Part shown: one piece after another, positions 1 to 64,000 of the stretch
Layout of the letters: each line of letters begins with the position of its first letter
Position numbering within the stretch: position 1 is the stretch's first letter
Assembly (NCBI GenBank): GCA_963742415.1
Contig: CAVULX010000003.1
Location: 374,616 to 438,615, forward strand
DNA length: 64,000 nucleotides
Direction: 5' to 3'
Source of the DNA: an uncultured Parachlamydiaceae bacterium
GTDB lineage: Bacteria > Chlamydiota > Chlamydiia > Chlamydiales > Parachlamydiaceae
Notes under the pieces: model-generated
Seen by the model: the letters and a program-made list of their open reading frames with translations, nothing else
Told to the model about the DNA's origin: nothing
Databases searched by the model: none
Made by a program: the position numbers and the translations under genes

Positions 1-401
1 ATTAAGCCAATACCCATGGCTAGGCAGGGCCATAAGAGGTCGATATAACTACATTGCCGCTGTTTCCAATTTCCATAAAAAGCTATGGAGATTGGACTCA
101 TCCCTAAGATTAAGGCGGCAATAGCGGGATTAGCATACCGCATGGATATTACAATTGCTGGATAACACCCTACATTGGCCAGAAATCCAAATAAAAACGC
201 CTGTTTCCAATGTTTTTTCTTCAACTTAAACAAAGCTTGACGACGAAAGAAAAGCATATAAAAGACGGAAACAATTCCATAGCAAACATACCGCCCTAAA
301 GAAACTTCGAGCGGATTAAAGGCCGGCATAAACCCGGGGATGACATAGATTAATCCCCAGATAAAACAAGCCGCAATAACGATGGCTACCCCTCTAAACA
401 C
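1..401 (-). CDS. EamA/DMT-family permease, 5' part only (gene runs off the left edge of the window)
   Basis: Own minus-strand translation from GTG at 399-401 gives VFRGVAIVIAACFIWGLIYVIPGFMPAFNPLEVSLGRYVCYGIVSVFYML...MRYANPAIAALILGMSPISIAFYGNW. It has several hydrophobic helices in an EamA-like pattern. It is not in the ORF track because it is truncated. Confidence 0.55.
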   Translation of the reverse strand, partial: MFRGVAIVIAACFIWGLIYVIPGFMPAFNPLEVSLGRYVCYGIVSVFYMLFFRRQALFKLKKKHWKQAFLFGFLANVGCYPAIVISMRYANPAIAALILGMSPISIAFYGNWKQRQCSYIDLLWPCLAMGIGL

Positions 402-488
402 TTATTTCCTTTCTTTATTTAATTAAATTAATAATTATTGTAATTTCAAATTGATTAGAAGTCAATTAATTAAGAACAAGGAAATATA

Positions 489-1563
489 TATGCTAACTAC
501 GAGCGCTATTCAGGAACATCTGGGCGAGGAAGCTGAGGAACTTCTTAGTTACACATGCAAAGACATTTCTAAAGATCAGTTATATCTGCCTGGTCCGGAT
601 TGGTTGGATCGGATCTTAACTTTTTCCGACCGCAATATCCGCGTCATTAGAAACCTACAAGCCTTATTTAGCCATGGACGTCTAGGAGGAACTGGGTATC
701 TTTCAATCCTTCCGGTCGATCAAGGCATTGAACACTCAGCGGGGGCCTCATTTGCTCCAAATCCAATGTACTTTGACCCTGAAAACATCGTCAAACTAGC
801 CCTTGAAGCAGGCTGCAACGGTGTCGCTTCCACATTGGGCGTTCTAGGAAATGTCGCTCGCAAGTATAGCCATAAGATCCCATTCATCTTAAAAATTAAC
901 CACAATGAACTCCTTTCTTATCCCAACCATTTCGATCAAATCCTTTTCGCTGATGTGCAACAAGCCTATGATATGGGAGCGGCAGCTGTAGGAGCCACGA
1001 TCTACTTTGGTTCTCCGGAAAGCGATCGGCAAATCCAAGAGATCTCCCATGCTTTTCATGTTGCCCACGATTTAGGGATGGCGACAATTCTGTGGTGTTA
1101 CCTGAGAAATCCTGCTTTTAAGGTAGATAATGTGGATTATCATGAAAGCGCTGACCTGACAGGACAAGCCAACCACTTAGGAGCTACCATTGGAGCCGAT
1201 ATTGTGAAGCAAAAGCTTCCAGTCAACAATGGAGGGTACAAAGCTTTGAATAAAGAGAAAAAAGGGTATGGGAAGTATAGCGACCTAATGTACACAAAAT
1301 TGTGTACAGATAATCCTATCGATCTTTGCCGTTATCAAGTTTTGAATGGTTACAATGGGCGGGTAGGGTTAATCAATTCCGGCGGCGCTTCAGGCAAAAA
1401 CGACCTCGCTGATGCCATTAAAACTGCTGTCATCAATAAAAGAGCCGGCGGCATGGGGTTGATTAGCGGACGAAAAACCTTTCAACGCCCTATGAAAGAA
1501 GGGATTGAATTATTCCATGCCATCCAAGATGTCTATCTGAATAAAGCAATCACGGTTGCTTAA
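489..1563 (+). CDS. dhnA: Class I fructose-bisphosphate aldolase (DhnA/archaeal-type, as found in chlamydiae)
   Basis: The ORF 451-1563 contains [50 protein letters not shown] and KINHNE, which are typical of DhnA-type class I FBA. I prefer the ATG at 489 ([11 protein letters not shown]) over the TTG at 451. Confidence 0.85.
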
Positions 1564-1572
1564 AGAGAATTT

Positions 1573-2880
1573 TTAAAACTGTTTTCCCTCTTCAGAATAC
1601 TCTGGAATCAGATATTTTTGCCGGAGGATTTTGAATTCCTCCCTTTCCTTTTGATGCAGGGTTCTGAGAGGCCAAACAATGTGGGGAGTATCTTTGATAA
1701 TCTGGTAAACTTCATCCGTTCCATTGACCTTGGAAAAGATCTCCCGCTTGTTTGCCGCTGCCAATAAAGCCTGTTTGAATTCTTTGGGATAAAGGCTTTT
1801 GAGAATCCCTATCATCATGTATTGAGTTGTAACAGGAAGATAGACTTTTGGATTTGTGATGACAATCAAAACCCCATGGCAATCTTCCTGGGCAAATTTT
1901 CCATAAAAAGGGCGGTAATGAAATGGTTCGAAGTGCACACCTGGATATTTCTGCTTGTTCAGCATAGCTGCGAATTTTTCGGCATCGATCCACGGGGCGC
2001 CCACAAGCTTGAATGGGAGGGTGTAGCCAACCCCTATGTTGACCAGGGTCAGCTCCCCAAAAAACCCTGTGGAGGGGTAAAATAGGGCTGTATTAGCCTC
2101 AGGAATGTTCGGGCTGGGGGGGATCCAAGCCAAACCCGTATCATGAAAACCCATGCGCCTGACCCATCCTTGCATCGGGACAACCGTCAGCTTGCAACCT
2201 ACTTTATATTCTCCGTTAAAAAATTGAGCCAATTCACCGACTGTCATCCCATGGCAATAAGGCACATTGATATACCCTAAGAAAGACCTCCACTCCTCTT
2301 TAAGCATAGGTCCGTCGATCGTAAACCCATTGATCGGATTTGGCCGGTCGAGAACGACAACAGGGATATTTCTCTTAGCGGCTTCCTCCATGACATAAAA
2401 TAATGTGGTCACATAGGTGTAGGCCCTTGAGCCGATGTCTTGAATATCATAAATCAGCAAATCGACATTTTTGAGCATCTCATCCGTCGGCCGCTTTGTT
2501 TGCCCATGCAAGCTATAGATAGGGATCCCATCGGCATGGATTTGGTCCGGCACCTCTTTGGCAGCATAGAGATCCCCCTTGATTCCATGTTCCGGAGCAA
2601 AAAGGGCCACGATTTTATATCCTTTTCCCGTTGCATTTTTTTTGAGAATTTCGATGGTCGATCTCATGTCGCTTGTAACCGCAGTTTGATTGGTGACTAA
2701 GCCAATTTTTTTTCCACGGAGCAAAGGAGCGTATTCCTCTGTGAATAATTGTTCGCTCCCTACTTTTACTTTGAAGGCTCCCGCCTGGAGGGACGTTGAG
2801 CTTATAAAATAAAAAAAAATTAAAAATTGAATAAAAAATTGAAATTCGGAGTGTCTATTTCTCAAAATTGCGTTATTCAT
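1573..2880 (-). CDS. DUF1343 / NamZ-like exo-beta-N-acetylmuramidase family protein, secreted
   Basis: 435 aa with an N-terminal hydrophobic signal-like segment (FFIQFLIFFYFISSTSLQAG). DUF1343 hallmarks are present: LVTNQTAV, FAPEHGI, DIQDIGSRAYTY, VLDRPNP. Confidence 0.8.
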   Translation of the reverse strand: MNNAILRNRHSEFQFFIQFLIFFYFISSTSLQAGAFKVKVGSEQLFTEEYAPLLRGKKIGLVTNQTAVTSDMRSTIEILKKNATGKGYKIVALFAPEHGIKGDLYAAKEVPDQIHADGIPIYSLHGQTKRPTDEMLKNVDLLIYDIQDIGSRAYTYVTTLFYVMEEAAKRNIPVVVLDRPNPINGFTIDGPMLKEEWRSFLGYINVPYCHGMTVGELAQFFNGEYKVGCKLTVVPMQGWVRRMGFHDTGLAWIPPSPNIPEANTALFYPSTGFFGELTLVNIGVGYTLPFKLVGAPWIDAEKFAAMLNKQKYPGVHFEPFHYRPFYGKFAQEDCHGVLIVITNPKVYLPVTTQYMMIGILKSLYPKEFKQALLAAANKREIFSKVNGTDEVYQIIKDTPHIVWPLRTLHQKEREEFKILRQKYLIPEYSEEGKQF

Positions 2881-3062
2881 AAAAATGGAATTTTTTTATT
2901 TAAACCCCAGAGACACAGGGACTAAGAGAAAGAAAAACGATGTGATTTCACTGTGCCTTTGTGTCTCTGTGGTTTTCCTTGATGTAAATTAGAGAGATGC
3001 AATCTTTTTGTAAAGAATAGTTTATGTTATAAGCTAAAGTTTGGGACAAAGGGAGGATTTAA

Positions 3063-6000
3063 GTGATGACACAAAAAAAATATTGTGAGGAAGCAAAAAT
3101 CCTCGTTGATTCTGTGCGCGGGAAGACTTTATCTCCGGAAGAGAGGTGCCAAACAGCGATTGCACTAGCCGCCTTGATCATGCGAGAGTCGCTTGAAATC
3201 CAAACGCATGCGGAGAGAATTCACCAAAATAAACTCAACCAGCTTATCGGGGACATTAAAGGTAAAGTCTTTACAGCATCTTTTACCGATTGTTGCTTTC
3301 GAAGCCGCAGCTACATCCGCACAGCTGATCAATTGATTTATATTATCAAAAAGTTTGGGATTCCCCCCTTTTTGTCTTGGTACGATAAATTAGCGATGAC
3401 AATTTTTAAAATATTAGGAAAAACCTTAGGGGCTCCTTTCATCCCTTTTATACAAAACCTCATCAGAAAAGAAACTTCGCAGGTCATTTTGTCCACAGAA
3501 ACAGAAAAGCTCTCTAAACACCTCGAAGAACGTCGCTTGGATAATATCACCGTCAACTTAAATGAATTGGGTGAAGCGATTTTAGGGGAAGAGGAAGCTG
3601 AAGAAAAGCTTCGTGTTTATTTAAAAGACCTCTCCAATTCGGAAATAGAATACATTTCGATAAAGATATCCACCCTCTATAGCCAAATTAACCTTACGGC
3701 TCCAAGCGATACCCTTGAAAGGGTGTCAAATCGGTTGCGCCGGTTGTATAGAGCCGCTAGAGAAAACAGTTGTACCAGTGCTTCGGGAGAAAAAAAACAG
3801 AAGTTCGTCAACCTCGACATGGAGGAGTATAAAGATCTCCAATTAACTCTTGATCTATTTAAGCAAGTTCTCAGCGAACCTGAGTTCCATCAACTATCAG
3901 CAGGCATCGTCTTGCAAAGCTATCTTCCCAATTCATACCCCATCCAACAAGATTTAACAGCCTGGGCTTTACAGAGGGTCCAGCAAGGGGGAGCTCCTAT
4001 AAAGATCCGCCTGGTCAAAGGGGCCAATTTAGCCATGGAACAGATCGAAGCTTCCTTACATGGCTGGCCGCAAGCCCCTTTTGCAAATAAGGTCGATGTG
4101 GATGCAAATTTCAAGAAAATGTTGGCTTATGGATCCATCCCTGAACACGCCCGCGCCGTACATTTGGGAATTGGCAGCCATAATCTTTTCGATATTTCCT
4201 ACGCCCTTCTGCTTCGATCTGAGAATCAAATTGAAGACTTTGTGGAATTTGAAATGCTGGAAGGGATGGCTGACCCGATGCGCCGCGCGCTGCAAAAGCT
4301 CGTTGGAAAAATGTTGCTTTATTGCCCGATCGCTTCCCCTGAAGGATTTCAATATGCGGTTGCCTATCTTTCCAGACGTTTGGATGAGAATACGGCTTCC
4401 GATAATTTCCTTCGCTATGCCTTTTCATTGATTCCCGAAAGTGATGAATGGCATAAACAAGCTCTGATTTTCGCAATGTCTTGTGATGAAATGAACAAAG
4501 TAAAAAATGAAATCCGTCGAGTTCAAAACCGTTTTGAAAGTCCGCTTGCTTTAGAAGAGTGCGCACTTTTCGATAATGAACCCGATACGGATTGGTCGCT
4601 GATTCAAAATAATCTTTGGGGAACAGAGATTTTAGAAACATGGAAAAATAGGCAGCACGAGACCATCCCTCTCGTCGTTCAAGGGGAAAATATTTTTAAT
4701 TCTGGTTCTGAAGACATTGGGCGAGATCCCTCTTTTCCTGAAAAAGGCCTATACCGCTACACTTTGGCAACAATCAAGGAGATTGAAAAGGCCATTTCAG
4801 GAGCACAAAAAGCCTTTCAAACCTGGTCTAAAACATCAATAGGGGAACGCTCAAACAAACTGAGAGCCACGGCCCAAGCCTTGCGCTGCAATCGGGCTTC
4901 TTTAATTGGGGCTATGGTCGCCGATGTTGGGAAAACACTATCTGAAGCTGATTCAGAAGTCTCCGAAGCCATCGACTTTGCAGAATACTATAGCCGCAAT
5001 TTAGATGAACTTCAAGGGTTGCAAGATATCCGATGGCATTCCAAAGGGGTTGTCCTCGTTGCTCCACCATGGAATTTTCCGTGCTCTATCCCTGCTGGAG
5101 GTATTTTAGCGGCACTAGCCGCAGGCAACAGCGTCATTTTTAAACCGGCGCCTGAAGCTGTACTGGTTGGCTGGCATCTCGTCCAAGCTTTATGGGAAGC
5201 TGGCATTGGCAAAGATGTTTTGCAGTTTGTGGCTTGTGAAGATGAACCCGTCGGGAGCGCTCTCATCACAGATCCCAGGATCAATTGCATCGTTTTGACT
5301 GGGGGAACAGCCACAGCTCAAGCCTTTATGAAAATGCGTCCCGGATTAGATTTATTAGCCGAAACCGGCGGCAAAAATTCGATGATCGTAACAGCTATGT
5401 CTGATCGGGACCTCGCGATCAAAGATACTGTACAATCTGCCTTCGGCTATGCCGGCCAAAAATGCAGCGCTTGCAGTTTATTGATCTTAGAAAAAGAAGT
5501 TTATGACGATCCTAAATTCATGAAATCCTTGAAAGATGCTGCCGCAAGTTTACATGTGGGAAGTCCATGGGATCCAAACACAAAAATCAACCCTTTAATA
5601 CGCCTGCCAAATCCTGCTCTCGAAAAAAGCATCGGAACTTTGGAAGAGGGGGAATCATGGTTAGTCGAACCAAGGCCAGATCCACGCAATCCTCAATTGT
5701 GGAGCCCTGGAATTAAGCTTGGAGTTAAACAGGGAAACTTCACTTATCAGAACGAGCTTTTTGGTCCTGTATTGGGTGTCATGCGCGCTAACAACTTAGA
5801 GCATGCGGTTCAGCTTGCGAACGGCACCCCCTATGGTTTGACAGCGGGGTTGCATTCACTGGACGAGCGGGAGCATAAGTATTGGATGGAGCGTATTCAA
5901 GCAGGCAATTGTTACATCAACCGAGGCATCACGGGTGCCATTGTGCAGAGGCAGCCTTTTGGAGGGTGCAAAAAAAGCAATTTTGGCCCAGGAGCCAAAG

Positions 6001-6737
6001 CGGGTGGACCGAATTACCTCATGCAATTGATGCGCGCCGAGCAAATAGCCTTGCCTACGGATTTGGAGGCGTTGGCTCCAGACCTGCAAATGTTGAATAG
6101 TTATTTTGAAAAGAGAAATGATAATTCAAAAAATCTGAGCCTCTGGAAGTCTAGTGTGGGAAGCTATGCTTTTTATTGGAAACATTATTTTCAAAAAAAT
6201 CACGATCCTAGCTGTCTTTTGGGGCAAGATAATCTATTTCATTATACCCCTTATGCCCAGCAAACGCTCCGCATTCAAGAGCAAGATCAAAGGATCGATG
6301 TCTTTCGCGCCATTGCCGCTGCAGCTACATGCGGATCTGCTTTAGAAATCAGTTGTTCTCCTGAAAAAATAAAAAATTGGGTCGATGGAGACTGGAGAAC
6401 AAAATTTCCCAAAATCACATTTCAAGCCGAATCGGAAAAACAATTTTGTGAAAGAGTTTCCAAAGGGAAAATATTGAGGATCCGCACCCTTTCCGAGCCT
6501 ACAAATGCCGCAACAAATGTTGCGGCTGAGGCTGGGGTGACTTTGATCCATGCACCCGTCTTTGCCAATGGGCGCTTGGAACTCTTACATTATTTGCGGG
6601 AAGTGTGCTTTAGCATTGACTACCACCGGTATGGCTACTTGGGAATCCGCGAAGGGGAAAAACGGAAACCTCTCCCCGAGCCACACAAAGCTAAACTCTC
6701 TCAAGAATGCGGCCAACTCCAATGCTGCAAGGCTTAA
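3063..6737 (+). CDS. putA: Bifunctional proline dehydrogenase / L-glutamate-gamma-semialdehyde (P5C) dehydrogenase PutA
   Basis: 1224 aa. The N-terminal half resembles a proline dehydrogenase TIM barrel (IRLVKGAN, EFEMLEGM). The C-terminal half is an aldehyde dehydrogenase (VAPPWNFP, ETGGKN, GQKCSA). An RBS AAGGGAGGA lies upstream of the GTG/ATG at 3063/3066. Confidence 0.92.
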   Translation: MMTQKKYCEEAKILVDSVRGKTLSPEERCQTAIALAALIMRESLEIQTHAERIHQNKLNQLIGDIKGKVFTASFTDCCFRSRSYIRTADQLIYIIKKFGIPPFLSWYDKLAMTIFKILGKTLGAPFIPFIQNLIRKETSQVILSTETEKLSKHLEERRLDNITVNLNELGEAILGEEEAEEKLRVYLKDLSNSEIEYISIKISTLYSQINLTAPSDTLERVSNRLRRLYRAARENSCTSASGEKKQKFVNLDMEEYKDLQLTLDLFKQVLSEPEFHQLSAGIVLQSYLPNSYPIQQDLTAWALQRVQQGGAPIKIRLVKGANLAMEQIEASLHGWPQAPFANKVDVDANFKKMLAYGSIPEHARAVHLGIGSHNLFDISYALLLRSENQIEDFVEFEMLEGMADPMRRALQKLVGKMLLYCPIASPEGFQYAVAYLSRRLDENTASDNFLRYAFSLIPESDEWHKQALIFAMSCDEMNKVKNEIRRVQNRFESPLALEECALFDNEPDTDWSLIQNNLWGTEILETWKNRQHETIPLVVQGENIFNSGSEDIGRDPSFPEKGLYRYTLATIKEIEKAISGAQKAFQTWSKTSIGERSNKLRATAQALRCNRASLIGAMVADVGKTLSEADSEVSEAIDFAEYYSRNLDELQGLQDIRWHSKGVVLVAPPWNFPCSIPAGGILAALAAGNSVIFKPAPEAVLVGWHLVQALWEAGIGKDVLQFVACEDEPVGSALITDPRINCIVLTGGTATAQAFMKMRPGLDLLAETGGKNSMIVTAMSDRDLAIKDTVQSAFGYAGQKCSACSLLILEKEVYDDPKFMKSLKDAAASLHVGSPWDPNTKINPLIRLPNPALEKSIGTLEEGESWLVEPRPDPRNPQLWSPGIKLGVKQGNFTYQNELFGPVLGVMRANNLEHAVQLANGTPYGLTAGLHSLDEREHKYWMERIQAGNCYINRGITGAIVQRQPFGGCKKSNFGPGAKAGGPNYLMQLMRAEQIALPTDLEALAPDLQMLNSYFEKRNDNSKNLSLWKSSVGSYAFYWKHYFQKNHDPSCLLGQDNLFHYTPYAQQTLRIQEQDQRIDVFRAIAAAATCGSALEISCSPEKIKNWVDGDWRTKFPKITFQAESEKQFCERVSKGKILRIRTLSEPTNAATNVAAEAGVTLIHAPVFANGRLELLHYLREVCFSIDYHRYGYLGIREGEKRKPLPEPHKAKLSQECGQLQCCKA

Positions 6738-6761
6738 TGTAACTGTCAAATCAAGACGTCC

Positions 6762-8615
6762 TTAGGATTTTGGGAGCTGTGTAGAAGCATTAGATATAGA
6801 CGATGGCTTTTCCCCTATAGGCGAGCGCATTGCTCCCGACTCTCCTTTAAAGAATTTAACGCTGCTTTTCGAAATAGATGATGAAATTGCTTCAGCTGCA
6901 GTTTCAACAGGCATCCTAAACAGATTCCAACCTGCATCAAGCAAACTATCGTTCCGCAGATAGGATTGATATCGTTTCATCATGACCTCTTTAAGCCTCT
7001 CGTTGGTAATCCGCGCTACTATTTCTAAATTGTCTACGTTATTTGTACGAGCAATATTTCTAAGGCTGCCCATTGCTTTCTCCAGGGGCCCTAAAGTTTT
7101 GTCAGTCATATAAATATTTGAGATCCTAACTCTAAGCGCATCATCTTTCACCTCAATCCAGCCTTTCAACTCTCTAAATTGCTTCACATCCCTAAACAAA
7201 TCTGGATTCAGACCCAGATCTTCAGGTAATAAAGGGGTTTGCTCCTTTACTATCCGACTCTTAAAAAAAGGGGATTCTTGGATTGGAAGAGCTTGATTTG
7301 CAGGTTTCAAAATAGTGACGTCATCAGGCTTAATCACAAACTTTTTTGCATCTGCGCGCCGAATTTTTTTTATAGCTTTCTTTTTAGCAACTTTTTTTTC
7401 CTCATATAGGATAGCTTTTAAAGCTGCGCGTGAAATATCTTCAGAAGAAATAGAAGGCTTTATTATTTTGTTAGCAGAATTTTTAATAGTAACAAGATCT
7501 TTTTCGATAACAAAGTTTATCGAATCTTTGACAAGAGGTTTAACAGTATTTTTTGAAGCAACCTGTTCTGCAACGCCACTAGTGCGGGTAATTGCTTGAA
7601 CACTAGCTTGAATGCCTCGGCCTGATGCTTGAATCAAGCGAACAGTTCCAATTGCAACTAGACCTACAGTTGCTCCTACACCTAATTCACCCATTCCTAT
7701 CATCCCATTCTTAACAATACCAGGAATTGTTCCGTACTTTTTTTGTGCATCTTTATCGATATCATCCAATCGCTTTTCCAACCGTGTCATGGCTGCACTT
7801 GCACTCAGCCCACATGCGGGAGTTGCATTTTTCATTGCTTCATTAAACTTAGAATCCTCACCATTGAGTGCACCGCGCATTTTTTTCATGCAACCGTCAT
7901 AATTGCTGGGATCTGCCGTTACACAAGCCTCGCTCAGCGCACTCACAGCAAAACCTTTAACCACAGCGCCGATAACCCCATTTACCACTTTAGAAATCGC
8001 CACGGGCACAACAGCCACTTCACCTATAGCTTTTCCTAAGACCACATTAGGCTCTAAATCGCTGAGTCGTTTCTTTTCATCCTCCGACAACTCCTTTGAA
8101 TGGTGAGCTAAGCAAGGCATAGCACCAAAGGGTGATTCAGGATCCATTGTCGCTTTTACACATCGAGCAAATTTAGTAAATACTTGCGAAAAATCCTTTT
8201 CTGCTTTCGGCTTGGCAAACGCACTAAAATCTGCTCCAATGGCATTTGAAACCTTATCTCTTAAGAGGGAATACTGGTTATCTGTATCCTCTTTGGTTTG
8301 CATATATGAAGCGTGTGAGGTTTCGAATTGATCCTTGATTCGATTGTAGTCTCTTTGCAAATCGGCAAGGATGTCTGCATGGTAGGTATAGGGCTCGGCA
8401 ATGATCCTGTCGATTTTTTTTATCAACCAATCTATTCCATCTATAACTTCAAGCTGAAAGAGCTCTTGAAATGCTGGATCTAAAGAATCTGCCTTTTCAA
8501 GGTAATGTCTTTTTGTCTCGGCAAGTTTGTTTTTTAAAACATTAAACGATTGTTGTGGGCCTGTTGGGTAGCTTAATCCTAAACTATAGGGCTTAACGAC
8601 ATTACCAAAATGCAT
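6762..8615 (-). CDS. Hypothetical protein with two central glycine-rich hydrophobic lobes (membrane-inserting, Inc- or translocator-like topology)
   Basis: A 617-aa ORF with no recognisable catalytic motifs. Hydrophobic segments are AVVPVAISKVVNGVIGAVVKGFAVSAL (about nt 7922-8036) and GMIGMGELGVGATVGLVAIGTV (about nt 7620-7725). No N-terminal Sec signal. It is divergent from the coiled-coil operon. Confidence 0.7.
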   Translation of the reverse strand: MHFGNVVKPYSLGLSYPTGPQQSFNVLKNKLAETKRHYLEKADSLDPAFQELFQLEVIDGIDWLIKKIDRIIAEPYTYHADILADLQRDYNRIKDQFETSHASYMQTKEDTDNQYSLLRDKVSNAIGADFSAFAKPKAEKDFSQVFTKFARCVKATMDPESPFGAMPCLAHHSKELSEDEKKRLSDLEPNVVLGKAIGEVAVVPVAISKVVNGVIGAVVKGFAVSALSEACVTADPSNYDGCMKKMRGALNGEDSKFNEAMKNATPACGLSASAAMTRLEKRLDDIDKDAQKKYGTIPGIVKNGMIGMGELGVGATVGLVAIGTVRLIQASGRGIQASVQAITRTSGVAEQVASKNTVKPLVKDSINFVIEKDLVTIKNSANKIIKPSISSEDISRAALKAILYEEKKVAKKKAIKKIRRADAKKFVIKPDDVTILKPANQALPIQESPFFKSRIVKEQTPLLPEDLGLNPDLFRDVKQFRELKGWIEVKDDALRVRISNIYMTDKTLGPLEKAMGSLRNIARTNNVDNLEIVARITNERLKEVMMKRYQSYLRNDSLLDAGWNLFRMPVETAAEAISSSISKSSVKFFKGESGAMRSPIGEKPSSISNASTQLPKS

Positions 8616-8779
8616 ATAAAATCCTTAGTAAAAAAAAAGAGATTAAATCATCTTACAAAAAAATACAAGGATGACGCCATTTAAAAGTGTGTTGACATTA
8701 ATGGCTACGATCAACAAACTGTCTTGTTATCGGAATGATTTTGAGAACATTTCATTAAAAAATAATCTAATTAAGAGCA

Positions 8780-10315
8780 ATGCACGTAGGATTCAGAAAC
8801 TCCATTGGTACAATTGCGTTAAACAATGCAATAAAAAATGGAAATGAAAGATTAAATAAACTGAAAGAGCAACAGAAACAATTAAACGCTCAAATTTTGT
8901 TTAATTTTGGTAAAGATTACGCCCATTTAGAATATGAAAAAAACAAGTTAATACACGAACACGACCTCTTACAAAAGCGCTTAAAAAATCTTGGGGCTCC
9001 AGATTCAGCTGATCCACAAACTGAAATAGGCGAAACTAAAAAGAACATATTAGTTATATCAGGCAAGATTGACTCCATCTCAAACCAACTCAAACAGATC
9101 AAAGATCATAATAACGCCAATTTTGGTTTTGATAAGCTCAAAGAAGAGAAGGTTTCTCATTCAAAAAGTTCCTTGAACATTGAAACTGACAGCCACGGAG
9201 TTCAAGCACTGAGTAATGCCAAGCAGACTTTAAATCAAAGAAAAATGAAGAAGGAAGAATATGGCGTCTGCCTATCTTATAAACACATATTTGATCTAAG
9301 CCGAAACATTCAATACCAAAAAAACGAAAGAGCTGAACTCATTGCTGGAAATATCATTTTGAAAAATCGAGTCAAAGAGTTTGCAGCAGCTTATGATGCT
9401 AAATTTCAAGCTGACAAAGAGCAAACCCATCAACAAGTTGAAATCGTCATAGGTAAAATTGAGACCTTATTTAATGAATTAAATGGGTTTTTAGATCAAG
9501 AACAAGAGAAAGTTCAGTTTCACTTTAATATCGTAAATGATTGGGAGAACCGCATAGATCATCTTATCGCTTTTGGCAACAAATTTCCCAAAACTTCTTT
9601 CGTTGAACTTTATACAACATCAGGCGCATATCAAGCTGCTGAAGTTGCGAGCCAGAAGATTGCTGAATGGTATAGTTGTTTTCATAAACCCCCATCTTCT
9701 AACTCATCATCAGAGCTTTTCACAGCAACGCAAATAAATGAAGCAAGACCTCAAATAAATGAAGTAAGCCCTCAAAGCCCATTGAAACAACATTCGGATG
9801 CAGAGGGAACCAAAGATCCGATTAAAGAGTTAGCGCAAAAGTGGGAAAAAAAATCGAATGGCATAGAGAACGAAAACCAGAAATTAAAAACATGCCATGC
9901 AATATTTCTAAAGATATTAGATGGGATGGAAAAAGCCTACAAATCAAAACGAAATCTGTTTATCAAAAACATAAAAAAATACTTTATAGATGCCTTTATA
10001 GAAAAAGGGGAAGCGCTAATAAAAGAGCTTGAAGCAAATAACAAAATACTTGCCGACGTTAAAGACAAAGCAGTCATAAGTGATGCAAACAAGAAATATC
10101 TGCAATTTGATCAAAAAAGCAAACCTAAACTGGATCAATTGCTCTCTGATAAAAACAATAAATTGGTACATAACTTCAATAAGTCAGACTGTTTTAAATG
10201 CCAGTCTGTTGGGTATATTAAACAAAATGAACAGATAAAATCTCAGATTAATACCATTCTCTCCCTACTTCATCAGCTTTCTAAAGATTATATTCTACCA
10301 ACCGAAGAAACATGA
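8780..10315 (+). CDS. Hypothetical coiled-coil protein 1 of 5 (orphan operon)
   Basis: 511 aa, K/E/Q/N-rich with heptad-like stretches and no signal peptide. It contains IAEWYSCFHK, a motif shared with genes 2 and 5. Its 3' end overlaps the next start by 4 nt (ATGA). Confidence 0.75.
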   Translation: MHVGFRNSIGTIALNNAIKNGNERLNKLKEQQKQLNAQILFNFGKDYAHLEYEKNKLIHEHDLLQKRLKNLGAPDSADPQTEIGETKKNILVISGKIDSISNQLKQIKDHNNANFGFDKLKEEKVSHSKSSLNIETDSHGVQALSNAKQTLNQRKMKKEEYGVCLSYKHIFDLSRNIQYQKNERAELIAGNIILKNRVKEFAAAYDAKFQADKEQTHQQVEIVIGKIETLFNELNGFLDQEQEKVQFHFNIVNDWENRIDHLIAFGNKFPKTSFVELYTTSGAYQAAEVASQKIAEWYSCFHKPPSSNSSSELFTATQINEARPQINEVSPQSPLKQHSDAEGTKDPIKELAQKWEKKSNGIENENQKLKTCHAIFLKILDGMEKAYKSKRNLFIKNIKKYFIDAFIEKGEALIKELEANNKILADVKDKAVISDANKKYLQFDQKSKPKLDQLLSDKNNKLVHNFNKSDCFKCQSVGYIKQNEQIKSQINTILSLLHQLSKDYILPTEET

Positions 10316-18657: not shown

Positions 18658-19496
18658 TTTTTTGCCAATACAGGTGAGGGATCCACAAAAGAGACGTTGG
18701 GCATCCAAGGGGCTTGTCCATTATTCCAGAGGTTGGTTAAGTGGTCTCGATCCCTTTGGGTATCCATGCAAGCCCAAAAACCTCGATGCTTATACATATT
18801 CAGCTGCCCATCTTCAGCCAATTTGACGAGCGGCATCCTTTCTAGGACACACGCTGGGTCCTTAGATACATATTTTTTAAAAAAGGTGCGTTGGAAAAAG
18901 AAAAAGCCCCCATTGATCCAATTTTCAATGAATTCTGGCTTTTCGGCAAATTCGGTCACTTCATCTCCGGAAAGACGTATTTCCCCAAAGCGGGAAGGGG
19001 GGTTGACTCCCAAAACTGTCCCGACTTTTCCGTGGGAAAGGTGAAATTCAAACTCTTGCTGTAAATTTGCATTGGTTAATCCATCTCCATAGGTGACAGC
19101 AGCATGTTCCGCATTACCCAAATACTTTTCTGCAGCCATCGCAATCCGTCCCCCTGTCATCGTATCCTCTCCTGTGTAGACCACGGTGACCTCCCAATCT
19201 TCTTCATGGTCAATCGAATGAACAGTCAAATTGTTTGTTTTTAGATCGACAGTAAAATCGCTATTCATGGAAGCATAATTTAAGAAATAGGATTTGATGA
19301 TTTCAGATTTAAAGCCGGTGCATAGGATGAATTTGCGAAACCCGTAACGGCGGTAAAGATGCATGACGTGCCATAGGATAGGGTGGTTGCCTATCGGAAC
19401 CATGGGCTTTGGACGATATTCTGTTTCTTCTTTAAGACGAGTCCCAAGTCCTCCGCATAGAATAAACACAGGAATTTCGTGTATGCGCTGCATCAT
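18654..19496 (-). CDS. rfbF: Glucose-1-phosphate cytidylyltransferase
   Basis: IPVFILCGGLGTRLKEETEYRPKPMVPIGNHPILWHVM is the characteristic RfbF N-terminus. 280 aa. Confidence 0.9.
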   Translation of the reverse strand: MMQRIHEIPVFILCGGLGTRLKEETEYRPKPMVPIGNHPILWHVMHLYRRYGFRKFILCTGFKSEIIKSYFLNYASMNSDFTVDLKTNNLTVHSIDHEEDWEVTVVYTGEDTMTGGRIAMAAEKYLGNAEHAAVTYGDGLTNANLQQEFEFHLSHGKVGTVLGVNPPSRFGEIRLSGDEVTEFAEKPEFIENWINGGFFFFQRTFFKKYVSKDPACVLERMPLVKLAEDGQLNMYKHRGFWACMDTQRDRDHLTNLWNNGQAPWMPNVSFVDPSPVLAKK

Positions 19497-19583
19497 CTTC
19501 GCCTCCGCCGTTTTTTTAACACCTTTAGGGAATCGATTTTAATGCTCGAATAGGATCCTGGCAACTGAAAAAAACTTTAGCGT

Positions 19584-21089
19584 TTATAACTCGATGAATT
19601 TAAATCCTTCGGGAAAAAAAAACATGATATCGGAAGAGGTCATGCAATAGGATGTTAGTTCTAGAGCGGCATGTTCTCCGGCTAAGCCATGGATATAAAC
19701 ACTGGCTAAAGCAGCATGATGGGGAGAGAGCCCTTGAGCTAAAAGACCTGCAGCTAAACCAGTTAGAACGTCCCCACTCCCAGCCGTGGCCATCCCGGGA
19801 TCCCCTTTGGGATTTATATGGATGATTTCATCGGGATGAAATATGAAGGTTGGCCCTCCTTTAAGGATCAAGGTAATTCGTCGATCTTCGGCATAACGTT
19901 GGCAAGTTTGTAGTAACTGCTTATCAATGGCAACTTCCCCTTCGATTTTTAATAACCGCTTTAATTCCCCAAGGTGGGGAGTGAAAATCGTTTGTTGGGG
20001 TAGGGGAAAATTTTCTTCCGCTAGGAAAAACAGAGCGTCGGCATCTAAGACGCAAGGTTTTTGCAAACCGGGCAAAATTTTGTGCAATAATTGTTTAACT
20101 TCAGTCGTTCGTCCAAGCCCGGGACCGATGAATGTCGCTGAAGCTTTATTCATCGTCTCGATGATAAGATCGGTGTCTTGGGATGAATAGGCCATTTTTA
20201 TGAGCTCATAGGGGCTATGAGCTAATTCAGCCTGCATCCCTTGAGGGTGCAGCAGCCTCATCATCCCTGCGCCACTACGCAAAGCTGCTGAAGAAGAGAG
20301 CAGCGCAGCGCCTGGCATTCCCGGGGAACCCGCTAAACCCACAACATAGCCAGCTTGGTATTTATGCCGGTTGCGCACAAGGCGGGGAAAAAAAGATTTT
20401 ACGATATCGCTCGTCAACATGATGAAATCAGCTTCCGATTCCTCAATGTACGAATAAGGTAAACCAAAATCGACAAAGCGGAGCCTTCCGACGTGATTCC
20501 ACCCTTGATTTAAGAAAAAGCCCGTTTTTGGGAGCGTTAAAAAGGCTGTTTCAGCCGCCAAAATAGCTTGCCCTTCCACCACTCCGGTTTCCCCATTTAG
20601 TCCAGAAGGGATATCGACGGAGATGATAGGCAGATTGGATTCATTGGCTAACCGAATGGCTGCCGCATATAATTCTTCGGCTTTGCCGTGAAAACCTGTG
20701 CCGAAAATTCCATCTAATATAATCCCGTGGACAGGAAAAATGATATCTTCGGGAGAATTGAGCTCATGGACATGCCCCCCTTCATTGAGGAAGCGGAAAT
20801 AATTATCACGGCATAGAGGAGTGCATTCATCGATGGGAGCAAGTTGGAAAGCGTAAACTTCATATTCCAAATGGAGCAGGTGCACACCTGCTACATAAGC
20901 GTCGCCGGCATTATTTCCTTTGCCGCAGAGTAAAACGACATGCCTGTCAATTTGATTTCTTTCGGCAAATTCCTGGACAACGAGGGCCACCCCGCTCCCG
21001 GCTTCCTCCATGAAATCGATTTCGGAAGCTCCGTCCCTGTAAGCTTGCGATTCGAGATGGACCATTTGTTTTGGCAAGACAACTTTCAT
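19584..21089 (-). CDS. nnr: Bifunctional NAD(P)H-hydrate repair enzyme Nnr (epimerase plus ADP-dependent dehydratase, YjeF family)
   Basis: 501 aa. YjeF_N region (LCGKGNNAGDAYVAG) followed by a carbohydrate-kinase-like C-terminal domain (GSGDVLTG). Confidence 0.88.
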   Translation of the reverse strand: MKVVLPKQMVHLESQAYRDGASEIDFMEEAGSGVALVVQEFAERNQIDRHVVLLCGKGNNAGDAYVAGVHLLHLEYEVYAFQLAPIDECTPLCRDNYFRFLNEGGHVHELNSPEDIIFPVHGIILDGIFGTGFHGKAEELYAAAIRLANESNLPIISVDIPSGLNGETGVVEGQAILAAETAFLTLPKTGFFLNQGWNHVGRLRFVDFGLPYSYIEESEADFIMLTSDIVKSFFPRLVRNRHKYQAGYVVGLAGSPGMPGAALLSSSAALRSGAGMMRLLHPQGMQAELAHSPYELIKMAYSSQDTDLIIETMNKASATFIGPGLGRTTEVKQLLHKILPGLQKPCVLDADALFFLAEENFPLPQQTIFTPHLGELKRLLKIEGEVAIDKQLLQTCQRYAEDRRITLILKGGPTFIFHPDEIIHINPKGDPGMATAGSGDVLTGLAAGLLAQGLSPHHAALASVYIHGLAGEHAALELTSYCMTSSDIMFFFPEGFKFIEL

Positions 21090-21096
21090 AGGGATC

Positions 21097-22101
21097 CTAT
21101 TGACATTCGTCCTTGATTGGGCGCCGCATTAGCATCATGACAGCATCTGTTGGCTTTAATCCTTCGTAGATAATTTTGTAAACCATTTCAGTAATCGGCA
21201 TAGGAACATTGCATTGTTTGCATAATTGGAGAGCTGACATGCATGTATAAGCCCCTTCAACAACTGTTTGAATTTCATCTTGAGCCGCATTGGGGGAAAG
21301 TCCTTTAGCTAATAATTCCCCAAAACGGAAATTGCGGCTGATGTTGCAGCTGCAGGTCATGCATAGGTCCCCCATCCCTGAAAGGCCGTTGAGAGTTTCG
21401 GCTTTGCAGCCCCGCGCCATTGCCAATTTACGGATCTCATGCAATCCTCGCGTCATCAAAGCGGCTTTGGCACTCCAACCTAGAGCCAGCCCCTCTGAAA
21501 TTCCGCAGGCAATCGCAATAATATTTTTTAGAGCCCCACCATAGGCCACACCTTGGATATCTGAATTGGGATAGACCCGAAAAGTTTGGGTAGTGAAACA
21601 TTCGCAAATCAACTGGGCGACATCTTTACGATATCCCGCACCAACAACAGATGTAGGCAGGTTCCGGATCACTTCTTCCGCGTAGCCAGGGCCGCTGAGG
21701 ACCCCTACTTTTGACTTGATTTTTTCCCCTAACACTTCGACCACCACATCGGGGAGCGTCAAACCGGTATTTTGTTCGATCCCTTTCGATGTGACAACAA
21801 TGGGGCATGAGGGGGTCATGATATTTTTAACTTGCTCAAAGACAGGGCGAATCCCTGCGGAAGTCACAGATTCAACGATAAGCTCTGCTCCCTCGAGCAC
21901 CTTCTCCAAATCCGTTGTGATGGTTAACTTTAGATTGTCCGGTAAAGGGACAGAAGGCAAAAAAGGGTGTTTATGTGTTTTATTCAGGGTTTCTGCAAGA
22001 GCTGGTTTTGTGGTCCATAAGGTGACTTGATGCCCTTTCGAAGCTAGAATAGTCGCTAAGCAATACCCCCAGCATCCTGCTCCTAAATAGCTTATTTTCA
22101 T
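21097..22101 (-). CDS. gpsA: NAD(P)H-dependent glycerol-3-phosphate dehydrogenase
   Basis: MKISYLGAGCWG Rossmann start and a GALKN motif. I prefer the ATG at 22101 to the TTG at 22125. Confidence 0.9.
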   Translation of the reverse strand: MKISYLGAGCWGYCLATILASKGHQVTLWTTKPALAETLNKTHKHPFLPSVPLPDNLKLTITTDLEKVLEGAELIVESVTSAGIRPVFEQVKNIMTPSCPIVVTSKGIEQNTGLTLPDVVVEVLGEKIKSKVGVLSGPGYAEEVIRNLPTSVVGAGYRKDVAQLICECFTTQTFRVYPNSDIQGVAYGGALKNIIAIACGISEGLALGWSAKAALMTRGLHEIRKLAMARGCKAETLNGLSGMGDLCMTCSCNISRNFRFGELLAKGLSPNAAQDEIQTVVEGAYTCMSALQLCKQCNVPMPITEMVYKIIYEGLKPTDAVMMLMRRPIKDECQ

Positions 22102-22192
22102 GGGTTTAGACTCCAAGCCTAACAATTCGAGTTTTGATTCGGATTATAGCAGAAAAACATTTGGAATCCTAGGAACAAAAAAATAGGGTGAT

Positions 22193-23233
22193 TTATGATC
22201 TATTTTTTAACTGCGCAGCTATTTCCTTTGCGGCATAGGTAAAAACAAAGTCGGCTCCTGCCCGCTTAATGGAAAGCAAGCATTCTTCCATTGCTTGCAA
22301 ACCATCAATCCACCCATTTTGGGCCGCAGCTTTAATCATGGCATATTCCCCGCTGACCTGATAAGCTCCTATTGGAATATGGGTGAGATCCCGTGCTTTT
22401 GCAATGATGTCAAGATAGGGCAAAGCAGGTTTAATCAAAAGCATGTCTGCTCCTTCGATATCATCTAAACAGCACTCAAGCAAAGCTTCACGTGTGTTCG
22501 CAGGGTTCACTTGGTAGGTTTTTTTATCGCCGAATTTAGGCGCAGAATTTAACGCATTGCGGAAAGGGCCATAGAACGCTGTAACAAACTTGACCGCATA
22601 GGAAAGGATGCTCACGCTGGAAAATCCTGCATGGTCTAGGGTATGCCGAAGATAGGCGACCCGCCCATCCATCATATCGCTAGGGGCAATGACATCTGCG
22701 CCAGCTTCAGCAGTAATCAAAGCCATTTTGCTTAATGCCTCTAGGGAAGCATCATTTAAAATTGCACCCTCATCGCTTACAATCCCATCGTGTCCATGGC
22801 TTGTGTAGGGATCAAGTGCAATGTCTACCATCACACACATTTCGGGTAGATGTTTCTTTAAGAGACGAACACTTTGAGAAATGAGATTGTCGGGGTTAAG
22901 AGCTTCGGAGCCCCACCGATCTTTTTTTTCTGAAGGGACGTAAGCGAATAAGTCGATGGCTCTAATGCCAAGAGCATAAAGTTCTTCAGTTTCTTTGAGG
23001 AGCTGATCCAAAGAAATACGGTAAATGTCCGGCATGCTGGCAATGGGCTGTTTCTGATTTGACCCCTCGACGACAAAGATGGGTGCAACAAATTGGCTAG
23101 GGTGAAGGCGCGTTTCTTGTAGGAGCTCCCTGATAGCAGAACTCTTTCTGTTACGGCGAGGCCGCCGGGTCAAATCGATAGCAGAAAGGGCTAATTGATT
23201 AGTAAAAGAAGAAATAGAAAATGTTTGTGTCAT
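22193..23233 (-). CDS. hemB: Porphobilinogen synthase (delta-aminolevulinate dehydratase)
   Basis: 346 aa. RPRRNR, active-site region PSDMMDGRV and YQVSGEYAM are typical HemB motifs. Confidence 0.92.
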   Translation of the reverse strand: MTQTFSISSFTNQLALSAIDLTRRPRRNRKSSAIRELLQETRLHPSQFVAPIFVVEGSNQKQPIASMPDIYRISLDQLLKETEELYALGIRAIDLFAYVPSEKKDRWGSEALNPDNLISQSVRLLKKHLPEMCVMVDIALDPYTSHGHDGIVSDEGAILNDASLEALSKMALITAEAGADVIAPSDMMDGRVAYLRHTLDHAGFSSVSILSYAVKFVTAFYGPFRNALNSAPKFGDKKTYQVNPANTREALLECCLDDIEGADMLLIKPALPYLDIIAKARDLTHIPIGAYQVSGEYAMIKAAAQNGWIDGLQAMEECLLSIKRAGADFVFTYAAKEIAAQLKNRS

Positions 23234-23253
23234 GGGGTCTCCTGGGGAATTTT

Positions 23254-24609
23254 TTAAGGTTCGATATAGCCTTTAGGCAACATAGTTGATCCTCTCCATT
23301 TACGCATTAACTGGAGGGAAGGATAATAAAATTGTTGTGCCAATTCAAAGGGGTTTTCAGCAGACTCTTTCCCTGTGATCTCTTTCCAGATTTCCCTATC
23401 TCTCTGCTGCAAAGCCTCAGCCACCGTCACAGGGCTATCCACTCCTTTTGCGTTTTTAAGCGGGGAAAAGCAAGCTTCTCTAGGGTAAGCCAAAGCTTTG
23501 ACTTTTCGAGCAAAGGGCAATATGTCAAAGATGAATTTCTCCCCTTTCCATGCCATTAGCGGACTTGAGTCGGATTTATTTCCATTAACAGATTTATAGG
23601 CTAAATGAAAAGGCATTTCCCCATATTTTTCAGCCAACGCTTTGATGCTCTCCATGCTAAAGCAAAACAAACTCAAATTAGCGCATAGGTGTCTTAAACT
23701 TCCATCGGGTACGGCAGCATAACGTTCTTTTTCGGGCATTTCGGAGTATTCAACAACCTTGGCCCGATGTTGATCCTGGACAACAACCCCTACCTTTTCT
23801 TCTTTATCGCGCCGCATGCAACACTTGATCGTGATTTCATTATTTTGTCGAGCGTGAAAACCCAGTAGATTGGCATCGAAAGGATCTGCGAGAGGATTAT
23901 CAACTAACACGTAATTGACCAATTTGATGCCGGCGTCTTGCCAGGCTTTCCAAATCCCATCCTGGACAAAGTAATGTAGTGAAGAGCCATTCCCATCCGG
24001 TCCCTCAGCCAGAGAGCCTTGAGGATCCAAGAATAAGTTACCCTGCTCATTGAAGAGAGGAGACATTTTTTGCGAGAAAAAATAAAGTTGCTTTTCTGAA
24101 AGGCCAAAATTGCGATTTGAGAAAAAATAATTTTTTGTTTCTTCATCATTTAGAGGAGAAGTCATAATCGCTAAAGGGAGGGGGCGCCCGGCCAGTTCGC
24201 TTGCTGCCAAGGTTTTCTCAGCAAAAAGCTGAAACAAGGTTTTGCGCCTTATGGCTGTGACCGGAAACATCCCTTTAGGTCCTGCAAAATTTAGTCGAGT
24301 CCCTTGTCCCCCGGCTAACAACAGGGATCCACATTTTCCTTCACTTATCAATTGACGTCCCAAAGAGATATCTTGCGAGCTGCCTGCATTCTCATAGGCC
24401 TTGAAGGGTTCAAAGGAACCTGCATAAGGAAGATCTTTTTTTAAAAAAGCCGTTTTCAACACTCTGAAAATGTCTAGGTCAAGTTGATCAATTTGTTTTA
24501 GCAGACGATTTTGTTGATCAGCGGTAAGCTGCGGCCAAAAGTCGAGAAGACTTTGTTGACCTATTGTCGAAAGCTTATCTTTGGCAAGAGAGTAATTGAA
24601 ATATGTCAT
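23254..24609 (-). CDS. UDP-sugar pyrophosphorylase of the UDPGP (UAP1/eukaryote-like) family
   Basis: 451 aa. LLLAGGQGTRLNFAGPKGMFPV and GPDGNG motifs of the UTP-hexose-1-phosphate uridylyltransferase family. Confidence 0.75.
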   Translation of the reverse strand: MTYFNYSLAKDKLSTIGQQSLLDFWPQLTADQQNRLLKQIDQLDLDIFRVLKTAFLKKDLPYAGSFEPFKAYENAGSSQDISLGRQLISEGKCGSLLLAGGQGTRLNFAGPKGMFPVTAIRRKTLFQLFAEKTLAASELAGRPLPLAIMTSPLNDEETKNYFFSNRNFGLSEKQLYFFSQKMSPLFNEQGNLFLDPQGSLAEGPDGNGSSLHYFVQDGIWKAWQDAGIKLVNYVLVDNPLADPFDANLLGFHARQNNEITIKCCMRRDKEEKVGVVVQDQHRAKVVEYSEMPEKERYAAVPDGSLRHLCANLSLFCFSMESIKALAEKYGEMPFHLAYKSVNGNKSDSSPLMAWKGEKFIFDILPFARKVKALAYPREACFSPLKNAKGVDSPVTVAEALQQRDREIWKEITGKESAENPFELAQQFYYPSLQLMRKWRGSTMLPKGYIEP

Positions 24610-24614
24610 TAGGT

Positions 24615-25070
24615 CTATTCAAATTGCCGTTTAGTTTTAGGGTATCGCATGGTGGCCAACTCATCCAAGGCGTTCTTTTCTACGTTAAGGTTAAGAGTTT
24701 CCCATTCACCATATTTTTTGTCTCGCAAGTTTTCTATAATTTTCCGTTTTTGCATTGCCTTCATGACCTCTCTCCTTCTTAACTCTAAAATCGCTTGCGC
24801 TTCCCGAACGATAATTCGCTGGTGATCGATTTTCTTTTTAAGCACCTCTAAGTAATCGTAATTCATCGTCAAGGATTGGGGATGGACATTGTTTTTTTGC
24901 AAAACACGAATGTGATCTGTAACTCGATCAAAGTCGCGATGAAATTTTTCTAATATCATGGACATTTTTTGCAATATTAAATGGGCCTCAAGCAGGTTTC
25001 TGTGAGCGATTTCTTCCTTCAAATGCCTAACTTTAAGCAAGGAGGCGAGATTAAAATTAAATTTTTTCAT
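24615..25070 (-). CDS. fliJ: FliJ/SctO-family export-apparatus stalk protein
   Basis: 151 aa, all-helical, with FliJ-like features (NLASLLKVR..., MQKRKIIENLRDKK...DE). It overlaps the 3' end of the ATPase gene by 14 nt, which is the canonical fliI-fliJ arrangement. Confidence 0.7.
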   Translation of the reverse strand: MKKFNFNLASLLKVRHLKEEIAHRNLLEAHLILQKMSMILEKFHRDFDRVTDHIRVLQKNNVHPQSLTMNYDYLEVLKKKIDHQRIIVREAQAILELRRREVMKAMQKRKIIENLRDKKYGEWETLNLNVEKNALDELATMRYPKTKRQFE

Positions 25071-26406
25071 TCTTTACGATTTCTTTTAAAAGCTTTTGCG
25101 TCATCTCAAAAGCAAACGACTCATTTGTTCCTTGCGACAAAAAGGATCTAATTCGGCCAATTAACATCACAGCTTCGTCAATTTTAGCATTTGATCCAGC
25201 CACATAGGCGCCAATGTTGATCAAGTCTTCAGCATCTTTATACACCTGCAAAATATCCCTTAAACGACCGGCCATATAATATTGCTCGGGTGTCGTAATA
25301 GCCAGCATCAGCCTAGAAAGGCTCTGTAAGACGTCTATGGCAGGATATTGGTTGGCTGAAGCTAATTTCCTGGAAAGAACAATGTGTCCATCTAGTATCG
25401 CCCTTACGGTATCTGCAACAGGATCATTCATGTCATCCCCTTCAACGAGGATTGTATAGATCCCCGTAATGACCCCGTGGGCAGAATTTCCAGCCCGCTC
25501 TAAAAGTTTTGGCAAGGTTGCGAATACGGAAGGCGTATATCCCCGCGTGGCGGGAGGTTCCCCAATGGCTAAACCTATTTCTCGTAACGCCATAGCATAA
25601 CGGGTGATGGAATCCATCATGAAGACGACATTTTTTCCTTGATCTCGAAAAAATTCGGCAATAGCTGTTGCAGTGTAAGCCCCTTTCGTTCTTAGCAGCG
25701 CCGCTTGATCAGAGGTTGCGACTACAACCACTGAACGGGATAAACCTTCCGGTCCCAATTCCCGTTCGATAAATTCACGCACTTCCCTTCCACGTTCTCC
25801 GATTAAAGCGATCACGTTTATATCTGCAGTGGACATTTTGGCTATCATCCCCAAGAGGGTTGATTTTCCCAAGCCGGCGCCGGAGAAAATCCCTAATCTT
25901 TGCCCTCTTCCTATGGTGCAAGTGGAATCGATCGCTTTGATTCCGGTCGATAAAACTTCGGAAATTAATTTACGCTTGAGAGGGTGGGGAGGGGGAGCCA
26001 TGATAGGATAGTATTTTTCTGCTTTGATCGGCCCTTTGTCATCGATGGGATTTCCCACAGCATCCAGAATTCTTCCACACATTCTTTCCGATACAGCCAC
26101 CAAAGGGACTTTTTTTGTCGGATAGACTTCGGAGCCCGGCGCTATATGGGTCATTTCTCCTAAAGACATTAATAAGGATTTATTATCTTTGAAGCCAACC
26201 ACTTCACAAGGGATAGCTTCTCCCTGCCTATTGAAAATGTAGCACAACTCACCCAGGTGGACTGCAGGGCCGGCCGATTCGATAAGAAGACCGATGATTT
26301 GTGTGACAACGCCACTTGTGGATAATCCCGACCATTTTTGGACCGCTTCGATTTCATTTTTTAGTGAGAAAGTAGACATAAAAATTTTAAGAGATAAACC
26401 CATCAC
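25057..26406 (-). CDS. fliI: Type III export ATPase, flagellar type by context (FliI)
   Basis: Walker A GIFSGAGLGKSTLLG, Walker B VVFMMDSITR, and an F1/FliI/SctN-family C-terminus. It is flanked by fliH-like and fliJ-like genes. The start is ambiguous (GTG 26406, ATG 26403 or ATG 26379). Confidence 0.88.
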   Translation of the reverse strand: MMGLSLKIFMSTFSLKNEIEAVQKWSGLSTSGVVTQIIGLLIESAGPAVHLGELCYIFNRQGEAIPCEVVGFKDNKSLLMSLGEMTHIAPGSEVYPTKKVPLVAVSERMCGRILDAVGNPIDDKGPIKAEKYYPIMAPPPHPLKRKLISEVLSTGIKAIDSTCTIGRGQRLGIFSGAGLGKSTLLGMIAKMSTADINVIALIGERGREVREFIERELGPEGLSRSVVVVATSDQAALLRTKGAYTATAIAEFFRDQGKNVVFMMDSITRYAMALREIGLAIGEPPATRGYTPSVFATLPKLLERAGNSAHGVITGIYTILVEGDDMNDPVADTVRAILDGHIVLSRKLASANQYPAIDVLQSLSRLMLAITTPEQYYMAGRLRDILQVYKDAEDLINIGAYVAGSNAKIDEAVMLIGRIRSFLSQGTNESFAFEMTQKLLKEIVKNEKI

Positions 26407-26709
26407 TCAGGCTTATGTAGAAATATTTATATTCTCTTTTACTGTCAACCAAATGTTCAAACTAGGAGGGAGTTTACAAAGTCCTAAGTTCTTCATTATT
26501 AACATTCTTATTTTTTTCAGTTTTTTTAATATTTTAAAAAAAATCAAATCTTTTTTGTAAAGAAAAATCTATAATTTTTAACTAAAAATGGTTTAAAAAT
26601 GGGCTTTTTGATTTCAGTTTAAATAAAATATTATTATGTTATAATTATATATAGATTGTAGAGGATATATCGATTTTAAAAGCGTAAGCTTTTTGGAAGG
26701 AGAAAAATT
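26407..26709. promoter_or_regulatory. Very AT-rich divergent intergenic region, likely carrying promoters for fliI-fliJ (minus strand) and the small ORF at 26710 (plus strand)
   Basis: TATAAT hexamers at 26570-26575 and 26640-26645 on the plus strand, plus long A/T runs. No -35 element can be assigned with confidence in this composition. Confidence 0.3.
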
Positions 26710-27018
26710 ATGAGTTCCAATGTAAATAATACATCATCAAGCACAAGTGATCCACTTGATGATCTCGCAATTTTTTACACAAGTAATGCAAATAACAAAC
26801 AACAACAAGATTCGATGGATCCTACAGATCCTACCAGTATCATGTATGATCCCACTTTGGATCCTTGCAGTCCAAAATTTGGTGCCGTTAGCGCTGCAAT
26901 TAATGGCCCGCAAGCTGTTAATGCTGTGAATAACAACACGGTAAATCCTATAGCCGTTGATGATGATAACGATAGGGCTGGCCGGAGAAATTTACGCCGC
27001 GTGGTCGATAGGATCTAA
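26710..27018 (+). CDS. Small low-complexity (N/D/P/S/T-rich) hypothetical protein inserted antisense between fliH and fliI
   Basis: 102 aa. A strong RBS GGAAGGAG lies 8 nt upstream of the ATG. The sequence looks disordered and ends in the basic tail RAGRRNLRRVVDRI. Confidence 0.55.
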   Translation: MSSNVNNTSSSTSDPLDDLAIFYTSNANNKQQQDSMDPTDPTSIMYDPTLDPCSPKFGAVSAAINGPQAVNAVNNNTVNPIAVDDDNDRAGRRNLRRVVDRI

Positions 27019-27080
27019 AATAACTTCCACGTGTTGTTGTCCGTATCCATTCCCAAATTATAAGTAGGTGTTTTTTTTGT

Positions 27081-27782
27081 TTATGATGATAAAGTTAAAA
27101 TTTCCAAATCAGATAAAAGACGATTAAGGTCAAAATTGACCAGTCCTAATGTTGTTTCTAAGCGACAACTGCCCCTTTCCATCCAGGGTGTTGAGATAAA
27201 GTTGACATCTTTTAAATCTTCCCGTTTATAGCCGAGCGCAGAAAGGTGGTTTTGCACCATTTGCAGGTCTTCCTGCGATAAAACAATATCGATAGGGACA
27301 TCTTTTAAGAAGGACTTTGCTTGGGTCAATAATTTTTCTAATAAACTGTAAAAGATCTCTGGATTGGTTAAGTGAGCACGAAGTATTTTTTCGCAAACTG
27401 CCAAAGAAAATTTGATCAGTTCGGGCTTCACCAGCTCAAACATTTCTTCTTTTCTCATTTGAAAAGTTGAAGCGGTGACATTAAGGAGTTCGGCAGCTGA
27501 CTTTAATTCGTCCCTAACATTAGCCACACCTTCTTTATATCCAATCTCTAAGCCTTCGCTCTTGCCTGCTTCGTACCCTTGCTCATGCCCCTCTTTCAAG
27601 CCTTGAGAATGCCCTTTTTTTTCGGCCATTTTTAAGAGTTTTTGAAGTGTTTTTACAGAAGGGGGTTCTGAAGTCTGTTCTGCCTCTCCGTTCTCTTCTT
27701 TTACCCCTGAATCTTGTCCGTAAAAGACAGCCCCTTCAATCTTAGCCCCGTGGATCACTTTTTTAGATTTTGAGACGTTCAT
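27081..27782 (-). CDS. fliH: FliH/SctL-family ATPase regulator (flagellar type by context)
   Basis: 233 aa. Repeated GxEEG-type motif (KEGHEQGYEAGKSEGLEIGYKEG) and a C-terminal GSCRLETTLGLVNFDLNRLLSDL, matching the FliH/SctL signature. ATGA overlap with the fliF stop. Confidence 0.75.
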   Translation of the reverse strand: MNVSKSKKVIHGAKIEGAVFYGQDSGVKEENGEAEQTSEPPSVKTLQKLLKMAEKKGHSQGLKEGHEQGYEAGKSEGLEIGYKEGVANVRDELKSAAELLNVTASTFQMRKEEMFELVKPELIKFSLAVCEKILRAHLTNPEIFYSLLEKLLTQAKSFLKDVPIDIVLSQEDLQMVQNHLSALGYKREDLKDVNFISTPWMERGSCRLETTLGLVNFDLNRLLSDLEILTLSS

Positions 27783-29758
27783 GGGGCCTCGCCTTGCACT
27801 TCTTGCATAGCATGATGGAATTTATGTGAAATTTCAGGATTGAACATTTTTATTTTTTCAATGATGACCCGTTGATGCCTTTCGGGTAAGCTATTAAAGA
27901 TAGATGCAGCCACTTTGAAGCTCTCAGCCATTTTAAGTCCATACTCCAAAGAGGTTCCCCCCAAAATCCCTGGAAGAGATCCTAGTAATAGTTCAATCTG
28001 ATTCGGATCTGTTTCATCAAACTGAGCCATTTCCACCAGGACGTGAGCTTGCAAATCGATCGGCATCCTATTTAACACAACCGAAGCTCGCTCTTGAGGT
28101 AATGAATACAGGATTAAAGCAATGGTTTGAGGAGATTCCTGACCAAGAAATGCAGCAATTTTAGAAGGTTCCCCTTCAGTCAGAATTTGCTTAATTGACA
28201 GCGGTTCATCTGAGTGCCCTGTTTTTCCGTCATTCTTGCTCAGAATGTTTGGCCGATCTTCCAACTGGGCTTTAATTGCTTCTAGAACCCCTTCTAGATC
28301 TTCTAATCTTTTTTTCTTAGTTCCTTCTTCAGCGGCTTTTAAAACCGAAACCCTTTTGGAATGTTGTTGCACGCGGAACATCATATAGAAAATCCCGAAA
28401 ACGCCCAAAGTGATGATCGCCACAAGCGCTGTGGTTATCGAATTATTTTCCGACCCTGGGGAAATTGCCTCTATCATGACTGGAGGGGGAGGGATCGGCG
28501 TCCGGTCGAACTTAATAAAATTAACAGACTGCGAAACATGAGCTGTATATCCTTTGAGGATGACTTCGAGCTGACTTTCGATATTTTTCTTCAATTTTTC
28601 TTCATTCGAAGCAATCTGATTTTCGTTTTGCTCTACTCCTTTAGCCGGAGCAAAAATTTGGTCGTCGATTAACACACCTATCGATAAGGCATCTATTTTG
28701 CCGGGCACACTGGTAATTTTGACATGGTCTACGGGCACTGCCATTTGTCTAAACTGTTGCGTTGCGAATAGCTCGGGTTGATTCTGAGAGGAAGGATTGC
28801 CTCCGTTTTGTTCGGAAGATTTCGATTGCTCTTTTGCTTTAATCGGTTGCTCGCCTGTCTCAGAAATAGACGTGACAACGGACGACCCTAAGCTAACTCC
28901 GTCAACCGAGCCGGTGTAGACTTTTCTTTCTTCAGAAATTTTATTTCTATTCATTGTCACTTGCACAGTACTATAAAAGTTGCCTGCGCCCACCACAGTC
29001 GTTAGCATCCCATCAATTTTTGCTTTTAAATATCCTTCTGCAGATAACTCCGCATTGCGAATCGAATCCAAGCCCCCTTCAGGATCTATGGCTTGATAGA
29101 GGTGCCCATTAGTGTCGGAAATCGCCACCATATTCCCGGTAAGGCCTCTGACCGCTCCGGCAACATGAAAGGTAATGGCACGCAGTTCTTGAGAATTTAA
29201 ACGAGCGCCCGGTTTCAAGCTTAAGATGACAGAGGCTTTAGCTTTGTAGTTTGCAGCCCCAAAAGGACGGGGAGGGGGAACATCAAGAATGACGTTAGCG
29301 CTTCGTACATTCTCAAATTGGGAAATATCATTTTCAAGCTGCCCTTTAAGTGCCCTTAATTCAAGAACCTGGAGCTCTTTTTCCCCTTTAATCCACGTGC
29401 TGCTATCGAAAAGCTCAAATCCTTTTTTCGTTTGCGTTTTTGGCAATCCGTTGAAAGCCAACTCTGCTCGCACCTGGTGTTCTTTCTCTTTTGGAATCCA
29501 TATCCCTTTGTTTTCGGAAATTTTATAAGGAATATTTGCGCTTTCAAAATAGGCTTTAATTTGTGCAATATCAATGCTTTGCATCCGTTCAGGCGAATAC
29601 AGCATCACATAGTTCATTGAATTGGACATGATCAGCACGACCGTCCCTAGCAAAATAAGTAGCCCTAGAATAGCAGCAAAAGCGGTTTTTTGAGAAAGCT
29701 TAAGATCCAGCCAAAAAGTTTTTAGCTGCTGTAAAAAATTTGCGAAAAAGGAATACAT
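27779..29758 (-). CDS. fliF: FliF-type MS-ring protein with a fused C-terminal FliG middle-domain-like region
   Basis: 659 aa. N-terminal TM helix followed by a YscJ/FliF-type periplasmic domain (IAQIKAYFESANIPYKISENKGIWIPKEKEHQVRAELAFNGLP). Second TM helix ITTALVAIITLGVFGIFYMMF. The cytoplasmic tail contains FLGQESPQTIALILYSLPQERASVVLNRMPIDLQAHVL (compare FliG FLQSEHPQTIAVVLSYL...LPEELQTEVL) and ...NSLPERHQRVIIEKIKMFNPEI. Confidence 0.85.
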   Translation of the reverse strand: MYSFFANFLQQLKTFWLDLKLSQKTAFAAILGLLILLGTVVLIMSNSMNYVMLYSPERMQSIDIAQIKAYFESANIPYKISENKGIWIPKEKEHQVRAELAFNGLPKTQTKKGFELFDSSTWIKGEKELQVLELRALKGQLENDISQFENVRSANVILDVPPPRPFGAANYKAKASVILSLKPGARLNSQELRAITFHVAGAVRGLTGNMVAISDTNGHLYQAIDPEGGLDSIRNAELSAEGYLKAKIDGMLTTVVGAGNFYSTVQVTMNRNKISEERKVYTGSVDGVSLGSSVVTSISETGEQPIKAKEQSKSSEQNGGNPSSQNQPELFATQQFRQMAVPVDHVKITSVPGKIDALSIGVLIDDQIFAPAKGVEQNENQIASNEEKLKKNIESQLEVILKGYTAHVSQSVNFIKFDRTPIPPPPVMIEAISPGSENNSITTALVAIITLGVFGIFYMMFRVQQHSKRVSVLKAAEEGTKKKRLEDLEGVLEAIKAQLEDRPNILSKNDGKTGHSDEPLSIKQILTEGEPSKIAAFLGQESPQTIALILYSLPQERASVVLNRMPIDLQAHVLVEMAQFDETDPNQIELLLGSLPGILGGTSLEYGLKMAESFKVAASIFNSLPERHQRVIIEKIKMFNPEISHKFHHAMQEVQGEAP

Positions 29759-29875
29759 GATAAAGCTAACCTTATAAATTAAGAAGATAGCTTTTTATTT
29801 ACAGCAGATGGAACGGGAAATCAAACTAAATTTTTTAATTACCTTGGTTTCTTTGACTGTGAGGGTGTTTAAGTT

Positions 29876-30931
29876 CTAATGCTTCAGGATTTTTTGGAGC
29901 TCATCGTAGACCTCATCGACTCCGATCCTTTTCATGCAACGAAAGTCGATGGGGCAGACTCTTTTGTAGCATGGAGAGCATTCGACCCTCTTGTGGATCA
30001 CCTTTCCTAAATTATAGGGACCTGTTTGAACGTCGCTTGTCGATCCGAATAAAGCCAAAAGCGGAGTTCCTAGAGCTGCTGAGATGTGCATCGGTCCGCT
30101 ATCGTTCGTCAGTAAGACTTTACACAATTGAATGAGGGCCATTAACTCCCTTAAATTCGTTTTTCCGGCCAAGTTTAAGACTCTTGGGGGCAAGTCTTTG
30201 CATATCTCATTCACGAGCGGCGCCCCGGCGGGATCGCCAAAGAATAAAACGACATTTTTCGGTTCTTCCAATAAACGTTCTGCAATGTTGCGAAAACGGT
30301 CCGGCAACCAACATTTAGACGAGCCATAAGCGGCCCCGGGATTAATTCCGATGAGAGTATGAGTATCAGGTGAGGCTTTTAAATTGAGAAGAAGTTCCCG
30401 TGCCGCTTCCGTTTCTTCCTTACTCACATAAAGCTTTGGGGGGGTAGTGGAAAGTGGAATCCCCAGCGGCTGAAGCAACATCTTGTAAGTGATAACAAGA
30501 TGCTGTGTTTTTCTTTCTTTTGGAAAGGGAACCGCTTTATTGAGAAGCCAACTGCGGCAATTGCAGGTAAAACCAATCCGGTTGCCGACTTTCCCTCTCC
30601 AAAACCACCAAGCTGAAGAAAAGGAATTGGTAAGCAAAACACCCAAATCGTATTCTCCCCGTTGCAATGATTCAATGATTTCTAAGTGTTGCCAGCGGTG
30701 GATCCACCCACTAGGGCGGTGATAGCTATAGATTTCGTCGAGATGGGGGTCATGCTTTAAAAGAGCTGCGACATTGGATTGACACATGGCAGTTATACGA
30801 GATTCGGGCCAGCGTTTCCTGAGATCGGCTAAAACTGGAGTAGCCATCACGAGATCACCTAACCAATTCGGCATTCGAACAAGGATGTTTTTTGGTTCTT
30901 TCGGCGGCCAAGATTTTTCCTGAAATTTCAT
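29876..30931 (-). CDS. Family 9 glycosyltransferase, ADP-heptose:LPS heptosyltransferase (WaaF-like)
   Basis: 351 aa. ILVRMPNWLGDLVMATPVLADL, NDSGPMHISAALGTP, and a C-terminal Cys-rich CSPCYKRVCPIDFRCM typical of type II heptosyltransferases. Confidence 0.8.
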   Translation of the reverse strand: MKFQEKSWPPKEPKNILVRMPNWLGDLVMATPVLADLRKRWPESRITAMCQSNVAALLKHDPHLDEIYSYHRPSGWIHRWQHLEIIESLQRGEYDLGVLLTNSFSSAWWFWRGKVGNRIGFTCNCRSWLLNKAVPFPKERKTQHLVITYKMLLQPLGIPLSTTPPKLYVSKEETEAARELLLNLKASPDTHTLIGINPGAAYGSSKCWLPDRFRNIAERLLEEPKNVVLFFGDPAGAPLVNEICKDLPPRVLNLAGKTNLRELMALIQLCKVLLTNDSGPMHISAALGTPLLALFGSTSDVQTGPYNLGKVIHKRVECSPCYKRVCPIDFRCMKRIGVDEVYDELQKILKH

Positions 30932-31011
30932 ACTGTTTGCCTTGATTAAATCTTGCCTTCTATCATAATAGTATTATGCTAAAGTTGAAAGGATAAAAGG
31001 AGATATACCGC

Positions 31012-34000
31012 TTGACTAAGACAATTTATTCAGAGGAAGAGATTAAGCAAATTTTGCAAGCCATTTTTCTTGAAAAAAAGCATTCCAAAGATGTGAAGTT
31101 AAAATTGCAAGACAAGACCAATGAATGTGCTCGTTTGCAACATGAGCTTGAAGAACTTCAGAAAAAGATGCAAACGATCCCTTTAGATGATGTCCGCAAA
31201 TTGAAAAATCTCCTTTTTGCATTTAAGAAAAAACATGCCCAAGCCCTTTCCTCTATAGATGAAAAAAACAAACAGCTTGCTCAACTAACTCAAACAACTT
31301 CCGATATAGATGATTTAGAAAGTGAAAACCGTGCTTTAATCTCTCAAATATCAGCTATTAAAGAAAAATTTTACAAAATTCAAAACGCAGCCCCCTCGGA
31401 AAAAGAGATTAATGTCATCTCAGAAAAGTTCCAAGCAAAGTTGAATGCAGCTAACGAAATCTTAAATAAGGCTCAAGAAGAGCTCAACGAAGAGCAACAG
31501 GAAAAGGTCCATTTTAAAGCTAAGTTGGAGGAGATGACTTCTCTAAAAGAGCATTTCGAAAGACAAAACCTCGACTTAGTCCGGCAAGTTCATCATCTTG
31601 AGCCATTCAAAGAGATGACCTTGACAGCACAACAAAAGATGGCTGAATTTGAACGGATGAGGGAAGAGGATTTCGATGAAATTGAGAGCTTAAAAGAAAA
31701 AATTTCATCTAATACATTGACTGAAGACCAATTACATCTCATTGAAGACCTGAAAGAGCAATTACTTGAAATCAAAGGGGAAAACCAAACACTAACCCAC
31801 CAAGATCTGACCTTAAGGCAACGTTTTGAACAATCTGAAGGGGAACTCACCCTTGTTAAAGAAAAACATTTTCAACTTGCTGATAAATTAAAACACAGTG
31901 AATTGTGCCAAAGCGAAAATCTTCATCGAATTGAAGATCTCTTGATTCAAGTTAAGCAAATGGAGGTATTGAAAGCTTTCCTGACCCAAGAAGAGGAGCG
32001 AAATAAGGAATTAACCCAAGAACTGAATAAAATAAAAGAGTTCTCGCAAAAAGACCAGAAACAGATTGATGATTTGTTGTTTCAAACAAAACAAGTAGAA
32101 ACATTGAAATCTCTGTTGTCTCAAAGGGAAGAACGAAATAGAGAAATAACTCAAGAACTAAATAGAGTAAAAGAACTCTCTCAAGGAGACCGGCAGCAGA
32201 TTGACGATTTAGTGATTCAAACAAAGCAAATAGAGTCCTTGAAGTACTTGTTGGCTCAGCAAGAAGGAAAAAACAAAGAGTTATATCAAGAGCTGAATCA
32301 ACTAAAAGAACTCTTTGAAAATGAACATCTGCAAATTTCAGATTTGTTAATCCAAGCACAGCAAGGGGAAACACTCAAATCCTTACTGGCCCAACAAGAA
32401 GAAACAAATCAAGAATTGCATCAGGAGCTCAAACGAGCGAGAGAATTCTCTGATAGAGATCGCCAGCAAATTGAAGACTTGTTGGTCCAAGCAAAACAAG
32501 GGGAAACTTTCAAATCGTTGTTGGCTCAGCAGGAAGATATCAACAAAGAATTAAACCTCGAACTGAATCAAGCTAAAGAAATTTCTGAACGGGATCAACA
32601 TCATATCGAAGATCTGTTGCTTCATACAAAACAAATTGAGAATTTGAAATCCTTATTTGTTCAACAAGAAGAAGCAAATAACGAGTTGAATCGGGAGCTG
32701 CAACAAGCTAAAGAATTCGCTGAAAGAGATCGCCAGCGAATTGAAAAAATTGCCGCACAACTATTGGAAAAGGACAAAAAGATTTATGATTTGCAACATT
32801 TGGAAGTACGCCTTAAACGTCTGACTGAGCAAAAGCAAGCCATCGAACAAGAGTTAGAAAAAGTTCAAAATGAAGCCATAAACCGGGAAAATGTCCTCAA
32901 AGAACATCAACAACATCAAGTGCAATTAGAAAGGGTGATCCAATTTCTCAGAGAAAAATCGGAAGGGGCTCGTTTAGAAGTCACTTCCCTGCAAGAAGAG
33001 ATTCAGAAATCAGCAGAATCGTTTTTAAAGTTAACAAACGACTTGAAAACAACCAAAGAAGCGCACGATCAACTCGCAGAACAGCTGAAACACGAACAAG
33101 AAGAAAAACAAGAAGTGCATCAGGAGATTACTACCCTGCATTTGCAGGTGGAACAATTGCGAAGCCATCTCACTTCTACACAGCAAGAACTTAACGAACA
33201 ACAGTCTGGTTATGAAAAAGCTAAAAAACAGTTGGCTCAACTTGAATCCCAAAATCGGGTATTTTCCGAAACCATTTCCGAAAAAAACAAAAGTATCGAA
33301 TTTTTTGAAAAAGAGACAGCTCTGATCAAACAGTCGCTTATCCGTGGTTTGCGAGAAGCTAAAGAGCTTGAGGGGCATTATGCCGAAGTTGCCAAAGAAA
33401 AAGCCTCCATGCAAGCTAAACTGCACCAATCTCAACATCTCTTAGATAAACAAAGAAATGAGATCCACGAACTACAAGAAAAAATAAGAAGCGCCGAATC
33501 TAATACCTCATCGGCCTATCAGAATATTGAGCAGCTCAATCAACGGCTTGCTGAAAAGCAAACAAATCTTCAGCAACAAGAGGAAATAATTAAAGAAAAA
33601 GAAGCAACTTTACAAAGTCAGTTGCAACAAATCGAGCTCTTAAAACAGGAGCAATTATCTTTACAGGGAGGATTATCCCACGCTAAAAATATCATAGAAG
33701 AAAAAGAAAATGAGTTGACCCAAGCCCAGCACCATCTCGCCAAAAAAGTCAAAGAAGCAGCCCAGCTTGAAGACAAAAATGAGGAACAAAAACATTTAAT
33801 AGCAGAGCTTCAAGAGACCCTTGTAAAAAATAAAATCCGAATTGCTGAGTTGCAAACAAGCGTCGACATTCAAGAACAGCAATCCAAACAATCTCAAGAA
33901 CGGCTTCAAGAAGCCTTAAAAGCAGCTCGTACGCTTGAAACAAAATGGGAAGAAAAATATGGATCCCTTTCCGAAAAATGGGAAGCAGCTGAGGGTCGTA

Positions 34001-34257
34001 TCAAAGAACTTGAGAAAATCGAAGAAAAGCAAAAACATTTGCAAGGTTTGCTTTCAAGCCTAGGAAGTTTTTTTGAAGGCCCCATTCCGGCAACACCGGT
34101 AGAATCCTCTAAATCAACAAGGGGCTCGTTTTTAGAGGAACCCAGAAGGGCACCCCAACCGACAGAAAAGCCGCAAGAGCCTTCAAAGTCTCCCTATCAA
34201 AACCTTTTTAATATGCCCAAACCGCCAGGCCGACCACGCCAAAACTTTTTGGAGTAG
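31012..34257 (+). CDS. Giant coiled-coil protein with internal 45-aa tandem repeats and a Pro-rich C-terminal tail
   Basis: 1081 aa and almost entirely heptad-like (E/Q/K/L). TTG start 8 nt after AAAGGAG. No Walker motifs. The C-terminus is PIPATPVESS...PQPTEKPQEPSKSPYQNLFNMPKPPGRPRQNF. Confidence 0.8.
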   Translation: MTKTIYSEEEIKQILQAIFLEKKHSKDVKLKLQDKTNECARLQHELEELQKKMQTIPLDDVRKLKNLLFAFKKKHAQALSSIDEKNKQLAQLTQTTSDIDDLESENRALISQISAIKEKFYKIQNAAPSEKEINVISEKFQAKLNAANEILNKAQEELNEEQQEKVHFKAKLEEMTSLKEHFERQNLDLVRQVHHLEPFKEMTLTAQQKMAEFERMREEDFDEIESLKEKISSNTLTEDQLHLIEDLKEQLLEIKGENQTLTHQDLTLRQRFEQSEGELTLVKEKHFQLADKLKHSELCQSENLHRIEDLLIQVKQMEVLKAFLTQEEERNKELTQELNKIKEFSQKDQKQIDDLLFQTKQVETLKSLLSQREERNREITQELNRVKELSQGDRQQIDDLVIQTKQIESLKYLLAQQEGKNKELYQELNQLKELFENEHLQISDLLIQAQQGETLKSLLAQQEETNQELHQELKRAREFSDRDRQQIEDLLVQAKQGETFKSLLAQQEDINKELNLELNQAKEISERDQHHIEDLLLHTKQIENLKSLFVQQEEANNELNRELQQAKEFAERDRQRIEKIAAQLLEKDKKIYDLQHLEVRLKRLTEQKQAIEQELEKVQNEAINRENVLKEHQQHQVQLERVIQFLREKSEGARLEVTSLQEEIQKSAESFLKLTNDLKTTKEAHDQLAEQLKHEQEEKQEVHQEITTLHLQVEQLRSHLTSTQQELNEQQSGYEKAKKQLAQLESQNRVFSETISEKNKSIEFFEKETALIKQSLIRGLREAKELEGHYAEVAKEKASMQAKLHQSQHLLDKQRNEIHELQEKIRSAESNTSSAYQNIEQLNQRLAEKQTNLQQQEEIIKEKEATLQSQLQQIELLKQEQLSLQGGLSHAKNIIEEKENELTQAQHHLAKKVKEAAQLEDKNEEQKHLIAELQETLVKNKIRIAELQTSVDIQEQQSKQSQERLQEALKAARTLETKWEEKYGSLSEKWEAAEGRIKELEKIEEKQKHLQGLLSSLGSFFEGPIPATPVESSKSTRGSFLEEPRRAPQPTEKPQEPSKSPYQNLFNMPKPPGRPRQNFLE
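31930..32739 (+). repeat. Six in-frame tandem repeats of 135 bp (45 aa) inside the coiled-coil gene
   Basis: Units start at 31930, 32065, 32200, 32335, 32470 and 32605. Consensus is I(E/D)DLL.Q.KQ.E.LK.LL.QQEE.N.EL.QELN..KE.S..D.QQ. The copies are diverged. Confidence 0.9.
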
Positions 34258-34264
34258 GTATTTT

Positions 34265-34762
34265 GTGATTGTTATTGGCATCGATCCAGGCACTAATATC
34301 ACAGGCTACGGCATCGTGCAAGTCAAGGATTCAATGCTCTGTACTTTGGATTATGGCTGCATTAAGCCCCCCACTCACTTCAAGATTTCAGACCGTTATC
34401 TGATTATTTTTGATAATATTGAACTTCTGCTGGATACTTACAAGCCAGACGTTTTAGTGGTGGAAACACAGTACGTAAAAAAAAATCCCCAAAGCGCAAT
34501 CAAACTCGGAATGGCACGAGGGATTGTTATCATCGCCGCCAAACGAAAAGGGATAGAGGTCTACGAATATGCCCCTGCAAAAGCAAAACGAGCGGTAGTC
34601 GGCAACGGACGCGCCAGCAAATATCAAGTCCAAGGCATGGTCAAAAATCTCCTTGGGTTGGATTCCATTCCTGAGCCTGAAGATGCCGCGGACGCCTTAG
34701 CATTAGCTTTGTGTCACGTTCACGCTAGCCGAATACCCCATCTATTAGGCACTCAAATGTAA
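34265..34762 (+). CDS. ruvC: Crossover junction endodeoxyribonuclease RuvC
   Basis: 165 aa. IVIGIDPGTNITGYG and PEDAADALALALCH are RuvC signatures. GTG start. Confidence 0.92.
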   Translation: MIVIGIDPGTNITGYGIVQVKDSMLCTLDYGCIKPPTHFKISDRYLIIFDNIELLLDTYKPDVLVVETQYVKKNPQSAIKLGMARGIVIIAAKRKGIEVYEYAPAKAKRAVVGNGRASKYQVQGMVKNLLGLDSIPEPEDAADALALALCHVHASRIPHLLGTQM

Positions 34763-34793
34763 AAAATCATTGATTTCACTGCCCTCTAAATGA

Positions 34794-34975
34794 TTAGACA
34801 CAGAGAAGAAACAGGATAAGCAAGATCGTAAACGGCAGGATAAGCAAGATATTGAATAAAGAGTAAGAATATGCGGATATGATTAAATTAAGACTGTTCA
34901 AAACATCGTTTTTCTTTTATCTTGCTTATCCTGCCGTTTACGATCATATTTATCCTGTTTCTTCTCTGTGCCTAG
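34794..34975. repeat. Large imperfect palindrome (52-bp arms, 68-bp spacer) between the convergent ruvC and MATE genes
   Basis: The left arm 34799-34850 (cacagagaagaaacaggataagcaagatcgtaaacggcaggataagcaagat) matches the reverse complement of 34919-34970 at 49 of 52 positions. The left arm contains the direct repeat caggataagcaagat twice. Confidence 0.85.
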
Positions 34976-35008
34976 TTACTTAGGAGGTAGTGGAAAATTC
35001 CTTATGCA

Positions 35009-36364
35009 TTAACTAGCGCTAATCAAAGTAATTTCTTTCCATTTCCCGCTTTTATAACGGGTATAATAGATTACACAACAAATTGCGCTATAAGTGACAA
35101 ATAAAATACATGAAACTTCCACTGAGGCTTTTCCTAAAACAACTATTAAGTAAATTGGCAAAACCAGAAAAATCCAAACAGAAAGGGAACCCGCCCAACA
35201 AAGAAATATCGTGTCCCCTGCGGCTGTAAGCAGGCCTGAAAACAGTAAACGGATCCCTTCAAAAAACAGATAAAATGTCATACAAAACAATCCAATCGAC
35301 AGAGCCTCGTGATAAATCAAATATTTCTCTTCGGCAAGATCAGGCAAAAATTGGTGCAATAAATTATCGGAAAAAAAGAAAAACAAAATTAAAGCAATAA
35401 ATAAGAATAAAAAATGCATTTTTATTCCAGACTTTAACACACCGGAAATTAAAGAGATTTTTTTTCCCCCTATGAGATTGCCGGCTACTGTCGTCGCTGC
35501 CTTGCTTACCCCTTCAGCAAAAAAGTAAAGCAGGATAATCACGGCCTGACAAATTCCAGCGATGGTAATGTATTTTTCCCCCATCATTGCCATAAGCGCA
35601 TAATAAACCGCAAACCCTAGAACTTCAATGCAAACAAATAGGGCGTTGGGAAAACCCACTTTAAGACATTTTAAAAAAGAATGAAGCTTGAAAGCCCAAT
35701 TTCCTGTGCCAAACTCCGCACGGTTAGACTTAGAAAGGAAAATAAACAATAAGATAAACGCCTGAAACAAAGAGCTTCCACTAGTCGCAATGGCAGCGCC
35801 TCGAGCTCCTAAAGAAGGGATCCATCCCTCTATTCCAAAAATTAAAGCATAATCAAGAAATGCATTAATCCCATTGGTTAAAAAGGCAAGAACTGTAATC
35901 AGAAACATTTTCCCCCGACCTACAAAGAACCCGCAAAGGGCTCCATATAAAGGAACACTAGGTCCAAATAGCATCATCCAGAAGAAATATTCCTGAGCGA
36001 TCGATTTCTTCTCCCAGAAGACAACTCCTCCATAAAAAGCGAAAGGAATAAAAAAAAGAGAAGATAACAGGGAAAGCCAGACCATTTGCCAAACCGGCTC
36101 CCCGATTTTCTCTTTTGAACCAGCCCCATTATATTGGGCCACAAACACTTCGGCAATGCTCGCCAAGACCATCCAAGACGCTACAAATGCCCACCCATAA
36201 GTGGAGGCTGTCACGGCAGCATTCAGCGCTTCAGTGGAATAATGCGCGAGCATTAAACGGTCGACAAAAAACATCGCCATGATAGAAAGGGAAGAAAGCA
36301 TTAAAGGGAATGCAAGACTGACGAGTTCTAAAAAACTACCAGATTTATAACGAGTTAAAGTCAT
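35009..36364 (-). CDS. MATE-family multidrug/sodium efflux transporter
   Basis: 451 aa and about 12 predicted TM helices. The N-terminal region (PLMLSSLSIMAMFFVDRLMLAHYS..ALNAA) is typical of NorM/MatE proteins. Confidence 0.8.
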   Translation of the reverse strand: MTLTRYKSGSFLELVSLAFPLMLSSLSIMAMFFVDRLMLAHYSTEALNAAVTASTYGWAFVASWMVLASIAEVFVAQYNGAGSKEKIGEPVWQMVWLSLLSSLFFIPFAFYGGVVFWEKKSIAQEYFFWMMLFGPSVPLYGALCGFFVGRGKMFLITVLAFLTNGINAFLDYALIFGIEGWIPSLGARGAAIATSGSSLFQAFILLFIFLSKSNRAEFGTGNWAFKLHSFLKCLKVGFPNALFVCIEVLGFAVYYALMAMMGEKYITIAGICQAVIILLYFFAEGVSKAATTVAGNLIGGKKISLISGVLKSGIKMHFLFLFIALILFFFFSDNLLHQFLPDLAEEKYLIYHEALSIGLFCMTFYLFFEGIRLLFSGLLTAAGDTIFLCWAGSLSVWIFLVLPIYLIVVLGKASVEVSCILFVTYSAICCVIYYTRYKSGKWKEITLISAS

Positions 36365-36510
36365 AAAAAAATAAAAATGGGGAAAATGCTAGTTTTTATA
36401 GAATATCATTTTTCATGATATTTTAGTAAATCGTTTTACTTGCGACTTTTTTTGCTGCCTGATAGCATGCAACTTAATAACCTGTTACTTTAGATTTGTG
36501 GGATGTTGTC

Positions 36511-37500
36511 ATGATGCAAATAACTACAGTGAAGAATTTTTATCGCCCCTTTCCAACATTGACAAAACTTTTGTTATTTTTATGCTGCATTGGAATCTTT
36601 ACTAGTTGCGGAAGCCAAAAAGTCATTGTCAGTGGATTAAGCCAAAAAGAAGCGAATGAAATTATTGTATTTCTTGCCGGCAAAGGGATCGATGCCAACA
36701 AGGCTGAAACCACAGCAGCAGCGGGAGCTGGCGGGGCTAAAGTGCAGCTCTATGACATCTCAGTTGATCCCGTAAGAGCGATTGAAGCCATGGCGCTCCT
36801 CAACCAGGCCGGATTGCCAAGAACCCGCGGACAAAACTTATTGGAAATTTTCGGCAACGTCGGCTTAGTCCCCTCCGATTTGGAGCAAAAAATCCGGTAT
36901 GAAGCCGGGTTAGCAGAGCAGATTGCAAGCACAATCAGAAAAATTGATGGGGTTCTCGATGCCGAGGTGCAAATTTCTTTTCCTCAAGAAGATCCTCTTA
37001 ACCCAGGTAAATACATAGGCAAAATTACAGGCTCTGTCTTCGTAAAACATTCCGGAATTTTGGATGACCCAAATAGCCATTTGATCACCAAGATTAAAAG
37101 GTTAGTGGCTTCCAGCGTCACGGGATTAGATTATGATAATGTAACCGTCATCCCTGTCCGAGCACGCTATAATGAAATTCAACCAGGAACGACAGGTGTC
37201 TTAACCGAAGAAGAAAAACAATATGTCGACGTCTGGTCTATTATTCTCGCTAAAGATTCTGTGATGAGGTTTCAAATTATCTTTTTCTCCTTTGTCGTGA
37301 TCATTTTTATTTTGCTATCCTTTTTTGTCTGGATAGGCTGGAAAATTCATCCCCTCTTGAATCAATATGGAGGGTTCAGGGCCTTATTTCATTTGCATCC
37401 TCTTAAACTAAAAGAAACTCCTGAACAAAAAGAAGCTGAAACGAAAGAAGAAACCACTGCCGAAAAAGAAGAAACAGACAAAGATGTGGACATCACCTAA
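36511..37500 (+). CDS. sctJ: Type III secretion inner-membrane ring lipoprotein SctJ (CdsJ/YscJ)
   Basis: Lipobox IGIFTSC followed by GLSQKEANEIIVFLAGKGIDA, typical of the YscJ/PrgK family. C-terminal TM helix and an acidic tail. The ATG at 36511/36514 is preferred over the GTG at 36496. Confidence 0.88.
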   Translation: MMQITTVKNFYRPFPTLTKLLLFLCCIGIFTSCGSQKVIVSGLSQKEANEIIVFLAGKGIDANKAETTAAAGAGGAKVQLYDISVDPVRAIEAMALLNQAGLPRTRGQNLLEIFGNVGLVPSDLEQKIRYEAGLAEQIASTIRKIDGVLDAEVQISFPQEDPLNPGKYIGKITGSVFVKHSGILDDPNSHLITKIKRLVASSVTGLDYDNVTVIPVRARYNEIQPGTTGVLTEEEKQYVDVWSIILAKDSVMRFQIIFFSFVVIIFILLSFFVWIGWKIHPLLNQYGGFRALFHLHPLKLKETPEQKEAETKEETTAEKEETDKDVDIT

Positions 37501-37512
37501 TGGGGTTGAGCT

Positions 37513-38373
37513 ATGCAGCCAAAAAGTGCTGTTTTCATGAAGGTCTTAATTAATCGCTTTCATAAAGGATCTCTGCAATCACTTTTAGGGTGTTTTCCAA
37601 CGGAGGAAGCCAAAGAAATAGCCAATGTCGATGTCCCTTCGAATGACCCCTCCATTGGATTAAAAACGGCATCAGAAAAAATTTCTTCTATCGACTATAC
37701 TTGGTTTCTCCCTTCACTACAAAAGCTTTCTAAAAATGCGCAACAAACCGTTGCTGCTGCCTTTCCTGAACCCCACTCCTCCAAGCTCCTTCAAGCTCTA
37801 AATCTCCCCTCTTCTGCTGAAACTCCCAGCCCAATTGTAAAAAATTTTTTATTGTTAAAATGTTACAAAAACCTGCCCGGAGCCTCAGAGGTGTTACCCA
37901 AGCAATATTTACCTCAAACCCCCTTGAGCTTGATCTCCAGTATGAATAAGCGGGAGCTTGTGGAGGTGATCGATTTTCTTGGTCTTCACGATCTTGCAGA
38001 TGAACTCAAACATGTGGTCGATCAGAAAACATTAAAAAATGTCTACGCCTGCTTAAATGCCAAAGAACAACAATATCTGAAATATTGCATCCGTCAGAAA
38101 GAAAAGGTGGTTTTACCCAGTTTAGGGATCGAACGTTGGAGCGGCAATGTCGATAAGCTAAAAAGCGTCCTCCAAAGCAGAGGGATTATTAGGCTAGGCA
38201 AAGCTCTTTCTGGAGAGAATCCCGATTTCATTTGGCATGTTGCGCATAACTTAGATTCAAACAGAGGGCAAACTTTACTCAAGTATTATTCTGAAAAGCC
38301 TTTGACCAATATCACACCTGCACTCGCCCAACAAACACTTAACGTGATTAATATATTAAAAAAGAAAGAGTGA
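37513..38373 (+). CDS. T3SS-associated hypothetical protein in the position between sctJ and sctL (possible SctK-like cytoplasmic component)
   Basis: 286 aa with no recognisable motif. It is assigned only by conserved position inside the sctJ-sctL-sctRST operon, starting 12 nt after the sctJ stop. Confidence 0.6.
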   Translation: MQPKSAVFMKVLINRFHKGSLQSLLGCFPTEEAKEIANVDVPSNDPSIGLKTASEKISSIDYTWFLPSLQKLSKNAQQTVAAAFPEPHSSKLLQALNLPSSAETPSPIVKNFLLLKCYKNLPGASEVLPKQYLPQTPLSLISSMNKRELVEVIDFLGLHDLADELKHVVDQKTLKNVYACLNAKEQQYLKYCIRQKEKVVLPSLGIERWSGNVDKLKSVLQSRGIIRLGKALSGENPDFIWHVAHNLDSNRGQTLLKYYSEKPLTNITPALAQQTLNVINILKKKE

Positions 38374-38377
38374 AACC

Positions 38378-39028
38378 GTGAGCAAAAAGTTTTTTTCATT
38401 TATCCACGAAGGCAGTGTCCACATTTCCCCCAAAAAGAAAGTCGTTCCCAAAGAGGAATTTTCAAGGCTTGTTGACTCGTATGAAGTTCTAGAGCAAGTT
38501 AAAAAAGATGCCGAACAATATCGCATTGATGTGGCTGTCGAATGTGAACAACTCAAAGAACAGGCTCAAAAAGAAGGATTTGAAGAGGGGTATAAGAAGT
38601 GGCTTGAATACACCGCCCAGCTCGAAAATGAAATTGTTAAAGTCCGTCAAGACTTAGAAAAATTCCTCGTTCCGGTGGCTTTAAAAGCTGCTAAAAAAAT
38701 TGTTGGCAGGGAATTAGAAGTTTCAGAAGATGCTATTGTTGACATCGTCTCCAACTCTTTAAAAGCCGTTTCACAACATAAAAAAATTACCATCTATGTC
38801 AACAAAAAAGATCTTGAAGTCTTGGATAAATACCGCCCCCGCTTGAAGCAAATTTTCGAAAGTTTGGAAGTTTTATCTCTTAGAGAACGTGCTGACATAG
38901 CCCCCGGAGGTTCAGTCATAGAAACAGAAGGGGGCATTATTAATGCTCAGCTGGATAACCAGTGGAGAGCTTTAGAAAACGCTTTGGAAATTATCGTAAA
39001 GAAAAAGCAACCATCAGGTGAGCATTAA
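38378..39028 (+). CDS. sctL: Type III secretion stator/ATPase regulator SctL (CdsL/YscL)
   Basis: 216 aa. EGFEEGYKKWLE motif and C-terminal GGSVIETEGGIINAQLDNQWRAL (FliH/SctL signature). GTG start. Confidence 0.82.
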   Translation: MSKKFFSFIHEGSVHISPKKKVVPKEEFSRLVDSYEVLEQVKKDAEQYRIDVAVECEQLKEQAQKEGFEEGYKKWLEYTAQLENEIVKVRQDLEKFLVPVALKAAKKIVGRELEVSEDAIVDIVSNSLKAVSQHKKITIYVNKKDLEVLDKYRPRLKQIFESLEVLSLRERADIAPGGSVIETEGGIINAQLDNQWRALENALEIIVKKKQPSGEH

Positions 39029-39030
39029 TT

Positions 39031-39957
39031 ATGAGGATTTTCCCTTTTTACTTTAGAGGAGGTTCAACCCAGAATGGAATGAAGATTGCCTCCCTTTTTA
39101 CAATCAAGTCATTTTTTGTATGCTGTATTATTTTGGCCATGTTAGGGATGGTGCCTGAATCGCTTTATTCCCAAGCAGCTCCGGCCAGGCCAGCCCCTGC
39201 AGCAACCCCAGCGCCGGCAAAAGGAGCTCCGCAGCAAGCTAATCAAGCCGCCCAAAATGCTTTAAATGCTCCTTTTGACAATTTTAAAAGGCCTTCTGTC
39301 ATTACTCAAGCTGTAGCTTTGACCATCATGTCCTTGCTGCCTTTTATTATCATGATCTTAACCTCTTTTCTGAAAATTGTGATCGTCCTTTCCCTTTTAC
39401 GCAGCGCATTGGGGGTTCAACAAGCACCTCCTAACCAGATCATCAACGGGGTCGCATTTATGCTCAGCCTCTTTATTATGTATCCGACTGTTTTGAAAAT
39501 GTACGATGCTGCAGAAAAAGTCATCGTCGAAACACGAGCCCCAGACTCGATCCTGTCCCCTCAATCTTCTCAATACATAATCGAAGTCGCCGACCAAGCT
39601 AAAGAGCCTTTACGGGAGTTCCTGAAAAAAAATTCAGCGACAAAGCACCAAGCCCTATTTTATCGGATCGCTTACCGAATTTTACCCGAAAACTACCGCC
39701 CCACTTTAAAGCCTGATGATTTTATGATCCTTGTTCCTGCATTCATTACAAGCCAACTCAAAGAAGCTTTTGAGATCGGCGTGTTGATCTACATCCCCTT
39801 TTTCGTCATCGATCTTGTGACATCCAATGTTTTGCTTGCTATGGGGATGATGATGCTTTCTCCTGTGACGATTTCAATGCCCTTAAAACTGTTCTTGCTC
39901 GTGATGCTTGATGGATGGACGCTCTTGGTTGACGGTCTTGTTTCAACATTTAGATAA
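39031..39957 (+). CDS. sctR: Type III secretion export-gate protein SctR (CdsR/YscR) with a long Ala/Pro-rich N-terminal extension
   Basis: 308 aa. FliP/SctR core (LLPFIIMILTSFLKIVIVLSLLRSALGVQQAPPNQIINGVAF...), preceded by about 90 aa that include PARPAPAATPAPAKGAPQQANQAAQ. Confidence 0.9.
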   Translation: MRIFPFYFRGGSTQNGMKIASLFTIKSFFVCCIILAMLGMVPESLYSQAAPARPAPAATPAPAKGAPQQANQAAQNALNAPFDNFKRPSVITQAVALTIMSLLPFIIMILTSFLKIVIVLSLLRSALGVQQAPPNQIINGVAFMLSLFIMYPTVLKMYDAAEKVIVETRAPDSILSPQSSQYIIEVADQAKEPLREFLKKNSATKHQALFYRIAYRILPENYRPTLKPDDFMILVPAFITSQLKEAFEIGVLIYIPFFVIDLVTSNVLLAMGMMMLSPVTISMPLKLFLLVMLDGWTLLVDGLVSTFR

Positions 39958-39978
39958 ATCTAAAGGAGTAAAGGAAAT

Positions 39979-40254
39979 ATGTTCCAAACACAAGTCATCC
40001 AATTGGCTTATCAAGGTCTCCTTTTGATTCTCATCTTGTCTGCACCCCCGATCCTCATCAGTATGTTTTTTGGTATCCTTGTGGCGATCTTTCAAGCCGC
40101 GACACAAATTCAGGAGCAAACCCTCTCATTTACGATTAAACTAGTTGCTGTCACCTTGACGCTGATGTTTATGGGGGGATGGCTGGGGGCTCAAATCATG
40201 CAATTTGCGACCAATATTTTCACACACTTTCCCCAATGGAGCTTCAGCTCCTAG
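39979..40254 (+). CDS. sctS: Type III secretion export-gate protein SctS (CdsS/YscS)
   Basis: 91 aa with two TM helices. FliQ/SctS pattern (LLLILILSAPPILISMFFGILVAIFQAATQIQEQTLSF). Confidence 0.9.
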   Translation: MFQTQVIQLAYQGLLLILILSAPPILISMFFGILVAIFQAATQIQEQTLSFTIKLVAVTLTLMFMGGWLGAQIMQFATNIFTHFPQWSFSS

Positions 40255-40268
40255 GAAGGTTGAGGGCT

Positions 40269-41108
40269 ATGGGACAAGATTACGTCACCATTTTTATGAA
40301 TTCTGTCTTTGCCACAGGGGAAGTGACAGGATTATTGACCTTATTTTTTCTATTTTTAGCCCGGATGCTCCCGATTATCGCCTTGTCCCCCTTTTTTGGA
40401 GCACGCGTCTTGCCCCATCCAGTGAAGGTGTGTTTTGCCATTTCCCTTTTTGTCATCATGCTGCCCCAGCTATTGCTAGTGACGACCACGCATCTTGAAT
40501 TCAACTTTATGGCTCTTCTTTATCTTGTCAAAGAACTTTTTGTGGGATTTGCCTTAGGGTACCTTATCAGCATGCCGTTTATCATCGTGCAAAATGCCGG
40601 CATCATCATCGACCACCAACGGGGGGGGGCTAGCTTAATGGTCAATGACCCGACCATTCAAAACCAATCCTCCCCACTAGGAACCCTCTTTAACTTTGTT
40701 TTGATCTATATATTTTTTACTATCGATGGTCCCTTTCTCTTTATCGATGCGATCGTTTCTTCTTATGAATTGATCCCTCCAGACCAATTTTTTAATACCC
40801 ATTTCTTTTTCAAGGGTTCCGAATTTTGGCAAATGCAGATGCAGATGTTAAACAAAGTGATGATCATTTCTATTCGGCTAGCAACACCCGCCCTCCTCGC
40901 CATTTTAATGACAGATACGTTTTTAGGAATTGCTAACCGTTTGGCCCCGCAAGTGCAAATTACCTTTTTAGGGATGCCATTAAAATCCCTTCTGGCACTG
41001 ACAGTAATTTGCTTTGGATGGAGGCTATTTTCTGAAGAGCTTGTCAGGCTATCTTACGAATGGATTAACCTCTGTAAATACATGATCACGATGTTCAAGC
41101 CGCCTTAA
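40269..41108 (+). CDS. sctT: Type III secretion export-gate protein SctT (CdsT/YscT)
   Basis: FliR/SctT-like multi-TM protein (LARMLPIIALSPFFG...). I prefer the ATG at 40269 (AGGAAGG upstream). Alternatives are 40236 or the ORF-track start at 40179. Confidence 0.85.
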   Translation: MGQDYVTIFMNSVFATGEVTGLLTLFFLFLARMLPIIALSPFFGARVLPHPVKVCFAISLFVIMLPQLLLVTTTHLEFNFMALLYLVKELFVGFALGYLISMPFIIVQNAGIIIDHQRGGASLMVNDPTIQNQSSPLGTLFNFVLIYIFFTIDGPFLFIDAIVSSYELIPPDQFFNTHFFFKGSEFWQMQMQMLNKVMIISIRLATPALLAILMTDTFLGIANRLAPQVQITFLGMPLKSLLALTVICFGWRLFSEELVRLSYEWINLCKYMITMFKPP

Positions 41109-41112
41109 AAAG

Positions 41113-41150
41113 AAAGCCTTAAACATACATATGCTAGTATTTTAAGGCTT
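41113..41150 (-). terminator. Hairpin between the convergent sctT and PEP-CTERM genes, terminator-like for the minus-strand gene
   Basis: Perfect 11-bp stem aaagccttaaa / tttaaggcttt with a 16-nt loop. On the minus strand it is followed by cttttt. Confidence 0.4.
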
Positions 41151-41164
41151 TAAGACGAGAGCTT

Positions 41165-41848
41165 TCAATTGGTTATTTTTGCTTTATTGTTAGAGCTTAT
41201 AAAAAGAATGACCCCAAAGAAACTTGCTAATAAGAGATAGGTGGCTGGTTCCGGCACTGGAATGCTATTGCCTGCGAATCCTGATACCGTAGCCCCTTCA
41301 ATTACATTACAAGTGTTAGCACACGCAAAAGCATGAATGGCAGCAAGGTAGCCTTTTGAATTCGCTGTTAAAACATTGCTTGCAGAGTTCCAAATCCCAC
41401 TCGTATTTGTTAATGTAAAAGAGATCGCGGTGGAAGCGCTTGTAAACCCATCTGAACTTTTTATTGTTTGATTTAAAGTTCCAAATTGAGAAATATTCTG
41501 CGAACCGTTATCTGACAAAGATCCTGGGGTAAAACCTGAAAAGCTATTCGAATTTGTTAGAGCGGTTACTGTCCAAGAGGCTGCATTGACGTTAACATCG
41601 GCTGCGCCTGTAGCACCCATCAGGTAAGTATACCCCCCATTATTCGACGAAGTAAATGTAAGAGTTGCAGAGGTCGAATTGACTAAATTAATTGATAACG
41701 TTGCATAGGGTCCAGTATAGGGTGATAACTCGGCATTAGGAGAATTAATGGAATACAAGAAGACGTCTGAATAAGCAAGTGTTGAGAAAAATAAAGTAAA
41801 AATAAACAAACATGTTGGCAAAATTTTACAAATAAAAATATTTTTCAT
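41165..41848 (-). CDS. PEP-CTERM-anchored secreted protein, S/T/N/G-rich
   Basis: Signal peptide MKNIFICKILPTCLFIFTLFFSTLAYS. The C-terminus is IPVPEPATYLLLASFFGVILFISSNNKAK: a PEP motif, a TM helix and a basic tail. Confidence 0.75.
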   Translation of the reverse strand: MKNIFICKILPTCLFIFTLFFSTLAYSDVFLYSINSPNAELSPYTGPYATLSINLVNSTSATLTFTSSNNGGYTYLMGATGAADVNVNAASWTVTALTNSNSFSGFTPGSLSDNGSQNISQFGTLNQTIKSSDGFTSASTAISFTLTNTSGIWNSASNVLTANSKGYLAAIHAFACANTCNVIEGATVSGFAGNSIPVPEPATYLLLASFFGVILFISSNNKAKITN

Positions 41849-42004
41849 ACACTACTCCCTTTCGTCTCTATTATATAAATAAAGAAATGATTTGTAAATC
41901 AAAGATAAAATTACTAGGTAGCAGGCAAATTTCATGCCAATGCAGCCTCGAGGAAAAGAGTTCTAGGCTCATGACAGGCTTTGCTTGCTGTAAAAAATCA
42001 AGCC

Positions 42005-43435
42005 TCACAAACCTGCATATTCATGCTCATGGGCTATAGGAGCTTCATATTTGATTGGGGTATAATTTGCAAACTGGGCGATCTCTTTCCGGAATGTTAA
42101 ATTAATGTTACCGACCCCCCCATGACGGTTTTTGGCTACAATGAGCTCCGCCATGCCGGGTTTATCCATCGGATCGTAATATTCCCTTCGCAAAAGGAAC
42201 ATCACAATATCACTATCTTGCTCGATGCTCCCGCTTTCCCTCAAATCGCTCATCATGGGGCGATGCCCTTGCCTTTCTTCCACTTTTCGTGAAAGCTGAG
42301 ACAAGCACAGGACAGGAATATTGAGCTCCCTGGCCAAATTTTTTAACATGCGGGAAATTTCTGAAATTTCATTTTGCCTATTTTCAGTCGTTCGAAAAGA
42401 CCCCGATCCCGAGATAAGCTGAAGATAATCGACGACGAGAAAACCGATCCCCTGCGCCTCTTTCATCCGCCTTGCCCTCGCCCTGAGATCGGTAATCTTA
42501 AGGCCTGGTTGGTCGTCGATGATCATGACATGCTGCTGCATATCATTGACGCTAGCTACAATACGTTGAAATTCCCCTCCATTCAGGGATCCTGTCTTGA
42601 TTTTGTCAGATTCCACCTCTGAATGGGAACAAATGATCCGATGGACCAGCTGCTCGGCGCTCATTTCCAGGGAAAAAATTCCAACGGGGATCCGGCTTTT
42701 AAAACAGACGTTTTCAGCGATATTCAAAGCCAGTGCTGTTTTTCCCATTGCAGGGCGGGCTGCTAAGATCATCAGGTTGGAATTATTCAACCCATTCAAC
42801 ATTTTATCGAGATCGGCGAAATGGGAAGGGACCCCCGTAATCCCTGCGTCTTCGGGCCCCCGTTGCTGAAACCGCTCTTGCCGTTCCTGCAATTCTTTCA
42901 AATAGGGCTGGGTTGACTCAGACTTGACCCCAGAGAGGATCTCGCTGATCAGCTTGCCGGCAATAGGGTTAGCGCTTTGGCTGATTTGGTAAAAAAGCTG
43001 CTGCGCTTCATCGAGAGTCTCTAATACATCTTCTGGTTCATCTAACGCTTTTTTTTCGATCACTTGTGAAGCGTTGATCATGCTGCGAAGGATCGCTTTG
43101 TCGCGGACAACAGCGACATATTCTTCAATGTAAGCAGAAGTCCCGGCATATTGGGCCAGGGTTGTCACATAGGCAGCCCCGCCGACAGCTTTAAGCTTAT
43201 CCTGGCGGCGCAACTCTTCACAAACCAGATGCACATCAACAGGCTTATCGCTTTTGTAAGCTGTTTTTAAAATTTGAAAAATAATTTTATGCTCGGTGAA
43301 ATAAAAATAAGAATCGTCCAGCCCATCGGCAGCGATGTTAAGAGCATTAATACTTGTCAGCATGCATCCCAAGACCATCATCTCTGATTCTTTCGAATTG
43401 GGAGCCACTCGAACTTTTGTGGGTGTTTCCGACAT
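42005..43435 (-). CDS. dnaB: Replicative DNA helicase DnaB
   Basis: Walker A ARPAMGKTALALN, plus FSLEMS, LVVDYLQL and LSQLSR motifs. I prefer the ATG at 43435 (MSETPTK) over the TTG at 43468. Confidence 0.93.
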   Translation of the reverse strand: MSETPTKVRVAPNSKESEMMVLGCMLTSINALNIAADGLDDSYFYFTEHKIIFQILKTAYKSDKPVDVHLVCEELRRQDKLKAVGGAAYVTTLAQYAGTSAYIEEYVAVVRDKAILRSMINASQVIEKKALDEPEDVLETLDEAQQLFYQISQSANPIAGKLISEILSGVKSESTQPYLKELQERQERFQQRGPEDAGITGVPSHFADLDKMLNGLNNSNLMILAARPAMGKTALALNIAENVCFKSRIPVGIFSLEMSAEQLVHRIICSHSEVESDKIKTGSLNGGEFQRIVASVNDMQQHVMIIDDQPGLKITDLRARARRMKEAQGIGFLVVDYLQLISGSGSFRTTENRQNEISEISRMLKNLARELNIPVLCLSQLSRKVEERQGHRPMMSDLRESGSIEQDSDIVMFLLRREYYDPMDKPGMAELIVAKNRHGGVGNINLTFRKEIAQFANYTPIKYEAPIAHEHEYAGL

Positions 43436-43604
43436 TTTATTTCCGTGTAACTGTGCAGAAAACTCCAAATGTTAAAGAAAAACGCAATAGCTGAAAAGGA
43501 AAAAACTCTTGGAGAAAAACGTTCTTTTTGTTAACGCATAGAGAGTGTTCCTCTTAGAAACTCAGGTTAGAGGGAAAAATAATTTTTTAATATAGGAGAG
43601 AATT

Positions 43605-44723
43605 ATGTCATCCGAAGTTGGTCAAGTCGATCAAAAAAAATTTCATTTTCATTTTCATACAGATCAGCAACAACCAAAAACAACCATAGAAAAAGTCCAA
43701 AATTTAGTGAGGAATCAAGAGGCTCAAAAGCTTGCAAAAAATCATGAGCTGATTATTCAAAATATTTCTTGGGAAGTTGCGGGGCCGGATAAAAATTGGG
43801 GACCCTGTACTTCGGATATAACTTTAGAAGTTGGTGATGAATGGGATCCATATCAAATGCCCATCATTCGACGTTCCAATTATACCGATAAAACTTCAAG
43901 TATCCCTATCGATAGCATTTCTGTTTTAGTAGGCAATGAAAAAGGAGAAAAAGTTCTTACTCGCCTCCAGTTGAAAGAGTACCTGAATGGATTTTCCAAA
44001 TATGCTTCAAATGGTTCCGTAAAAGGGTCTTTGTTGGCGGAGAGGGATACACATGTCATTCATAGTGTACAAACATGTCTTTTGCCTTGCGAAGAGGGCA
44101 AAGAGGTGGATTTTAACGTAGCTCTTTTCAACTCCGAATCCACTCAGGGAAATCCAGCCATTCTGGCCATTCTTGTTTCAAGTCATGGAACCAGTGCTCA
44201 AGTTGTTGATAATGGAAGCTCTCGAAAGGGGGAACAATTAATGTTCAACATTAATGGGAAGGGGCATGCTTTTTCTGCAGGACGGCTTAAAGATGTGCGG
44301 GAGCAGCAAGGAGATGTTGTCAAAGGGAGTTTAAGCGATCAAGAACTTGCCAACCGAAAACTGCTCATTATTCAAATCCCTCTTAAAGTTAAACCTAGAC
44401 CCGATATACGGATCTATAAATATAGTAACAATCCGCAAGCAAATATGGATCAGGCTCAAATTAAAGAAGGTCATGAACAAGGGGGAGTTCCGGGACTCAA
44501 AGGAATTGACATTGAGAGAGACTCTAATTATCCCATTCGGGTTACAACCCAGCTTTATAAAATTACAAACGATGGGACTCTAAATGAACAGCAAATGCAA
44601 GACATTGCTTTAGAAATCCAGAAAGAAGAATCTAGCGGAAAAGATGCTGGTAGACTAGTCGCAGAAGTTACCCCTCGCCCAACAGAATGGGTAAATAAGG
44701 AAGATGGTATTTTTTGGGCATAA
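43605..44723 (+). CDS. Hypothetical protein (orphan, no recognisable domain)
   Basis: 372 aa. RBS-like GGAGAG lies upstream of the ATG. The N-terminus contains HFHFHT. No signal peptide or TM helix. Confidence 0.65.
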   Translation: MSSEVGQVDQKKFHFHFHTDQQQPKTTIEKVQNLVRNQEAQKLAKNHELIIQNISWEVAGPDKNWGPCTSDITLEVGDEWDPYQMPIIRRSNYTDKTSSIPIDSISVLVGNEKGEKVLTRLQLKEYLNGFSKYASNGSVKGSLLAERDTHVIHSVQTCLLPCEEGKEVDFNVALFNSESTQGNPAILAILVSSHGTSAQVVDNGSSRKGEQLMFNINGKGHAFSAGRLKDVREQQGDVVKGSLSDQELANRKLLIIQIPLKVKPRPDIRIYKYSNNPQANMDQAQIKEGHEQGGVPGLKGIDIERDSNYPIRVTTQLYKITNDGTLNEQQMQDIALEIQKEESSGKDAGRLVAEVTPRPTEWVNKEDGIFWA

Positions 44724-44729
44724 CATCCA

Positions 44730-44830
44730 GTCAGTCTTTTGGAGTGCGGCAGCAAGCTAAAGAAAGCCATTTTTACCAGGCTGAAAGCCTGCCATATAAT
44801 AGCCTGGGGCAACGCCCCAGGTAATATCAT
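44730..44830. repeat. Composite GC-rich palindromic intergenic element (same family as 14330 and 60706)
   Basis: It contains ttttggagtgcggc (44737-44750), the hairpin caggctgaaagcctg, and the 7-bp-stem hairpin cctggggcaacgccccagg flanked by ataatagcc...ggtaatatcatgc. Confidence 0.6.
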
Positions 44831-44899
44831 GCATAATCATTTACCGCTGAAATAATTCCACTCATCTAAGCCCCCAGAAATTGTTTTGAGTAATATTGT

Positions 44900-64000: not shown

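Follow-up and report, generated by a model that had tools for sequence, protein, structure and literature searches.

Gene content of the window

What is a flagellar-type export gene set doing in a chlamydial genome that also encodes an injectisome? The question is raised by the window analyzed here, a 64,000-nucleotide stretch from an uncultured Parachlamydiaceae bacterium. The gene content given in the initial annotation is confirmed: the window contains fliF, fliH, an export ATPase gene, and fliJ, all four on the minus strand at 24615-29758, together with a separate sctJ-sctL-sctRST cluster, here placed at 36496-41108. Both the FliH/SctL family and the ring proteins are thus represented twice. 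None of the flagellar-type genes is pseudogenised. The features are as follows.

27779..29758, minus strand: fliF fused to the fliG middle domain (fliF::fliG_M), 659 aa; TIGR00206, 152.6 bits (cut-off 129.75); PF01514; PF08345, 33.6 bits (cut-off 23.8); PF14841
27809..28201, minus strand: part of the fusion derived from the FliG middle domain, residues about 520-650; PF14841, 62.3 bits; TIGR00207 positions 114-238; alignment to E. coli and chlamydial FliG
27081..27782, minus strand: fliH, 233 aa, stator/regulator of the export ATPase; PF02108, 41.9 bits (cut-off 24.1)
26407..27080, no strand: AT-rich gap of 674 bp between fliH and fliI, splitting the operon
25057..26406, minus strand: fliI, flagellar-type export ATPase, 449 aa; TIGR03497 (FliI_clade2), 635 bits (cut-off 629.8)
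24615..25070, minus strand: fliJ, 151 aa, coiled-coil stalk of the ATPase complex; TIGR02473, 57.1 (cut-off 50.45); PF02050, 48 bits
23254..24609, minus strand: UDPGP-family sugar-nucleotide pyrophosphorylase; PF01704; begins 5 nt past the fliJ stop
36496..41108, plus strand: injectisome sub-cluster with sctJ (36496-37500), a 286-aa open reading frame, sctL (38378-39028), sctR, sctS, and sctT

The flagellar-type operon reads fliF-fliH, the gap, and then fliI-fliJ, with the fliH start overlapping the fliF stop by 4 nt and fliJ overlapping fliI by 14 nt. A 102-aa open reading frame without a family match lies on the plus strand of the gap (26710-27018), and sigma-70-like hexamers occur there in both directions at a frequency not above that of shuffled sequence. 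The gap is specific to the genome under study (G000), fliH adjoining fliI in its sister genus (G293), in G056 and G244, and in the TARA genome. The fliI open reading frame begins with GTG, the real start probably being the ATG at codon 10, and its product contains the P-loop GLGKST, the Walker B motif VVFMMDS, and GERGRE. The position of the UDPGP gene downstream of fliJ is conserved in f1, f29, f30, and f35, four families of the order (synteny seen in G293, G244, G111, G132, and G035). The gene may be co-transcribed with fliJ; it lies outside the export machine.

Identity of the export genes

The initial annotation had regarded these genes as flagellar-type. They are not injectisome paralogues, and the ATPase tree bears this out by placing FliI away from SctN: FliI joins the ATPases from fliFGHIJ loci of chlamydiae with rod and hook genes (support 86/94), and the separate SctN clade (90/90) includes the genome's own sctN. 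Against the SctN model TIGR02546, FliI scored 578.7, under the cut-off of 604.75. Curated flagellar cut-offs were passed by FliI, FliJ, FliF, and FlhA (TIGR01398, 820.9 bits; cut-off 772.1). For FlhB, FliP, FliQ, FliR, FliO, and FlhF, the flagellar model outscored the injectisome model each time, the scores of FliP (210.4; cut-off 217.45), FliQ (77.7), FliR (123.6), and FlhB (260.1) lying below the curated flagellar cut-offs; the top PDB matches of FlhB were flagellar FlhB proteins (141 bits, versus 72 for SpaS). The top NCBIfam matches of FliH were all FliH models, none above its own cut-off (85.5 versus 180 for the top match), and both FliH and FliJ are encoded beside FliI, as expected of a flagellar export core. 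The genes at 24615-29758 thus score and cluster as flagellar, outside the Sct clade that characterizes an injectisome. The cluster at 36496-41108 is a separate, canonical chlamydial type III system, in which SctJ, SctL, SctR, and SctS pass injectisome models (TIGR02544, 175.7 bits, cut-off 162; NF004968, 287.7, cut-off 220; TIGR01102, 230.2 bits, cut-off 208.6; TIGR01403, 95.6, cut-off 76.5) and SctT scores 141.5 bits, under the cut-off of its top model (TIGR01401, 163.05).

FliF has membrane helices at residues about 23-45 and 440-462, and its periplasmic part is complete, including the FliF-specific domain expected of the MS ring of a flagellar export core. Its C-terminus, in a feature missed by the initial annotation, carries the FliG middle domain alone (PF14841, about 62 bits, residues 531-590), with ESPQ at the site of the EHPQ FliM-binding motif, and the protein stops just short of the hinge leading into the C-terminal (torque) domain of FliG. 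The PDB matches of this segment were FliG M domains (e.g., 1LKV); artificial FliF-FliG fusions work in Salmonella (cited in PMC4768692; PDB 8Z4D). The TARA genome has the order fliF-fliG-fliH-fliI-fliJ, whereas in G000 the first two genes are joined into one that has lost the N- and C-terminal domains of FliG. The same FliF-FliG_M fusion occurs in the sister genus and in metagenomic relatives. The fused middle domain may act as a docking site, for FliM/FliN in the sister genus; in G000, its partner might be the injectisome protein SctQ, or none.

Export gate and conservation across the genome

The second export platform suggested by the initial annotation is present as a complete gene set, the genome search adding fliO-fliP-fliQ-fliR (C4:198715-201273), flhB, flhA, and flhF (C4:839584-844665), and fliE (C3:445379-445711) to the genes of the window. 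The set comprises 12 genes (about 11.8 kb) at 4 separate loci, all intact, and includes its own gate, FliP/Q/R with FlhA and FlhB, as second copies distinct from SctRSTUV. The sister-genus genome (96% complete, 2 contigs) has the same gene set in the same synteny. Between the two genomes, FliQ (77%), FlhA (75%), FliP (74%), FliI (71%), and FliE (67%) exceed the median identity of 63% (165 orthologues), and some 70-85% of the orthologues sampled are less conserved than the gate proteins; FliH, FliJ, FlhF, FliO, and FliF, at 33-47% identity, are among the less conserved proteins.

These data bear on whether the genes are a nonfunctional flagellar relic heading for loss and kept by chance. A relic of this kind would fit the patchy spread of the system (FliF is recognisable in 1 of the 48 further genomes from this family and in roughly 10% of the order), the reduction series visible toward a very small Chlamydiaceae-type set, and the apparent loss of FliM/FliN since the split from the sister genus. 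We nevertheless consider it quite improbable, given that all 12 genes have stayed intact while flgB/flgC are gone from their conserved site, that the high conservation of the gate spans two genera, and that the same reduced set recurs in the sister genus and on many metagenomic contigs.

Missing motility parts and the FlhB switch

Hook, rod, filament, motor, and FliM/FliN genes had been reported as missing from the window; none was found there, and rod, hook, filament, stator, and FliM/FliN genes were likewise not found in the whole 2.69-Mb assembly. The assembly yielded no significant match to PF00460, PF06429, or PF00669, leaving FliE as the sole axial part present. FlgB and FlgC were not found in G000 by tblastn with proteins from 5 chlamydiae or by HMMs built from them; flagellated chlamydiae have the order ung-flgB-flgC-fliE, and in G000 ung is followed, after 196 bp, by fliE. 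Neither the N-terminal nor the C-terminal (FliG_C) domain of FliG was found in the assembly. Chlamydial FliM/FliN HMMs matched SctQ alone in G000, and those for FliL, MotA, and MotB recovered no orthologue there (no match for MotB; a top MotA match of 24 bits versus >500 for true MotA). Rod genes were also not found in the sister genus, which retains FliM and FliN; these two seem to have been lost in G000 after the split. Because the completeness score of the assembly (4 contigs) is 84% and its indel errors come in clusters, all the absences in G000 mean "not found in this assembly".

The site at which FlhB cleaves itself was also altered. Flagellated chlamydiae have ANP(T/V/I)H(Y/F)A at this position, versus ADEMKFA in G000, whose FlhB is therefore without the NPTH self-cleavage motif expected of a flagellar export core; NPTH is retained in the genome's own SctU. 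The N-P-(T/V/I)-H residues are kept in FlhB of all 10 of 10 genomes with rod genes, their place being taken by D-E-M-K in G000, D-C-D-K in G293, and E-G-V-H in G056, and of the 26 metagenomic FlhB proteins most closely related, about 22 are without the motif, with different residues each time. Since G000, G293, and G056 form one cluster in the FliI tree, the association of NPTH loss with rod loss may reflect just one or two events in their evolution. A non-cleaving FlhB (N269A) still exports rod-/hook-type substrates and not filament-type ones (PMC7771051). Judged by its sequence, the FlhB switch is dead in G000 and the sister genus.

A true flagellum, its remaining genes hidden in assembly gaps or too divergent to detect, could be imagined from the fragmented and error-containing assembly and from the full flagellar gene sets that exist in some chlamydiae (PMC5604735). 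This is highly improbable: flgB and flgC are gone from an otherwise intact syntenic site, the torque domain of FliG was lost through a fusion common to the sister genus, chlamydial HMMs for FlgB, FlgC, FliL, MotA, MotB, FliM, and FliN found no orthologue, the more complete genome of the sister genus is likewise without rod genes, and FlhB is predicted to be unable to switch to filament-type export.

Discussion

Our data indicate that the four fli genes of the window probably encode the MS ring and the cytoplasmic ATPase complex of a flagellar export system that was inherited vertically and that, stripped of its flagellum parts, would work as a non-motile exporter. FliF would form an inner-membrane ring around the FliPQR-FlhB-FlhA gate, with FliE as a putative cap; FliH-FliI-FliJ, together with the proton motive force, would power export, and FlhF would position the machine in the cell. 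Without the self-cleavage site in FlhB through which the substrate class is switched, the machine may be stuck in one "early-substrate" mode, so that one protein class, with FliE among the putative cargo, would be exported across the inner membrane and no axial structure built.

Instead of forming a machine of their own, the flagellar-type proteins might be fitted into the injectisome or regulate it during particular stages of development, as parts donors or in a hybrid machine; such a role has been proposed for Chlamydiaceae. CdsL is bound in C. pneumoniae by both FliI and FlhA, with CopN as a further partner of FliI and CdsU of FlhA (PMC2830194); in G000, the FliG middle domain occurs without FliM/FliN, SctQ is the sole FliM/FliN-family protein in the genome, and a contact between FliF-FliG and SctQ has been proposed by Bergeron (PMC4768692). 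The sctN gene of G000 also has four frame breaks in this assembly, but these are probably assembly errors, as the Rho, PolA, NuoF, and NuoG orthologues are broken in like clusters and the branch of the intact part of sctN in the ATPase tree is of almost zero length. With a complete second gate, its own ring, FliE, FliH, and FliJ, the system has no need to borrow, and the sister genus has FliM and FliN of its own. The 7-kb distance between the two clusters, stressed in the initial annotation, is unconserved, the loci being about 400 kb apart in the sister genus. Taken with these points, a hybrid or parts-donor role is unlikely.

The non-motile exporter that we favor is best seen against known systems. 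Chlamydiaceae carry cryptic orthologues, namely the FliF-FliG fusion CT719/Cpn0860, CT718/Cpn0859, FliI CT717/Cpn0858, and FlhA CT060 (Stone 2010, PMC2830194; Bergeron 2016, PMC4768692). They share with G000 a non-motile host with a full injectisome, the operon order seen in f35 genomes, the same kind of FliF-FliG_M fusion, and a second FlhA, so that G000 has the Chlamydiaceae-type cryptic set within a superset (FliOPQR, FlhB, FlhF, and FliE). The four-gene module itself had been thought more complete than that of Chlamydiaceae; this did not hold, the same order (fliF(-fliG_M), fliH-like, fliI, fliJ-like, UDPGP) being found in f30 and small f35 genomes, in degenerate form where the genomes are Chlamydiaceae-like. 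The f35 proteins score above the cut-offs of two Chlamydia-type models, NF004606 and NF004578. What is distinctive for G000 is the genes beyond the window, intact fliOPQR, flhB, flhA, flhF, and fliE; the f35 genomes searched lack at least part of the FliOPQR, FlhB, FlhF, and FliE set. Chlamydiaceae FliF is also only about 330 aa long, whereas that of G000 is full length with its FliF-specific periplasmic domain, and FliH and FliJ are readily recognisable in G000.

At the other end stand the flagellated environmental chlamydiae (Collingro 2017, PMC5604735; TARA genome L011), which have orthologues of the G000 proteins (FliI 67-72%, FliF 45-48%, FlhB 34-38%, and FliE 28-38% identical) in the same chromosomal contexts (ung...fliE and fliF-...-fliJ). 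They also have a separate full FliG, FliM/N, FliL, MotAB, FlgB/C, hook and chemotaxis genes, and a FlhB with NP(T/V/I)H, none of which was found in G000. The component list for gate, ring, and ATPase complex is that of Salmonella and E. coli flagellar export; compared with Salmonella, G000 has no axial structure, FliK, or C ring, and its fusion has the FliG middle domain alone. Its FlhB resembles the Salmonella N269A mutant locked in rod-/hook-type export (PMC7771051).

Two further cases of reduction invite comparison. Buchnera aphidicola, a non-motile intracellular bacterium, reportedly has filament-less flagellar basal bodies (Maezawa 2006; Toft and Fares 2008); its flagellar export genes are likewise under selection, presumably serving a protein exporter, but it keeps rod, hook, and outer rings, whereas G000 stops at FliE and has an injectisome. 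The inner-membrane-only stage proposed for the origin of the injectisome and the reduced T3SS of the Myxococcus type (Abby and Rocha 2012, PMC3459982) also represent a flagellum-derived core that has no motility parts and, as presumably in G000, no secretin of its own. The G000 proteins differ in still being of flagellar type, outside the non-flagellar T3SS clade. In G000 the reduction would have come later and independently, its lineage already owning an injectisome.

More tentatively, G000 could show a flagellum converted for a second time, and independently, into a non-motile exporter in an injectisome-bearing lineage; it would then be a living counterpart of the proposed first step toward the injectisome, and possibly the missing intermediate that explains the origin and role of the cryptic FliF, FliI, and FlhA in pathogenic chlamydiae. 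The hallmarks of such a conversion are a full-length FliF with the FliG middle domain, FliE as the only axial part, and a FlhB that does not switch.

Why non-motile chlamydiae carry a handful of flagellar-type genes has been a puzzle since the first Chlamydia genomes, and G000 helps to explain it: together with its sister genus, it is intermediate between the marine chlamydiae that are flagellated and the minimal set of the Chlamydiaceae. The retention of the export core under selection, with the motility parts gone, suggests that what is selected for is protein export and not motility, and offers a natural example of a flagellum reduced to a secretion device.

A flagellar-type ring and ATPase locus

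Our ORF map and family scans bore out the four flagellar genes proposed in the initial annotation, all of them on the minus strand of the window:

27779-29758, minus strand, fliF (659 aa; TIGR00206, 152.6 bits; cut-off, 129.75)
27081-27782, minus strand, fliH (233 aa; Pfam FliH, 41.9; cut-off, 24.1)
25057-26406, minus strand, fliI (449 aa; TIGR03497, 635; cut-off, 629.8)
24615-25070, minus strand, fliJ (151 aa; TIGR02473, 57.1; cut-off, 50.45)

The overlaps are 4 nt between fliF and fliH and 14 nt between fliI and fliJ. FliI, which carries the P-loop GLGKST, a Walker B motif, and the GERGRE catalytic region, scored 578.7 on the SctN model, under its cut-off of 604.75. An AT-rich gap of 674 bp (26407-27080) separates fliH from fliI and encloses a low-complexity ORF of 102 aa on the plus strand, opposite to the fli genes, for which family scans gave no match; gap and ORF occur only in G000, the source genome of the window, and fliH and fliI adjoin in all relatives examined. 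The gene for a UDPGP-family pyrophosphorylase (23254-24609) begins 5 nt past the fliJ stop and could share a transcript with the fli genes; it is a conserved neighbor of fliJ in four families of Chlamydiales (f1, f29, f30, and f35), Chlamydiaceae-like genomes included. Promoter and terminator predictions across 24000-31200 were discarded, as scan matches were no commoner than in shuffled sequence. Close relatives of FliF were chlamydial throughout, the named ones being Chlamydiales, Waddliaceae, and Simkania records and SAG AB-751-O23.

In a tree rooted on V-type subunits and comprising 26 chlamydial type III secretion system (T3SS) ATPases and E. coli FliI, the FliI of the window fell inside a clade of ten ATPases from fliF...fliJ loci (support, 86/94), four of them encoded by genomes that also have rod and hook genes. 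Its nearest neighbors were the ATPases of G056, a genome from another family of the order (95/86), and then of G293, from a sister genus in the same family (93/90). The SctN clade was separate (90/90) and contained the sctN product of G000 itself. Because FliI groups with ATPases of fliF...fliJ loci, outside the SctN clade, its initial assignment to the flagellar type stands.

FliF runs on past its second membrane helix (approximately residues 440-462) into a FliG middle domain, as identified by PF14841 (62 bits), TIGR00207 (positions 114-238), and PDB matches to M domains of FliG (e.g., 1LKV). The fused domain has ESPQ in place of the EHPQ of FliG, and the fusion lacks the N-terminal domain of FliG and ends just short of the hinge to its C-terminal (torque) domain. 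An assembly artifact was ruled out because G293 and many metagenomic proteins share the fusion. A FliF-FliG(M) fusion is known in Chlamydiaceae, where FliF is ~330 aa long and part of the periplasmic region is gone (Bergeron 2016, PMC4768692). In contrast, the periplasmic part is complete in G000, so that the known fusion is present there in a fuller form.

Export gate, FliE, and injectisome in the source genome

The window corresponds to G000:C3:374616-438615 in a 2.69-Mb assembly of four contigs (C1 to C4) scored 84% complete. Paralogs of flhA, flhB, and fliPQR, which the initial annotation had suggested looking for, were found outside the window, and its separate injectisome cluster was recovered within it by injectisome-type models:

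C4:839584-844665, flhB (354 aa), flhA (690 aa), and a FlhF-type GTPase (442 aa)
C4:197547-201273, fliO, fliP, fliQ, and fliR, then csrA and a YbjN-family gene
Window 36496-41108, sctJ, a 286-aa ORF, sctL, sctR, sctS, and sctT
C2:77028-81987, injectisome sctU and sctV, a CopN-like gene (assigned by gene order alone), and a chaperone gene
C4, near 1.08 Mb, sctN and sctQ

The fli and flh products encoded on C4 fell on the flagellar side of NCBIfam every time.

Scores (bits) of C4 proteins on flagellar and injectisome models
FlhA: flagellar 820.9 (cut-off, 772.1); injectisome 582.6
FlhB: flagellar 260 (under cut-off); injectisome 230
FliP: flagellar 210 (under cut-off); injectisome 170
FliQ: flagellar 78 (under cut-off); injectisome 45
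FliR: flagellar 124 (under cut-off); injectisome 72
FliO: flagellar 43 (under cut-off); injectisome none
FlhF: flagellar 132 (under cut-off); injectisome none

FliE, a 110-aa protein (C3:445379-445711), matched TIGR00205 weakly (19.8 bits), and its homologs, 28-38% identical to it, occur only in genomes with full-length FliF. The local order is ung-flgB-flgC-fliE in flagellated chlamydiae, whereas in G000 ung is followed after 196 bp by fliE; flgB and flgC are therefore gone from a conserved site at which fliE was kept. The 131-aa ORF between fliE and tatC (G000:C3:444800-445195) belongs to a well-conserved family with no Pfam match and was rejected as a FliE-specific chaperone, the family being widespread in chlamydiae (277 matches, at most 78% identity).

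Directly downstream of fliOPQR, csrA and the YbjN-family gene (C4:197547-198325) are found also in G293 (locus L122), G056, and G041, another genome of the order; the product of the YbjN-family gene has a fold resembling type III chaperones. The fliOPQR-csrA-YbjN linkage is kept in reduced genomes, and csrA follows fliP also in flagellated chlamydiae. CsrA was dismissed as a flagellum-only marker, as, besides all the flagellated genomes, others also have it (30/150 genomes of the order in total).

Other ORFs were recorded near these loci. A 523-aa protein near sctU (G000:C2:72855-74426) resembles, by eye, a eukaryote-type F-box/leucine-rich-repeat protein and is a candidate effector. Just past the injectisome cluster, a 227-aa ORF (window 41165-41848) carries at its C terminus a weak PEP-CTERM-like motif (17.8 bits, under cut-off), which would be unusual in a chlamydia. 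A 1,081-aa ORF (window 31012-34257), whose sole match was a weak one to AAA_13, lies in strong AT skew (up to 0.35).

Intactness and conservation

All 12 flagellar-type genes of G000 are intact, though ~4% of its sampled genes show frame breaks. Against a median identity of 63% over 165 sampled G000-G293 orthologs, FliQ (77%), FlhA (75%), FliP (74%), FliI (71%), and FliE (67%) form a more conserved group, exceeding 68-87% of the sampled orthologs in conservation; the less conserved group comprises FliR (59%), FlhB (54%), FliO (47%), FliF (45%), FliJ (40%), FliH (34%), and FlhF (33%). A relic in the course of decay is quite improbable given the intact frames and the conservation of the first group.

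In the sctN gene (G000:C4:1081548-1082868), four +1 frame breaks fall within the first ~150 codons; at face value, this would make FliI the sole intact T3SS ATPase. The other 300 codons of sctN are unbroken and hardly differ from those of the sister genus, with a branch length near-identical to that of its relative, and 6 of 160 sampled G000 orthologs are broken in similar clusters, among them Rho, PolA, NuoF, NuoG, and GlgB (named by eye from their G293 orthologs). The sctN breaks are thus probably an assembly error, and a real pseudogene whose role FliI has taken over was rejected. Contig C1 gave no plasmid match and, because it carries the PolA and Rho orthologs, is chromosomal. A hybrid machine, in which the flagellar-type proteins would work with the injectisome, might draw on the broken sctN and on the 7-kb distance between the fli locus and the injectisome cluster; that closeness, which had initially been given weight, is not conserved in G293, and with a complete second gate present we consider a hybrid unlikely.

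Missing motility parts and the FlhB switch motif

Pfam models for the N and C termini of rod/hook proteins, for flagellin, and for FliG_C found nothing significant in G000, and FliMN_C matched only SctQ, all absences being absences from an incomplete assembly. HMMs for FliM, FliN, FliL, MotB, FlgB, FlgC, and FliG, built here from chlamydial sequences, retrieved from G000 only SctQ (FliM/FliN) and the fusion (FliG). The best match to a chlamydial MotA HMM scored 24 bits versus >500 for true MotA and is probably a TolQ-type protein. G293, in two contigs and 96% complete, has the same loci and synteny (fliFG-H-I-J-UDPGP, fliOPQR-csrA-ybjN, ung-fliE, and flhA-flhF) and no rod genes; it retains a divergent fliM-fliN pair, which was not found in G000. 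A full flagellum whose remaining genes escaped detection, for which the missing part of the G000 assembly would leave room, is very improbable beside the more complete sister genome.

The ten genomes with rod genes all encode an FlhB that keeps the cleavage-site motif N-P-(T/V/I)-H. At this site, FlhB of G000 has D-E-M-K, a dead motif, FlhB of G293 has D-C-D-K, and FlhB of G056 has E-G-V-H, which lacks the N-P; NPTH is intact in the injectisome SctU of G000. Among the closest metagenomic relatives of FlhB, approximately 22 of 26 also lack the motif, with residues that differ in each and conserved flanks. No more than one or two events may lie behind the association between motif loss and rod loss, since G000, G293, and G056 cluster in the FliI tree. 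In Salmonella, FlhB N269A is not cleaved and does not export flagellin but still makes polyhooks, export in this mutant being confined to rod- and hook-type substrates (PMC7771051). The switch would be useless to a machine with nothing to build past FliE.

Distribution and reduction in the order

FliF matches were found in 19 of 150 sampled genomes of the order, 10 of which also have rod/hook genes; a second, flagellar FlhB was confined, in the same sample, to 11 genomes whose FliF is full-length and, in addition, to G000. Among 400 genomes, the full-length fused FliF occurs only in G000 and G293, the latter being the single case among 48 other members of the family. G056 (loci L032, L121, and L137) has separate fliF and fliG, plus fliM, fliN, fliE, and gate genes, with no rod genes detected in its fragmented assembly (~500 contigs), and may be at an earlier point in the same reduction. 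In family f30, FliF-FliG_M is short, FliH, FliI, FliJ, and flagellar FliP and FlhA are present, and a full second FlhB is lacking; one genome of this family, G196, has just upstream of a flagellar-type flhA a 236-aa frame (G196:C1:27618-28274) with the membrane part of FlhB only, the entire cytoplasmic switch domain seeming to be lost. The small genomes of f35 share this operon order; their FliH-like ORF is weak, another ORF is the size of FliJ, and FlhA is present in a second copy. Their proteins pass NF004606 and NF004578, models built on Chlamydia, and f35 is therefore probably Chlamydiaceae. Since f30 and f35 share the four-gene order, the module is common to the order, and the initial claim that a more complete version sets this lineage apart does not hold.

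Discussion

Our findings point to an export-only machine of flagellar ancestry. The FliF ring would assemble around a FliPQR-FlhB-FlhA gate with FliE as its cap, FliHIJ and the proton motive force would drive export, and FlhF may set the position of the machine, which would export one substrate class with neither switching nor an axial structure. Erhardt and Hughes reportedly found in 2010 that flagellar export in Salmonella is not strictly dependent on the C ring when export components are up-regulated, and by this analogy a machine without FliM and FliN is plausible.

G000 and G293 stand out by having the complete gate together with FliE and FlhF but no axial or motor parts, a combination of which our literature search found no description. 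The accounts of chlamydial flagellar genes consulted describe only "few cytoplasmic" ones in Chlamydiaceae or, for marine lineages, sets that are "semicomplete to complete." With the flagella of marine chlamydiae on one side and the cryptic flagellar genes found in Chlamydiaceae on the other, the system of G000 occupies a position between the two.

Follow-up and report, generated by a model that had tools for sequence, protein, structure and literature searches.

A natural in-frame fusion of FliF to a FliG fragment without the torque-generating domain in an uncultured chlamydia of the amoeba-symbiont type

Results

A fliF gene that continues into fliG sequence

The window analysed here, a stretch of 64,000 nucleotides from an uncultured chlamydia of the amoeba-symbiont type, carries a fliF gene that runs on into fliG-derived sequence (fliF::fliG′). 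We estimate at about 70% the probability that fliF was joined in frame to a remnant of the adjacent fliG and that the product is an MS-ring platform which serves export and does not rotate. This reading starts from the architecture of the protein, its homology, its synteny and its conservation, all of which were observed directly, and from them we infer ring assembly, binding partners and a role in export. An identical protein (P0001) is present in public data. The features of the gene and of its neighbors are collected in Table 1.

The ORF encodes a full-length FliF with two TM helices, RBM1 to RBM3 and the collar. Its score with the FliF equivalog TIGR00206 was 152.6 bits (cutoff 129.75), residues 3-463 being aligned with profile positions 3-476 of 555. 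Pfam PF01514 covered residues 46-221 (E 3e-40) and PF08345 residues 252-381, and Foldseek matched the N-terminal part of the AF2 model to the Salmonella MS ring (8t8p_AA, 394 columns, E 4e-16). With the SctJ model TIGR02544 the protein reached 28.3 bits, below the cutoff of 161.95, and a separate sctJ gene is located in the window at 36496-37500. The placement of TM helix 2 leaves about 190 cytoplasmic residues, the length given in the original prediction.

Table 1. Features of the fliF::fliG′ gene and of the genes downstream, in coordinates of the window
Feature	Coordinates	Strand	Evidence
fliF::fliG′ ORF, 659 aa	27779..29758	(-)	ATG at 29758, stop 27779-27781; 4-nt overlap with fliH start
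TM helix 1, about residues 19-37	29648..29704	(-)	Kyte-Doolittle scan; AF2 helix 21-45
Periplasmic FliF region, residues 46-436, RBM1/RBM2/RBM3 and beta-collar	28451..29623	(-)	Pfam, TIGR00206, AF2 and Foldseek
TM helix 2, about residues 443-461	28376..28432	(-)	Kyte-Doolittle 443-461; AF2 439-471
First helix of the FliF cytoplasmic tail, retained, residues ~484-503, LEDLEGVLEAIKAQLEDRPN	28250..28309	(-)	Aligns with unfused chlamydial FliF tails; AF2 helix 487-501
Fusion junction / flexible linker, residues 504-520	28199..28249	(-)	Low identity, low pLDDT, blastp and HMM boundaries
FliG ARM_M, residues 521-592, E-S-P-Q-T version of the EHPQ motif	27983..28198	(-)	Pfam FliG_M 62.3 bits; PDB alignment; pLDDT 89-97
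Helix MC / linker equivalent, residues 593-617	27908..27982	(-)	HMM alignment; AF2
FliG ARM_C equivalent, residues 618-654	27797..27907	(-)	TIGR00207 to position 238; own FliG HMM to 237; Foldseek 4fhr_B, 3ajc over 122 columns
fliH, 233 aa	27081..27782	(-)	PF02108 E 1e-10; NCBIfam best matches are FliH models
fliI, 449 aa, flagellar-type export ATPase	25057..26406	(-)	TIGR03497 FliI_clade2 635 bits, cutoff 629.8
fliJ, 151 aa	24615..25070	(-)	TIGR02473 57.1 bits, cutoff 50.45

The cytoplasmic end is homologous to FliG

The last ~140 residues of the protein are homologous to FliG residues ~104-237, which comprise ARM_M, helix MC and ARM_C. Translation of 27782-28175 (minus strand) gives residues 528-659 of the ORF, a segment that contains PSKIAAFLGQESPQTIALILYSLPQERASVVLNRMPIDLQAHVLVEMAQFDETDPN and ends in FKVAASIFNSLPERHQRVIIEKIKMFNPEISHKFHHAMQEVQGEAP, directly followed by the stop codon. 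When the FliG_N, FliG_M and FliG_C profiles were searched, only FliG_M scored above its cutoff (residues 531-590, E 5.2e-17, 62.3 bits, cutoff 25). The fliG model TIGR00207 aligned residues 525-651 with its positions 114-238 of 338, for a whole-protein score of 59.9 bits, below the cutoff of 226.7. Among PDB sequences the top phmmer match was T. maritima FliG-MC (1lkv, E 4.4e-10), and both T. maritima FliG segments that the original prediction had cited are found in this alignment. A word-index homologue search with the 160-aa stub gave 2 matches; when the C-terminal 160 aa were compared exhaustively by phmmer with 1.84 billion proteins, 660 matches were obtained. Nearly all of these are proteins of ~330-350 aa aligned over ~110-240, as expected of M and ARM_C of canonical FliG. 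The AF2 model of the stub was predicted at pLDDT >90, and Foldseek placed FliG-MC at the top of the fold matches (4fhr_B, 3ajc), with 4fhr as the best. These data confirm that FliF and FliG are naturally fused in this protein, with the FliG middle domain retained and the torque domain missing. The extent of the retained part had to be redrawn: the middle domain (ARM_M) is indeed there, but it is not alone, ARM_C being kept as well and FliG_N being lost. The GG at residues 599-600 was considered as the canonical Gly-Gly hinge before ARM_C and rejected, since this hinge is not conserved here, its HMM positions 198-199 aligning to E-S.

Both ends of FliG are missing

Compared with unfused relatives, the protein lacks ~20 aa at the end of the FliF tail as well as FliG residues 1 to ~103. 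The two-helix FliF tail that binds FliG_N is incomplete; only its first helix is present, and the linker and the FliG part stand where the rest would be. Alignment to the FliG HMM begins at position 104, leaving FliG_N without coverage, and the 22.8 bits obtained with Pfam FliG_N, under the cutoff, come from a match that falls on the ARM_M region. AF2 assigned pLDDT <50 to residues 506-516 of the linker. An in-frame deletion most likely joined the stub to fliF.

At the other end, the protein stops at position 237 of the 337-position FliG HMM built here. The MFVFEDL motif, which opens the torque-generating C-terminal domain, would start one residue past the protein end, so that the stop lies directly before this domain, as the original prediction had it. 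No match to PF01706 (FliG_C) was obtained in the protein at E up to 1. FliG_C is thus lost, and no MotA contact and no torque can therefore pass through the fliF::fliG′ product. Relatives of the same clade that still carry FliG_C (L044, P0006, P0078) have the charges of the torque helix replaced; the charges are kept in the unfused clade with a FliF of ~540 aa (L003, P0125).

Conservation of the stub and synteny in relatives

The FliM-contacting EHPQR motif is partly kept as E541-S-P-Q, the His being replaced by Ser. All long fusions have E541, and in a wider alignment the E, P and A of the motif are nearly invariant. The equivalent of R160 is E576 here and Ala in most relatives; L003, with its unfused chlamydial FliG, has Cys there. 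The loss of the Arg was considered as evidence against FliM binding and rejected, because the apparently functional unfused FliG of L003 also lacks the Arg. Among the long fusions, mean identity is 40% in ARM_M, 46% in RBM3, 18% in the junction linker and 26% in ARM_C. ARM_M is present in 27/27 fused GTDB loci. The weak conservation of ARM_C and its absence from many relatives suggest that it may be decaying and not functional. In the closest genomic relative, a Parachlamydiaceae MAG, the FliF-FliG′ protein is 45% identical and ThrRS 78%, which indicates fast evolution of the fusion.

The FliF C-terminal extension was surveyed over 45 chlamydial loci, which display graded FliG architectures. 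All 45 have the order fliF-[fliG]-fliH-fliI-fliJ-UDPGP, often with RuvC-GT9 in front as in the window, and no locus with the stub on fliF has a separate fliG. This synteny identifies the stub as the positional ortholog of fliG. Relatives carry a separate full fliG, a separate fliG cut to N+M, a fusion with FliG_C whose torque charges are lost, an M+ARM_C fusion of the window type, or a short fusion with ARM_M only. The order and the number of the deletion events are read from a rough NJ tree without support values.

Intact fliH, fliI and fliJ genes follow the fusion, the products of the latter two exceeding their equivalog cutoffs. An injectisome cluster, separate from fliF::fliG′, is located 7 kb away. 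The 64-kb window contains neither fliM nor sctQ, no flhA, and no second fliG or other FliG-like ORF detectable with the FliG HMM built here. It also encodes eukaryote-like F-box and BTB proteins; together with the injectisome cluster, these are typical of non-motile amoeba symbionts. C. trachomatis expresses its fliF, fliI and flhA genes in a sigma54/sigma28-dependent manner (PMC10597470). Because fliF is sigma54-dependent there, we looked for a sigma54 promoter upstream of fliF; none was found in 29759-29875, and matches over the whole window were at chance level. Scans for sigma70 promoters and terminators likewise gave chance-level matches only.

Discussion

Proposed origin and function of the fusion

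Comparison with relatives suggests an ancestral fliF-fliG-fliH-fliI-fliJ operon. The last ~20 codons of fliF and the part of fliG coding for FliG_N would have been lost together, and the part coding for the C-terminal torque domain in a separate event. The product would be a complete MS-ring subunit bearing one FliG ARM_M/ARM_C module at its cytoplasmic end, and such subunits would assemble into an MS ring that does not rotate and has its own FliG-M ring beneath it. The assembly may act as the membrane platform of the conserved FliH-FliI-FliJ export module and probably also of a flagellar-type FlhA, as reported for C. pneumoniae, operating beside the separate injectisome. The stub may in addition provide a FliM/SctQ docking surface. 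For the homologous C-terminus of C. pneumoniae FliF, a single experimentally identified partner has been reported, the FlhA cytoplasmic domain; pull-down with FlhA_C required the last 70 aa of FliF (Cpn0860, residues 271-341; PMC2830194).

Neither the fusion concept nor the idea of SctQ docking is new. A FliF-FliG(M) fusion was described, and SctQ binding proposed, for pathogenic Chlamydia/Chlamydiaceae in 2016 (Bergeron 2016, PeerJ, PMC4768692). The window protein is a longer, less reduced version of this fusion and not a new kind of system. The Chlamydiaceae protein (CT719 / Cpn0860; NF004606) likewise combines, in one polypeptide, an N-terminal ring part of the FliF/YscJ type, a pair of TM helices and, at its C-terminus, the FliG middle domain; both genes lie upstream of fliH-like and fliI genes, and a non-rotating platform, possibly SctQ-binding, is the hypothesis common to the two. 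NF004606 positions 295-337, at its C-terminal end, match residues 532-574 of the window protein, although the score of 64.1 bits is below the cutoff of 297. The Chlamydiaceae protein has ~330-340 aa, a reduced periplasmic part (RBM2 and one further RBM) and ARM_M only, whereas the window protein has 659 aa, full RBM1-3 and collar, the FliF tail helix and ARM_C, and it passes the FliF equivalog cutoff. Canonical FliF and FliG (chlamydial L003/L009 and L044; T. maritima 1lkv, 4fhr) have homologous ARM_M, helix MC and ARM_C, and the chlamydial pair occupies the same operon position, in the order fliF-fliG-fliH-fliI-fliJ. Unlike the stub, canonical FliG is a free protein of 330-350 aa, with FliG_N held non-covalently on the FliF tail and with a charged torque helix.

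Two engineered proteins are also comparable. In a Salmonella laboratory fusion (PMC7355467), likewise in frame, the FliF C-terminus and most of FliG_N were removed; in this deletion-type fusion FliG is tethered 1:1 to the MS ring, an arrangement that permits ring assembly, and C rings are still made. The mutant has retained the C-terminal domain of FliG, it rotates, and it binds FliM/FliN; the window protein, in contrast, lacks the torque domain. An engineered Vibrio FliF-FliG (PDB 8z4d/8z4g; PMC11481574), which is among the sequence and fold matches, forms rings as a covalent chain; it is, however, artificial, joins full-length to full-length and contains all FliG domains.

Alternative explanations

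The FliG-like tail could be a non-functional remnant, in frame by chance, in the course of being lost and merely a cytoplasmic tail. We regard this as unlikely. Relatives do show a stepwise C-terminal erosion (M+C, then M+ARM_C, then M only), ARM_C is poorly conserved even within the long fusions, and ThrRS evolves much more slowly than the protein as a whole. The retention of ARM_M in every fused locus, across deeply divergent chlamydiae, argues against a mere remnant, as do its match to the C-terminal end of NF004606, the model of Chlamydiaceae FliF, an identity close to that of RBM3 and far exceeding that of the adjacent linker, the confidently predicted fold, and the invariance of E541 in the long fusions and near-invariance of the E, P and A of the motif in the wider alignment. 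The homologous segment is, moreover, the one needed for FlhA binding in C. pneumoniae. It is even less probable, and very much so, that an MgtE_N-type helical repeat, or an armadillo-like one of a generic kind, was acquired independently as the C-terminal domain and is FliG-like only. The FliG and MgtE_N folds are related, and Foldseek lists MgtE structures further down. The MgtE_N match is weak (18.4 bits, cutoff 25.9) when compared with that of FliG_M, the top sequence and fold matches are all FliG and run through ARM_C, and the domain is located where unfused relatives have fliG. An MgtE_N-only domain was thus rejected. The strong FliG_M match, the subthreshold MgtE_N score and the lack of a second fliG within the 64 kb leave the original prediction unrefuted as far as the window shows.

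A rotating flagellum could still be built if a second canonical FliG, or another protein, supplied the torque domain. A complete set of flagellar genes does occur in some chlamydiae (PMC5604735). The FliF part is of full length, with RBM3 and collar, and scores as an equivalog, and the search for FliG was confined to the 64-kb window. We nevertheless consider this explanation improbable. The stub sits at the fliG position of a conserved operon, no other FliG-like ORF is encoded within the 64 kb, the same-clade relatives with FliG_C have lost their torque-helix charges, and the surrounding gene content is typical of non-motile amoeba symbionts. Furthermore, with the final ~20 residues of the FliF tail deleted, the FliG_N of a free FliG would have nothing to dock on.

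Meaning for chlamydial type III export

The role of the ‘orphan’ fliF, fliH, fliI, fliJ and flhA in non-motile chlamydiae is a long-standing puzzle. The fusion and its relatives provide a natural deletion series that points to the piece of FliG that is indispensable without rotation: every form retains ARM_M and some also retain ARM_C, whereas the torque domain has disappeared. A small domain and its candidate partners FlhA_C, FliH and SctQ/SctK become concrete experimental targets. The series mirrors the Salmonella deletion fusion and supports the view that an MS ring structurally tolerates FliG attached to it covalently and 1:1. More tentatively, and with the odds against it, the window protein can be viewed as a snapshot of a phylum-wide, repeated erosion of FliG from the outside in, of which the tethered ARM_M would be the irreducible core. 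The apparent order may be torque charges, then the C-alpha1-6 domain, then ARM_C, FliG_N being bypassed by the fusion to FliF. If so, FliG-M would have a role in type III export that is independent of rotation, for instance in positioning the FlhA_C ring or the FliH-FliI complex, and the same role could be hidden in ordinary flagella. The chlamydial rings could also resemble the intermediate that links a flagellum with a secretion machine that does not rotate.

A FliF protein ending in a FliG remnant

The N-terminal two thirds of the 659-residue window protein (FliF-FliG′) are a bona fide FliF. Hydrophobic helices are present at residues 19-37 and 443-461, PF01514 (residues 46-221, E 3e-40) and PF08345 (residues 252-381) match, and the TIGR00206 (FliF) score of 152.6 bits exceeds the cutoff of 129.75. 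The first helix of the FliF cytoplasmic tail (LEDLEGVLEAIKAQLEDRPN) is kept and can be aligned with the tails of chlamydial FliF proteins that are not fused; the final ~20 residues of those tails are absent. Conservation is lowest in the junction (residues 504-520), which has 18% mean identity and was modelled with low confidence.

The original prediction held that about 190 residues follow the second helix, that they align with the FliG middle domain, and that the protein stops before the FliG C-terminal domain. All three points are borne out; the peptides it quoted occur exactly as written in the ORF, and the two Thermotoga FliG segments that it gave both appear in the alignment with 1lkv. 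In the Pfam search that it proposed, FliG_M matched residues 531-590 (E 5.2e-17, 62.3 bits for a cutoff of 25), FliG_N and MgtE_N stayed below threshold and FliG_C gave no match. Furthermore, residues 525-651 align with positions 114-238 of the 338-position FliG profile TIGR00207, and the top PDB-sequence match of this part is T. maritima FliG-MC (1lkv, E 4.4e-10). An exhaustive phmmer search of 1.84 billion representative proteins with the last 160 residues matched 660 proteins, nearly all of ~330-350 aa and aligned at ~positions 110-240, the span expected of M and ARM_C in canonical FliG. On a 337-position FliG HMM made here from 68 full-length FliG-like proteins, the window protein spans only positions 104-237 and ends one residue ahead of the conserved MFVFEDL motif, which opens the C-alpha1-6 torque domain. 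Therefore the FliG segments ARM_M, helix MC and ARM_C are retained, and both FliG_N and the torque domain are missing. The FliF-FliG observation is confirmed far beyond chance; the HMM found no further match among the ORFs of the window.

Structure prediction also ranked FliG first. The AlphaFold2 model of residues 462-659 (60-sequence alignment) has a mean pLDDT of 83, with values above 90 for ~residues 522-654. Its first Foldseek match in the PDB is 4fhr_B (probability 1.0, rmsd 3.5 Å, 122 columns), which is FliG-MC in complex with FliM; 3ajc and then FliG chains of the Salmonella C ring come next, and cytoplasmic domains of MgtE rank below the FliG structures. The monomer model of the stub has a compact intramolecular arrangement, as in 4fhr and 3ajc. 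The full-length model (pLDDT 80) comprises the periplasmic ring domains RBM1, RBM2 and RBM3 with the beta-collar, then TM2, a tail helix (487-501), a disordered linker (506-516) and the FliG-like module. Its matches include the MS ring of Salmonella FliF (8t8p, E 4e-16) and, from the same search, 4fhr_B.

Across 11 long fusions, pairwise identity averages 58% in RBM1-2, 46% in RBM3, 40% in ARM_M, 26% in ARM_C and 18% in the junction linker, and the EHPQ residue E541 does not vary. FliF-FliG′ evolves fast overall: it is 45% identical to its counterpart in a genome whose ThrRS is 78% identical. At the R160-equivalent position, the window protein has Glu and most relatives have Ala; we dropped this position as an argument for or against FliM binding because the unfused FliG of locus L003 has Cys there.

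Apparent erosion of fliG across Chlamydiae

The suggested survey of FliF lengths and C-terminal extensions covered 45 loci, taken from the homologues' contigs and a scan of species-representative genomes (the GTDB representatives did not include the window's own genome). The order (RuvC-GT9)-fliF-[fliG]-fliH-fliI-fliJ-UDPGP was found in 45/45 loci, which makes the FliG-like tail the positional ortholog of fliG.

Architectures of fliF and fliG at the chlamydial loci
Type	Architecture	Examples
a	fliF ~540 aa + separate full fliG, 344-378 aa	10 GTDB genomes, e.g. L003/L009
b	fliF 512 aa + separate full fliG, 328 aa	L044
c	fliF 518 aa + separate fliG reduced to N+M, 179 aa	L045
d	fusion with M and C, 753-754 aa	L002, L014
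e	window type, M+ARM_C, 600-685 aa	window, L001=L005 (Parachlamydiaceae MAG), P0002-P0009, P0021
f	long FliF + ARM_M only, 560-602 aa	
g	short forms, ARM_M only, 342-459 aa	25 GTDB genomes

The separate fliG of L045 shows that the torque domain can be lost without fusion; the neighbours there (RuvA-RuvC-x-GT9 and UDPGP-GPD-YjeF) are the same as the window's. This gene (9559-10098, Logan SRR21360251) encodes just FliG_N and ARM_M, and its EHPQ motif is degenerate (YSAKN). The curated Chlamydiaceae FliF model NF004606 aligns with the short forms end to end, and its C-terminal positions 295-337 align with window residues 532-574. Where FliG_C survives in the window's clade (L044, fliG at 4821-5807; P0006, at 6492-8753 of L002; P0078, of L014), the torque-helix charges are replaced, at positions that we take to be equivalent to E. 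coli R281, D288, D289 and R297. They are retained in the unfused ~540-aa clade (L003, P0125); the helix reads QDQ...HK in P0006 versus KRQ...DE in unfused chlamydial FliG. A rough neighbour-joining tree of the FliF part, which carries no support values, places the long fusions with the L044 and L045 types, apart from the short fusions, and suggests more than one truncation event.

Genomic context

FliF-FliG′ takes the place of fliG within the conserved fliFHIJ module, beside intact export-ATPase genes. The injectisome cluster lies separately, ~7 kb away, with its own sctJ; therefore FliF-FliG′ is a second ring protein, distinct from that of the injectisome. The ORF following sctJ is possibly in the SctK position. 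Because of the sigma70-like hexamers between fliH and fliI, fliI-fliJ may have their own promoter.

Features of the window
Feature	Coordinates	Strand	Remarks
fliF::fliG′	27779-29758	-	659 aa; 27782-28175 are its last 132 codons
fliH	27081-27782	-	start overlapped by fliF-fliG′ stop
fliI	25057-26406	-	above flagellar equivalog cutoff
fliJ	24615-25070	-	above flagellar equivalog cutoff
fliH-fliI gap	26407-27080		674-bp insert; 25 bp in locus L001
102-aa ORF	26710-27018	opposite	low-complexity, N/D/P/T-rich; no Pfam match; also called on Logan contig
sigma70-like hexamers	26618-26673	both	
injectisome cluster	36496-41108		
sctJ	36496-37500		
286-aa ORF	37513-38373		no Pfam match; between sctJ and sctL
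sctL	38378-39028		
sctR	39031-39957		
sctS	39979-40254		
sctT	40179-41108		
1081-aa protein	31012-34257		E/Q/K-rich, coiled-coil-like; no Pfam match
tandem repeats in it	31999-32745		~five of 135 bp (45 aa)
seven ORFs in a row	6762-14284		125-617 aa; no Pfam match; GC 0.36-0.37 (lower), AT skew strongly positive
two PTS EIIA-2 proteins	48735-49987		adjacent; nitrogen-type; first has N-terminal HTH_17 DNA-binding domain
F-box-like protein	47212-48696		
BTB/POZ proteins	61054-62394; 62493-63791		adjacent

The 1081-aa protein lies in the interval between RuvC and GT9, where L002 and L045 have unannotated proteins of 753 and 594 aa, respectively. The seven consecutive ORFs may form a lineage-specific or effector island. 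The source organism belongs among the amoeba-symbiont-type Parachlamydiaceae-like chlamydiae, given its eukaryote-like F-box and BTB/POZ proteins, known from amoeba-associated chlamydiae, and its ThrRS relatives, which are Parachlamydia sp. and Parachlamydiaceae MAG proteins of 75-78% identity.

Discussion

A single polypeptide combines the complete MS-ring part with the ARM_M/ARM_C module of FliG and has neither FliG_N nor the torque domain. The original prediction is partly supported: the architecture is right, the function that it proposed is putative, and its central idea was already published. Bergeron 2016 (PMC4768692) describes a ~330-aa Chlamydiaceae FliF, devoid of part of the periplasmic region, joined to the FliG M region, and suggests SctQ as a possible binding partner of this fusion, which it regards as possibly ancestral. 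Compared with it, the window protein is less reduced, keeping the full FliF periplasmic part, the FliF tail helix and ARM_C. We found neither the long environmental forms nor the erosion series described in the open-access literature on 'FliF-FliG fusion', nor in PMC5604735, PMC8242063, PMC9816063 and PMC12199754.

The fusion probably arose by an in-frame deletion spanning the fliF/fliG boundary, which a laboratory deletion-fusion in Salmonella, still assembling C rings, would parallel (PMC7355467). With motility lost, FliG_C would have decayed and then been deleted. Through ARM_C, neighbouring subunits could stack head to tail (ARM_C/ARM_M), by analogy with the established domain-swap model of canonical FliG rings. 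Docking of FliM or SctQ, put forward in the original prediction and by Bergeron 2016, is no more than a possibility.

The C. trachomatis genes fliF, fliI and flhA are expressed in a sigma54/sigma28-dependent manner (PMC10597470). In C. pneumoniae, pull-down of the FlhA cytoplasmic domain needs the last 70 residues of FliF, the FliG-M-like part of the protein, and FliF is bound neither by FliI nor by the FliH-like Cpn0859 (PMC2830194). FliF-FliG′ would form an MS ring that does not rotate and in which each subunit has one FliG-M module. On the basis of the C. pneumoniae data, this ring would serve as the docking platform of an export apparatus of flagellar type (FliH-FliI-FliJ and probably FlhA).
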